A DNA stretch of 63,138 nt, counting the filler, from Sphacelaria rigidula (lineage: Eukaryota), in assembly GCA_964200075.2 (NCBI GenBank). It is 9 parts of 9 records of this genome, joined end to end, with 100 filler letters (N's around TTAATTAATTAA, not from the genome) between each part and the next. Parts side by side here need not be neighbours in the genome. Positions count along the whole stretch, not along the records: positions 21,084 to 28,010 come from CAXNAA020017367.1; 8 more parts are not named here. One strand, given 5' to 3'. Each line of letters begins with the position of its first letter. Position 1 is the first letter of the stretch. Shown piece by piece: positions 1 through 63,138 of the stretch. The notes beneath the pieces were generated by a model. That model did no database searches. It saw only the letters and a program-made list of their open reading frames with translations, and had not been told where the DNA came from. The translations under genes were made by a program, and so were the position numbers.

Positions 1-359
1 GTTGAGGTTCTCCCACGCCGCACAACATGACCTAGCTCGACTACCATCATGGTTACCGCAAAAAAGACGCAAGCACCCGGAGCAGAGGAGGGTATGGAAA
101 GACTCTACGGCGCGGGAATTTGACGGGCACAAGGAGACAGGATCAGTAGATGCAGCCGAGTGGCAATCAGTAAACAACTACATTCACGCTAAGTGGGTGT
201 ACAGCTGGAAAGCTGACGAGTTTGGACGGCCGACGAAAACGGATTCAAGACCTGTTGCAAGGGGAGATACGCAAAGGGCAGACATAGACTTTTGTTAATC
301 ATGTGCACCCATTGTAGCTGTTTCGAGTTTATGTCTGTCGACAGCTCTTGCCTGTGAGC
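1..359 (+). pseudogene. Ty1/Copia reverse transcriptase remnant, 5' part (split by gypsy insertion)
   Basis: Frame of ORF 2..298 reads KWVYSWKADEFGRPTKTDSRPVARGDTQRADIDFC*SCAPIVAVSSLCLSTALACE, matching the copia RVT_2 N-terminus (KWV...KARLVARG..Q..GIDF..T.AP); in-frame stop present. Confidence 0.85.
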
Positions 360-618
360 TGTGACGCCAGCAGGTTGCTAGTACTGCAACGTCTGATGCT
401 GTCGAGGGACTCCCCACTTCCACTGGCCTCAGGTTTCAGTTGCTAGCCTTCACAACACATTTTATTATCCTGGAGTGCCAACCAGGCACATAGGCTCCAT
501 AAACCACATCAGGGTATCACCCCTGTTTCCATGACATCATCCATATCATCACTACAGATTCCAAGCCATCGTCCATATCATCACTACATACTCAACGTGA
601 CGGTGTGATTTCGTCACA
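360..618 (-). repeat. 3' LTR of gypsy element
   Basis: Direct repeat of 6033-6291, about 14 substitutions in 259 bp by eye (~95% identity), 7-bp terminal inverted repeat. Confidence 0.95.
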
Positions 619-766
619 GCACCCCCAAAGCGCGTTGGACGAGAATCGAGCAACAATCTTGACACTCAGAAAAATAACGCCAAAACGATTGAGTAAGTCA
701 CAACTGAATTCCAAACTCACGCGTAATGCGAGCAGCAATGGAACGAGTCACTCGCACCTAACGCAA

Positions 767-3700
767 CTACGTTTTGAGAAATTCCGAGGCGGCCTCGAAA
801 ATATATTTAAAAGGCTCCCACGTACGCTCCTCGACTTTAAAACCAACCCAGTTGAACGACACAATCAACGAACGATCCTCTGCCTCTGCCACGCGAACAA
901 TCTCAGCCATCTGAAATTGCCCCTGGTTGAAGGCGTGCTGAAACACATCCTTCATGTCTGCCGTTATATTAAGCTGTGAGTGCGAAAAAACGCAGACGAG
1001 CTACATGGGCGGTCTGAACACGACCCGAAACAATGTTTGGGATCTCAAACATATGCGGGTGATGAGCACCAACCACTCTCCACGGACCAGTCCACGTCGC
1101 CATCAATATAGGCGTAACTCCCGAGCGACGCACGCGTGCATACAAAAACATAATGGCCTACCTCATAATTCGGCAATTGCAACCCCGACGAAGACCCCTC
1201 ACGTCTACGCGCACGTTCAGCGGCAACACGCTCCTGCACTTGAACGTGGAAGCTTTCCTGCTACTGCAAAACTCCTTGCAATGCACTCTTAATTTGAACA
1301 TCATCCAGAACATCTCACGTCCATTCCTCCGCCGACGAAGACGCCAACACCGAGAAAGACGTCCGAGGGGCACGACCAAACACCACGTGGTACGGCATAC
1401 TATCGTAACGACGACGATACGCTGTATTGAGCGCCCATTGCCCCGCCGGCAACACGTCCACCCACTCGGAAATCGCTCTACGATGCTCGAGAAGAATAGA
1501 GCGAAGAGCACGAACTACTTCCTTGACCATGCGTTCGCACGTGCCGTTAGACCACGGAGGATACGCCACCGTATACCGATAATCACGTGTAGCGCCTCTC
1601 GCAAGCGGGTCAAGATCGTGTTCTTGATATGCGTGACGGTATCACTCACCCACACACTCGGCACCCCCAAAGTTTTGCACCAATTCAGCAAAGATGCAGG
1701 GGTCAATTCGGCAGCACACACTGCTACTGGTTCCAGAGCCACGAAGTTGCTCAAATCATCCATGATTACCAAAATATCGAAAACCAGCATCCTCTGACAA
1801 ACCTCGGGAAGCTAGCGGGCCACTCTCGCTCACGTACAAGAAGTCAAAATGAACGACTTCATTCGGCGTTGTCCCAAAGACCGTTTCACCGAGCGGGCAG
1901 GGAACAGCATCACCCGCCCTAGAACCAGCACAGTGAAGACACTGTCGGACAAACTCGCGCATCTGAGTTTCCGTTCTCTGCCGAACACAAAACTTTTGCA
2001 AGCGCACGAGCGTCGCAGCCACACCGCGATGCCGGGCATCGCGCATGTGCGCACAAATCATCAAACGTGTGTGCAATTGTTTGTCGGAGCTGGGAATCCA
2101 CAACACGTTTCGGCCCCGTACATGCACACGAAACAAACCTTCATTGTCCAAAATCGCAGTACCAACATCCGACTCGAAGGATTGCACATCTGCATCAGTG
2201 GCCCCGATTTTTTTCCGTTGAGCTTGGCGGACCACAGATTTCGACGGCATCGAATCGTCCGCTTCACACGGACCAGAATACAGTCACAGCTCGCGCCGGA
2301 ATAGTGGGAATATTTACCCAGCGCGACAGCAAGTCACCTCACGCGTCACCTTCACCCGAAATATGACAAATCGTGTACCGATACTGGCCTAATACACCTT
2401 TCCATCCCTCCAAGCGCTGTGCCAACGCCTTCGACACAGACGTCACGCATGCCTCCGGGTTGAAAATGTACGCTAGATTTCGGTGATCCGTGAAAATGTG
2501 CACGCCATTCCACAATAAATGCTAGAGACGACGAAAAAGTGCTCACGATAGCAAAACCTTCCTTGTCAATGGTTGCCCAACGCATCTGTGAACCCTTGAA
2601 ATTACCACTCAGAAAAGTCAGCGGTTAATGCGTCGTGTCTTCAACCGGCAGCCGTTGTTGCATTTCTGCATCAGGCACCTGCGTTACAAAACTACCCCAA
2701 TGACACTCGGATGCGTCCGGAAACATCAGCACCTGGCAACCGGGGCGGGGATGAAACAGCGTCACGGCGTGAGCCACCAGATCCTTCGCTTCCGCCCATG
2801 CCTGCAGCCTGTCCTCCGTCCACGATGCGGGCGGAATATTGCGGTTTTTGGCCACCCGGTTCGTGCGCCTTGCAGCCCTCACCATGAGTTATTCTAGGAA
2901 AACGCGCAAGGGCGCCACTACTCCGGCCATACGTGGCAACGAGGTACGCAACCAGTTCTTCGCGTGCAGGAATCGCATTAGTTCTGCTGCTGTTTCCGGA
3001 CGTCGCATGTCAGACAAACCTTGCGAGCGGACCGGGTCATGGAAGACGCGGCCGTGTGAATATACTTTCCCACACCACACTAATTCACTAGCAAAAAAGG
3101 TACACTTGTGGGCAGCTGCAAACAGACCAACACTCTCTAAGCGAGCCAAGATTGCATCAAGCGTATCCAACAGTTCGTCTTCCGTATCCGCGAAGGAAAA
3201 GACACCATCCACCCAAATCTTGCATTTCAAGCCATCTAAAAGGTCTACCATGACACCTTGAAAATAGGAAGTAGCATTCAACACGCCTTGCGGTACTCGT
3301 TACGGGGTAAACATGCCGAACGGAGTCATGATGGTGAATATCTCTTGCGCGTCTTCGGCCAACGGGATCTGCCAGTACCCCTGTAGGAGGTCCAACTTAC
3401 CGAAGTATCGCGCACTCAACAGGTCCATCATGTCGGATTCCTGGTTGGGCATGACACCCGGCGACTTCTCCACCTGATCATTGACGGCTCCGTATCACTG
3501 GCAAGATGGAAAGAGTCCTTCTTCGGCACCGCCATCGCTGGACTGGACCACAACGCCTGTAGAGTCCTAAACACCAACCCAAACGCCACAAGAGCTCCCA
3601 TGCAAGAAGCTAACCAACTGGACTTTACCGGATCATACCTTCTCGGTTTTGCCTTCACCGCGGCCGCCCATGGCTTCAGTGTAACCCTCATGGGTTCCAC

Positions 3701-4482
3701 ACGCGCAGGGGGATCACCCATCAGCGCATGACGAAACGCGTCAACGTGGCGATATAATATGCCACGTAAGCGCTCCGCTTTTGAGACGTTGAGGCCATTT
3801 GCCACAGCATCCGTCACGCTTTCCTCCAGCGCAGCCATTCGTGCGGACTCCTCTTCTGCCGGCTCCATAAACATACCGGGGCCACGCTCCACCAAGTGTT
3901 CCACCGCCTCATCACGCTCCTCGGACACCTGCCCCCCCCCGCCTCCTGGAGAGCATCAACCGACAAGCTCACTCTGCGACTGGCCAAAAAAGCAGGCGTC
4001 TCGACACTCGAACCGGGCGACGGCATTTGCGTTTTTAGGGACTCTAACAGCCGATCATACGGGTCGACTTCGAGTTCCCGAAGCGTCGGTAAGCCCAACA
4101 AAACGACACCATCCGTTCCCGGCATGATCGCAAACGATATCGGGGATAATTTCGCTGGGCCCCAGGTCGTCCTGAACGCCAACTGTAGGGGAATCGTACG
4201 CTCAGTGACATTTATACGTTGCCCCGATGCGGTGATGGCCTGCCGCGCCGCGAGCGAGAACGGAATGCGGATTTGCTCACCAGGGAGTAGACGCCCCAGC
4301 ATCTCCACAATCAGCACCGACACGCTCGTGAAATGGGCGCCTGAATCCAACACAGCGTTGACCGCTATGACTCCCCGCGCCCGTTGATTTGGGAAATATA
4401 ACTCTGCAGGATTATATTTTCTTGATCCTCGACCGGCACCTGCTCCGCCGACTGATTTGTCGTGATCCCCTCTTGGCGCCAC
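767..4482 (-). pseudogene. Gypsy pol (protease, RT, RNase H, integrase, chromodomain), broken by stops and frameshifts
   Basis: Protease VLDSGA (ORF 3814..4482); RT WSSPAMAVPKK and KIWVDG (degenerate WVDD); RNase H MFPDAS and WATIDKEGFAIV; IN zinc finger ICAH..HRG...CLHC; core HFDF, VSD, SNGTCERMVKEV; WTGPWRV; chromodomain WVGFKVEERTWEP (767..955). Confidence 0.9.
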
Positions 4483-5735
4483 GGCTGCGTGTGCGGCGCA
4501 GGCATAGACGCCCCCGCTGGGGTAAACGGCACCGCCGGCGGGTACGAAGCCCCGCCTGCAGAACCAAATTGCAGCGGTACTCCGGCCGACGCAGCAGCGG
4601 ATCCGAATTTCAGCTGAAATCCGGCCGGCTCAGCAGTAGACGTCTCGCCTTGCTCTGCTGCCGACGGCGCCGGCACCGAGCTCAACTCTTGAGTGGTCGG
4701 TCCCACTTGCACCGCTCGTTGCGGAGCAGCAGTCCCTGCGGCTGAGCCGGACCCAGAACCGGACTCCTGCTGACGCCGCTGCCACTGCTGCTGCTGCTGT
4801 TGGGAACTCGACTGCACACCTCCACCGCTGGAGGATCCGCCTCCGCCACCACCCCGATTACCTTTTCCTCCTTTGTGATTGCGAGGGCGCGCGGCACTCG
4901 TCTGCCCACGCTCCCCCTCAGAAGGCGTTGGGCATTTGCGTGCGTAGTGGCCTACCTGGCCACACTGAGAGCAAGTGATGTTGGCAGCGGCACTGCCTGC
5001 GGATTTTTATCCGCGGATACGCGAGCTTGAAGACTAGGGCGACAAAATGGATGATTTTCCGAATACTTCAGTCTTCCGCCATGCCTGAGCCTCAGCCACA
5101 ACGGTATCCATAACTAAGTACGGGTCTGACTTCCAATTGGTTTCGTGCTGTAATTACACAAGCACGGCCTGTTCGAATTCCACCGGTGCCAGACAATCCA
5201 CCATCGCTTTAGTGATCACCGCAGCGGGCCCTGGCCGGAATTTCCCATCGGAAGAACGATAAATCATCTCGACGTTGGGGTTTTCCGAAAAATACGTCTC
5301 CAACTTTCCCATGATTGGCTCCACCCTCTCACGCATGGTCCTCCCCTTGTGGTTCATGGCGACAGCCTTCGCCACGGCCGCGGACGCCTGGGTTAGTTCT
5401 ATCTCAGCGCTCGCCACATGCCCTGCATGCTTCTTGATCGCTGCAGCCAATTGCAGCGGCGTTATTGTGTCCTTCTCGTGGAATCTTCTCGCAAAAACGC
5501 GTTAGACGGGGGTAGGCACGAGTTGCGCCATGGATACCACCTGATGCCTTACCGCACCCCCCGCATTCGCATGCTCCACCCGCTTCTTGTATTCCACATA
5601 TTTCGTATAAAATGAACGAGAAGTACACTCAGAATACAAATTCCCGTAACTGGGAGGCCGCAACTCTTCTCTCAGAACAACTGGGGTTACGGTCGTCTCC
5701 GCCGGCTTTTCCGTCGGTTCCTCTGTATTCAACAT
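4483..5735 (-). pseudogene. Gypsy gag region, decayed
   Basis: Lies between the 5' LTR and protease; fragmented ORFs 5502..5735, 5154..5450 and a Q/S/A-rich linker 4365..4817. Confidence 0.7.
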
Positions 5736-6032
5736 TTCCGAGCGGACCTAATCGAAGGCTTCTGAACCTTCTCAAACTCCACAGTTCACACCTGCCTTCG
5801 TCGCCGCACCACACAGCCGTGGGGTCCTATAAGCTCCCGCTGCACGCAGCTCCAGCAAGTCTCCAGTCTGGATCAATCACGGGCCAGCCGCCTTTGCAGC
5901 TACCTCAGCTTGAACCCTCTCACGCGTCCGTGAAGCAATATGTCCGAAGCTGTCCAGACTTCTCTCTACTGAAAAATTTCCAGCAGTCACTAACGATAGC
6001 ACTACTAGCACGACTAGCACTAATATTGGTAT

Positions 6033-6291
6033 TGTGACGCCAGCAGGTTGCTAGTACTGCAGCGTCTAATGCTGTTGAGGGACTCCCCACTTCCACTGGC
6101 CTCAGGTTTCAGTTGTCAGCCTTCACAACACATTTTATCATCCTGGAGTGCCAACCGGGCACATAGGCTCCATGAACCACATCAGGGTATCACCCCTGTG
6201 TCCATGACATCATCCATATCATCACTACAGATTCCAAGTCACCATCCATATCATCACTACATACTCTACGTGACGGCGTGATTTCGTCACA
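6033..6291 (-). repeat. 5' LTR of gypsy element
   Basis: Direct repeat of 360-618, followed by TSD GAGC. Confidence 0.95.
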
Positions 6292-6295
6292 GAGC

Positions 6296-6857
6296 AGAAT
6301 GTTCCTTCACGCCATTTGTATATCAAACAGGCTTTTGTGCAGTGAGGATTGGACGAAGACATTTTTATGTGACTGCCATTCGGCTGTGGTAATTTATCTG
6401 GAAAGATACTAGGGCTTAATAGATCGTTCTATGGACTCCGACACGCGTCTAGGCCATGGCACAATCACTTGGCAGGATGCATGAAGAGCCTAGGTTTTGA
6501 CCAATATTTAGTTGATCCATGCGTTTTCCGCTTGATGGATAGCGATAGAGTGGTAATTACTTTGGTGGTACACGTGGACGACATCTTTGCCGTAGAAGAT
6601 GAAGAAAGATGTGACGCATATGGTATACAGCTCAGCAAGATGTTTCCAGTGAAAAATCTGGGATAGTTGCGATGGTATTCTGGAATACATTACAAGAGAG
6701 ATTTGCACAAGGGGATACTGACAATCTCTCAACAGACATTCGCGGAGGATTTGGCAAAGGAATACAATGTACCATGGGGGAATAAATTTGAGGAGTTAAG
6801 TGAGGACGAGCCAACTATAACATTTTCATTTAGGGAATTAGTGGGATCACTGGCGCA
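6296..6857 (+). pseudogene. Ty1/Copia reverse transcriptase remnant, 3' part
   Basis: Continues in frame after removing the gypsy: QNVPSRHLYIKQAFVQ*GLDEDIFM*LP...SFYGLRHASRPW...DPCVF...LVVHVDDIF...FRELVGSL. Confidence 0.9.
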
Positions 6858-6928
6858 CCGGTCGCCCCGGTGGCTCAGTTGGTGACCTCGTAACCTTCTG
6901 ATGGTTGAGTAGGGGGGTTCGATTCCCG
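6858..6928 (+). mobile_element. tRNA-derived SINE head (cut by contig end)
   Basis: ACCGGTCGCCCCGGTGGCTCAGTTGG (A box) ... GGTTCGATTCCC (B box); same head as 24109-24462 and 29742-30057. Confidence 0.8.
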
Positions 6929-7028
6929 NNNNNNNNNNNNNNNNNNNNNNNNNNNNNNNNNNNNNNNNNNNNTTAATTAATTAANNNNNNNNNNNNNNNN
7001 NNNNNNNNNNNNNNNNNNNNNNNNNNNN
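6929..7028. other. Artificial contig linker (N44-TTAATTAATTAA-N44); identical linkers at 13957, 20984, 28011, 35037, 42063, 49089, 56114
   Basis: Eight identical 100-nt spacers with a six-frame stop 12-mer; intervening contigs decrease in length from 6928 to 6925. Confidence 0.97.
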
Positions 7029-7256
7029 CATGCATACCTTTCTCAAGTAAAGTTGGTGCCGATTCAATAGATGACCTACTCTCGTCGTCTAAGGGTTAAG
7101 GCAGGTTACATGAGCACGCTTTGGCCGAAAACAGGTCAGCTGTAGCGACCTGGATTTCAGCACAGGGCCTCAGCGCCAGTACGCCTCATGTACACTCTGC
7201 CAACCCAGCCTACAAGCTCTGCCAAGATGCACTACGATGTACCGTTGCTGACGGTG

Positions 7257-7550
7257 TGAGCTAGCTCATCTGTGGGCTATAGCTCACTTGTGGCCAAACA
7301 TGTGTAGATGAGCTACGGGTACACCCTGTAGCTCACCCAGGACATTCATGCGTAGGCCAAGAAGCTCTCATAGCTCACTAAGACCAAACATGCGTAGCTC
7401 ACGTAGCTTTCATAGCTCATCCAGGGCGAACATGCGCTGATGTCCTACGTCCCGTAGCGCACCCACAGCAAGCACGCGTACCTCACGTAGCTCTCATGGC
7501 TCAGTAGGGAGCTATGCCCAAAAAGAGCTGCTCGAGGTACAGGGAGCTGA
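7257..7550 (+). repeat. AGCT-rich subterminal array arm starting at palindrome TGAGCTAGCTCA
   Basis: Repeated TAGCTCA(C/T)CCAGGG..AACATGCG units; reverse complement of 11760-12374. Confidence 0.75.
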
Positions 7551-7658
7551 TCTATCCGACCGGTGCACTAATACTGAAGCGTTGAGCGCAGGGCTTCGTT
7601 TCGGTACAACATCAGACTGGCAGTCCCGGGGGAAATGTGCAACCATGTTCTGTGCTAC

Positions 7659-8619
7659 AATTTTTCACACCCTGTACAGCTACAATAGTTTGTAGTTCTT
7701 CCTCCAACAACTAACTGTTTAGAATCGTGTGCAACGAGTTGTTTCCAAACAAATAACGGTTCATAATCGTGTGCAACTAGTAGTTTTTCACTCTCGATCT
7801 ATTTATTTTATTTTGGTTTCTTCTGCTAGCCTGTGACCACGGAAGNNNNNNNNNNATGCCCAGTACCAATGTACCGCGCAGATATCGGAACGGCTTTTAA
7901 TGTGAAGACAACAACAACAACAACAACAACTAGTTGTTTCGAAACAACTACCTGGTCAGAATCGTGTGCAACTAGTTGTTTCCAAACAACTGACTGTCCA
8001 GTATCGTGCGCAACAAGTTGTTTCCAATCAACTATCTGTTCAGAATCGTGTGCAACTAGTTGTTTCCAATCAACTACCAGGTAGTTTGGTCGACAAACAA
8101 CTAACTTTGTTTGGTAGTTTAAAAAAATGAAAACGCTGTACAGTAGTGGTGTTAGCTCGTATCTGTACAGGACAGGGAGTAGGCCAGAAAGATCAGCACA
8201 ACCTAATTCGGGATAGAGGAAAATACATGGGTATGCGGTGTGATGCAAAGCATAGGCATATATCATTCGAGGCGCGAGGATGACACGTCTCAGAGGCACC
8301 CTCGTGTGTGCTTGTGTGTGAATGCGTGAGGTGCTTACATATTCATGCGTCAGCTCGATTTCAGGCAACGGTCTAATTGAAATTGTTCCACGATGTGGAC
8401 AACTACCCGGGCCACCCAACAAGTACTTGTGCAAAATCTTGTGCAACTAGTTGTTTCCAAACAACTGCTACTCTTTCAAAATCGTGTATAATGGGTTGTT
8501 TCCAAACAACTGATCTATCAGAATCGTGCGCAACTAGTTGTTTGGAAACACCGGTGGTTGGTCGACGAACGGCCAACTAAGTTAGTTGGTAGTCATAGTT
8601 GTACAGGGTGTGAAATATT
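7659..8619. mobile_element. Non-autonomous TIR element(s) with 42-bp hairpin minisatellite
   Basis: 24-bp inverted ends AATTTTTCACACCCTGTACAGCTA (7659) and TAGTTGTACAGGGTGTGAAATATT (8596); internal units ATCGTGTGCAACTAGTTGTTTCCAAACAACT at 7961, 8003, 8045, 8481, 8523; 10-N gap at 7846-7855. Confidence 0.65.
8147..8421. mobile_element. Possible solo LTR
   Basis: ~270-bp non-array segment interrupting the 42-bp array, TG...CCAACA ends, imperfect flanks AGTAG/AGTAC; no second copy to confirm. Confidence 0.3.
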
Positions 8620-9039
8620 TGAACAACGTGCAGTACAGACAATACAGTACTGCCTGTACTACCTGCATGCAGAAAGGAGTAGATGCGAGTTCGCGCACAG
8701 TAGTTCATCAGCTGGACTATAAACGTTTTGAATAATGTACACGCAGTACAGTACTGACTACACTTCCTGCAAACCGTACTGTAGTGCAGCGATCATCGGA
8801 CGAAAAATACTGACACCGCGGTGCATGCGGCGGTGCAAAGGAGATGATGAGCGATTGGAAACCACGGCCGCTGGCCAGAGGCCATTTTTGCCCGTGTTTC
8901 ACTCGTGCCACGGATGTTCCAAAAACATCCACTGGCGAATAACACAGAACACAGATGTTTGAAATGCCCATACACCACGTGCGTGAGCGCCGGAACCAAA
9001 ACAATTCCTCTCGCGTGGCGCTCAGCCTTGAGGAACCAT

Positions 9040-9272
9040 GCGCAGCTCTCACGTGTGTAGCTCATCCAGGGCGAATGAGCTATATCCGGTAGCCCACCCA
9101 GGGCAAATATGCGCTGATGAGCCTCGTCCGATAGCTCACCCAGGGCAATCATGCATAGCTCATTTAACTCTCATATCTCACCCACGGAACACATGCGTAG
9201 CTCACGTAGCTGTCATAGCTCAGTAGGGAGCGATGCCAAAAAAGAAATATTCATAGCTCGAGCGACAGGAAG
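9040..9272 (+). repeat. Second AGCT-array arm
   Basis: Same units and same exit sequence (GCTCAGTAGGGAGC.ATGCC.AAAAAGA) as 7257-7550. Confidence 0.75.
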
Positions 9273-9577
9273 CGGATCCGTCCGACGTGTCGATCTTTTC
9301 GAGGACACAACATTCGACAAGCGCGGACTCGGCTGCCTTGGTGTTTGAGGAAATCGAGGTTGAACCATCTATGTCCCGGAGATGAATTACATCGCCATCG
9401 ATGATACTGTTTGGGGTCGAATAAACTAAGGGACCTCAGATGAGGTCAACACTTCTGCTGTGAAACACACATACATGTATTGTCCCTACACTACTCATGA
9501 CCTATTATTTTGTTGGTAGGTTGCGCAGCGCCAGTGCGGTACATCAGTCTCTCGCAGCGTCATGATATCGGTCTGGG

Positions 9578-9738
9578 GGGGGAGGGGGGGAGCGGGGTGG
9601 CGTATCCATTCGTTGCTTGCCTTAGTCGTTCGACCACTGACCACGCATCCCTCTCAAGACGGAGCACCGTCCCTACTCCTAAAAGACACACTTCCAACAT
9701 TTGGGTGCTCATCACGTTTCTTCCATACACTGCTCACG
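9578..9738 (-). mobile_element. 5'-truncated non-LTR retrotransposon 3' end with C-rich tail
   Basis: Family 3' end shared with 22379, 26114, 45334, 48198 and 63049; TSD ATCGGTC(T/C)GGG at 9567-9577 and 9739-9749. Confidence 0.85.
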
Positions 9739-9925
9739 ATCGGTCCGGGTGGGGGGTGAAGGGCGGGGAGGAGCGGGATATACACCGAAGAGGGACAATT
9801 TCCGACCTCATCCGCCGCATACCAGCTGATCCACTTTCCCAAAATGTCGTCAGCACTTTCCATTTTGCGACGGAACTCTTACGGCCATTATTATTTTTAT
9901 TATACGTATTTATTATCATCATCAT

Positions 9926-9944
9926 TAGTAGTAGTCGTAGTCGT

Positions 9945-9976
<32 letters not shown>

Positions 9977-9999
9977 TAGTAGTAGTAGCAGTAGTAGTA
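9926..9999. repeat. (TAG)n/(TAGTCG)n microsatellite
   Basis: Directly visible. Confidence 0.95.
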
Positions 10000-10002
10000 A
10001 TA

Positions 10003-10570
10003 CGGCAGGCAAACCCGATCATAGCTAGCTTTCGTTGCTCTACCGTACTTACTCTCAACCGAAGTTCGCAACAGGTATGAAAGCCAAAGAGTTTGATTTT
10101 TCTCAACTACATCCACCCAATATCAACGACTCTCAAGACCCGAGGGAAGGTGGCCACTCCGTGTCCGGTTAAACATTCGAAGATACCGTCGAACAGCAAT
10201 ACCAATCTTTTCTAGGATTGGCATCAGGCAGTCCGTGGAGAACGGAACAGAAATCGACAAGTTACCGTTCGTATTAGAAAACAATGCGCATGAAACACTT
10301 TGCAGGTTAGAAAACACGTTTTTTCGTGGAGAGGAAACTCCCCGTATCCCCATTAATGTTGTATGCGCCTGTAAGAACTTTTCCGTCGTTCATTGATACC
10401 TGGCGGGGGGACAGGGAAGCCGTCCTCCCTCAGGTCTTGAGAGTCGTTTAAATTGGGTGGATGTAGTTGAGAAAAATCAAACTGTTTAGCTGTCATACCT
10501 GTTGCGAAATTCGGTCGGGTGTAAGTACGGTAGAGCAAAAAAAGCTAGCTATGATCGGGTTTGCCTGCCG
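10003..10570. mobile_element. Foldback/MITE with ~150-bp TIRs (CGGCAGGCAAACCCGATCATAGCTAGC...)
   Basis: 10003-10150 is the reverse complement of ~10420-10570; flanks TA/TG; homologue at 41548-42062. Confidence 0.85.
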
Positions 10571-11369
10571 TGCTACCGACAGCGTTGCGTGAAAGTCACA
10601 AGACCTTTGCTGTCGGCGGTTGATGGCGTCACCACGCTAGCAACAGTTAGGTCACCACCATAGGTATCTATTTTCACTCCTCATGTCAAGAAGATCTCTA
10701 CAAGTGTTTCATCTCTCATACACCCCCCTCAACTGGCGTGTGGCACGCTGTTGTGGTCGGGCACCCAGAGGGTCAGATGTGGGTAAAATCAACGATGAAT
10801 AACACCCCCCAAGTTCAACTTGAATCTATTTGTTATGGCCGCACCACCGCCCTTGCTGGCATTTGTGTGACAGAGAACAGTAGTGGCAGTAATGGGAATA
10901 TTGCCTTGTTTTTCAACATGTTTTTCAGCGCACAGAGGCGCATCCTGTCCAAAAGAAGAGGCAGAGAGAAATCGATCTTCGCATTCGTGAGCTCGACAGG
11001 CAATTGTAAGAAGAGAGGAAATGTCTCCGCAGCTCGATGCTCTGGCACATGAAAAATTGGGCGCACGCTGGTGACATCGATGATGCCAGTCTCTCGAGAT
11101 TTTGGTAATCGCCGAGCGGGGACACACAAAGGACACGGGCGAGGAGCTTCCTCTCTGTCGTTGCTTCTCTCTCTGGTGATATCGTCATCGACACGCGTGT
11201 ACACCACATTCATGAGGTGCACCTAGCCACAGCTGCTCAACTGTTGTGGATATTTGGGGGGGAAGATGGCTTCGCTCGGTCGTAAGTGTTTCGTGTCCCC
11301 CCTGCAAAAAAGAAATGCCATTTGAACCTCATTTTTGAGATGAACCCCATTTTCCAGGATCCATTGTTA
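10003..11369 (-). mobile_element. Dispersed non-coding composite repeat, copy 1 (terminus TAACARTGGATCC)
   Basis: Colinear reverse complement of 40333-42062; terminal fragment also at 35137-35211. Confidence 0.85.
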
Positions 11370-11495
11370 CATGTTTGCCCTGGATGGGCTATGAGAGCTA
11401 GGTGAGCTGCGAATAATTGCTCTGGATGAGCTATGAGAGCTACGGGAGCTACGTTTGATTGCACCGGTTGAGCTAAAGAGCTACGGGAGCTACGC
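11370..11495 (-). repeat. AGCT-array fragment abutting the composite repeat
   Basis: CATGTTTGCCCTGGATGGGCTATGAGAGCTA units. Confidence 0.7.
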
Positions 11496-11759
11496 CAATC
11501 TTGGAGTTGTTCCTGTTCCGATGCTCATGCCCGTTGATATTGTACGCACGTGACAACGGCTATATGTGCACACACCTGTTCCGTTTCGTGTAGCGATGGA
11601 TTTGCTTTTTGTAAACGTCAACAGTCAACATGGCTGCATCAGAAGTCATCTGCATCATAGCCACCACATACACACACAACCATAGACGCACACACAAACA
11701 CACACACACACAATTTGCCCTGCATGGCGACCGGGGGGGGCAGCAGCTCTACCGGCGCT

Positions 11760-12374
11760 GCAGTAGCTCATCCGCATATGTTTTCCCGGAGTGAGCTACA
11801 AGAGCTAGGTGAGGTACGCATGTTTGCCTTGGGTGAGCTACCAAACGTAGCTTATCCGCGCATGTTTACTCTGGGTGAGCTGTGAGAGCTACATGAGCTG
11901 CATATGTTTGCCCTGGGTGAGCTATCAACCCGTAGCCCGTCAGCTCAGATTCGCCCTGAGTGAGCTATGGGATCTGTATGAGTAACGCACATTTGCGATA
12001 GCTGAGCTACCAACCCGTAGCTCATCAGCTCAGATTCGTCCTGGGTGAGCTATGGGATCTGTATGAGCCACGCATGTTTGCGATAGGTGAGCTACCAACC
12101 CGTAGCTCATCAGCTCAGATTCGTCCTGGGTGAGCTATGAGAGCTGCATGAGCTACGCAAGTTTGCCCTGGGTGAGCTACCAACCCGAAGCCCATCAGCT
12201 CATATTCGCCCTGGGTGAGCTATGAGAGCTGCATGAGCTACGCATGTTTGTCCTGGGTGAGCTGCCAACTCGTAACTCATTAGCGCACGTTTACCTTGTG
12301 TTGAGCTATCGGACGTAGCTCACATGCACATGTTTTACTACAAGTGAGCTACCGCCCGCAGGTGAGCTAGCTCA
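11760..12374 (-). repeat. AGCT-rich tandem array with 85-bp higher-order period (43+42-bp subunits), ending in TGAGCTAGCTCA
   Basis: GGGTGAGCTATG subunit starts at 12043, 12128 and 12213; alternates with GGTGAGCTACCAACCCGTAGCTCATCAGCTCAGATTCG. Confidence 0.9.
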
Positions 12375-14699
12375 TGAGCTGTCCTACGTGAGGAAGGTTC
12401 TCAGCTGAATTTTCAGCGTCGCAGCGAGATCAACGGGCGGAAAAAATTGGCACAGAAATGACTGGGAAAGTCAAACGCTTGTGATGTGCCGCTCGCTAAT
12501 GGAAGGCGTGTCCGACGTTTCAACGCATGCCCCCCGGCACGTATGGACACTCCAGCTAGAAGAATGGCACCTTTGGAGGCGGTCATCATCCGACGCCGTA
12601 CAAGATACTGTACGGTGCTCCAAAGATCTTGGTGCGGTTGTGGGCGAGCAGCAACCGTCTGCATGATGGTAATTTTGTTGCATTTGTTTTCATGAACAGT
12701 CAGTCTGAACTGACCCATTCGTCGAAGAACAGAAAATGCTGCTTCAGTGGGTAGCCGATGAACACAGAATACAACACAATCAATCCGTTTCTCGAGAATC
12801 ATAGGCCACGCTATCGGGTGGTGTATCAGGCGCGGTGCATGTCACGATCACGGTATACAGACCCTTGGCATGGGGTGAAATTTACCGTTCATCGTCAACA
12901 GTCGCCGCAGTTTGTCGTTCCGCGCCGAGAAAAATTCCTGGCCCCAAACCGCGTGAATCAGGATGAGTAGGTAAACGCTGGATTCGACCGCTTCCTTTTC
13001 TCGCTGGCCTATTTCTCTTTTGAAAAACACGCGTTCCGCGTCCGTGATTCAAGTAGGGGGGCGGAGCGCTGCTTACACCCTCGACGATATGACATGTTCT
13101 AATGCCATATCGATACTTCATGTCGATAAATGTGAAGGCGTGGCCCTCATGATACACATTACGTGTGCTATCGTTGGGGTTATTGCAGCGAATATGTATA
13201 TTCTCATGTCATCATCGTGGGTCCAATATTTGCAAGGACGAGGTCGCCGAGGAACACAGCAGAAGTGGTGCAACACTGAAGAGTTCAGCAATTTTGGCGT
13301 GCAGCAGCATTTTGCCACGGTTGAGGGAAGGCGACGTACGTCTTATTCACGTCATTAATCTTTTACGAGTGCGTGTGCCGATATCCTTCACGTACGAGGC
13401 CACATGTGCTGCTCGCCCGATCGCGGCCACTACTGTACTGTGCTGTGCTGTGCTGTGCTAAATAGGCAGTTGTTACGCTATGAGGCTTATCCAAGAATAG
13501 TTGCGGCCCTTGGTGTGTGCGCGACAACTGCCTTTCTATGTAGGAGGTGGTGTCTCTCCATACATACAAAAACTGCTCGGAATCTCGTTCAGAAGCCCGG
13601 CCGTTCAGCGTTCAACTAAGAGTCCGGGCGTGGAGGGTTTCCCACTCGTCTGTTGAAAAAGTTTCAACCTTGACATTAGCTTCAGCCCATCTAGTCATCG
13701 CTGATGGTTAATTGCGCCCGAGCCGTTTGTCCTTCACGTGGTTGATGTGTGTAGACGTTGAACTGTCTAGTATGCAGGCTCTACCTCCCTGCGCGAGACA
13801 CGTTCTACGATAGCCCCCCCCCAAAAAATAATGAATGTTTTCGGGAGGCAAAATCTTCACGTAAGTCGAAATGAGGAAAGCCGAGCACAACGAGCAGCTG
13901 GGAATTCCCACGCTTTGGTTCGTTCTCTCCAATGTTGCCAATATGAGGCGCTTCATNNNNNNNNNNNNNNNNNNNNNNNNNNNNNNNNNNNNNNNNNNNN
14001 TTAATTAATTAANNNNNNNNNNNNNNNNNNNNNNNNNNNNNNNNNNNNNNNNNNNNACTGACAGCGCTTGCACGACCGTGCCTCCCGAAGCGAGTACCTC
14101 TCCAGGCGATACCAAGAGAGGTACCGCGCAAAATGACATCATCCAGAGTGTACCCAATACGGATCGATGCTCGTTTGCCGGAGTAGGAGCCACTCAGCAG
14201 GTCATGATGTGGAAGTGAGCGCATCTGCGCGTCTATATATGCATCCACTGACGTCTCACACAGTGTGGGCCGAGGGGACTCCGTTTTGAGGGCATATCGA
14301 TGGCATTTCCCACAATCCGTATTCACTTCGTGCGTCTTGCGCACCACGTAAAAACGTGTCGCCGATCCGGGAATTTGCTGTCTGTGTTGTGGTCTACCTC
14401 TCTGCCAATTTTCAGGCTTGTTCGTTCTGACACGGCGGAGAAATCCACAAGCAAAGTAACGCTTGACTTGTACTGAAAAAACAGTACTAAACCGTCGAAA
14501 GATACACGAGGTGCGTACTCGTATGCTTCTCCCTGTCAACCCTGTCACAAGGACAAACCTGTCAACCCTGTCACAAGGATATCCCTGCGCCAGTACTCGA
14601 CAGGTGTATGCTATGGGTTGCAGAACCACAGGGATTTTGCCACCCCGCTCTGATGGTTTTACACAGTTGACCACAGTGGGGACGTTTACCCCCGTATGT

Positions 14700-15175
14700 G
14701 TGCCTTGTTCAACTCGTCAAAGGCTCACCGCACGGTCTGGTGTTTGCTGCTGACTAAGGCCAAGGTAATGTTCAATTGTTTTCAGCTGCATCGTTCTCAT
14801 GTTCTCGTGACATTGGCGGCATAAGCGGTGTACTCGTGCTCCCAAATGAACGAGAATCCGACGAAGAGAAACACAGGGGGAAAATACCCCGCCAACAATC
14901 ATCCTGCTGCTTGTAGTGTTTCATAAACTTGGGAAGGCCTTTGTTGCCCGGGATCGACACCCCACGAAAAAGAACCAGTGCGGGCGACGTTCGATGGCCA
15001 GAACACGCGCCACAGTTATCAAATGACACCCAAACCTGAACAGTAATGTACCGCTGCACCTCCTTCGTGCACTGCAAAAGAAAGCGCGTGATGAGATGCC
15101 TTGCCGCCAGAGAAAACTCGGCAAAGGTGGTGAAAAAAAAGAAATGATACATGTACATATATATATATATATATC
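14700..15175 (-). repeat. Dispersed repeat; uninterrupted homologue of the host of the LTR element at 51043
   Basis: Reverse complement of 50555-51042 joined to 53973-54008. Confidence 0.8.
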
Positions 15176-17818
15176 GGTAAGGTTGTAGCGTAAGGTTAAC
15201 AGGTGGGTGAATCGGAGAAACGGGAGCTGGTAGACGTCCTCCTGGGCTTTCTGGACACTGAACTATTCTCCACGGACCCGAAGCAGGTTCCGGTCACCAT
15301 CCACGGTGAGCTAGAACTTTCCCTCGCCTACGAGTACTGTAAACTATTCGTAGAAAATCAACGCCAATTGTTTTTGCTGAGATACGCCACGTAGCTCCCC
15401 AAGTGGTAGACCCGAGACCGCCCGCACAACACCGATCAAGGTTCCGTAACAGGTGTCAGTACTGGTCATTCCGCACAATCAGCCAACAAACGAAGGTAAG
15501 CAAAGTGCTCTCCGCAGGGGGGGAAACGCCTAGTTTCTACGCAGGCCTTCAATTGGTGGTCACAGTGGCGAATGATCGTGTTCTCCAGACCCTCACTAAC
15601 GCATCCAATCTGAGCGCCAGCAGGGAGACCCTTTGCGGAAACACGTACAATCGGAACTGAAGGGAAAGCGACTGCCGAAACGGTAGGCGAGAGGCAATCT
15701 GAATACAAAATAGAAGCGATACCTGGGAGTCGATGACAAGAAGCTGCCGGCTGCTCCAAAAAAATGATGGCCGACCTGTTAGTACTCGTTCAATTTTTTC
15801 ATGAAAATGTAGCAGTAGGCGCCTCCCTATCCGCGATGCGTGAACGCTTTCTTCTGTGAACGAGGACGAAAGATGTCAAGTAAGATGTGCTGACATGTAG
15901 TTGCAAGAGGCCCAAGAGATCAAGCAGTCATCAAACGGCCATGAGGTAGGGGCGTGCGGTAGACACATGGGACGAGGTGCAGATCAACTTGCCCACGATT
16001 GAGGTAATGTTGCATTCACATACATACATCTGTCGCGCAGTTGACCTCGCGTCCCGACTTCTATTTGGTTTTCCACGGCCATCGAAACAAGCCACGGGGT
16101 AGTAGTCCGTGCCCCTGCGGGATATGCCTAACTTCCGGTGTCCCTCAAAAGATTCGCTCAACAGATGCGAAGAGTTTAGCGTGGAGGTAGTCACCCATTC
16201 ACGCAGGTGACTGAAAGAGAACATTGCTTTCTGAAGCTTCAGATCTCCCACGCGAACAGGACACCGTCGTGAGACCAGGAGAATGGCTACTGGACATGTT
16301 GTCGGAGCTTTGCAAGTCATAACGTCAGGCGCGGTGAGCACCGCTCAGCGGCTATTTGAATCAAGCGGACATTGCTTGACACGCTGATTCCCTCTCCGAG
16401 TTGCCGTGTCGACGCAAAACCACGCGCACCTCTCAGCTGACTTGCACCTTTTTCACCAGAAGCAGAACCGAGTGTAGGACTGGATGCTTTCGTGGAACAG
16501 CGCAAACAGCACCTGTGCGAGGTAAGACTGGTGATGGATCCGGAGAGTAAAATGTTAATGTCGGGACGGCAACGGCAGGGAACTGCAACACTAGTACACG
16601 GTATCTTGAAATTTAAGAAGGATCGATCACGGTATGTTTGCAGTCTGGAGGTAGTGATGCGAGGGCACAAAATACGTACGCGTAAGATAGTCCGCCAGGT
16701 GTTGAACCGCATCTCGATTACCCGCCTCACCTGAGATATTCAATCGCTGATGGATTCGCCTACTCTAGTTTGCTTGAACACCAGACTTCGAGGCGACGCC
16801 AACCTTTAACCCAAAACCTCACCTCCTCACCCTGATAGACCGTCGCGAGTCTAAATCCAGGAAAGAAATCAGGTTGGGAATGGCGAGGAAAGGCCCAGGA
16901 TGGAGCAGTGTCGGAGTGGCTACCAGGGAGCAAAGTCCTGGAAAGCCTGACGCTTCCACGAGTGGACGGGTTCCACGCCCTTTGTCATCTGCACCACCCA
17001 GCCAAGGCATCAAATATGCCATCCCGCCTGAGCATGTCATGTCCCTCTGTCGCGCAGTGATGTTCTGCACTTGTTCCCCAAAGGTTTTTCATTCTGAGAG
17101 GTTTTTCACGGAGCTGAGCAGAAAGCACAACAAGTGTTCGACGGCGGCAGACGCTTCTGGAAAGTGACAAGACGACCGAGACTACGAGGAATCTTAACGT
17201 AAAGAGCTCCAGCAAGTGGCAGAGACGATCGAGCCTGTCCATTGAGCGAACGGAGCAGAGAAAAACATTAATATTGTACGAAGGAGAGAGTATGAGACTG
17301 TTTTGTGCTGCATTACAGAAACGAGCAGCGTTTTGTATTTTCTTCCTCTTTTTTAGGAATGAGCAGTAGTTCAGTACTGTTTCTTGCTTTTCATTGGAAC
17401 AGCTGTTCAGCTTTTTTTTCTCTCTCTCTTCCGGTCTGTTTTCATTAGTGTTTCCACGTTGATCATGAGCTCGGTTACATATACATATATATATATAAAA
17501 ATATTTATATCTTGTTATCGTTTACGTTTTTATTTCTTCATTTTTTAACGTTTGGTTTTGATTTTTTTGGGACATAGCCTTTCTCGATTTTTTTGCCTCG
17601 TTTTGTGTCGGGTCAGAATTTGCCCCTCGAGCCCTAATTTGTGTGCACTTGTGAGGTGTTGTTTGGTGTGGCCGTGGCGCGCTTCCTCGCAGTGCACCGT
17701 TTTCTAGCGGAGCAAGACAATTGTCACCAGAGATCTTGATGGGTTGAGCAGACGACGTACCCGAGTGGGGCGCTGCATCGCCGTGCTTTTCGTTATTCAT
17801 TCAGACGTCACCCGCTGG

Positions 17819-18054
17819 TGTACAGCTCTATCTGAACCTTCCCTCTCTGAATCTCAGCCCTAAACCCCGACTGTAGAGCTTATGATATAGAGCCGCGGAG
17901 CCGTTCTGGCTCGACTGAGCACTGGCTATAGTACTGGTTCCCGGACCGTTCCTGTGGGTACTTTGTACTGAACCGCACTGGCTCCTACCAGGCTGGTTGA
18001 CTATATGCCCGAGAATCTACGTATGAGATCTATGTCCAACACATAATCTGCACA
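17819..18054 (-). repeat. Probable 3' LTR of Copia (outer end uncertain: 17819 or 17872)
   Basis: Minus strand PPT ATGGGGGAG immediately followed by TGTGCAG at 18054; candidate inverted ends TGTACAG (17819) or TGTAGAG (17872); partner LTR beyond contig end. Confidence 0.55.
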
Positions 18055-20983
18055 CTCCCCCATGATCGTATAGCGGTGACAGCAGAGAGCTGATACGATC
18101 ACACCCAACGTTCTAGATACGAGGCAAACGAAGCTTTCAATTGAATGCCAAAGAAGCCACGTGGTGGACCTGGACCCTCCAGACTCGTCTCGACTTCCGG
18201 CGCCTTTTCCTTTTTGACATCCTTCGTCGAGAACGGTAACTTGCACGTTCGTTGGCTGTGTGCGAGGTTATCCTTGCTGGGCATGCATCCCGCACCCTTA
18301 GATGGTCCCTCCACTGCCCTTGTCGTTTTCTTCACTGCCGGCTGCTCCTTCGCTTCTTGGTCAAGGTCAGAACCCTCCGCGCTCGGCACGAATATATTTT
18401 CGAGCTGCGCTCCCTCTTTTTCGCCCAGCGTCTCCGCTGGTTCGGTGATTCGGACTCGTTCACGATCATCTCCGTTCGAGGAGGCTTGATCCTCCAGTCC
18501 GACCTGCTGCTCGTTTCTTGCGTGTGATGCCTTGGTCTTTGGACCGTCAGAGCCCTCGTCTGCTCTTAGTGTATGAATTACAGGCGCCGTCGGTGGCCCC
18601 CGTGGTCCCAGCGGTTCACCGGCCTCTCGGCTCTGAGGCTCGTTACCCTTCCGTTGGGTTTCCTCTTCCATGACCACTTTCCATCGGTTAGCATCAGGTT
18701 CTGCCAGGGCTTCTTTTGCTGTCGACGCTTCCTGTGGTCCAGTGACGATTCCGCCCCCGAGCATGCAGAATGCGTCTATGTCCTCTTCTTGTAGAACGGG
18801 GGCGAGGAAATTTCCGTCATCGGAACTGCTGCCATCAGGACTCCCAAAACGTTGCTGTGCGTTGTCCCCTCGATGCCGTTGCGCTAGTCGACTGGACCTG
18901 CGCAGTCCACTGTTCGGAGAAGAGCGCTTCGATGATGTCGAGTCCTGAGGTGGCTGTCCACCTGGGCCATCATCGCCGTCGATTGGCGCTGCTTCCCCTT
19001 CTTCCCATGGCTCGTCCTCGCCATCACTGAGTTCGACCGCCTTCAGCTCCCCCACGATGTCTAGGATCTTGGCCTCTGATTCAAACGTGATGTGTGAAGA
19101 CTTGACGAGCTTTGATTCCTGTATCAGCCATACATACCAGCAGAGAGAATGCCGATCGTGCCCCACCAAGATGCCCCGCTTCGCATATGGGTGGAACTTT
19201 GCAGCGGCGCCGCGTTACTGCTTGTGCTGATGCACGAAACACTCCGATCCCCAAGTACGAAGCGGTCGTAGTTGAAAGGCTTTCCTGTCAGTCTCTCACA
19301 TGGGGTCTCGCCCCCAAGGTACTCGTGGGGCACCCCTGCGGTCTTGAATGCCGCGTTCGCCGCAGCGAAGAACCAGTAGTCCTCTCCACGTCCCGCTTTC
19401 ACCAGTTGGCTGCGTGCTATCCTCATCAGTTGTTGAATTGCACGTTCAGCAGTCTCATTACTCTGCGGTGTCCTTGGGGGTGAGTTGCGCCATTTGATGC
19501 CGCGATTGGTCAGCATGCGTTGCAATTTGACTGACCGTCCAAGTTCCCCAGCGCCGTCTCCGCTGATGCATTTGATGACCACTCCTGCACGGGCCATTTC
19601 GTCGATGTAGGCTCCCGTGGCTTCAGTGGCCGCATCTCGTGTCTTGAGTCCAACAACGTGCTTGTCTCGACTGGCCTCGTCCACGAAAACCTGAAAGTAT
19701 TTCATGCCCGTGACATCGACGTGGGAAGGGCCTTCAAGATCAGTGTGCACAACTTCACCTGGTGCTTTGGGACTCCTGCCGCCGCGACCGTAGCTGAGTG
19801 CCTCGGACTTGCGTTCCTTGCAGACGCTGCAGCGCATCTCGGACGCTACCGTGGTATCAGTGATATCGATCAGCCCACGCTTCTCGAGGTGTTTTGTGGC
19901 AGCCGGATCGATGTGTCCTAAGGTGTTGTGCCACTCGTTCAATGTGAGGCGCTGCTTCTTGTTTCCGAACGAAGCGTGCGCCCGATGCCGCATGTTTGCC
20001 ATCCCCCTGCAGCGATGCCGACAGTGTCAGGAATCCTCTATTCTCGGCTAGGGGATCTTAGGTCCATCCTTTCTGAACCGAAGGTAGCTCTCCTTCCTGC
20101 CGGAATCCACGAATTCTCCTCCGTCGCGCCGAATCGTTCCGGTACTCAGCAGCCGGCAAGGTAGCCCAGGGACCCAAAGTACGTCCTTCAGTGTGACCTT
20201 TGCCGGAGCTACCTTTCCCCGAGCACTCACGTGCAATGATATCTCTCCCATTGCCAGTGCCTGCAGTTGTCCCTTGTTCCCAAATGTACAGCTTCGATTG
20301 ACCGTACGTGTTTTTCTGAGATCCTGTTTCCAGGGAGTCATATGGACATTCGCTCCCGAGTCGCAGAGAATCGACACCTCTGTGTCACTGTTGGTCGACG
20401 CGCACATGGATATTACTCGTTCATCTTCGACTACCACGTTCATCGTCATGAATGCCTGCGGTCTGTCCTTCCTCCCATTACTTCTGCCGTTTGGTGGAGG
20501 GAGTGGGAAGGTTCGTTCGGGGGCCATCCCCGGCGGTCGTTTTGCTGGAAGTTTGCCGTCAAGGTAGGGGCGACACTCCCGCCATCTATGATTTCGCTTC
20601 AAACAGTAGGCGCATTGATTTCTATCGAGCCCCGAATCGGTTTTGTTGCCGTCGGTTCTCGATTGGAACGCTACTGCTTCGTCGCGGCGTTCCATGTCAG
20701 ACGCTAGATATATATGCTGATGATGCTGCGACTGCCCGTTTTAGCTCATCGCACGTCATACCTGGCTGGGTTGTTAGCTGGATGAATACTTGTGGAAGCG
20801 CCTCCTTGATCACGAGTAAAACGGCTGCCCTTTTAGTTTCGTCGGCTTTGGCGTTACCCAGCGCTTCGAATTCCCCCCAGATGGTGTCCAGCTTCACCAT
20901 GAAATCTGCTGATTCTTCTGCAGAATTGCATTGGAGATCCCGCAGTCTTCGTTCCAATGCAAGTAGTTGCACAGGCCGCTCGT
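18055..20983 (-). mobile_element. Ty1/Copia element with gag, protease and integrase but no RT
   Basis: Gag helix region (20697..20972); knuckle CAYCLKRNHRWREC; protease ILCDSGANVHM; WHNTLGH..CSVC; IN VHTDLEGP, ISGDGAGE, PQSNETAER; then KEALAEPDANRWKVVMEEE followed by low-complexity sequence and the PPT; several stops/frameshifts. Confidence 0.9.
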
Positions 20984-21087
20984 NNNNNNNNNNNNNNNNN
21001 NNNNNNNNNNNNNNNNNNNNNNNNNNNTTAATTAATTAANNNNNNNNNNNNNNNNNNNNNNNNNNNNNNNNNNNNNNNNNNNNCGGA

Positions 21088-21815
21088 TGACAGCCTACAA
21101 TGAGTTGCTTTATTTTCTGGTATCGCCACTTCCGGAGACAGCCACGGCTTATACACTGTCTCATGGATGTCTCACCATAAGACCGGGGGGGGGGGGGCAG
21201 TTTCCAGACAAATTGCAAATCCCCACAGGAAAGGATCGGGTTTTGTGAGAAGCAAGAATCGTGTCAGTGAGGGCGGGTGTGACAACTGGGGGACAAATAT
21301 GAAGGATGGCACGGGGATAGCGCGTGAAGTTCCAAGGCAGCTTTAGCACACAGCACTTTGAAGAGTAATATGAAGGGAAAGACGACGCCCTGAGAGCGAC
21401 TGATTGTACGACACTAGATCCATGAAACTAATTAAAAAAACTGCTCATAAATCATCCGGTCACAGGCGCGATACACGCAGGCCGGCGGGTCTCCGCACCT
21501 TTATGATATCAGACAAGACGTGTGAAAAAACATCGAATGACACGAGGAGAGGAAACACTGACCGACGGCCTGGCGGCAGACATGCCTACAAAACATGCAG
21601 ACGGTTCAGAAATCATTCTCCCGACAGTCTCCGTTACGTAAAAATAAAACAAAACAAATGTCGGGTGTTTCCAGTACGTGCGTCGGAGCCCATTGGCCAC
21701 TCTCCCACCAAAACATAAGGAGACACCCATGAGCCAGTGTGTAACCCGTGGCTGTCTCTGGCAGTCAGCGGTGATGCCAGAAAATGAAGCAAACTCATTC
21801 GAGAGGCTGTCACTC
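21088..21815. mobile_element. MITE with ~100-bp diverged TIRs
   Basis: 21088-21190 is inverted at ~21700-21815 (TGACAGCCT...ATGAGTT.GC.TTATTTTCTGG...AGACAGCCACGG). Confidence 0.7.
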
Positions 21816-21896
21816 ATATGCAAGATAAGCAATATATTTCGGGCCGAACAATCTTCGCAGGATGCGGCTTAACCTTTATGGGTCTCGTCGAACACA

Positions 21897-22035
21897 TCAC
21901 GGCGTTTCGCGCTTGGAAATTGAGTGCGAGCCTGGTCCGGCGAAACCTCGGCGTGCCCCGTCCCGGCTTCGTAGGGATGCGAGTTTTCAAATGGTCTTTG
22001 TGACTACGGCATGCAAGATCACGAGTACACCTTCA
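21897..22035 (+). mobile_element. Non-LTR retrotransposon 3' end, sister family 2 (diverged)
   Basis: CACGGCGTTTCGCGCTTGG...AATGGTCTTTGTGACTACGGCATGCAAGATCACGAGTAC matches the reverse complement of 56011-56085. Confidence 0.65.
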
Positions 22036-22378
22036 CCAAGAGCTCAGGCGCACACGGAGTAGAGCCCTCTTTCGGCACCGCCAGAACGTCCTACCACACA
22101 TAACACTACACTAGCGGACCGGACCGGACCGGACGCATCTAACCCCGGACAGACGACAACGCTTGTGTGGGCTAGCTCGCAAAATCTTGATCTTACCAAC
22201 AGACAATAGTCCGTACGTTGGTGCTTTGCTTGTGCAAACGACACAAAAAAACAGGTATCGCAGGGGGAAAAAAATGTGTGCCACATGAAAAATAAAAATA
22301 AACGTCACGTCTCGCTGGCTCGTCTATCACCTACATGAAATCGGACTTTAACGCACTTCTGAGTATTGTCCCTTGGAG

Positions 22379-23335
22379 GGGGGGGGGGCGTACTCATTTG
22401 TTGCTTGCCTTAGTCGTTTGACCATTGACCACGCATCCCTTTCGAGACGGAGCACCGTTTCCACTCCTAATAAAGACCCCCTCAACCATTCCGGCGTTCA
22501 TTACGTTTCTTCCGTACATTATACAAGAACCGTTTACATATCTTATCCCCGTCCTGTTTCGCCATCTGTGGCCATCATTTATCTCCTAGTATAGTCGTTT
22601 TCTCGCTACTGTGTAATGCATCAAACGATTTCATGATATCTTCGTTTACGTCCCGCATTTCCCCCTCTAGCGCGTCCCATCCCTCCTTGTATAGTTCACA
22701 TTCTGCCACTATATGACTTCCGCTCTCTCTTCCTTCACCACAGGGGTAGGTCTGTCCATCTACTTCCTCCTTTCGACGACTGGTAAATCTCTTCCTTCTT
22801 TCTTGCAGGTCCAGATGCCCCGCCCGAAATCGCAGTTTTCTTTTTTTTGCCGCGTCCATTCGGCCATGCCAATACGTTTTCATCCCGATCCCTTCTTTCA
22901 ACCCCCCGTATACCTTCAGGTGTTGTTCCTCGTCAACTTTGCGTTTGAGCGCTCCTTTTTCCCTTATTTCTGTCATGTCTTTTACTTTTGTCTTGTACTC
23001 CGCGCCTTCACCTGTGGACAGTATTTCGTCTTACCTCCCTCCTATCTCCTTCCATACTTTCTCGGCTTCCTTTATCCCACCTTATTCCAGTATATGCCAT
23101 TTCGTACTTTTCTTCCATACAGCCCTATCAACCATAGCTGACAATCTCTTTCTCCGCATATTCTTTACGCTACATTGCCACCTCGATTTCTTCGTGTCTC
23201 TGTTCGTTTCAAGTGAGTACATTCCCAACTCTGCTCTGCGTGCTGTATTGCTCGTCGTTTTCGAGCATTCAAGTATCTTCTTAGCTGCTTCCACCTGTAC
23301 TGTTTCCAACTTCTTCGCTAATTTCACGTTCCCCA
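22379..23335 (-). mobile_element. 5'-truncated non-LTR retrotransposon (ORF2 C-terminus, CCHC-like motif, C-rich tail)
   Basis: KLETVQVEAAKKIL.CSKTTSNT.RRAELG...LRFRAGHLDL...PCG...SHIVAECELY; perfect 10-bp TSD TCCCTTGGAG at 22369-22378 and 23336-23345. Confidence 0.9.
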
Positions 23336-24108
23336 TCCCTTGGAGTGGAGGGGGTGGCCGTTTGAACTTGCTCAGATTTGTACCGCGTTGACCTTCACTT
23401 GTCGTGTCTTTGGCGCGTAGCATGCGATATCTTACATAACACCTACACGGCACGTTGCAATGACGGATGTATTGCTTGATCGATTGTCGCACTTCAACTG
23501 ACCCCCGAGGAGTCATGATCCAGCCGTGGTCATTATCCACGAGATAGACGTACCCGAGACAAAGCAAAACTGAAATACTCGCTGAAGAAAAAAAAAAACA
23601 ACATAAGAAAGTAAAATATATATATATATATTGTATATATATAAATGGCTGGCTAGCCTCTGCCACATGGCTTCGGTGGAGAGGGTTTCGTGCATGAGCC
23701 ACACTTATATCCAGTATTATAACTTAATCGCACAACCACGGCGCCCCGATGGTATGAATTAAAATGATGCAACTGAATACCATTTGGTAGGTCGGCAAAA
23801 AGCGGTTCGACCCCGCAGACGCAGTTGTTTGTCTCCTCTCAAACGTGTCTCACAAGTCTCATTTCCGTCCTTGATAACGTGAGGACGTCAGCAGCGATAG
23901 TCGGGCGCGATGCGGGAGTACTAATGGTCATGATTCAATCCTGATATCAAATTGCAAGGCGTATCCCGGGAAAGAGATGGGTTGACCGCATAGAACCAGG
24001 GACCCGTCCCTACTTGAGGGAGGAATTGAATTTGTGACGGGAAGAAAAAAAAAGAGAGAGAATAGGTGATGCACCTATATAGAGATCGATTGTACAGATC
24101 ATGGGAAC

Positions 24109-24462
24109 TGTGTTGTGTTGTTGTGTGTTGTCATCCCGTCTATTCTGGACGCCAGTCTACACCTTTCGGTATTTGTGGGCGCATCAGCCGGGGTCACGCA
24201 GGAGGAAGGCCAACACAGGATTTTTCTTCTTTGAGTACTCTAGCTTCCTTCTGCGGTGCTTGCCTTGTTTTTTATCGCGACAGGGGTTCAGCAGTCCTTC
24301 TCCTTCGTCGACCGTGAAGTCGAACTTCGTGTACCCACGACATGCTCGCTCTCCACTGTTGGGCATGGTATGAGAAAAACTTCCAGATCGCTCCGAGATT
24401 CGAACCCACGACCCCACCGTCAGAGGCTTTTGAGGCTACCAACTGAGCCACCGGGGCGACCG
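24109..24462 (-). mobile_element. Full-length tRNA-derived SINE (~350 bp) with (CAACA)n-like tail
   Basis: A box TGGCTCAGTTGG, B box GGTTCGAATC, body shared with 29742-30057, tail shared with 42163-42235. Confidence 0.9.
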
Positions 24463-24465
24463 TCC

Positions 24466-24540
24466 AACTAGATTTATAAAATGGGAACTAGATACACGAA
24501 ATGGAAACTAGATATACAAAAATGGGAACTGGATATACAA
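24466..24540. repeat. ~21-bp minisatellite AAATGGGAACTAGATATAC
   Basis: 3-4 tandem units; ATGGGAACT also on the other side of the SINE. Confidence 0.75.
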
Positions 24541-24853
24541 TGTGGCAACAAGATAAGGTATTTTCCTTGCTGTTGCACCGGTTTTGTAAGTCTTATAGCG
24601 TCTTGTCTGTTTCTCGTCACACTTCTAATGTAATTCCTGCCCTTCCTCGGGACAAGTCCACACTCTCAGGGAGTCAATCTATCTCTCCTGCAGGGGGCAG
24701 AAAAAGGATAATGGGTGATGACTCATGTCAAGCAAGTACGCCTTGAGACTCAGCAGCACAATGTGTAGAACAGGTTCCGCCGCTCCACCCGTCGATGCAC
24801 ACACGAGTTGGTTAGCATGCGGTGTACTACTATGATGATGGCAAGATACGTAC

Positions 24854-25010
24854 CCCTGTAGCGACTCCAGTGGAGGTGACCAAGACCATCTTTCCGACAG
24901 CCGCGGGGGACACGCCGACCTGCTGCAGGGCCTTCGTTGCAACGCGGGTAGCCAGAGGCAGGGCGCACTCGCTGAACCGTTTGTATCTTTCCACCGTGCT
25001 CACTTTGAAG
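24854..25010 (-). CDS. Internal exon of a type III polyketide synthase (chalcone-synthase-like)
   Basis: Acceptor CAG (25011-13), donor GTACG (24853); reads xFKVSTVERYKRFSECALPLATRVATKALQQVGVSPAAVGKMVLVTSTGVATG, aligning with the type III PKS segment R..KF...AVPL...VA..A....G.....I.KLV.VSSTG (comparison from memory of Ectocarpus PKS1); absent from the ORF track. Confidence 0.72.
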
Positions 25011-26113
25011 CTGCGTCACGTCATAGGGGGGGGGGAGGAGACAGAGATGAAGAGAGAATACATATGTATACACACAGATATATGAATGAAGACAGTACCT
25101 CTATCACGTGACCACGGCTGGATCATGACTACCTGGGGGGTCAGCTAAAGTGCGACAACCAACAGAAGAAAAACTCAAACAAGTACCAGGGTAGACGCTT
25201 CTCCTGAAACACGCATACACACGCGCAGCAATATACAATCCTCCGCATGTTTCCTGGAATGTTTTTCGTGGAACGAGTTTCGTAACTCCGGGTCATCATT
25301 CATTTCCGTCACCGGAGTATCGTCATACTCCAAGGATGGTGCAGAACTGTTGTCTGGCACCTCCTCGTCACTTCTCCTCTGCACCCGAGTCTACGTCCAC
25401 ATACATATTTTCTGGAGGATGACACACACAGCTTTGTTCCAGTGGCGCACCCTCCGTGACCCACGGGTTCACAGCCGCCACGCCTCGAGGTGGTAGTTCA
25501 AGAAGGACGGTGAAAGCGTTCCTCACCAAGGCATGACAGGCCAGGAGCTATCGTGCAGGGGATCATCTGTACTCATGAGGCTGCGAGTCGATGTACACTT
25601 GCGAAGCAGAGCCGAGGCATGCAACATTCTAAGTACGTAGAACTGTGTATTGGGACCGCTACAAGTTGGTCAACGTCAGCATACCTCCCTAGTATCGCCA
25701 TTGACTATCAATGACAACCAACCTACTCATATATTGCTACGCATGCTGTAGTTATAATTCACTGAACGTTCACATGCTACGCGTATTTTTATTTTCCAAC
25801 GTGAGTGTAGCATGTTGATTTGTCATCATCCAATGGTCTTCTGGTGCTGGGAGCTAGCTACTCCCCACAGTAGCAGCAGCGTGCCGCGAACTGAAGACCA
25901 GGAGAATCTTGCTTGTCATAGCATAGACTGCAAACTTGTACATCACTAAAGGGGGCTCGGCGATCAACATAAAGGCACTTGTTCGTGTCTTTTTGTTTTT
26001 CGCACAATCAATGATGTTCTATGACACGCATAAATAATTGTCCTTTTTTTTTTAAAGAGGTGGAGCCAAAACGCGCATCTTGTCCGCCTCCGATGAGCCT
26101 CCCCCTCCAGCCG

Positions 26114-26295
26114 GGTGGAAGGGGGGGGAGGGGGCAGGGGATACTCATTTGTTGCTTGCCTCAGTTATTTGACCACTGACCCCGCACCCCTTTCAAGACG
26201 GAGCACTGTTCCTACTCCTGATAGATACATCTAAAACAGTTGGGCACTCATTACATTTTCCCCGTACATTACATAGCAAATTTTCATGTACTATA
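26114..26295 (-). mobile_element. Non-LTR retrotransposon 3' end with C-rich tail
   Basis: G-run + ATACTCATTTGTTGCTTGCC family signature; GGAGGGGG on the far side. Confidence 0.85.
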
Positions 26296-27912
26296 TCTCG
26301 AGGAGGGGGACGTGTCCACGGCCTCAAGGGATAGATCGATCTCTTGTATTCCCTGGAACCCGACTCGCATTGTTTTATATTATGAATCTTTGGATCAGCA
26401 CTCTCGCAACGCGTCGAATTTAGCCGAACAAAAAAACTTTATTTTGCTACTACTCTCGCTGTCTAAGGATTAACGACGGAAACAAGTCAGCAAAATTTCT
26501 CGGGGGGAACAAAAAAAACAAACTCTTCCCGAATGTTGATCCGCATTCCCCTGCTCCAAACAGTTGGACCACTGGGTCGCGTCGGCAGAAGTGCACCTCG
26601 AAAATGCACTGGTAAAATGATCATCCCAACCTTCAATACAGATTGCATTGATGAAAACCAACAACAAATACACAATCAACCAAGGGTCGGACGAACTAAC
26701 GGTACGTCTGGAAATTACTTGATTCTAGTGCGATTGATTCGTACCGTACGAATCGATCCTTCGACTTTGTTTCAGGGTTGCGTGCCGGGTACGCGCAGCC
26801 CAGGCACGTGGAATAGCGCAAAAATCGCGTGGAGACCTTCTTGACCAGCGGTCAAATTTTTCTCTCTTTCGAGCAATCAGGCCTGAAAAATTGTGGATTT
26901 GGTCATTCGAATCGGCGATGATTCGTCCGGATCGTGCAACGAGGTTAATGTGGCAATGTGTTCGCGGGCGATGAGTGGCATCAAACCACACCCTGGATAA
27001 CGGTCATAAATTACATTGTCAAAAAATGTACTGCGTACAACATTGAATCTACTGTTTATTGCAATGGACGTAACAGTCGATACTGTACGCAGTACACTTT
27101 TGGGCAATGTAATTAATTGATCAGGTTGTGCATAAGATACTAATATACGGAGTACATATACATATGTACACGTATACATGCGTCGCACAAAATTTAGAGA
27201 ACCAGAATTTAAAAAAAAATGAAGAAAAAAAAGATCATGATGTTTGTTTTTGCCTACAACGAACAAGAATGCAGTTTTGGTGACCATATTTGCCTATTTC
27301 ACTCCGGGTGTGTCTTGAGATAAAACCATCGATGGTCGTATCTCATAAAATTATGCTTCAATGAATTCCATCCAAAGGCAAGCACATCGTGCCAAGCTGA
27401 TCAGCAGCAGCTACCCTCCACCTATACCTTGTTCGGCCGGGAGAAATAGATCTCAGAGATGAGTGTGTGGTCGTATTTCAGGCGTGCCCTTCGCCTTAGC
27501 ATGGGCCGCGCACGATTGCGACGTCGATGTTCTCGTGTGAGCAAACGTCTGTTGGAAACGGTTCAAAAGACTTTTCGTTTGTTTGTTTTTTATGGGGGGG
27601 AGTAGCGTGAAGTGAGGAAAATTGTTGGGTGAAAATCGTAAATAATTGTTTTGAAGAACGCTTTTCATCATCCCGATCAAGACACTGAAAAGCTATCAAC
27701 TCACACTTCAACCACCATCGTCAACATGATGAAAATCGTATATATGTATATATATATTATATTTTCAAGCACACATTTTATCATCCCGAGCGAGACACAC
27801 CGAAAATCTACCGACTCACACCACCACTACCCCCACACTACCACTACCGTAGTCAATATCATCAATCGTCATTATCACCATCATCATCCTCATCATCACC
27901 ACGATCATCATC

Positions 27913-28010
27913 AGAGTCATCCTACGATAGGGGAGGGGGTATTTTGGGCCATTTGTTCGAAATTTCGAGTCAGATCGTCGTTGAAAGCAGCAACGGTTGT
28001 TCAAACAATC
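27913..28010 (+). mobile_element. Left end of Sola2-like MITE (cut by contig end)
   Basis: GAGTCATCCTACGATAGGGGAGGGGGTATTTTGGGCC matches the TIR of 41051-41299. Confidence 0.7.
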
Positions 28011-28231
28011 NNNNNNNNNNNNNNNNNNNNNNNNNNNNNNNNNNNNNNNNNNNNTTAATTAATTAANNNNNNNNNNNNNNNNNNNNNNNNNNNNNNNNNN
28101 NNNNNNNNNNTCATCCTCAATGAAAAGCACCATCCTCAACATAGATGATTGGCTGTTTATATTTGTGGATACAACTGCCGCATACAGGGGGGAAATCTAA
28201 CGAGTGTGCATCGAGGACCCATCACCTTCCA

Positions 28232-28452
28232 TATTAGAGGTATCTCAAACTCGGCTCCTGGTATCCTGGTTTATTCGCTGGCTCTGAGTCGTGTACTATT
28301 TTTTCAAGTGCAAGTGGTCCCGATTCATAGGCGGACCTGACCTGGCGGTCAACGGGTCTCATCATCTGATGAGTCTCCATCACTTTCGCTTGAAAAAATA
28401 AAACAAAACAAACCAGGATACCTGGAGCCGAGTTTGAGATAATACGTCTATT
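28232..28452. mobile_element. Small MITE / inverted repeat
   Basis: ATCTCAAACTCGGCTCCTGGTATCCTGGTTT inverted as AAACCAGGATACCTGGAGCCGAGTTTGAGAT. Confidence 0.7.
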
Positions 28453-29741
28453 AGGGCACACAAGAAGATAATTGTATGCTTCACCAGGGCGCAGCGCGGG
28501 GATTTTTTTTCGGACACGTAGGTCCCCCCCCCCCCTCGGAGGGCGTTTTCTCGAAAATTGTTGTGATATGTTTTTGTCAACTTTGTTGCAAGAAATTGAT
28601 CAATGATCACTGTTTTGATTTTTTCTGTTGACTTTGTTGCAAGAAACTGATCAACAACTCATTGACAAAATCCGAAAAGTCTTGAGGGTTTTGCGGGGTT
28701 TGTATATTTGCTTCTGCTCCTCAATGTATATAAAGTTTATTATATATTATATATTATATATTATACTCCGGAGTATATATATACATAAGGATCTCTACTG
28801 TCCACGGCAGCTGACCGCATCCGCCAACGCTTCGGCAGTAAACCAGAAGACACACAGCTGGGTTCCCCCCCCCTCCCGACGCCCTCCCATCGAAAACTCA
28901 ATTTATCGCTCCTGGAGCCTGTGTGTCCAGATTTGGTTTTCGCCGCCCCCTGGCTTCACGAACAGAAAGTTGCGGGTGCGAACCCCGATCCCCACCAAAA
29001 GCAGCGAAATAAACAGGCGGACAACAAATTAGTCAAAAACTTGATGGGGGATGCCGAAGTGGCAGTTGACTGGCTAGCAGAGCCCGCAAACTCACATAAC
29101 AATATGCATGAAATCGTTGGCTCGGCAACCCAATACACGCGAGGGACTTGTGAAAAAAAGTGCAAGGGTGTGCTGGGTAGGGTTTTCGTACATTTGGGTG
29201 TTTAGAAAAGTCGTACTCAGGGTACCTAAACCTTCGGTAGAGTATTTTGAGATCGTAATCAGTATAACCCAGATATTGGATAGAGTCTTGCCGTTGTACC
29301 TAGCTTTACGCAATATATGGTTATAGCTTGGAGATCGGACCATCGCAATACAAACCTCGGGTGGATAATACAAGGATACTTACCCCACCCGACATACTCT
29401 TGGAAAGGTGCACAAAACTCCTAATGGCTAGCCGGTAAGATAATAGGTTACCTCTATAAACCTCATTTTGTCAAAGAACGTACGAAGAGGCCCATAAAAG
29501 GGCGGGGGGGGCGGGGGGCGGGGTGATGTGGTCACTGCCACGTGGGAGGAAAATAGCCTTGAAGGTATCTGTCTAGCATTCATCACCTCTTTACTTTTGT
29601 GTGTGACTATATATGAATATGTACGGGCCAGAAAACGCTGGACAACGTTGACAGTGTACGGTATCATGCACTTGCACTCGAGTTTGCGCACGTTACGGAC
29701 CGCAATGCACCTGATGGGTGCCGCCTTCGAGTAGTTCCACA

Positions 29742-30057
29742 GTGTTGTCGTCCACATCGTTCGTTATATGTAGGCGCACCAGCCGGGGTCACACAGAAGG
29801 AAGGTCCACGCAGGATTTTTTCGTTTTTTGTTTTCAGTACCCCGCCTTCCTTCTGCGGTGCTTGCCTTTTATTTTTATCGAGAGAGGGGTTCAGCACTGT
29901 TTTCCCCTCGTCGACCATTGAATGGAATTTTGTGTACCCTCGACATAGTCGCTCTCCACTGTTGGGCATGGTGTCAGTAAAAATCCCAGATCACCCCGAG
30001 ATTTGAACCCACGACCCAACAATCAGGAGGGTTCGAGGTTACCAACTGAGCCACCGG
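29742..30057 (-). mobile_element. tRNA-derived SINE (small 3' deletion), upstream of the ankyrin exon and probably intronic
   Basis: Homologous to 24109-24462 including A and B boxes. Confidence 0.85.
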
Positions 30058-30447
30058 ACAGGGTTCCACAGTATGCTGGAATGAATCATACGAGAAGCGC
30101 CAACACGGACATTTCGATTCAGTACACGCAAGGGCCCTTTCAAAACTATGAGGACTACCATGCATGGACGAAACAATGTACACCAGATACGATACACGTG
30201 ATTCAAATCGATGCACGGTACACTATCTTCCTGAAACCCATCGAGTCTACGAGTAGGCATGAAATTCATTGCTTTGCATCGTCAGTACCGCAAAGGTTGG
30301 TGCTAAGAGGTACGGTTTCTGCAGTAGGACACTGCCGACAGCATGCCTCACCCCCCCTCGCCTGCGTGCACACCGACATCAATACACGTTTTCCCTGCAA
30401 TCTGCATCGTTATACTGTTCACCATTCTCAACAACAACACCCGACAG

Positions 30448-31886
30448 GCGCTGATATCGAGAGTCGCATGGTCAACGGACGCTCCCCCCTCCACCTAGCC
30501 GTCATCAACGATAAACCGGAAGTCGTCAAAATATTACTGAAAGGCAATGCCTACCTCGAGCACAGAGATCACGTCCGCGGTCAGACCCCACTTTCCGAAG
30601 CGGCAGAGTATGGCCTGGCTCACATCATTCACATGTTGCTCGAGACGAGGGAGGGAAAGAGCACGGCAGACGTGGAGACGAGATCTTCGGCCGGATTGAC
30701 TCCGCTACACTGGGCGTGCCGTTTCAACAGTCCAGACAGTGTACACGCTTTGTTGTCAGCGGGTGCTGACCAGGATGCGGTAGACTTTGCGGCGGCTGCT
30801 GTTATTGCTTGTGGCTTCGACTCTTCGACCGCCGCCAGCTCCACGCTCAACACGGATAAACAATGCTTTCAGCCGACACGGTCGTCGTATTCCTCGAAGC
30901 TGGGGTGTTACCTGTTGGACGGTGCGGCTACATCCTGTTTTGACCGCAGTTTACCCACAGCCGCCGACGTGGTCGGTCTAGGCGACCCGCGTAGGTGGAG
31001 GGGGAATCCCAACTGGGAGTTCAACGGAGAGCTTCCCTTGGCGTCCAGTCGCCGTCGAAATTCGACATCTGCCAGCCGCGTCCGGGTGCTCCTCCACCGT
31101 GACAAAGCTTGGCGCCGTCGCGGTTGGCTGGTGATCCTCGCCAAAAGACTCGAGACCAAGGACGCAGTAGTCGGAGGCAAGAGGGGATACACTGTGGACA
31201 TGCATGCCGATGCGAGTGCATCATCTGTCGACGAGACGATAGACGACGAGGCGGAGGTAGGCCAGGAAGGTCAAGCGGCCGTATCGGGTGTCATGGGTTT
31301 GACGAACGCGATGCACCGTGGGGCGAAGGGAGAGAGGCCAGAGGAGGTGGGACGGAGAGGAGGTGTGGAGGGTGATGCGGCGTTTGACGAGGACAGTGAT
31401 CGTGGTTCATGCACAAGGCCCCGGCGCCGGCTCTTTCTCTTGACGAGTACGCAGGATGTAGTCAGAAGGGAACGAGGTGTGTCAAGGGCGAAGAATGGGC
31501 GTGTTTGCTCTGTTGCAGGCACGAAGCGGCTACACGAGGATATCCAGTCTGCTTTCGATGGGTGTTCTGACGATGAAAGCAGTAGTATGAAGCAATCGTG
31601 CATGGCGTCGGTTGTCGAAGGAAGTCTCGCGTATTCGAAAAGCACTTCTCGCGTCATGTGTAACAGAGGAGGTCGATACGGTGATGTTGCCAAAGACAGT
31701 GTCATGGAGGTGTTCGAGGAGGGAGATGACGGGTCATGGAAAGCGGATGGGTACAGAGGTGGCGGGGCTTCCGAGACTAATGGTGACAACGACGGCCGTG
31801 TGGTGGGCCCCGAGATGCTTGAAAGGGTGCTGGGACTTTCATGCGTAGAGATGTACGTCTTCCGTCGCATCGTGTCCTTCCTGTAA
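30448..31886 (+). CDS. Terminal exon of an ankyrin-repeat protein gene
   Basis: Acceptor ACAG|GC at 30447/30448; ankyrin motifs GRSPLHLAV, GQTPLSEAA, GLTPLHWAC; C-terminal DKAWRRRGWLV and VFRRIVSFL*; open for ~480 codons. Confidence 0.85.
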
Positions 31887-33749
31887 CGACTTCAGCAGTA
31901 CAGAATCAAGATCTTGTTGACAATCGGGGCGTGCTCGATAAAGAACGACGGACTCTGTGCAGGCGTGTAACAAAAGGTGTACATGATGGCTGATCGAGGG
32001 TCGTTGGTTGTCAATAAGTCACTTCTCTATTGTTTTGGGCACCGAACGTTGTCTTGGGAGACGTCTGCGGTTACAAAGTTGATTTCTGTCGATAATACCG
32101 GGCGTTCAATACTGGAACATGTTCAGCGTGTGTCGTGACATAGTGTGCGGCCAAAGCATTAGGCTGGTTATCAAACGGGGGTAGCTACGAGTAGCTTTCT
32201 TGTGGTTTTTAGGTTTGGCGCCATGGGAAAGCGCAAGTACGTATTAGGGAACAGCGCTAGCAAGAGGCAACGGCATTCCGCTTCATCAACCCTTCGTTCA
32301 TTCATAGTGCCCGACGGAGTGATGGCACCCCGATAGCCACAGCTGCCGATTTGTACCCTACATCATCTCAGTGCTGGTGAGAACTGCGGCCGGGTCGATA
32401 CCGTATTGAGCGAGGCTCGTGGGGTTTAACTCGAACGAAACGCAGTGATAGTTGAGACGGGTATGTGGCCATCGGCAACAGATATAATGTGTACGTAGTT
32501 GTCTTCTCTCGGTTATGCCATGGGACACATGTCCGAAGCCGGTAACCCGACGCATAACGTGAGATCAGGCGCCTGCACACGTAGTAATCATTATACTGCT
32601 GACGCCATATGACGTAAATTCGTGGTTGGACGCTACTATCTCTTTGGATAGTCGCTTGTTTTGTGTCAGTCCTTCGTCTTTTTTCACTATGGGGACATCA
32701 CACAATTTCTCTGCCCCGGAAGTCCCCGAAATCGTCGCGGTTTGTCACAACTGAACACTCGTACGCTAGCGCTTTGAGTTTGTACGTAGCAAATAGGTTT
32801 TATCTTGTTTCAGTTGGTATGGGCATTCAAGGCTCGGGAAGCGGTAGTAGGTAGCATGTACGGCGTGAAGGTGAAAACGAGGAGATGAGACAGGAGGGGC
32901 GCATCTATACGAGGGGCCCCCGGCATGTGCGTGTCTGTGTCGTGCGCTCGACACAAACATGTGCCACTCCGCTATACAAGAAACCTGGCGATGTTGTAGT
33001 GCAGGTGGGGGCGGGTTTATCATATCATCAGTATATAGCGCAGAATGATTAGCAGGGAGAAAGGGGAAGGTGGCACGCAGTGGACGAAAGTCAAAGCAGT
33101 ACCAAACAAAAGAGTACGAGCATGCTCGACACACATCTGTATCCCAACCGTAGTCTTCTATTGGGATGGTCTGCGCTTTGGTTGTGTGTTCGTAAGCCAA
33201 GTCCTTAGTATAAAGCTCGAAGTATGTGCATGTGTGAACTGAGGTACAGGTATGAAGTCTCGTCGGAATCTTTCCCGCCCTAGACGGGCAGGTAAGTTTT
33301 CGATACACATGGATACTATACATCGAAGACAGCACTTTTTGGGGTCTCGATGCTTTTTGGTGTGTGCTACAGTTGGCGGTATTGTAGCCGTAGTAGTTGT
33401 TCACGTCGTCAAGGTGGAGTGGGCTCGTATCGGCATGTACGTGTTGGACAGGAGGCTTCTCCTCGAACAACAGACTCAACATGTGCTTCACCCGCAGGCG
33501 GTCGACGCATCGGCAGGTCGGCATATGTATAGTTAAAGAGGAAGCATGACACCACATTGTTGACACAAAATAAGTCGGAGACGAATCATACAACATGTAC
33601 CGTTACCATGACATACATTGTACACCACGAGCCTCCGATAAATTGTAGGAACAATATACATCGAAGATGTGTCGGGGAAAAAATATCGACGTGTTACGCA
33701 CCTGATATTGTGTTGTCGACTAGGGCGAGCCGAAAAGTTCATTCCATAC

Positions 33750-34402
33750 TAATTTCCATATATGTATTGACATGTTATATGGAACACACAAAACATAGTG
33801 CGCGTTGGCATATATATGCTATACCTATTGGCCCATCTGTATATTACACGCCCACTACATATCGCACTCATTTCCCGATAACATAATGCACTGGCAAGAT
33901 TTATATTATTATATATGTTAGCACGACACATATTCCGACCCGCCTCTTGTGCCAATAATTGCTCGGTCAATGCGTGTGGTATACCGCGGGCCGTCGAGAT
34001 ATTGCGAGGATAGCATATATCATACACTGATCCGTCTAGGGTGTGGAATCTTCTCGAACATACCCACTCGTTGGGTGGCCTACTCCGTTGCCACGCGACC
34101 TCCATGTGGGATACCATATACCCATCCGGCATGTCTATCTGGGACCCATTTTCCATCGAGGATATTCGTTCGGGACATGAATCTGGAGTGTCAGCATAAT
34201 AATCTGAGATGTCCATAATATGGAATACATGAGAACTCATCTGGAAAATCGATGTTCATTGGGGATGACCACGTGGGATTCATATCCATCTGAAATATTC
34301 ATATGTGGGATATCTCCTTGGGATGTCCACCTCGGGTGTCTATCTATCTGGGGCGCTATGTCCATCTAGAATGTCCATCCGAAAGTATCACTGTATATCC
34401 CA
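33750..34402. repeat. Degenerate ATATCCC/GGGATAT-rich repeat, probably a transposon subterminal array
   Basis: Recurrent GGGATA, ATGTCC and TATCCC motifs without a plausible ORF. Confidence 0.45.
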
Positions 34403-34587
34403 GATAAACGCCCACCTTGACTTGATTGATTGGTTGCCACGCATTGGTCGATCCCTGAGAGGCCCAGCCGTAGTAACAAGATTAACGGGTCGGTATACAA
34501 TATGAAGACGCTCGGTGAAGAAGAAAATGGGAAACAAAAATATGGGACAGGCGAACGGAGTGAACTGAAAAAAAAATGACGGAACCA

Positions 34588-34929
34588 CACACGCGGCCAT
34601 TTGGCTACCCCCCAAAATGCCCCCGGAGAGATGCGCGGCCCGCCAGAGGCAAAAACTAGGTCTTTAATCCTTTGGGGGGAAACCATAAACTACCGCCCTG
34701 GAGGGCTGCGCACCCCTCTGGAGGAATTTAGGAGAAGCAAAACGCCTCCGGAGGGATGCGCGGCCCTCCGAGACAGAAACAAGTCTCCGGAGGCGTTGAA
34801 TCCCTCTGGGACAAACCAAAACAAACCCTCTGGAGGCGTTTAATTCCTCCAGAGGCGCTTAAACTCTCTGGAAGCTTGAAGATTGACCGCTTTGGGGGAA
34901 TTTCGGGGGTAGCCAAACGGTCGCGTGTG
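34588..34929. mobile_element. CMC/EnSpm-like MITE
   Basis: TIR CACACGCGGCCATTTGGCTACCCCC / GGGGGTAGCCAAACGGTCGCGTGTG, CAC..GTG termini, 2-bp flank CA on both sides, internal CCCTCTGGAGG repeats. Confidence 0.7.
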
Positions 34930-34969
34930 CAGGCAGACAACATCAATGAGTCCAAGCAGAAAAAAGAAG

Positions 34970-35018
34970 GAGGGGGGGGGCGTACTCATGATCATGCATG
35001 CCATAGTCATAAGACCAT
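34970..35018 (-). mobile_element. Very short non-LTR 3' end, family 2
   Basis: G-run + CGTACTCATGATCATGCATGCCATAGTCATAAGACCAT, then GAGGGGG. Confidence 0.7.
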
Positions 35019-35136
35019 GAGAGGGGGAAGGGTGGGNNNNNNNNNNNNNNNNNNNNNNNNNNNNNNNNNNNNNNNNNNNNTTAATTAATTAANNNNNNNN
35101 NNNNNNNNNNNNNNNNNNNNNNNNNNNNNNNNNNNN

Positions 35137-35211
35137 GTCTTCCCTGCAAAAGACAAATGCCACTTCAACCCCATATTTTGTATGAACCCCATTTTCTAGG
35201 ATCCACTGTTA
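35137..35211 (-). repeat. Terminus of the TAACAGTGGATCC composite repeat
   Basis: Matches 11298-11369 and 40333-40405. Confidence 0.8.
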
Positions 35212-35782
35212 TCAGTGGTGTGCAGCGCGGTACTGCCGTACGGTCCCGGCGTTTTTCAAACCCCGTCAACAACAAAATGAACACAAACGAGTATTTTCTA
35301 CCCTCAACTAAGCCATCCAGCAGGAGAACAAAGAAACGGGGCAAAATTGGAAGATATCTGCCATGCATAGCTCAGTGTCAAGATCACGTTCCATGCATCG
35401 CACAGTTATCTCTTGTTTGAGACAGTATAGGCGCACTACCGTCAATGTTGCACAAAATGTCCGTTTTTCGCACAGCAGTAATGTTGTGTTGAGCAGAGGA
35501 TAATTACTTCTCTGGATTCCACCATAACTCAAACACCAAATTGTTATAGGACGGTCGATCCTTTCTTTCACAAACGAAAACAGACAAACTGCACAACATC
35601 AATCACACTTCAACTGCTGGTACATATAGCAGATTTGAACACATGAACAGTCAAAACAAAAATTGCGTTCAACGTAACAAAGAAAAATCGATCCAGGTTC
35701 CTGCAATACCGCACTTCCGAAACGAAACGAACAAAACGAGAGAATACCCGAACACCACAAAAGGACTCTCTACCGATTATAA

Positions 35783-36993
35783 TCACGTACCTGATCCGGT
35801 TTGGAAGTGCTTCGCCCCAACTGCTGTTGCTGCTGCTGCACCCGTTGTGTCTCCAAAATATCGTCCCTCCATCAGCATGAAGCCCATGGCCTTCCATGCT
35901 GAATAGCCGGACGGCTTGCCCCGATCGAAGGGATTAATGACACCAAGAATATCCAACCCGCGTCCCACGCTCGGTGGAGACCGCTTCCTCCCGTACATGG
36001 GGTACGTGGAAATGCGTTCCCACGCCTCCTCGTTGTCCTTCTCCAATTCGATTTGGGATTCACTGCTGCTTCTCCTGTTGTAGGTGCTATCCGCATCGAC
36101 TGAGTACTTCTTGTAAGCGTAGCTGCTGCTGCTGCTGCTGCTGTCTTCCCGTACGATCTCCTCGTACAGCAAAGGATCAGTAAAAGAAGCGCTGAGCCTA
36201 ACGCGTGTAGTTTTTTCCCTTGGTGGCTGTTACAGCCGCTACTGCTGTTGCGGTAGCTACTGCCCCCACCGTCCGATTCCCCGTCCAAACCCGGCAATGG
36301 TTCCCCTTCAACCAACTCCTCCAGCGTAAGCAAGTTGCCGCTGTTCCCTGCCTCTAGGTCCAGCTCGACTGGTTGGCGTTCCGCAGGCGTGGCGGCCGCT
36401 GGTCGCTTCGGTGCGTATACTGGTGCATCTACCTGCTGTTGTCGCTGCTGCTCGCTCCAAACGTGATACGTGTTCCATCCGCGCACGCATTGCTTCGCAC
36501 ACTGCTCGCTTCAGCTGTTTCTGGTAGATGATGCACAAGTGCCGGCGATGCCCAAACTGGTCACAACCATCGCATTGATTGTGTTCCTGCTGTCCGCTCG
36601 TAAAAGACCACGAAGCCTCCCTCTCCAGCTGTTTGTTGTGGACGATGCGTAATTGCCGGCGGATTCATACTGGCCGCATCATTCGCAGTTACCCTCGTAT
36701 CGCCTGGGTGTGGCACAAATCTTGTCCAGATCCCCGAGCCTTCCGCATCTCTCACTGGAGTACTTCTCCCATCGGCGATTTGAGTGAATGCTCAATTGTA
36801 GGTTGATATCACCCAATGGCATTGGAGCCACAGTCGTACGGTCCCCCGATCGCCCATTTGGGCGATGACTGATGTGGTTGACGCTGCTGGTATAATAGTT
36901 GTTGCTGTTGCTGCTGCGAGTGTATCTGCTGTCACTGCCGCTGCGGGTGTAGCTGTTGCCGTTGAATCTTGCACCGAGTACCCCAAACATCAT
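35783..36993 (-). pseudogene. Decayed retroelement gag-like region with tandem zinc knuckles
   Basis: Intact CCHC knuckle CDGCDQFGHRRHLC (36533-36574) preceded by two degenerate ones (SERCGRLGDLDKIC; CE*CGQY); frameshifts. Confidence 0.55.
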
Positions 36994-38273
36994 GTCCCTT
37001 TAAAGAGCGAAGAAATCCGATGAAAGCGGCTTCCCTCACCTGGTGAGAGACGTTTCAAATGTACAAGAGGAGGTATGTATATCGCTTTGCACCAGAGTAA
37101 CAATGCGCGACAAGGCAAGCTACGGGATGTTTCAACAGACAAATTAGATCCTCAGGTGGTTGTTATTGAAGAACTGTTCCAGGGGAAATGTGAATTTTTG
37201 AAAGCTGGGTCAGCCCCATCTGAAAGTTCAACGCCATTTTCTAGGGTTCTCTGTAAATCTTACGAGTCGTATGCGTTTTACGTTTTGCGTGCGACCTGTG
37301 GTGAGTAATATTTCACGAAAACTTAAGAAGTAGGACACAAGCAATTGAAAATATACACTCGTGCATGGAATGTTTAGTAGCGCCACAACTGTGGAAATTA
37401 CAGAGAACTTCTTCACGACTTCTAAGAACAGCTTGCTCCCGAGAGCATTTCCCCCCTAACTGAAAGTGAGGGATTGGGCTCTTACCCGCAGTTACACCTC
37501 TACACTTGAAACGGGAATGGGGGAGGGGGGTGCCCGGGCGGGAGGCGACGGAGGGTGTACCCATGATCTTGCATGCCTCAGCCATGCGAACGTTGACCGT
37601 GCATCCCTGCGAAGCCGGACAGACAGAAGGCGAGGGGTTGGGAAGATGAAGAAGGGGTTCGAGCATAACTCGGAGACTGTCGAATGCACGGGAAACAGGA
37701 AATGAATATGATGATGGGGAAGATGTAATGACAAATCGAGAGGCGGCGTAAACCTCGTCATGGAAACGTTTTTACGTCTGAACAGTGTTTTGTTGTGTCG
37801 CCAAGATGTGTGCGCACGTCCTCAATATGTTTTTATCTGCGCAGCTGTTCGGGCAGTGCTGACTCGAAAAAACAGCATGAAGATGGGTTACAGTAGCAAA
37901 AGTGCCGGGCATCCGCGTTTCCGCGTGATGAGGGGAAGTGGAGCGATCGCGCAGTCGGCGAGACTGTTTTTCAACCGCTGCGAAACCTCACACCTAGTTT
38001 CCTGAAACAATCGAAAGCGCTTCGAAACCCAGAGTTTGCCTTATTTTTTGTGGCGGAAACAAATTAAGCCGGGAATTTGGGTGAAAACTCGATCCATTTT
38101 GCACGTTCCCTTTTTTGGAGCACCCCAAATCATATAATTGCACGTGTACTCTACCATAACTGACTGCCCCCACCGCGTGCACCTCTCCCTTCTTCCTGCC
38201 CCCGTCCCCGTCTCCGTGTCCCCAACCATGTTCGCGTTTCTGTTTCGACAAAAAACGAAAACAATGGCCGAAG

Positions 38274-38501
38274 GTGGTAACCGAGGTGGTGAAGTTCTGC
38301 GTGAAACACGGATCACCGTTTTGCATCAACGTTTATCCATTTTTCGCAAGGGAGCACGCGTCAGAGGCGTTTGTGCTCTTCGGTCCTGACCCTGGATACG
38401 AAGATCAGGGTTTGAAATACACTGACATGTTCTCGGCGCAGTACGACGCCGCTGTACAAGCCATTTCGAAGCTCGGGATTCCTGGGGCCGACGGGATGGA
38501 G
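38274..38501 (+). CDS. Internal exon of glycoside hydrolase family 17 (beta-1,3-glucanase-like)
   Basis: AG|...|GT, 76 codons: GSPFCINVYPFF...YTDMFSAQYDAAVQAISKLG...ME, the GH17 segment preceding the ETGWP nucleophile motif. Confidence 0.85.
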
Positions 38502-40332
38502 GTGCGCAATTTCTGGTTGGGGCAATTCGAGAGACCAAGTTACGTGGGAATCCCGATATGCTGCGATATTTTTGTTCGAGTGTTTTGTGAAAACGCAGCG
38601 TATTCATTGGCCGTGGGCAGCTTTTTGTTAGAATCATCGCCCCGTACCCCTATGTACTGATGCCAGCTGGCCTTGAAAAGAAAGCATGTATTCTATGTGT
38701 ACGAAAAATTGCAATCTCGCGACTTTTGAGATGTAAAAATACATCGCCTACGCTTGCCAGCGTCGACTGACATCAGTACACACAAGCAATCGGGAAATGA
38801 CAAATGAACATTACATGTTTCCGCACTCTCTTGTGATATGTTACGAGCTGCGCCAGCCTGAAAAATGACTCAAGCTCTCAAAGCAATCTCATCGACACAG
38901 ACAAGTTGGGCCACGATCCGCATATCATATTAATCGTCTAATCAACTGGGAGGTGCCCATCTGCTCAAAAGGCTGGGCAGTTATTTTCTCGTGCATTACA
39001 CTCCATATGTAGTAATTACTCCTTTACCGTACGGAACTAGCGTCCATACTATCTATATGAGACCCCGAACGATGCATTCAGCGGATGAGGACGATTTTTG
39101 GTGTGAAGATTCCCTGGAGCACGGTGGGACGAGAGATACCCTCATTTTCACCTAATTCGTAATCAATCTCGACATGTGGCGTACATAAGGATTTATAATC
39201 AAATCAATATATTACGAGCAGATACACTTAGTTGCCCTAAATTTGGATATCGCGTCTCAGTCTTCGGGAGCTGTGCTATGAAATTTCGTATGGAGAACCG
39301 CTATTGCATAGTAAAATAAATAAAAAATCCCGTCTATTGTTCAATCGTTTTCGTGTTTTTAGGGAAGTTTTGAGGATAAATGAACATTGCTCTTAGGCCT
39401 TGTCTCAACTCTTCAGCTCATTTTTGAGAATTGTGATTGGAAACTGAATAAAAAGAAAAAATACGCCTTCATTTGTTTTCAGAGAGTTTCGGGCGTTCTC
39501 TTGAAAAAAATGGTCGTTACCATACTAAAACGCCCTAAACCAGAGAAAGAATGAATAAAAACCAACCTGGCCCATTTTCCTCGGTTCATCATGAACTAGG
39601 GGGGTCCCGCACACAGTGTCAATACACAAACACCAAACGTGGGCCGGTAAACGGCCTGAAAAATAATTTTCTGAATATTCACCGGCCCGGTTTTGTAAAG
39701 GCCAACTCGCAATTTTCTGCTTAGATTTGGACCCTGAAAGTTGGTGTGGTGGACAATCAACAGGGCATACCACAAAATGCGCATAGTCACACACATTCTT
39801 TTTTCCTTCATAGATGAAGGCAATAATGAGCTTTTAGGTTCTTGTAAAATACCGTTGAATCACGAAACTAAACAAAATACAAATGAGACTATGCACATTT
39901 TTTTATTATGCACGGTTCACTGTGTACACCAATTTCAGTGTTCAACTCTGACTAGAAAATTGCGAATTGGCCTGCGAACTCCACATCCGTTAATTAATTG
40001 TGCATTTTCCAGAGCACAACGAGCCACCGGCTTATAATTGAAGACTTTTTTTCCCGAGTTATTTCTTGTTCGAAATTCTAGAAACAACGACGCCAAGCAA
40101 AGAAACGTCGGGAAACACCGGTGTAGTAGCCCCCTATCTAGAATGGCTAAAAAAATGGTGAAAACATAGAGATACTCGCTCCATGAAGTTCGTGAACTTC
40201 TTGGCCGATCGTACACCCGTTGTCATCGTTGACAATGTGCATAGCGACACTCTAACCGCTCAACCCCCACTCTCATCCGAGATTTTGTGTTCCGTATGGG
40301 GGTAGATCCCTACAACTTTTAGTCAGTGGAGT

Positions 40333-42062
40333 TAACGGTGGATCCTAGCAAATGAGGTTCATCTATAAAATGAGGTTGAAGTGGCATTCTCTTTTGCAGG
40401 GAAGACGCGAAACACTTACGACCAAGCGAAGCCATCTTCCCCCCCATGTCCGCAGCAGTTAAGCAGCTGTGGTTAGCTGCACCTAGCGAATGCGGTGTAC
40501 ACGCGTGTCGATGACGATAGCACCAGAGAGAGAAGCAACGACCGAGAGGAAGCTCTTCGCCCGTGTCCTTTTTGTGTCCTCGCTCGGCGATTTCTAAAGT
40601 CTCGAGAGACTGACATCATCGATGTTACCAGCATGTCCATGTGCTGAAACATCGGGCTGCGGAGATATTTTTATCTCGTCTGACAATTGCCTGTCGAGCT
40701 CACGAATGCGAAGATCGATTTCTCTCTGCCTCTCCTTTCGGGCAGGACGCGCCTCTGTGTGCCGAAAAACATGTCGTTGAGAGAGTAGGGCAATGTTCCC
40801 GTCATTGCTACTACTGTTCTCTGTCACACACATGCCAGCAAGGGCGGTGCTGCGGCAATAAGAGATGTATCCAATTTGAACTTAGAGGGTGTTATTCATC
40901 GTTGATTTTCGCCGACCTTTCCCTACCCGGGTGCGCGACGAGAACACCCTGCCACACGCCAGTTGAGGGGGGTGTATGAGAGATCAAACACTTGTAGAGA
41001 CTTTTTTTGACATGCGGAGTGAAAAAAATACGTATAGTGATGACCTAACTGAGTCATGTTACGATAGGGGTGGGGTGTTCGATTCCACGAACAAATTGGC
41101 TCATAGGTGCGTCAGATGAACCCACACACTCGCGATGCGCTTGTATTTGGATAAAAGCGATGTCAAACAGTATAAATGAGCGTTATAAATCGGAAGAAAA
41201 CGCGTTCGAACTACCGTTGCTGCTATCAACGACGATTGCAAGTAGAACTTCGTGGAAGAAAGCGGCCCAAAATACCCCCCCCCTATCGTAGCATGACTCA
41301 ACTGTTGCTAGTGTGACGCATCGGAGTCCGTCCATGCTGCAACCTGAAGCACAAGCTGGTCGCGTGAATACCTAGCTCGGTACACTACGGGTAGCTTTCC
41401 AGAATTATCCCGATGTCAGGAGGTCATGCATTACAAGCTGAACGAGAGTGCTCTACCATCATACCACTTGTCGTCGCATATGAGACCCACGCCATCAACC
41501 GCCGATAGCAAAGGTCTTGTGGCTTTCACGCAACGCTGTCGGTCGTACGGCAGGCAAACCCGATCATAGCTAGCTACGGTACTTCCTCCCGACCGGAGTT
41601 CGCACCGGGTATGAAACCTAAAAGGTTGATTTTTCTAAACCTCATCCACCAACTTCAAACGACTCCCAAGACCTGAGGGAGGACGGCTTCCCTGCCCCCC
41701 CGCCAGAAAATAATAAAGGTCAGCAGAGTTTTTTCGGCCGCATAGAACACTAATGGGGGTACGGAAAGTTTCTTCTCCATGAAAATGCGTGTTTTTCAAC
41801 CTGCCAAGTGTTTCGTGCGCATTGTTTTCTAATACGAACGATAACTTGTCGATTATTGTTCCGTTCTCTACGCACTGGCTGATGCCAATCCCAGAAACGT
41901 TTGGAATTGCTGTTCGACGATATATTTGCGTGTTTAGGCGGACCCAAGGCGGCCACCTTCCCTCAGGTCTTGAGAGTCGTTTGAATTGGGTGGATGAGGT
42001 TTAGAAAAATCAACCTTTTAGCTTTCATACCCGTTGCGAACTTCGGTCGGGAGGAAGTACCG
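40333..42062 (+). mobile_element. Dispersed composite repeat, copy 2 (with nested Sola2-like MITE and terminal foldback)
   Basis: Colinear with the reverse complement of 10003-11369 plus two extra segments (41051-41299, ~41320-41488). Confidence 0.85.
41051..41299. mobile_element. Sola2-like MITE
   Basis: TIR GAGTCATG(T/C)TACGATAGGGG; GAG...CTC ends; 4-bp TSD AACT; empty site TGACCTAACTGTTGCTAG in copy 1 (minus strand, ~10637-10654). Confidence 0.85.
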
Positions 42063-42162
42063 NNNNNNNNNNNNNNNNNNNNNNNNNNNNNNNNNNNNNN
42101 NNNNNNTTAATTAATTAANNNNNNNNNNNNNNNNNNNNNNNNNNNNNNNNNNNNNNNNNNNN

Positions 42163-42235
42163 CTGATGCACCCACATACACCGAAAGGTGTAGACTGGTG
42201 CCCAGAATAAATGGGACGACAACACAACACAACAC
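42163..42235 (+). mobile_element. SINE 3' end with CAACA tail
   Basis: CTGATGCACCCAC...CCGAAAGGTGTAGACTGG...GACAACACAACACAACAC. Confidence 0.8.
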
Positions 42236-43746
42236 CATCCCCATCCCCACGCGTGGACCTGCGCCAAGGGTACGTCTTTGTTACCGGGGCTGGATACTGC
42301 AGAGCAACAGTCAATATGCGACAATCAACTAATCGGTCAATCTATCGACCAATACATCGCTTCCTCCGTCCACGACACAACGCACACAAGCATCAATGGT
42401 GGTCTATCGCAAAAGGATTAGCAAGTTCATTCAGACCTCGTCTGACAAGCAGTTTTTGTTTCAGTCCGATCACGTGTCGGAAATTTCATTCGAAAATCTC
42501 CTGGCTTGACTTCAGGAGGAGCTGTCCCTAGGCAGCTACGTTCAGGATACCGCTGTGCTGATATCAAATGGAGAGATCCTCAGCGCGATGTAGTCTTACC
42601 ATAACAAGAAAGATACGCAAATAATCGGCAGCCCATGAGAAATCCGTTACAAATGGTTTGACGAGATTTCATCCATGCCGTTGACTAAGCAACTTGACAG
42701 AAGTTGGACAACAACCTACAACTAACCAAAGATCCTGCAAAACAGGGTTGAGCATAAAAATGAGGTTTCACTCCCCAAACAGTGCTTTCCCTGACCTAAA
42801 ATCATGATAAATAACTTTTACATGGACGATCTCACACCCCCCGATCTCCCTCGAACAGTTTTGGGGTTTTCAGCCGTCCTTTTCCCCGAAGGGTACGCGC
42901 GAACAGCTCATCCCTTGTCAACTACCCTTCCGCCCCCGGGAAACCCCCGCATGTCCCTGGACTGTCAGCCGGCGAAACTGTTCCAAGACGACGCTTGCTG
43001 TGTAAGGGTTAACTCATCATTTGTCCCCCGTGTGTTTGTTGTATAGTTGTGGGGGTGAATGAGGGCCATACCGAACCAGAAAAATATGCACGAAAATAAA
43101 AAGAGGAAACACGGAGTAACGAACAAGCTGTTCCGAGTATTATAGGACACACGCTTCGTCCCTACTTGACTTGGTTTAGAATGCGACGGCTGCAGCGCTT
43201 TCATGGAACTCTTCTTGACACAGGAAGCCCCCCGCACATACACAAAAGCTATAAATAGGGGATCAAACAAGTAGAGCTTGGTATCACATAGGCAAAGGGG
43301 GGGTATACTATATATATATATATATCCCTCCAAAAAAACGCTAGTAATCAACGCTGTTCGCTTGCTCAGAATAATACCCATCGGAATGAACAACGGGAAT
43401 AATATCCATCGGAAGTCTGCAAGGAGGGTTATCGGTAATTTTCTGACCGTGATCTATCCACCAAGAAAATTGTGTGATGGGTGAAAGTCGAACTACGAGC
43501 TTGAGCTTTTGTTGAGAAAGCCAATAACCACTGAGGTACTCAGTTGGCGCTGACTGAGTATCTCAGTGCGTTCATAGAGCTGTGAACTGGATCAGTTTTT
43601 ACTGTCGATTAAACTGGAACTGGCGACGAGAGCGCCAGGCCATGTAGTTTATTTGACGCTTGCCGTTCCGGCCAATTTGACACCAGTTCTGGTATGGTGA
43701 GTCTAAAACAAATATGCTTACACTATTATATGCAATTTGAACGTCG

Positions 43747-43775
43747 CCGGTCGCCCCGGTGGCTCAGTTGGTGAC
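43747..43775 (+). mobile_element. SINE-type tRNA head fragment
   Basis: CCGGTCGCCCCGGTGGCTCAGTTGGTGAC identical to the head at 6859; downstream sequence diverges. Confidence 0.6.
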
Positions 43776-44345
43776 GTTAGTTCACCACTTGGAAGGGTGA
43801 AGAAAGTTTTGAGGAAAATTATGGTTTGGGGCAGGTGAGGATGGTCCTAATTCTCCTTTTCGCAAATAAGCCTGATACGTGGAACCACACCCCAGATTTG
43901 TCCATCACCTCTGTGCGTGACAGTCCCGGACGAATTGCGCGCTTTTTAGCAGAGCAAGCACACACAGCCAGGACACACGCACAGTCAAGCACACACACTC
44001 ACAAATACACACAAGGACACTGCGCGGCATTCCTGCTGCTGTTGGATTTACTGAGTTGTTATAGGTTACTAGTTGGGAGGAGAAGACCTTAGCTGAGTAT
44101 GATACAGCAATCTGTCTTCATGTATACCCTGTCGAGAGCAGCGATGTTGCGCAGTGCACCTCCAGCTGCTCCAACTGCTATGAGGGTGATTTAGCGCCCG
44201 AGATCGGAGGGACACGGTCAGGTATGGCTCGAGTGTCTCTGTCAAGTCTGCATCATCATACCACAGCCAGCTTGTGGGCCTACACCCAAAAATGGTTGGT
44301 TATTGGTAGCAACGATGGTGTGTGGATACGTCAATTCCATACCGT

Positions 44346-44759
44346 AACAGACAAATCTATAAAACGAGGTTGCACGAGGAAATGAGGTTCAAGCCCAGAA
44401 AAGTGTTTTCCCCACACTTCCAGCGATGGTGCCTGATGACTTCTTTGTCGGCCTAATGCTCCTCGATCACGCGGATACTTCTTCAGCGCATTTTACCGGC
44501 TCTGTAAGCTTACAGCGCTGACGGAAATCGTCGTTTCCCCTGACATCACGCCCCCCCCCCTACAAAATCTGACGGTTTCGGGCAGCGCTGTGAGCTCACA
44601 TAGTCGGTAAAATGCGCTGAAAAAGTATTTACGTGCGATCGAGGGGCATTAGGCCGACATGCAAGTCATTGGGCACCATCGCTACAAGTATGGGGAAAGC
44701 ACTGTTTCGGGCTTGAGTCTCATTTCATCGTACAACCTCATTTTATATATTTCACTGTT
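44346..44759. mobile_element. Foldback MITE with ~175-bp TIRs (AACAG...CTGTT ends)
   Basis: 44346-44520 inverted at 44584-44759; flanks CCGT/CTGT. Confidence 0.85.
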
Positions 44760-45333
44760 CTGTAGTGGCGGGAAACCATACTGCTCTGGCGGGAAATCAA
44801 CGCAGCGGTAGCGGTAACTCCGTCCTCCGTCGAGGAGGCGGGCCTGTTGCCGAGAAACCGGACGGGATGGCTCCGGCCGGGTTCTTGTTCGGTCGACACT
44901 CAACACCCTGGCGACAGCGCTCATCCTCCGGCGGTACGCTCTGTGCAATACGACCCTGCGCAGTCTACCAGACCATCCTACTGCTTACGATTGGATTTGG
45001 TTGTTGCGAACCAATACGGGTTGATCAGGGCACTCTACGCGGTACTACTGCATCGCAGGATGGAGGAAAACACCGAATCAGACATACCGCTTCTTACAGC
45101 GGAGGGGGGTCGGGGACAGGGGCATGGAGGGAGTGCTCGTCGATCAGACGGTTGGATCGGCGGAGGAGGTGGCAGGGGCGGTCGCGATAGGAACGGCGGC
45201 AAAGCGGGGAGGGGGTGACGAAGAGTCATGCCTATGCGCATGGTGCAAGGTGCTGCACCGGATATTGCTCCACCCTACGAAGTGCCATGTAGGCAATCGT
45301 CCCGGAGTGCCTGAAGAAGGTGCATGACCGTGA

Positions 45334-46320
45334 GGGGGGGGGGGCGTCCTCATTTGTTACTTGCCTTAGTCGTTTGACCACTGACCACGCATCTCTTCAG
45401 AGACGGAGCACCGTTACTACTCCTTATAGAGACACCTTCAACATTCCGGCCCTCATTACGTTTCTTCCACGCATTACACAAAAACCTTTTACATATCTTA
45501 TCCCCGTCCTATTTCGCCGTCTGTGGCCACCATCTATTTCCTACTATAGCTATCATTTTCTTCCTACTGTCTAATGCATCATACAATTTCATGCCACCTT
45601 CAATCACGCCCTGCATTTCCCCCTCCAGCACGTCCCGTTCCTCTTTGTATAGCTCACATTCTGCCGCTATATTAATTCTGCTCTCTTTTGCTTTGCCACA
45701 GAGGCAGCTCTGTCCATCTACTTCCTCCTCCTTTCGACTACTGGTATATCTCTTTTTTCTTTCTGGCAGGTCCAGGTCCCCCACCCGAAATCGCACTTTC
45801 ATGCTTTTAGTAGCGTCCACTGGGCCATGCAAATATGCTTTCATTCCGATCCCCTCTCTCAACAACCCGTCTCCAGGTGTTCTCCCTCGTCTACTTTGCG
45901 CCTGAGCGCTGCTTTTCCCCTTATTTCGATCATATATCTTACTTTTGCCTTGTACCCCGCGTCTTCATCTATGGACAGAATTTGGCTTGGATTCCTCCCA
46001 TCTCCTTCCACACTTTCTCGACTTCTTTATCCCATCTTATAGCACGCCCTCTCGTACTTTTCTTCCATACAGCCCCATCAACTATAGCTGGCAATCTTTC
46101 TCTCTGCATGTTCTTTACGCTATATTGCCATCGCAATTTTCTCATGTCTCTGTTTCAAGTGAGTACATTCCCAACTCTGCGCTCAAAATGTATTACTCGT
46201 CGTTTTCGAGCATCCGAGTATGTTCTTAGCTGCTGCCATCTGTATTGTTTCCAGCCTCTCCACCAACTTCCCGTTTCTCTCCCATACTTTCCCTGTATAT
46301 TCCACCTTTGGTACGATCAC
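45334..46320 (-). mobile_element. 5'-truncated non-LTR retrotransposon with C-rich tail
   Basis: RLETIQMAAAKNILGCSKTTSN; RFRVGDLDLPER...CLCGKAKESRINIAAECELY; G-run at the 3' end. Confidence 0.9.
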
Positions 46321-46506
46321 GTTGAAAGGGGACCGCTGCCGGCCGAAGGTCGGCAAGGTACCCTGTATAGAATATACAATGGAACGTTTTGCTGACCAGG
46401 CCCACAAAAAATAGGGGCACAAAACATGACCATGGAAGTTTGAAGTGTTGAAGCCTGTTGGCCTGTCTGGTGACGCCGTAGAGTTAACAGGCGTTGGGCT
46501 CCCAAT

Positions 46507-47934
46507 CAGGGTTGCATATGGAACCGAGAATAGAGTTCGATACGATACTAATAGAATATCGACCCACAACCGGCGATAGCGATACTTTTTTTCGGTATTC
46601 TAAAAATGACACGATGCGTATCGAGTTTCGATATTGGATACTGTACGATACGGCTGTTGTGGTATGGCCCATTGCATAAAACCGAGCGGGACACTGGTAC
46701 ACTGGCACCCTCACTTACTTTGTAGGTTGCAAAAGATATCAGATCCCCTAGACTGATTTTTAAAGCTCATTTACTCCTCCCCAGAGACGATGTCGGGGCT
46801 GAACTGGGCGGCGTTGCGACCATCTCGTCGGGAGCTTTCCGAAACGTGTCGTTTGACGTAAGCATTCTTTTCGTGTAAGTAATCGAGCTTTGAAAACTGC
46901 TCCGGAGGGTGTGGTAGCTTGTGCACGCAACGGTAAATTCCACTTTACAGCAGTGGATGCATGATGTACAGCAGCGGCAGCGTGCAATCTGACATTATAG
47001 CAGCGACGATATGCGGTGATGCACTTGTCTAACAACCACCTCTCGTCATCGTGCAAGAGGTAGTTGACCACAACGGCCGGGGATTGTATTGGATATGTTG
47101 ATTTTTACAACCATTATCTATGCGTTTCAATCGAGTGAGCACATACCTCGACTCTGCTCACTCATTGAAAGAAATACCACACCAAACGTTGAACATGCGC
47201 AAACTCAAATGCGTGCTCTTTGTTTTAATAAGGTCCATCAATCACAGGAAACGTGGGCAGCATGCGTCGAATTTTATTTTTTGGATGCCAAACATATAAA
47301 TACGTAGACGAAGAGCCTGTTTTATTGAGACAAAAAAAAAGGAGCGTAGAACGAAACAAGCGGTGAAAGCAGTATGTTGATCGATCGCCGGGCGGGTCAA
47401 TGGTTGTGGCGACTCATCGACATGCTGCTGGCGGGTCAATGGTTGTGGTGACTAATCGACATGCTGCTTTGGGCACTTGTTCCGTTGTTCCGTTGCTCCC
47501 TTCTTCTTCTAACCTCGCGTGGATAGGCCCCAAATGCCAACAACCAAGAAGAAAAAACAAGAAGCTTTCGAAAACTAGACTGTCCAGACCAACGGATGGG
47601 TGGAAAAAGAAATCCAGCAAGTGATGCGCAGACTCTGACTGGAATGTAGCTGGGCTGTGTACTGTATGGCGTGTCGTGTGTGTAGGCGATCTTGTAGAGT
47701 GGCGGGGGGTGGGGCAGTTGTTTGGAAAATACCACCCCACCCTACAGTTTTTGTTACCACGGGTTCGAGAGATCGAGCTAATGTGGCGAAAACGGGCCCA
47801 AATATCGAGCATATCGATATTCGATATTGATACGTATCGAAAAATATCGGTTTGCTACGCCCCGATATCGATACTGTGTATCGCCAATATTTATCGAAAC
47901 CGTATCAATTATCGATATCCCATGTGCAACCCTG
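46507..47934. mobile_element. Non-autonomous hAT-like element
   Basis: 15-bp TIR CAGGGTTGCA(T/C)ATGG; 8-bp flanks CTCCCAAT/CTGCAAAT (6/8); dense ATCGATA/TATCG subterminal repeats at both ends. Confidence 0.75.
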
Positions 47935-47959
47935 CTGCAAATGTTCCACGGGTGCTTCC

Positions 47960-48197
47960 CGTATCCCGTACGGCGCCAGTATCCAGTACAGGATCACCCG
48001 TACCCGTATGCCGGGCACGGCCAGTATCCACCCGTACGAGATGGCGAAGATACCAAATGTCGCCAGTATCCGCCAGTGCGAGGCGGCGAAATATCCAGTA
48101 TCACCAGCCAGTATGAGGTGGGGAATTATCGAGTATCGCCAGTATCCGTCAGCATGAGGCCGCAAAATACCCAATATCGCCAGTATTCGCCAGTACG
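47960..48197 (+). repeat. GCCAGTATC-rich array, cut by a LINE insertion
   Basis: About 10 copies of (CG)CCAGTA(TC). Confidence 0.7.
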
Positions 48198-49047
48198 AGG
48201 AGGGGGGGGGAGGGAGGGAGCTTACTCATTGGTTGCTTGCCTCAGTCGTTTGACCATTGATCACGACCCCCTTTTGAGACGGAGCACCGCTCCTACTCCT
48301 GATGAAGGCACCGTCAACATCCCATTGTTCATTATGTTACTTCCATACATTACACAAGAACCTTTCACATATCGTATCCCCGTCCTGTTTCGCCGTCTCT
48401 GGCCACCATCTTTCTCCCAGTATAGCCATCGTTTTGTCCCTACTGTCTAACGCATCAAACGACTTCAAGCCATCTTCGTTTACGTCCCGCATTTCCCCCT
48501 CCAGCACGTCCCATTCCTCCTTGTATAGTTCACATTCTGCCACCAGATGACTTTTGCTCTCTATTGCTTTGCCACAGGGGCAACTCTGTGCACCTACTCC
48601 CTCCTCCTTCCGACGACTGGTATCTTCTTTCTAGCAGGTCCGCGTCCCCCACCCGGAATCGCAGTTGCAGATTTTTTGCCGCGTCCAGTCGGCCATGCAA
48701 ATATGATTTCACCCCAACCGCCTCTCTCAACCACCTGTATATCTCCAAGTGTTTTTCCTCGTCTACTTCGCGCTTGAGCGCTTCTTTTTCCCTTATTTTG
48801 ACCATACGTCGTATAATTTACTTATGCCTTGTACCCCGCGACTTCATCTATGGACAGTATTTCGTCTTGGTTTCCTCCCATCTTCTTCCAAATCTTCTCG
48901 ACTTCTCCATTCCACTTTACTCCAGCCTTCCCTTTCGCACTTTTCTTTCACACAGCCCCATCAACTATAGCAGTCAAACTCTTTCTCGGCATGTTCTTAA
49001 GCTATAGTGCCGTCGCCATTTCCTCATGTCTGCGTGTTTCGAGTGAC
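48198..49047 (-). mobile_element. 5'-truncated non-LTR retrotransposon with C-rich tail
   Basis: LRFRVGDADLLER; VAECELYKEEWDVLEGEMR; G-rich run at the 3' end. Confidence 0.9.
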
Positions 49048-49216
49048 TAAACTCAACAACATTTTCGTGAGATGGAGAGTAGATCTTCNNNNNNNNNNNN
49101 NNNNNNNNNNNNNNNNNNNNNNNNNNNNNNNNTTAATTAATTAANNNNNNNNNNNNNNNNNNNNNNNNNNNNNNNNNNNNNNNNNNNNACTTATGAGCCT
49201 CTTTTTTCGTGCAACC

Positions 49217-49247
49217 AAATACCCCCCCCCCTATCGTAGGATGACTC
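49217..49247 (+). mobile_element. Right end of Sola2-like MITE
   Basis: AAATACCCCCCCCCCTATCGTAGGATGACTC. Confidence 0.7.
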
Positions 49248-50128
49248 CGATTTACGAGTTAATTTTTCCGGGGGGGGCTATCGTAGGAAGTGTCCACCCC
49301 CTCCCCCCTCCCCAGTGTGTGTATGTGTGCTGATACAAACCCAAGGGGGGAAAGTCGCCAATTGCCTCTTATTTCGCCTCTTGCTTTCTTTCTCGTATGT
49401 GGCCAAGCGGTGTTTCCAACCCACGCACAATGCTCTCAAATGACATCAGGCCGAATGAGCAAGAAAGTAGATAACATACTCTTGAGGTGAGATTTTTTCG
49501 GCAACCATCCATCTCCAACCCAGGAATCTTGACAAAAAAAGTCATTTTTCAAGTAGACTTCTTCGTTTTTGTCATTATCCACACATGGATTAAAAAATTG
49601 TGGATCCCTCCCAGTACACGGGAAAGTAGTCGAGACCCGGAACGGCACCAAACAAAGCTCGAGCAGAATCATCCTGCAACGAGCACTAGTACCGCCATCC
49701 CTGATTCCGTTTGCTCGACACCCCGCCACGCCCCGCCCCGCACACACACCCTCAATACATGAAATAAACACCTGCACACATGTTCAAACACTCACTACAC
49801 ACACAAGAAGTAATATATAGTCCTCAAAACAAAAGCACGCACGACAGGGAGAAAAAAGTCCCCCGTTATTCAGTGGGTTTCCTTGAGAGTCACTACCAAG
49901 TCACCCCGAAATCGGACAACAAATCCCCGAGCACAAATAAGTGGGAACTACTGAACCCCCACCGCCCAAAAATACGACAATCCATTCTTTGTACAATTGC
50001 CTTGTTTCTCTCTTGCACAAGTAAAACTTCAATGAAATATTACGTTTTTTATTTTATTTTTTCCCGCTGTTTGTTTACAATTTTCCGCGCGAAATGGAGT
50101 AGGTCATGGGTCATCCTCCACTGCCCAC

Positions 50129-50227
50129 TCACGCCATCGCTGGGATGCTCTTGGGCAAACTCGGGTGTCTCATCTTGGAGCCCAGTCCCAGCATTTCGCC
50201 GATGTCCAGACAAATGTCATATGCCGC
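50129..50227 (-). CDS. MGD: Monogalactosyldiacylglycerol synthase, last exon
   Basis: CAG|AAYDICLDIGEMLGLGSKMRHPSLPKSIPAMA*; completes ...ASRPH|AAYDI, as expected for GT28/MGD C-termini. Confidence 0.75.
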   Translation of the reverse strand, partial: AAYDICLDIGEMLGLGSKMRHPSLPKSIPAMA

Positions 50228-51042
50228 CTGGCAGAGAGCGATAGACGGAAAGAGAAAATTGACAAGAGACACGCCCAGAGAGCGACAGGAGTGAGCGATA
50301 CCGAGTCGGAGAGGGCAAGGGTGGGAACATATCCTCATGATACCGCGGTTAAAAGCTCTGACATTATCCACAACACGTCTTCGAGTGGACAGACAAAGCA
50401 TTGCTGTCGATGGGCTGGATGGTGGGAGGGTGGCGTATCATTTCTCTTCGCCGTATCGTCGTCCCCCGACCAGCTGCAGACAGACCAAAGCAAAGGTGCC
50501 TTCCCCGGGCCAGGGACGTTCAGTACTATAATAGGGAATATTCATGACAGCATACGAGATATATATATATATATATATACGTGCATGTATCATTTCACAT
50601 TTTTCACCTCTTTTGCCGAGTTTTCTCTGGCGGCAAAGAACTTTTTCCCGCGCCTTCTTTCGCAGCGCACTAACAAGGCTCAGCGGTTCATTACTGTTCA
50701 GGTTTGGATGTTGATACCTGTGGCGCGTATTCTGCCCACCAAACGTCGCTCAAACTGACTCTTGCATGCGGGGTGTCGATCCCGGATCACAAAAGCCTGT
50801 TCAAGATCATGGACTTGAAACAGGAACCCGGACCACACAAACCCGTTGAAGATCATGGAAATCTTCAAACAAGACTACTTTTGGCCGGGTATTTTTCCCC
50901 CGTGTTTCTCTTTGTCGCGTTCTCGTTCATTTGGGAGCACGAACACACCGGTTATGCCGTCAATGCCACGAGAACATGAGAGTAAAGCAGTTGAAAACAA
51001 TTGAACATTGCCTTGGCCTTAGTCAGCAACAAACACAATACC

Positions 51043-53968
51043 TATAGAGTAGTCCACCTCCAGTACACGTGCAGGTACATGATAAACTGGAAATGACATC
51101 ACATGATATTTGGTCATGGGATATTCTCTCGAGTATGACTATGACTGCTTGACATGTGATGTGGGTGCAAGGAGGAAAGGGCTCACTTCTGGTTTTAACG
51201 AAGACAGCTGTTTGTGTAACTGCTTGGGTCTTGAAGTCTCTGGAGCCCTTGAAAAGGAGGAAGCCTCTGGAGCAGCACTGTGACCTTGTTCTGATTTCAG
51301 ACAAGTTTACAATGAAGGTTTTTTCAGGAAACTTGTCGGTTTCTGGATCAAGTTGATTTGACATCGCACCCCACAGTCTGTAGAAACCGAGGACGCTCGC
51401 GTTGAATAACAGGGGGAGAGGAAGCGGTGGAGAGAAAGGCGCAGGCAACACAGATCCAAGGCGACTGCAGTTACAGGAGGCTATTGGAAAGATGGCACCA
51501 GGCAAGGAGTCTACGAAGGACTTCAAAACGTGGTGGGAACTGCGTGCAAAAGAAGTGCTGTGGTCGCCATAGTGTGGTGACCAAGCTCGTCTTCGTGTAC
51601 GGGTGGAGGTGCTGTTCCTGTAATCGGGAGGCAGCTGAAACTTTTCGGAGTGGCAAAGCTCCGGAACAAGCACATGGTTTCGCAAAGAACAAAGAAACTG
51701 TCGTTAGCGGCTGGCCGGCGCGCCGCGACTGCTATGTCCGCTGATGGGCAAAGCAGCGCGGCCAACGAAAGTGCAGTGCCCCGAGGCACTGTTTGGGCCG
51801 AGGTTGTCCTATGTGCGATGCTCATGTCCATCCTACCTGCCACCGTGATACGTCGAGAGAAAGTACTGCTCTGCAGGAATCTCTGCTCCAAGGGGACGTT
51901 GATCCCAAGTTGACAGATTTAGGTCTGCGCGACAGACTTGTGTTCGATGACCAGCGTGTAGATGAGGACACGCGTTGAATGCTCGAAGCTGCAGGGGGGT
52001 CATGCGAACGAGCAGAGCAAGCTTGGGGCTCGCCATGCTCATGACGAATCTGTCTGCGCCCACGATATGGCAGGGGATTGTTCAGATGATTCGCAGGGGT
52101 GTTTGCTTGAAGGAGAGCTGGATGCCGAGTTGGCGGAGTCGCCGCCGGAGCAGCGTGTAGCTGTGGACACACCGTGCGTGCTCGAACCAGCAGGGGTGTG
52201 CGACCCGCTTGAAGCGGGTAGGCAGAGCGAGCTTCAGGATTGTGATGCTTTGAGCGATCACAATTCCTACAGCGACGTCGAGCGTTGCGTAGTGTTGTGG
52301 GGTGGCCATATGCACTTCTGTTCGCATGGACAGGTTTGTTATACTTGGCGGCGTTGATTGGGGTGTCTCTGCCGCTGCACGGTCAGGTGCTTGAGGAGGA
52401 TGGTGTGTTGCTATACGGGACTGTATGGCTGTTCCCGTTTCGCCTCTCGTTTGCTCTGAAGAAACGACTGAAGCATGGGCATTTTTTCATGCTCAAGCAT
52501 CTGTGGGGGCAAAGGATTTATCGCATTGGTTTGGCGGTGCGAGTATACCGTTTGGTGGCGTGTTGAGAGGCACTGTGGGACTGCTACATGTAGCTGAACC
52601 GATGGTACGCGGAGCGAGTGTTCGAATGGAAACGCTGGACTATGATGTGCATGATTTTGTGGTCCGACTGCTGGTGTTTCTCTGGAGTGGGCTGGAGGAC
52701 TACACGGAAGGCATTACTTGAGGTGCTTGCTGGTGGTGAGCGCCGAGCTGGCTGATGCTGGGGAGCAAGTGCTGGTGTGGCTGAGTGCTTGTTGAGATTG
52801 CGACAGAAAAACCACAAAAACGACTATATCCTTGAACCGTTTGGGTACGATTGTAGTCGGTTGTGTTTGTCTGTAGTACTGTTCATACTGCTATTTGCGC
52901 ATGAGACATGGTGGTCGAACGAGTACGATCGTATTGCGTATGCTGGGTGAATGCCGATGTGCATGTGCATGGTTTTGTATCTGTGCGTTGGATTGCTTTG
53001 GGCAGCGCATGATGCACGGTGTTTGAGATTGAGGTTTCAATGCATATGCTGGGTGAAATTCTGGCATGCGTGTGTGGGTTTTCGCTACACTATGTACTAT
53101 TGTGCATGGTGTTGGGCGATCAGTCATGCCGTAGCAGTTTTCAAATACTGCTGAACGCTGGATGAGGTACATCAATTTGATTCGTGCTTGCAAAATGCGG
53201 CGAACTTGTTGTTGTGCGGTTTGCGGTACTGCCTGTAAGAGCTGAGAATGGTTGTAGCTGGCGTGAACATCAAGGAGACGCTCCCGAAATGCATAGGTTC
53301 GTATGTGAGCACATACAACGCGAGTTTTCCTAGTGGAATTCATTGAAAATGGTGGGAATGCTTCAAATTCCACGTTCCCTGACGTTTGAAACTATGTGCG
53401 GGGGTGCAATCCGAAGACTTGTTTCGGACTGAGATTTGACGCCTGAAGGAAGTTTGTGTAAGCATACTACTATAACTGGCAATCGCCATTGGATAATTGA
53501 CGTCACTGAGCTCGACTGAGACGTTGTCTTTGAGTGTCGATGTTCAGGATTGTGCACATTATCATTTTCTCTGGAGGAACATGACTGCATGGTCGTGTGT
53601 CACCAACAGGCGGACAAAGGAAGCATGGACGTGATTGTCGATGTCTACTGTTTGTCAAACTCGCCTTCTACATCGAGTAGTGCAGAGTTTTGGAGGTGCT
53701 GTAGAGTAGTTCACCTCCAGTACACGTGCAGGTACATGATAAACTGGATATGACGTTACATGAAATTTCGTCATGGGATATTCTCTGGAATATGACTATG
53801 ACTGCTTGACATGTGATGTATGTGCAACGAGAGAAGAGATCACTACTGGTTTTAACAAAGACAGCTGTGTGTGTAACTGCTTGAGTCTTGAAGTCTCTGG
53901 AGCCCTTGAAAAGGAGGAAGCCTCTGGAGCAGCACTGTGACCTTGTTCTAATTCCAGTCAAGTCTACA
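51043..53968 (+). mobile_element. Non-autonomous LTR retroelement (2.9 kb, no pol)
   Basis: 269-bp LTRs 51043-51311 and 53700-53968 (T[G/A]TAGA...T[C/T]TACA); flanks TACC/CACC; PPT-like TTTTGGAGGTGC; splits a repeat that is contiguous at 14700-15175. Confidence 0.9.
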
Positions 53969-54819
53969 CACCGTGCAAAGGGCCGTTGGCGAGTTGAACA
54001 AGGCACAGCAGCACGGCAGCACAGGAATATTTTACAGCAAAAGACGATCACCCTGTTTAAAAAAAAGGCCCGGTGATGTGGACGCTACAGTGATGTACAA
54101 AGAACATGCCAAGAATGCTCCACCATTCCAATTTTTCGGGAAGTGTCTCCCGCTGTCATGTCTTTGTGGCACGAGAGCTACTCCGCACTCTGGCACCTCG
54201 GGAATACCACACATGTCCCACGCCGGCGGTTTCGCCGTTGGCCTCCGTCCGAATTCCCACATTGCCGAACAACATCCGACAACACATGCCATGTTTTGTA
54301 CAGCCACGATCACTATTATACTGTACATTGAGATACAACAGCCTCTCTTAACCATATATTTTCGATTTGCGTAACCCCCGGGAGGCCAGTACCCACCTCC
54401 CGAAGGGGATCCTTGTACGAGTATATATATTATTAATATCCGTGACGGGGCAGGCACTTGATATCAGCACAGAGAGAGACAAAGTAGTAGCCCGAACGCG
54501 TTCGACCACAAGGATCGAAGTCGTATCTGCTACAAGTAGTCGATATCTTAGGTCAAATAGGCAGATGCAATGAAACCTCAACTTCGTGCCAAAACAAATT
54601 AACGTGGAGGATGCCACGACATCAAGCGGAGACTCTGGACACACATAAGCACAAGCACAAGCACAAGCACAAACAGACACACACAGCGCATGCATGCATG
54701 CATGCATGCATTGATCAAGCAAATAGTCTGTGTCACTGCAGTAAACAAAGTCGCGGTTCCCAATTCATGAAATAGACAGGGGAAATATATCCAAAAAACA
54801 GGAGAAAAAAAAAACTTAC

Positions 54820-54969
54820 GTGTGGCCGGCTAGCAGCCTTAGCCTTCCTGCTCATCTCAGCGCGCAGGTTGTCGTCCTTTAGCCACCCGCTCACCGTCTC
54901 CGCGATCTTCGCCGGATTCCTGCTGAACGCGCCGAATCCACCCTCTGTTACGTACGGAACGTTTCCGGC
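54820..54969 (-). CDS. MGD: MGDG synthase, penultimate exon
   Basis: CAG|AGNVPYVTEGGFGAFSRNPAKIAETVSGWLKDDNLRAEMSRKAKAASRPH|GTAAGT, 150 nt, phase 0. Confidence 0.9.
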
Positions 54970-55336
54970 CTGGAAAAACAGACCAAAAATACGAATAATT
55001 TGTACGAGAGTCAGCCACTGATAAAAAAGCGAGCACAAGAGACTAGATTTATCCATCGATGTTCAGGTGCCGAAGACATAGAAGCCTCTTAGATAGCAAA
55101 ATACCTTACTGTGTGCTCTGCGAGAGGCAGACACACAGGGAGAGGAGGCTCACCACACATTTCAAATGTGCAAAATAAGAATACGACGCTTGAAAATAAC
55201 GACAAAACAACAGAATAAGCTATTTGGGGGCGATGGCATCAGCATAAAAAAAATAACGCCTTCCTCACCCTTGAAAAAGAAGGAGAAAAAGAAAAGAAAA
55301 ACATGGGGGTGAAGGGCACACGCACGCCGCGCGTAC

Positions 55337-55471
55337 CTCTTGCCCGGGGAGGAAAGCGCTCAGCATGACGGGAAGACCTTGAGTGGTAGCTTCCGCGATC
55401 GTTCCAGGACCCGCCTTCGTGACGATGCAATCCACAGCGCCCATCCACTCGTCCATGTTGCTGACGAACCC
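55337..55471 (-). CDS. MGD: MGDG synthase exon (GT28 C-terminal domain)
   Basis: [60 protein letters not shown] and PGQE.GN are MGD hallmarks; upstream exons not in this contig. Confidence 0.92.
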
Positions 55472-55996
55472 CTTTTTGTACACAAGAACCAAAAACAATG
55501 CACAGCAACAGCAACAGCAGCAACAGAACAGGTGAAGCGAAAAAACAAAATAAACATGCCCGCCATCCATTTTCCAGTGTTTCGGCACTTTGTTCGATGC
55601 CATGTTTGGCTTCCAACTTTTGCCACACACTCACACTCACAAACAAGCACAAATTTTCTTCGGCTGAGAAAAAAAACAAAAAAAACAAAGGTACAGCAAG
55701 CACATACTTGTACTAAATAGGGCCATTGTGTGAAAACAGTCATGTTCATTTTGAGAAACGGCGAATCTACAAAAAAAAAAAACTCACAACAGATCGGATA
55801 CACTTCCAAATCTGGACAACATACTCCACGAGTAGAGTGTCACCATATGGTGTATTATATACAGAAAAAGTATCTTCACGTGATCTTTCGAGAGCGGGTT
55901 GTTGTGATGATGGCAACACACTGTTGAATACGTTAAACACTCGGAGGCGCGTCGCATCATTCTTTGGTTCTAGGAGAGTGATGCTACGCTACGATA

Positions 55997-56113
55997 GGGG
56001 GACGGGGGGTGTACTCATGATCATGCATGCCATAGTCAGAAGACCATTCACCTCGCACTCAAACCACCAAGCGCGAAGCGCCGTGGTGTGCTCGGCGAGT
56101 CGCATGAAGGGTG
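55997..56113 (-). mobile_element. Non-LTR 3' end, family 2 (cut by contig end)
   Basis: G-run + GTACTCATGATCATGCATGCCATAGTCAGAAGACCATTCACCTCGCAC. Confidence 0.75.
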
Positions 56114-58345
56114 NNNNNNNNNNNNNNNNNNNNNNNNNNNNNNNNNNNNNNNNNNNNTTAATTAATTAANNNNNNNNNNNNNNNNNNNNNNNNNNNNNNN
56201 NNNNNNNNNNNNNATGAGATAAGGGGCTCCTAACAATTCTAACCTCAGAAATTATTTCTGTACCCCTACCGTAGCATCACTCTGCTGCTGATGTTGGTCA
56301 ACTTGGCATTATTTAACGCACTTGGTTCGAGACGATCCCCAACCAAAAGCATCCTCCACGACAGGACAACCTTGGACAAAAATTGTACAAGAAACAATAA
56401 CGACAACAAATAACGTTTTCCTGAAATTGAGAGTAGAGCGCTGATTCAGATAGGCTTTGATTATTCGCTTCAACTTGGCCAATTTTTCATTCCGTGTGCG
56501 CTTTTCTTTGCCTCGAGCACTGGCGTGTGCTTACAGCTACACGTCGAATCTTACTCAGGGGAATCAAAGGCCTCAGTGGCAAGCTACTACAGGAAGCATA
56601 TTGGGTCTGGTGGAGGGGCATTTCGGAACTGAAACGATTCACTCACTAACTGACCGCTTTTCCCTCTCAATCATACCCTCTACTCTCAATCTCACGAACA
56701 CGTTGTTAACAGTGGTGGTGGTGTAGGGTGTGTTTCGACAAACTACATCGCCCACAACACATATTTATCGATTTATATCGATTTTCTGTTTTATTTATTT
56801 CTATGGTGGAAGAGGTGACTTCCTCGGCGGACACTTGTGTGTGGAATTTTTCCCTTCTCATGTGGCGGTACCCGGATGACCCATCTCTCATGAGTCTCTC
56901 AGAAAGTTCTTCAAACGAGGAGGGGTTTGAAGGAGCAACTTTTTTCGCCGGCGAGCGGTGAGGATGTACATCCCTTTTCACATCTCCTTACCATGAGTCT
57001 CGTTATCTTTGTTTCGACGTTAGCAACCAGTTTGTATGCCCCCCCCCCCCACACACCATTTTTTCGACAGTTCTATCTCAGCTTACTTTTATCGTCGCTC
57101 TTACAAGCGCCGGGAACCCAAAAAGACTACACGGAAATACTGTACCTTATACAGGGAACCCGAGGAAGAGACAACATGATCGACAAAACAACTTGAGGGT
57201 TAGTTCTGGTTACCCTCGGGAAGATCCTGCCGAGACTTCACGTCAGAAGTCCACCAGCTCAGCCAACTCTCTCTGTGGAAGAGACACGCATAACACTAAA
57301 CACACGAGGTTCAGCAGTCAGGGAAAAGTAAACAACGCATAGTGCGCGGAAGAAAAGGCCGCCTCTGCGTACACGCGATCGCGTTCTCGGCAGGTATGCT
57401 TCCTCCAACCGAAAAAACACTGGCGCTCCCACGCGTTATTGATATCGCCATGCCGCCGCTCCATCTGGGCGCCTACACACTTGCGACTAGTGAATGAATG
57501 CACTACATTTTTCTTCAGTCTCCCTCCGCAGGAAAACTAGGAGAAAAACCCTCTCACCGATACTCATACGAACAAACAGTGGAATCGCCCGCTTTCGTAT
57601 GATGGTAACCATGATGGAAGTATTTACGCTGCCTTCACGGTCCCATCCAGCGAGAGACAAAACACGGTCGGACAGACCATTATCATCTCTCGCTCCGGCT
57701 CAGGCACCAACGTCGGACATACACCACCACCGCACATGTGCGCTGCACCGTGGTAGTCCCTATCGCAGGCAGTGTGACACTCCAACTCAATAAAAAACCT
57801 CTACATTCCACACAATCCCCCCGACCACTCGGACTTTCGACAACAGACCTTGGCCAGCGGGGACGGAATACATCGAATACACCATTTTATTCACGTGCAT
57901 TAACTTCTCTTGGGTGAAATGCACCTGGCAACCACACAACTCCGCTCGTCAATCCCACCCACCATGGACACCCAAACGTCACCCGCCGAAGCCCGCGCTT
58001 CCGATTCCCATCGACCAGACTCCCCGTGTCCACACAGTCCACAAACCGGGGCTGCGGCCGCCTCCGCTCTCATTCTGTGACGCCCGCGCCCGCGAACGCC
58101 GGCCGAAAGCCGATATGACCGACGTTGTGTGTGTAGACGAAAACAAAAACAGCTGTTGCACAAGGATAGAGACCCTCCATCCCTCGTATCGGTTTTCCCG
58201 AGGTACGTCTCTGCCACATTTGCAAATGAAGCACAAGAAGACATAAAATAACTCCTTTCCTGCAGCATACCCTGTAGACTCCACTAACCTCCTCCACATC
58301 CAGCCTCAAGCTCCGCGAAAACAAGTGTTCATGGACGGATCTCCT

Positions 58346-59366
58346 TTAGTGGGCCACCACGTATCCACCCATCCTCCTTGCCCCCTGACCTCCGTAGCCA
58401 CCGGCGGCGCGACGATCGTGGATATACTCGCAGTGCGGCGGTCTATGAGACCCACTAGCCTCACGGCTGACATGCTCGTGTTGACCACCCTCGCGCTCCA
58501 TGAGATGGCCGTGGTCTCCGCGGCGACGGCCATGATAAGCAAGTCCGGGCGAGACTTCATCGCTTAGCCCCACGTGCATGACCCCGCCACGCCTGGGCCC
58601 GACTTCATGTCCACGGAAGCGCCCGCCATGACGGGGAGGCCCATGCCTGTGGTCATCGTCGCTCGTACCGTACATCGGTCCACCGCGTTGGCTCGGCTTG
58701 TGACATCGTGGCGATGGCGGACCCTCACCTCCACGCCCCGACGGATAAGGATGACCACAAGACTGTCTGCCGTGCTCCAATCCGCCGCGGCGTTGCACGC
58801 GGCGGTGGGGCGGGTTGCGGCGCTTGTCTCCTCTCTCGCTGTGCGTGTTGTGCCTGTCGTGTTCGTGCCCGCCGCGGCGCCGTCCGTGCATCTCGGCGTG
58901 CACCTTGCCGTAGCGACCTGGACCATGAGGATCCGGACACGAGAAGCTCGCGGCGCTCTCACACAGACCGTCGCGACGTCCGTGGGAAGGACTGCCCTTC
59001 TCAAGGCCGCGGTTGCACGGGACGTGACGCCCACGACCACCTTCATCTGCGCTCCCGTCGCGCTGGTTATCACCACCATGACCATGACCATGAGGACGCG
59101 GTGGAGCGAAGGCGGGGTGGCCGAGCGAGTAACCGCCCCAGCGCCACCCCGCTTGGACACCGTGACCGCGACGCCGGCCCCTCTCCGCGCATGGCACCCA
59201 GGGCCTTGCGATCAACCAACCCCATACGCTCCAGACGACCAGGTCCCACACCGAGGGCGTGAAGCAGGGGCTTGGCCTCGCAAGGACGTATGCTGATGCC
59301 GCCGGCAATCAGGGCCGTGAGGATAGGGCGCCTTGCCTTTCTGTCTCGGCGGCGGTGTTGAGCAGT

Positions 59367-59408
<42 letters not shown>

Positions 59409-60076
59409 CGCGTCGGAGTTACGATCTCCCCCGGAAGGCTGTTGCCCATCGTCTGAACAGCTCTCAGTCAGTTCCTCTTCTAGCTCATTCTAATCCTGGT
59501 CGTGGTTGTCGCTGCTCCTGATATCCGTACACTCCCACGCCGCGGCCATGAGATTGATGTCTTCAGGTCCGGGCATATCCCGCCGGCTCGTTCCTCTCAG
59601 CAGCTGCCGAGGGGCCAAACCGTGCACCACGAGACGGCGAGGGCGAAGCTCAAGCAGAGCCACGGTCTTCTTGAGGTTGGCGGGAGTCATGGATCGCACC
59701 CCGTAGTCATTGCGGAGGTAGCGTGCTGCCACCATGTACAGTTTGTTGGTATCCTTGGTGGCACCAGCAGGCTCGTCTCGGATCGGGGAAGACAAGTTGA
59801 TGCTGTCGCCAAGGTGCTTGTCGCAGAGGATACTTTGCATCATTGCATCATTGCCTTGTTGTCCATGGCCTTGGTCGTCTTGTTGCCACCGCCGCTGCTG
59901 CTGATGATGATGATGGTACTGTCGTCAGTATTGTTGCTGCTGTTTCTGTTTCTGTTCCTGTTGTTGTTGCTGCTGCTGCTGCTGTTTTTGTTGATTACTA
60001 TGCTGCTGTTTTTCGTCATGTTTCAATTTCGTGAAGGCGGGCGGTGGATGGGCAGGGAGCAAGAGGGGCAACGGGA
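58346..60076 (-). pseudogene. Disrupted gene for an unknown low-complexity protein (polyQ, duplicated helical motif, polyD, His/Gly/Arg-rich tail)
   Basis: One frame from a candidate acceptor at 60077 with in-frame TGA (59925-27) and TAG (59490-92), then an apparent frameshift near 59180 into the H/G/R-rich frame of ORF 58346..59308. Confidence 0.55.
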
Positions 60077-61109
60077 CTGTCAATATGGAATATCAAGCGC
60101 CGGTCCGAAGAATGGTACGTCTAGTCCAGCACTGGTTCGAAGACCAGTATCCTTTTTCTCAGTGTTGGAAAATTTCAAAACTTCGTTTTTGTGACGCTCT
60201 TTGCTGTAGGAGTCCGTACCACCGTGGCACAATGTTTCAGCAAAATGCCGTAAACCCATGAAGAACAAAAGCTCAGGGTTCTGAATTTTTTTTTTTTTTG
60301 TGTTATTCATTCTCCGTGCTAAATTTGACAGTCTAATTACTATAATAAACTTGAGGGGAGGCGGGGTGTTCTCGAAACCGGGGCGGAGCAATGCTACGAC
60401 GGTAGGGGTGCACTTTTTTCGCGAAAAAATGTGAGGGACCTCCCTAGGGCATAATGAACCAAAAAATGTGAAAGCTTTAAACTTTTGAGCGGATGGACAC
60501 CTTCCCCTTTGTTGATTAGATGATTAATAATACGATATATGTGCGGATCACGACCCAACTCGTCTGTTTTGATTAGATATTGCGTTGAGAGCTTGAACCC
60601 GCGTCTAGGCTTCACCAGCTCGTATTTGTCAGAACCCCCTGTAATAACACGGGATTTTACAAAGTAAGTGCTGATGGATTCTTATTTGAGGATGAGCGAC
60701 GCCACACATCACGACCGGAGAGTGCATGACTGCGCAGTTTCCCCCCGAAAAGTATTTTCGATGGATATATATGCAGGGTCCCGCGACAAAATAAGCTACT
60801 CATGTCATTGTACGTTTGTTACATCGAGTGGTGCCGTGGTGGGGGTGCATAAATAATGGCTCAGGTTTGATTTTTTAGGGGCCCGTCACCTCATCAAAAG
60901 CGACTTACGAAGCATGATTTTTTCGTGAGATTGAGAGTGAGAAGGGGTCAATGAAATGAAGTAGTTTCAGTTCCGAATGTCCCTCCATAGGCTTCATGCG
61001 AGGCCCAAGACGGTTTCGGTAGTAGTAGCCCGCTACTGAAGCCTTCGATACCCCAGAGTAGGCTAGGGCCGAAACTTCCAAGAGCATGGCGGCGCGTGCA
61101 CTGCGCCAG

Positions 61110-63047
61110 GTTGATCGATGGGGGGTTTTAGTGGGAGCATCCCCCACACTGCCTTGAGCCACCGCTCGAGGAGCCTTCCCCACATGACTGCCGCGAGGTG
61201 GTCTAGCCGAGCCTTCGGGTAATCGGTGCACGAACTCGCTTGCGAAAGTCGCTTGCGGGGTAAGTGTTGGGTTAGGTTTCCTTCTTCCGTCAAGGAAACA
61301 AAATCCCAAAGTAGGCTCTGGAAAGTCGCCACAACTAATTCACTACAATAAATAGGTTATTATTACTCCCTCTGCGCGGATTTATAAGCAAGGTTCGGAA
61401 AAACGGAATATAGTCTAAGCAAGGTTGGTATGATACTGTATGGCCCAAAACGGGTCGTCTGGGCACTGTGGACCATCGGACAACGTTTGTATATGATCAG
61501 GTACCACATTGATTGGGGGAAAAAAGAAAACGAGGAGGTTGGGGGGGGGATTGTGTGTAAAAATCCCCTGGTCAGTCATTTCGGTGGAGACCCAGCTTTC
61601 TTGTACCCAGCGACGGATAAACAAGCCCCGTCACAGGTTTCACAACCCGGAATACCCCGTATCAATGGGGCACGACATTTGATGCAAAAAAACAAAGAGT
61701 CCCCTCTCGAAAAGAGGGGGATATTTCATTACCATCCCCGGTTTGGGGCACCGTAGACCACGCTTCAGAACCCCATCGACGCTGCGCGTCAATAGGTACC
61801 AAATGACTTCTTCTCTCTCTGGATCATCCAAATTCTTGCGGTTTTGCCCCTGAGAGGCGTTCTCAGCAGCAGACATGTCTTACCAGCTGATGAGAAGGCT
61901 TTTGGGCGGTGGTCCAAAGTTGGGGTGGTGATTTCGAGCAACTTCTGCTGGGGTGTGATGAACTTTTTCGGTGCGACCTCTAAAAGACAGCGGTTCTGTG
62001 CGTTCCGCAGCGGCGGTCCAAAAACAACAACAAAAAACATTCGGAAAAAAAAACCTTCATGTGCCCGAGTTAGACCGCTTTTGGTCCGAACCTTGCTTAT
62101 AAATCCGCCCAGAGGGAGTACATTGCGGATATTGCCTGCTTCGTTGTTGCCCACGAAGGAGGGGGAATGAATATTTTATACCTTTTAAGTTGCTGTCTCT
62201 TGACCCTGTTCCGTACAATGGGCGTTTCTGCGGTGCAAAGGTATTGGACTCATGGTTGCGAACACTCGTGTGTGTCCGTCGCAAGTCTTCGTGTCCCCGG
62301 GTATCGGGTTCCTATCCGTTGCTGTGAGTGGAAAACGTAAATGATTGTCTTCGTATCTGTTCTTCGACGGTGGAGGTAGTCTTTTGCCCGTTCTACCGTA
62401 TCGGTTTTAATCGTCAAAACATCATTAAGCCTCTTCTTGATATCCTGCCCCCGGGACACGGGTCTCCACACGCACACAGCGCAACATACTGCACTTGAAG
62501 CTATGATCTGTTCCGTCACCTACTGAGCAACGATGACCGGTCCTCATCTACCTTGGCTATCGATCTCATTGAGCGTGGCGGCAGAAGCCGCCAAACCCCT
62601 TGTATATATACACAAGTAGAGTGAGATTCCATTTGACGCGGCTCATGACTGCGACATGCACGAGGGTGTCACAAGCCACCCAGGCACAAATGTATTATCA
62701 CTATGCTGAGGTACAGCGCCACTTCTGCGGTGTGTCCATCGCTACTGCGAAGTGTGTGCAAAAGCTATTGTTTGGTACTGATGATGGTGGGTTTACGTTC
62801 GGAGCACACCACTGGGTGAGGTGTCCCGCTGGGTGCTTCAGACCCGCCTGTGTTTCTTTTTTTCTTTGCAGAAAGGAGGAAACCTCACTCAACCATTACC
62901 CCGCGAACGGCTTCGTGTGCCAATTACGATTACCCCAAGACTCGGCCAGACCGCCTCGCGGCAGTTATGTAGGGTAGGCGCCTCGAGCGTTCGGAAAGCT
63001 TTGCTAAGGGCAGTGTGGGAGTCGAACCCACCAAAAGAGACCCATCT
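61110..63047. repeat. Inverted pair of ~170-bp dispersed repeats (61110-61290 and ~62870-63047)
   Basis: CGATTACCC.AAG.CTCGGC.AGACC.CCTCGCGGCAGT.ATGT.GGG.AGGC.CCTCGAGCG in opposite orientations. Confidence 0.7.
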
Positions 63048-63048
63048 G

Positions 63049-63138
63049 GGGGGGGGGGGAGGGGGGGGCAGGGGAGGGAAGTACCCCTATGTTGCTTGCC
63101 TTGTTCGTTTGACCATTGACCCCGTACCCCTTCGATAC
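63049..63138 (-). mobile_element. Non-LTR retrotransposon 3' end with C-rich tail (cut by window end)
   Basis: G-run + ...TGTTGCTTGCCTTGTTCGTTTGACCATTGACC. Confidence 0.8.

Follow-up and report, generated by a model that had tools for sequence, protein, structure and literature searches.

The window that we analysed is a stretch of 63,138 nucleotides from Sphacelaria rigidula (assembly GCA_964200075.2), made up of nine pieces of about 6.93 kb each, with N spacers between them. It contains seven copies of a LINE family, spread over five pieces. The original prediction listed six copies, in four pieces, that share one C-tailed 3' end. We recovered all six and found another (c7, blastn E = 3.6e-06) that was absent from that list. 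When we searched the window for the 25-mer GACTAAGGCAAGCAACAAATGAGTA, allowing up to 3 mismatches, there were 5 matches, all on the minus strand; shuffled sequences give an expectation of 0.00. The sixth copy (c6) is more diverged and is truncated by the end of the window, with its element part at 63071-63138. All seven copies are 3' fragments of 50-990 nt with a common 3' end and no LTRs:

9578..9738, minus strand: copy c1, the element's last ~135 nt and a 23-nt C-rich tail
22379..23335, minus strand: copy c2, the 3' part of a 5'-truncated LINE, with the ORF's last ~310 codons (decayed, 5 stops), GTACG, and a C10 tail
26113..26284, minus strand: copy c3, the 3' end (~145 nt) and an interrupted C-rich tail of ~24 nt, without a target-site duplication (TSD)
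34972..35018, minus strand: copy c7 (matched over 50 nt, at 34969-35018), the 3' end (~38 nt), GTACG, and C9
45334..46326, minus strand: copy c4, the last ~330 codons, GTCCG, and C11, with a doubtful TSD
48196..49031, minus strand: copy c5, the last ~260 codons and an interrupted C-rich tail of 22 nt
63048..63138, minus strand: copy c6, a 31-nt C-rich tail and the element's last ~57 nt, cut by the window end

The C10 tail of c2 corresponds to the plus-strand G's at 22379-22388, and the 5' end of c5 lies close to the end of its piece.

Outside the window, we found three more copies of the same family, on unrelated metagenome or MAG contigs (L001, L002, and L089). Two of these have full-length ORFs (1426 codons in L002 and 1382 codons in L089), although their contigs do not delimit the 5' end of either element. 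The element has a single ORF of about 1360 amino acids, which encodes an N-terminal domain of ~90 amino acids, an AP-endonuclease, a reverse transcriptase (RT), and a C-terminal CxCx8Hx4C domain, in that order. Protein P0003 matches RVT_1 (E = 9.8e-31), and its endonuclease (residues 170-414) matches Exo_endo_phos (E = 3.4e-12) and Exo_endo_phos_2 (E = 3.3e-07). These matches bear out the earlier identification of the copies as a LINE, and judging by its domains the family is an APE-type non-LTR retrotransposon. The solved structures that are closest to the RT are those of L1 ORF2p (E = 6.6e-21) and the R2 RT. The copies in the window, which are 43-86% identical to P0003, were predicted to be 5'-truncated, and all of them are: they retain at most the last ~330 codons of the 1360-amino-acid ORF. 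The endonuclease region is missing from these truncated copies and is present in the full-length L002 and L089.

A CCHC-like motif near the C terminus had also been proposed. It is real: 20 relatives all keep the same residues at its four positions (C1243, C1245, H1254, and C1259), and the match to Pfam's zf-RVT is below the cut-off. At the other end of the protein, the model of the N-terminal domain (pLDDT 78.7) has the order beta-alpha-beta-beta-alpha-beta. Its best match in the PDB is an RRM (E = 0.031, TM 0.53), with nothing at E ≤ 0.001, and the modelled domain would be RRM-like at best. We found no sign of a separate ORF1: in L089, the element strand has no ATG ORF of at least 50 amino acids in the ~1.1 kb that precede the main ORF.

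An 18-mer search of genome contigs gave 13 matches, of which 12 were chance matches in bacterial DNA and one was a real copy (L089); no second copy was found in the MAG that carries L089. Among viral contigs, a DNA-pattern search had 0 matches to the family, and of 52 pattern matches checked by protein profile, 0 were relatives. Of the named homologues, the closest is a protein from Ectocarpus sp. CCAP 1310/34, with 66% identity over the RT region.

The 3' end ...AAATGAGTA(CG), with a C-rich tract after it, is common to the seven copies in the window and the three external copies. The tract begins 1-5 nt past ...GTA in 10/10 copies (7/7 in the window and 3/3 elsewhere). It is 10-31 nt long, and its longest run of pure C is 8-13 nt. 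None of the 10 copies has poly(A) after the 3' end, or any run of A longer than 3 nt, so the claim of a C-rich tail that is never poly(A) holds throughout. The sequences beyond the tails are unrelated among the copies. The C tract is thus supported as a constant feature of this LINE family.

Contigs from four sequencing runs that match the 3' end also run on into plus-strand poly-G (876, 424, 753, and 153 records). In these read-derived contigs, the consensus length of the run is about 20 G. Some read contigs contain head-to-tail units, each made of ~66 nt and a C run, and many have the 3' unit with poly-G on either side. Poly-G at the ends of reads is a known artefact, and the loose contig ends are poly-G on one strand only, as would be expected if assembly errors or two-colour sequencing chemistry had produced the G's. 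We consider this extremely improbable as an explanation for the tails. The tracts differ in length and in their interruptions at the 7 loci in the window, they lie inside TSDs, and they are also present on the element's C strand in three unrelated assemblies (as C8, C10, and C13). Furthermore, contig joints pass from the G run into CGTACTCAT.

We searched for TSDs around five copies (c1-c5) and used 300 shuffles to assess significance. Two copies have firm TSDs, of 11 bp (c1) and 10 bp (c2), and in both cases G-rich DNA lies past the inferred nick of the first strand:

9567..9577: tail-side TSD of c1, ATCGGTCTGGG (score reached by 0/300 shuffles)
9739..9749: 5'-side TSD of c1, ATCGGTCCGGG
9750..9777, plus strand: target DNA past the c1 nick, rich in G, TGGGGGGTGAAGGGCGGGGAGGAGCGGG (as many as 15 G's in a 20-nt stretch; P(≥15) = 0.003 in the background)
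22369..22378: tail-side TSD of c2, TCCCTTGGAG (score reached by 1/300 shuffles)
23336..23345: 5'-side TSD of c2, TCCCTTGGAG
23346..23357, plus strand: target DNA past the c2 nick, rich in G, TGGAGGGGGTGG (as many as 11 G's in a 20-nt stretch; P(≥11) = 0.029 in the background)

The consensus of the TSD of c1 is ATCGGTC[T/C]GGG, and the distal TSD is followed by TGGGGGGTGAAGGGCGGGG at c1 and by TGGAGGGGGTGG at c2. This confirms the two TSDs of the original prediction, including that they run into G's and that G-rich DNA continues beyond the distal copy. The search gave no TSD at c3 and none at c5. For c4, a candidate TSD with a 9/10 match lies 100 nt past the last protein homology, and since 7% of shuffles reach its score, we did not count it.

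The strand that is nicked would read TTGGAG^TGGAGGGGG at c2 and CYGGG^TGGGGGG at c1. The inferred primers end in ...GGAG and ...YGGG. Because this strand is G-rich around the nick at both sites, G's at the 3' end of the primer could pair with C's. The bulk of the G run is downstream of the nick, not inside the primer. Beyond the 5' junction, the maximum number of G's per 20 nt is 15 for c1, 11 for c2, 11 for c3, and 13 for c7, where the G-rich DNA GAGAGGGGGAAGGGTGGG lies directly past the 5' end. For c3 and c7, we had already seen the G-rich DNA when we set the 5' junctions, so these two are not independent tests of the target. In the 3' flank of L089, past the tail, the element strand is rich in G (GTTGGGGGTGGGG), and the primer would end in ...CAAC, without G microhomology. 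A preference for G-rich target DNA may hold for the family and is based on two firm and two soft sites. The proposal that the endonuclease nicks G-rich strands fits the nicks at c1 and c2. The preference would be caused by the endonuclease rather than by annealing or by selection.

G-rich targets raise the issue of whether the tail comes from the target. Some LINEs are specific for microsatellites: Kibi inserts in (TC)n, Koshi in (TTC)n, Mino in (AC)n, and Waldo in (ACAY)n. If this family were similarly specific for (C)n/(G)n tracts, then the C run would be flanking target DNA. Like those LINEs, the family has simple repeats on its flanks, with G-rich DNA past the 5' junctions of c1, c2, c3, and c7, and the many contigs with the 3' unit between two poly-G runs would also fit. 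In addition, the tail of L002 is followed by TCGTAGGATG, and the same motif elsewhere in the window also follows a C run, so some tails may sit in pre-existing C runs. At c1 and c2, however, the C run lies within the TSDs, between the element and the tail-side TSD, and when the empty sites are rebuilt, the insertion point lacks a C run. At those sites, the tail must have arrived with the insertion. (We found no empty-site allele across c2 or c3 among the contig joints listed for the four sequencing runs.) The 3' flanks are also unrelated to each other. We asked if the G-rich flanks of c1 and c2 might be the tails of older copies, and their alignments to the element's 3' ends were within the range of shuffles, so they are not detectable as older copies. 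Overall, a tail that is derived from the target seems very unlikely.

The sequence just before the tail is unusually well conserved. The stop codon (TGA) lies inside AAATGAGTA, and the C run begins 5 nt past the stop in L001, L002, and L089. L089 and L002, which belong to different subfamilies, are identical at 96/100 of their last 100 nt, as compared to 78% over 3.7 kb and 67-88% in other 75-nt windows. In c2, this block is at:

22389..22490, minus strand: conserved 3' block, the ORF's last ~100 nt and the 5-nt 3' UTR

The conservation could partly be at the level of the protein, or could be due to recombination between subfamilies. The predicted fold of the block is not significant (z = -0.75), and among 8 near-identical sequences, 0/26 of the predicted pairs covary.

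If the family were a strict mirror of L1, then its protein would recognise the poly(C) tail alone and would mobilise any C-tailed RNA, and the 3' sequence upstream of the tail would have no role. The constancy of the homopolymer tail fits this. So does the finding that G/C runs in the window also border other repeats, and those repeats could be passengers that were mobilised in trans: the window has 30 G/C runs of at least 7 nt, versus 6.4 in shuffles, and just 9 of them belong to the LINE family. But a tail-only protein would not account for 96% identity in the last 100 nt of subfamilies whose overall identity is 78%, or for a junction, ...GTA(CG) before the C's, that is kept in 10/10 copies. 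We detected no sequence in common between the LINE end and the other repeats at G/C runs, which are candidate retrocopies only. (We also considered the high-copy repeat at 21084-21184, by a G13 run, as a relative of the LINE end, but the G run alone aligns.) We think that recognition of the tail alone is distinctly unlikely.

To place the family among its relatives, we built an RT tree with 90 rows, which are metagenome and genome relatives without reference RTE or RTEX sequences. The family falls within a clade of 27 rows (SH-aLRT 100), and an adjacent clade of 12 rows ends in (TC)n, 6-10 nt past the stop. More broadly, of 65 relatives with a closed ORF, 36 have a simple repeat of at least 12 nt downstream, and just 1 of these 36 repeats is poly(A). 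Searches of Pfam, the PDB, and the ESM Atlas did not give a clade assignment. A very short 3' UTR that ends in a short simple repeat is a trait of the RTE group (RTE and RTE-X), and with its 5-nt 3' UTR, the poly(C) family shares this trait.

These relatives bear on another explanation, in which the C run is made anew at each insertion. The template would end at or near ...GAGUACG, and the RT or another enzyme would extend the nicked DNA end with untemplated G's, either as the template is engaged or beforehand. The R2 RT is known to add untemplated nucleotides and to jump between templates, and end-to-end jumps of this kind, bridged by added G's, would be consistent with the head-to-tail units (~66 nt and a C run). 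Untemplated tailing might also explain why the tails vary in length and purity between copies (from C8 to interrupted tracts of 31 nt) and why even the 50-nt copy c7 has one. On the other hand, the full-length and parent-like L002 and L089 already have a C run straight after GTACG, and this run would be part of any read-through transcript. Related clades have (TC)n at the same place, which simple homopolymer tailing cannot produce. Untemplated tailing is unlikely, in our view.

Instead, we favor the explanation that this is a poly(C)-tailed LINE of the "stringent" type that primes on G-rich nicked DNA, with a probability of roughly 0.6. The RNA of the element would include the C run, copied from the tail of the parent copy. 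In the manner of stringent LINEs, the element's protein would recognise the RNA by its strongly conserved 3'-terminal ~100 nt. The endonuclease would nick a G-rich strand, and the 3'-terminal G's would pair with the C run and start reverse transcription. Re-pairing within the homopolymer could alter the length of the tract. Reverse transcription would usually abort early, leaving 5'-truncated copies with TSDs of 10-11 bp.

Other LINEs with short-repeat tails offer a precedent. As described in PMC3747384, the I element ends in (TAA)n, plant RTE has a (TTG)n tail, and UnaL2 (of the L2 clade), whose tail is (TGTAA)n, shows template slippage and has its 3' end recognised stringently. The same source describes poly(T)-tailed SINEs whose partner LINE is still not known. 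Like the stringent LINEs, the poly(C) family has a short-repeat tail instead of poly(A), a conserved 3' block, 5'-truncated copies, and TSDs. The 3' block is presumably recognised by the element's protein, and the tail is likely to be where the primer pairs and slips. There are also differences. The repeat unit is a single C, hence the homopolymer tail; with a 3' UTR of just 5 nt, the block that is recognised would fall within the ORF; and no stem-loop is supported. Because of the 5-nt 3' UTR, the 96%-conserved block of 100 nt, and the neighbouring clade with (TC)n, we read the family as a stringent-type LINE whose simple-repeat tail has the unit C, and as only partly a mirror of L1.

L1 has a poly(A) tail and nicks at TTTT/AA (PMC5381506, PMC3747384), and the original prediction described this family as its G/C mirror. 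Part of the analogy stands. Both kinds of elements have an APE endonuclease, an RT, a C-terminal Cys/His motif, and a homopolymer tail. In both, the nicked strand is rich in the base that is complementary to the tail, and the TSD of the poly(C) family begins like the tail (CCC... or CTCC...). The analogy is off in kind in other respects. In contrast to L1, the poly(C) family has no poly(A), no ORF1, a single ORF, a 5-nt 3' UTR, and a strongly conserved 3' block, and its G run is mainly downstream of the nick, while the T run of L1 is in the primer. The similarity of its RT to L1 ORF2p is at a general level only. Where poly-C is mentioned in PMC5381506, it refers to internal tracts in the 3' UTR, and the L1 elements in question still end in poly(A).

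The original prediction knew of no described poly(C)-tailed LINE, and our search of the literature likewise found none (Repbase, Dfam, and the Ectocarpus TE supplement were outside that search). LINE families have been catalogued for Ectocarpus (RTE-X, RTE, CRE, and 'Unknown'; PMC12477816) and for Saccharina (RTEX, RTE, Jockey, L1, and CRE; PMC4421812), and main-text passages on these families make no mention of 3' tails. Like the brown-algal RTE-X families described there, the poly(C) family is very abundant. Curated libraries of brown-algal TEs probably already contain the family, which limits the claim of novelty. It is an unusual version of a known copying mechanism and not a new kind of element.

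A broader view, which we offer tentatively because it might well be wrong, is that this lineage has its whole integration cycle on G:C homopolymers. The endonuclease would seek G-rich strands, possibly ones that form G-quadruplexes; the poly(C) end of the template would be primed by G:C pairing; and each insertion would plant a new G/C run as a later target. If so, the family would seed its own landing sites, as well as the tandem arrays of the 3' unit and C run in the read contigs, and it would partly account for the excess of G/C homopolymers, about five-fold, in the genome. There is a practical side as well: in brown-algal genomes, short-read assembly and repeat annotation both break down at G/C homopolymers.

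The tails of LINEs reveal how reverse transcription starts, and poly(A) and various short repeats were already known. A poly(C) tail, together with a 5-nt 3' UTR and G-rich targets, would give a clean natural system for asking how the identity of the tail, the microhomology of the primer, and the choice of site by the endonuclease are coupled. It also opens the questions of whether a recognition signal can lie within coding sequence and of how transposons make and reuse homopolymer tracts.

The window (63,138 bases) is made up of nine ~6.93-kb pieces, and copies on different pieces can fairly be described as lying in unrelated contigs because the pieces are separate and are joined only by spacers (N44-TTAATTAATTAA-N44). 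Allowing up to 3 mismatches, the 25-mer from the original prediction matches the window five times, always on the minus strand, while shuffled sequences are expected to give 0.00 matches. A sixth copy is more diverged and runs off the end of the window. All six of the predicted LINE copies were thus borne out, and we found a seventh, of only 50 nt (blastn, E = 3.6e-06). We set the extents of the copies by comparison with full-length relatives:

LINE copies in the window, from the match to full-length relatives
9588-9729, minus strand, LINE copy
22373-23339, minus strand, LINE copy
26122-26284, minus strand, LINE copy
34969-35018, minus strand, LINE copy
45334-46326, minus strand, LINE copy
48208-49031, minus strand, LINE copy
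63071-63132, minus strand, LINE copy

As predicted, the copies are 5'-truncated: all of them are 3' fragments that include at most the last ~330 codons. With independent pieces in random orientations, the shared orientation (7/7 on the minus strand) would have a probability of 0.016. It may reflect the choice or orientation of the pieces, or an orientation bias within genes.

Read along the element strand, all copies in the window end in AAATGAGTA, mostly followed by CG, and then by a C-rich tract. The tract begins 1-5 nt past the GTA and is 10-31 nt long; the longest pure runs are 8-13 C, and runs of A never exceed 3 nt. A C-rich tail that is never poly(A), which was the central claim, also holds for three external copies, which end in GTACG followed by C8, C10, or C13 (L001 and L002, which are marine-metagenome contigs, and L089, which is an algal contig inside a bacterial MAG). 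L089 was the one remaining match from an 18-mer search of genome contigs, as the other 12 of the 13 matches were chance matches in bacterial DNA. This 5.3-kb contig is a full-length copy of the same eukaryotic LINE, with 88% protein identity to one of its relatives (P0003). No second copy of the LINE was found in that MAG, and the presence of L089 in it is bin contamination. In four sequencing runs, 876, 424, 753, and 153 contigs match the element's 3' end (these are contigs, not copy counts), with a consensus of ~20 further G's past the window's own G run. Loose poly-G ends of contigs could be artefacts of poly-G reads, but this caveat does not touch the tails that lie in the window, inside target-site duplications (TSDs), or in three other assemblies, which are independent of it.

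Is the C run part of the insertion? Both of the predicted TSDs stood up against shuffled sequences. ATCGGTC[T/C]GGG (9567-9577 and 9739-9749) brackets the first copy and its tail exactly, with a score that was reached by 0 of 300 shuffles, and TCCCTTGGAG (22369-22378 and 23336-23345) does the same for the second copy (1 of 300). In both cases, the C run sits between the element and the tail-side copy of the TSD, so the rebuilt empty sites lack the C run. The tail is borne by the element, and the original interpretation as a whole is partly supported. We found no TSD for the copies at 26122-26284 and 48208-49031. For the copy at 45334-46326, the one candidate is a 9-of-10 match that lies 100 nt past the last protein homology, and the site is doubtful. 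Among the joints listed for contigs of the four runs on the piece at 21,084-28,010, none joins across an empty site.

For the two copies with firm TSDs, the priming strand is the plus strand of the window, and the nicks are at ATCGGTCYGGG^TGGGGGGTGAAGGGCGGGG (first copy) and TCCCTTGGAG^TGGAGGGGGTGG (second copy). The primers would therefore end in G-rich tetranucleotides, which could pair with the C run, and a G-rich tract lies directly downstream of each nick and remains 5' of the new copy. Just past the 5' junction, the maximum number of G's per 20 nt is 15 and 11 for these two copies, 11 for the copy at 26122-26284, 13 for the copy at 34969-35018, and 8 at the doubtful site (background P(≥11) = 0.029, P(≥15) = 0.003). 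Only the first two are clean tests of targeting, because the junctions at 26122-26284 and 34969-35018 were set from the ends of homology after the sequence had been seen. The G-rich flanks are not detectable as older copies of the element. Both firm targets fit the proposal that the LINE targets G runs. L089 runs counter to simple microhomology: on the element strand, the flank 3' of it is rich in G, which would give a primer with ...CAAC at its end. The RNA end, slippage, and the specificity of the endonuclease are what we infer.

The element has a single ORF. With stops read as X, the copy at 22373-23339 gives a 293-residue protein, whose relatives include proteins of 1328-1360 amino acids with RVT_1 (E = 9.8e-31), Exo_endo_phos (E = 3.4e-12), and Exo_endo_phos_2 (E = 3.3e-07); among named relatives, the closest come from Ectocarpus sp. 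CCAP 1310/34. In L089 and L002, the ORFs are intact, at 1382 and 1426 codons. No ATG ORF of at least 50 amino acids precedes the ORF of L089 on the element strand, which implies that the LINE has one ORF only. A domain of ~90 amino acids (VFGV...GWRC motif; L089:3878-4162, minus strand, and L002:937-1221) is conserved at the N terminus and is predicted to fold as beta-alpha-beta-beta-alpha-beta (pLDDT 78.7). Its top match in the PDB is an RRM, at only E = 0.031, and the weak RRM-like matches include L1 ORF1p (ranks 30 and 48). This domain may be a built-in RNA-binding module in place of ORF1. The CCHC-like motif at the C terminus is real: CxCx8Hx4C is invariant across 20 relatives, and the match of this region to Pfam's zf-RVT is under its cut-off. 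The stop codon is the TGA within AAATGAGTA, so the 3' UTR is just 5 nt.

The 3' end is unusually conserved. L089 and L002 are 78% identical across 3.7 kb (67-88% per 75-nt window) and match at 96 of the last 100 nt. This is the signature that would be expected of a cis-recognition element, here within coding sequence. The block's fold energy is ordinary (z = -0.75), and covariation was seen for 0 of 26 predicted pairs among 8 near-identical sequences.

The 3' end also occurs in head-to-tail units. At 22380-22454, 216-244 contigs in three of the four runs align as far as 22454, beyond which they run on as poly-G. For contigs that leave at 22454, the listed joints return 70-76 nt to 22378-22383, each in 8-18 contigs of two of the runs (X1 and X4). 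The units consist of the LINE's last ~66 nt plus a C run, and the break point falls within an invariant hairpin-like GGAGTA...TGCTCC. They may have arisen as a satellite from the 3' end, by template jumps, or by insertion of one tail into another. The window contains no array of this kind.

Homopolymers are common in the window more broadly. It has 30 G/C runs of at least 7 nt (mean 6.4 and maximum 15 in 200 shuffles), just 9 of which are LINE tails, and 42 A/T runs of at least 7 nt (6.1 in shuffles). A very high-copy repeat at 21084-21197 (summed contig depth over one million) ends at a G13 run (21185-21197) and has no similarity to the LINE's end apart from the G run. Tandem arrays of GAGCTA-rich 42- and 85-nt units lie at 7300-12300 (families D3-D5, D8, and D13, with those at 7700-8550, where there are more 42-nt repeats). 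A second short repeat has an internal homopolymer, GGCCCAAAATA(C)7-10 CTATCGTAGGATGACTC, with a G run replacing the C run in two instances. Its core 11-mer has 6 matches in the window with at most 1 mismatch (0.54 expected):

Second short repeat in the window, core 11-mer
13803-13813, minus strand, second short repeat
27920-27930, minus strand, second short repeat
41283-41293, strand not marked, second short repeat
49231-49241, strand not marked, second short repeat
49278-49288, strand not marked, second short repeat

The sixth match (45539-45549, minus strand, 1 mismatch) is within the LINE copy at 45334-46326. Also, the C tail of L002 directly adjoins TCGTAGGATG, which is similar to this repeat.

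As the original prediction suspected, a full-text literature search, whose reach did not extend to Repbase, Dfam, or supplements, found no C-tailed LINE. The poly-C in one LINE paper lies in tracts inside the 3' UTR of L1 elements, whose own ends are still poly(A). There is a curated Ectocarpus library, and the C-tailed family is probably already catalogued, though not described in the text that was searched. The most abundant Ectocarpus LINEs belong to RTE-X, RTE, and CRE families, in an account of these LINEs that makes no mention of tails (PMC12477816).

We compared a profile from 20 relatives to metagenome contigs. This gave 512 related stretches in 599 pattern matches, and we kept 80 loci. 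With L089, there are 81 loci; the longest ORF leaves the contig in 16, and 65 remain. A simple repeat of at least 12 nt lies within 700 nt downstream for 36 of the 65, and it is poly(A) in one of the 36. (Offsets from ORF to repeat are approximate because the longest ORF may not be the whole gene.) In a quick RT tree (90 rows of 97 candidates; IQ-TREE, LG+G4, SH-aLRT support only), which left out seven loci that cover under 300 of the 371 query residues (L003, L028, L029, L036, L038, L041, and L075), the C-tailed family and an Ectocarpus protein fall within a 27-row clade (support 100). This clade joins (support 92) an adjoining 12-row clade (support 98), in which those members whose end can be seen (L012, L014, L015, and L019) have (TC)n 6-10 nt past the stop. 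L013 ends in (TC)n too, yet branches apart. Across the metagenome relatives L012-L015, L019, and L035, (TC)n or (CT)n begins 0-10 nt past the stop codon, and several of these have AATGG (Asn-Gly) ~30 nt upstream of the stop, as does the C-tailed family.

LINEs have been divided into a "stringent" group, which needs its own 3' end, and an L1-like group, which needs only poly(A); repeat tails include (TAA)n in the I element, (TTG)n in plant RTE, and (TGTAA)n in UnaL2, where the tail is thought to permit template slippage, while for poly(T)-tailed SINEs the partner LINE is not known (PMC3747384). The C-tailed family matches the stringent LINEs in each feature that gave a clear result, with a homopolymer as its repeat. 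The proposed analogy to a mirror image of L1 holds for the homopolymer tail and for a nicked strand that is rich in the complementary base, but the family lacks poly(A) and ORF1, which are L1's defining features. Overall, the element appears to be a stringent LINE with a simple-repeat tail and not a relaxed mirror image of L1. Given the (TC)n shortly after the stop in the neighbouring clade, the very short 3' UTR and the pyrimidine repeat extend beyond the C-tailed family, and its special feature is the repeat unit of a single C.
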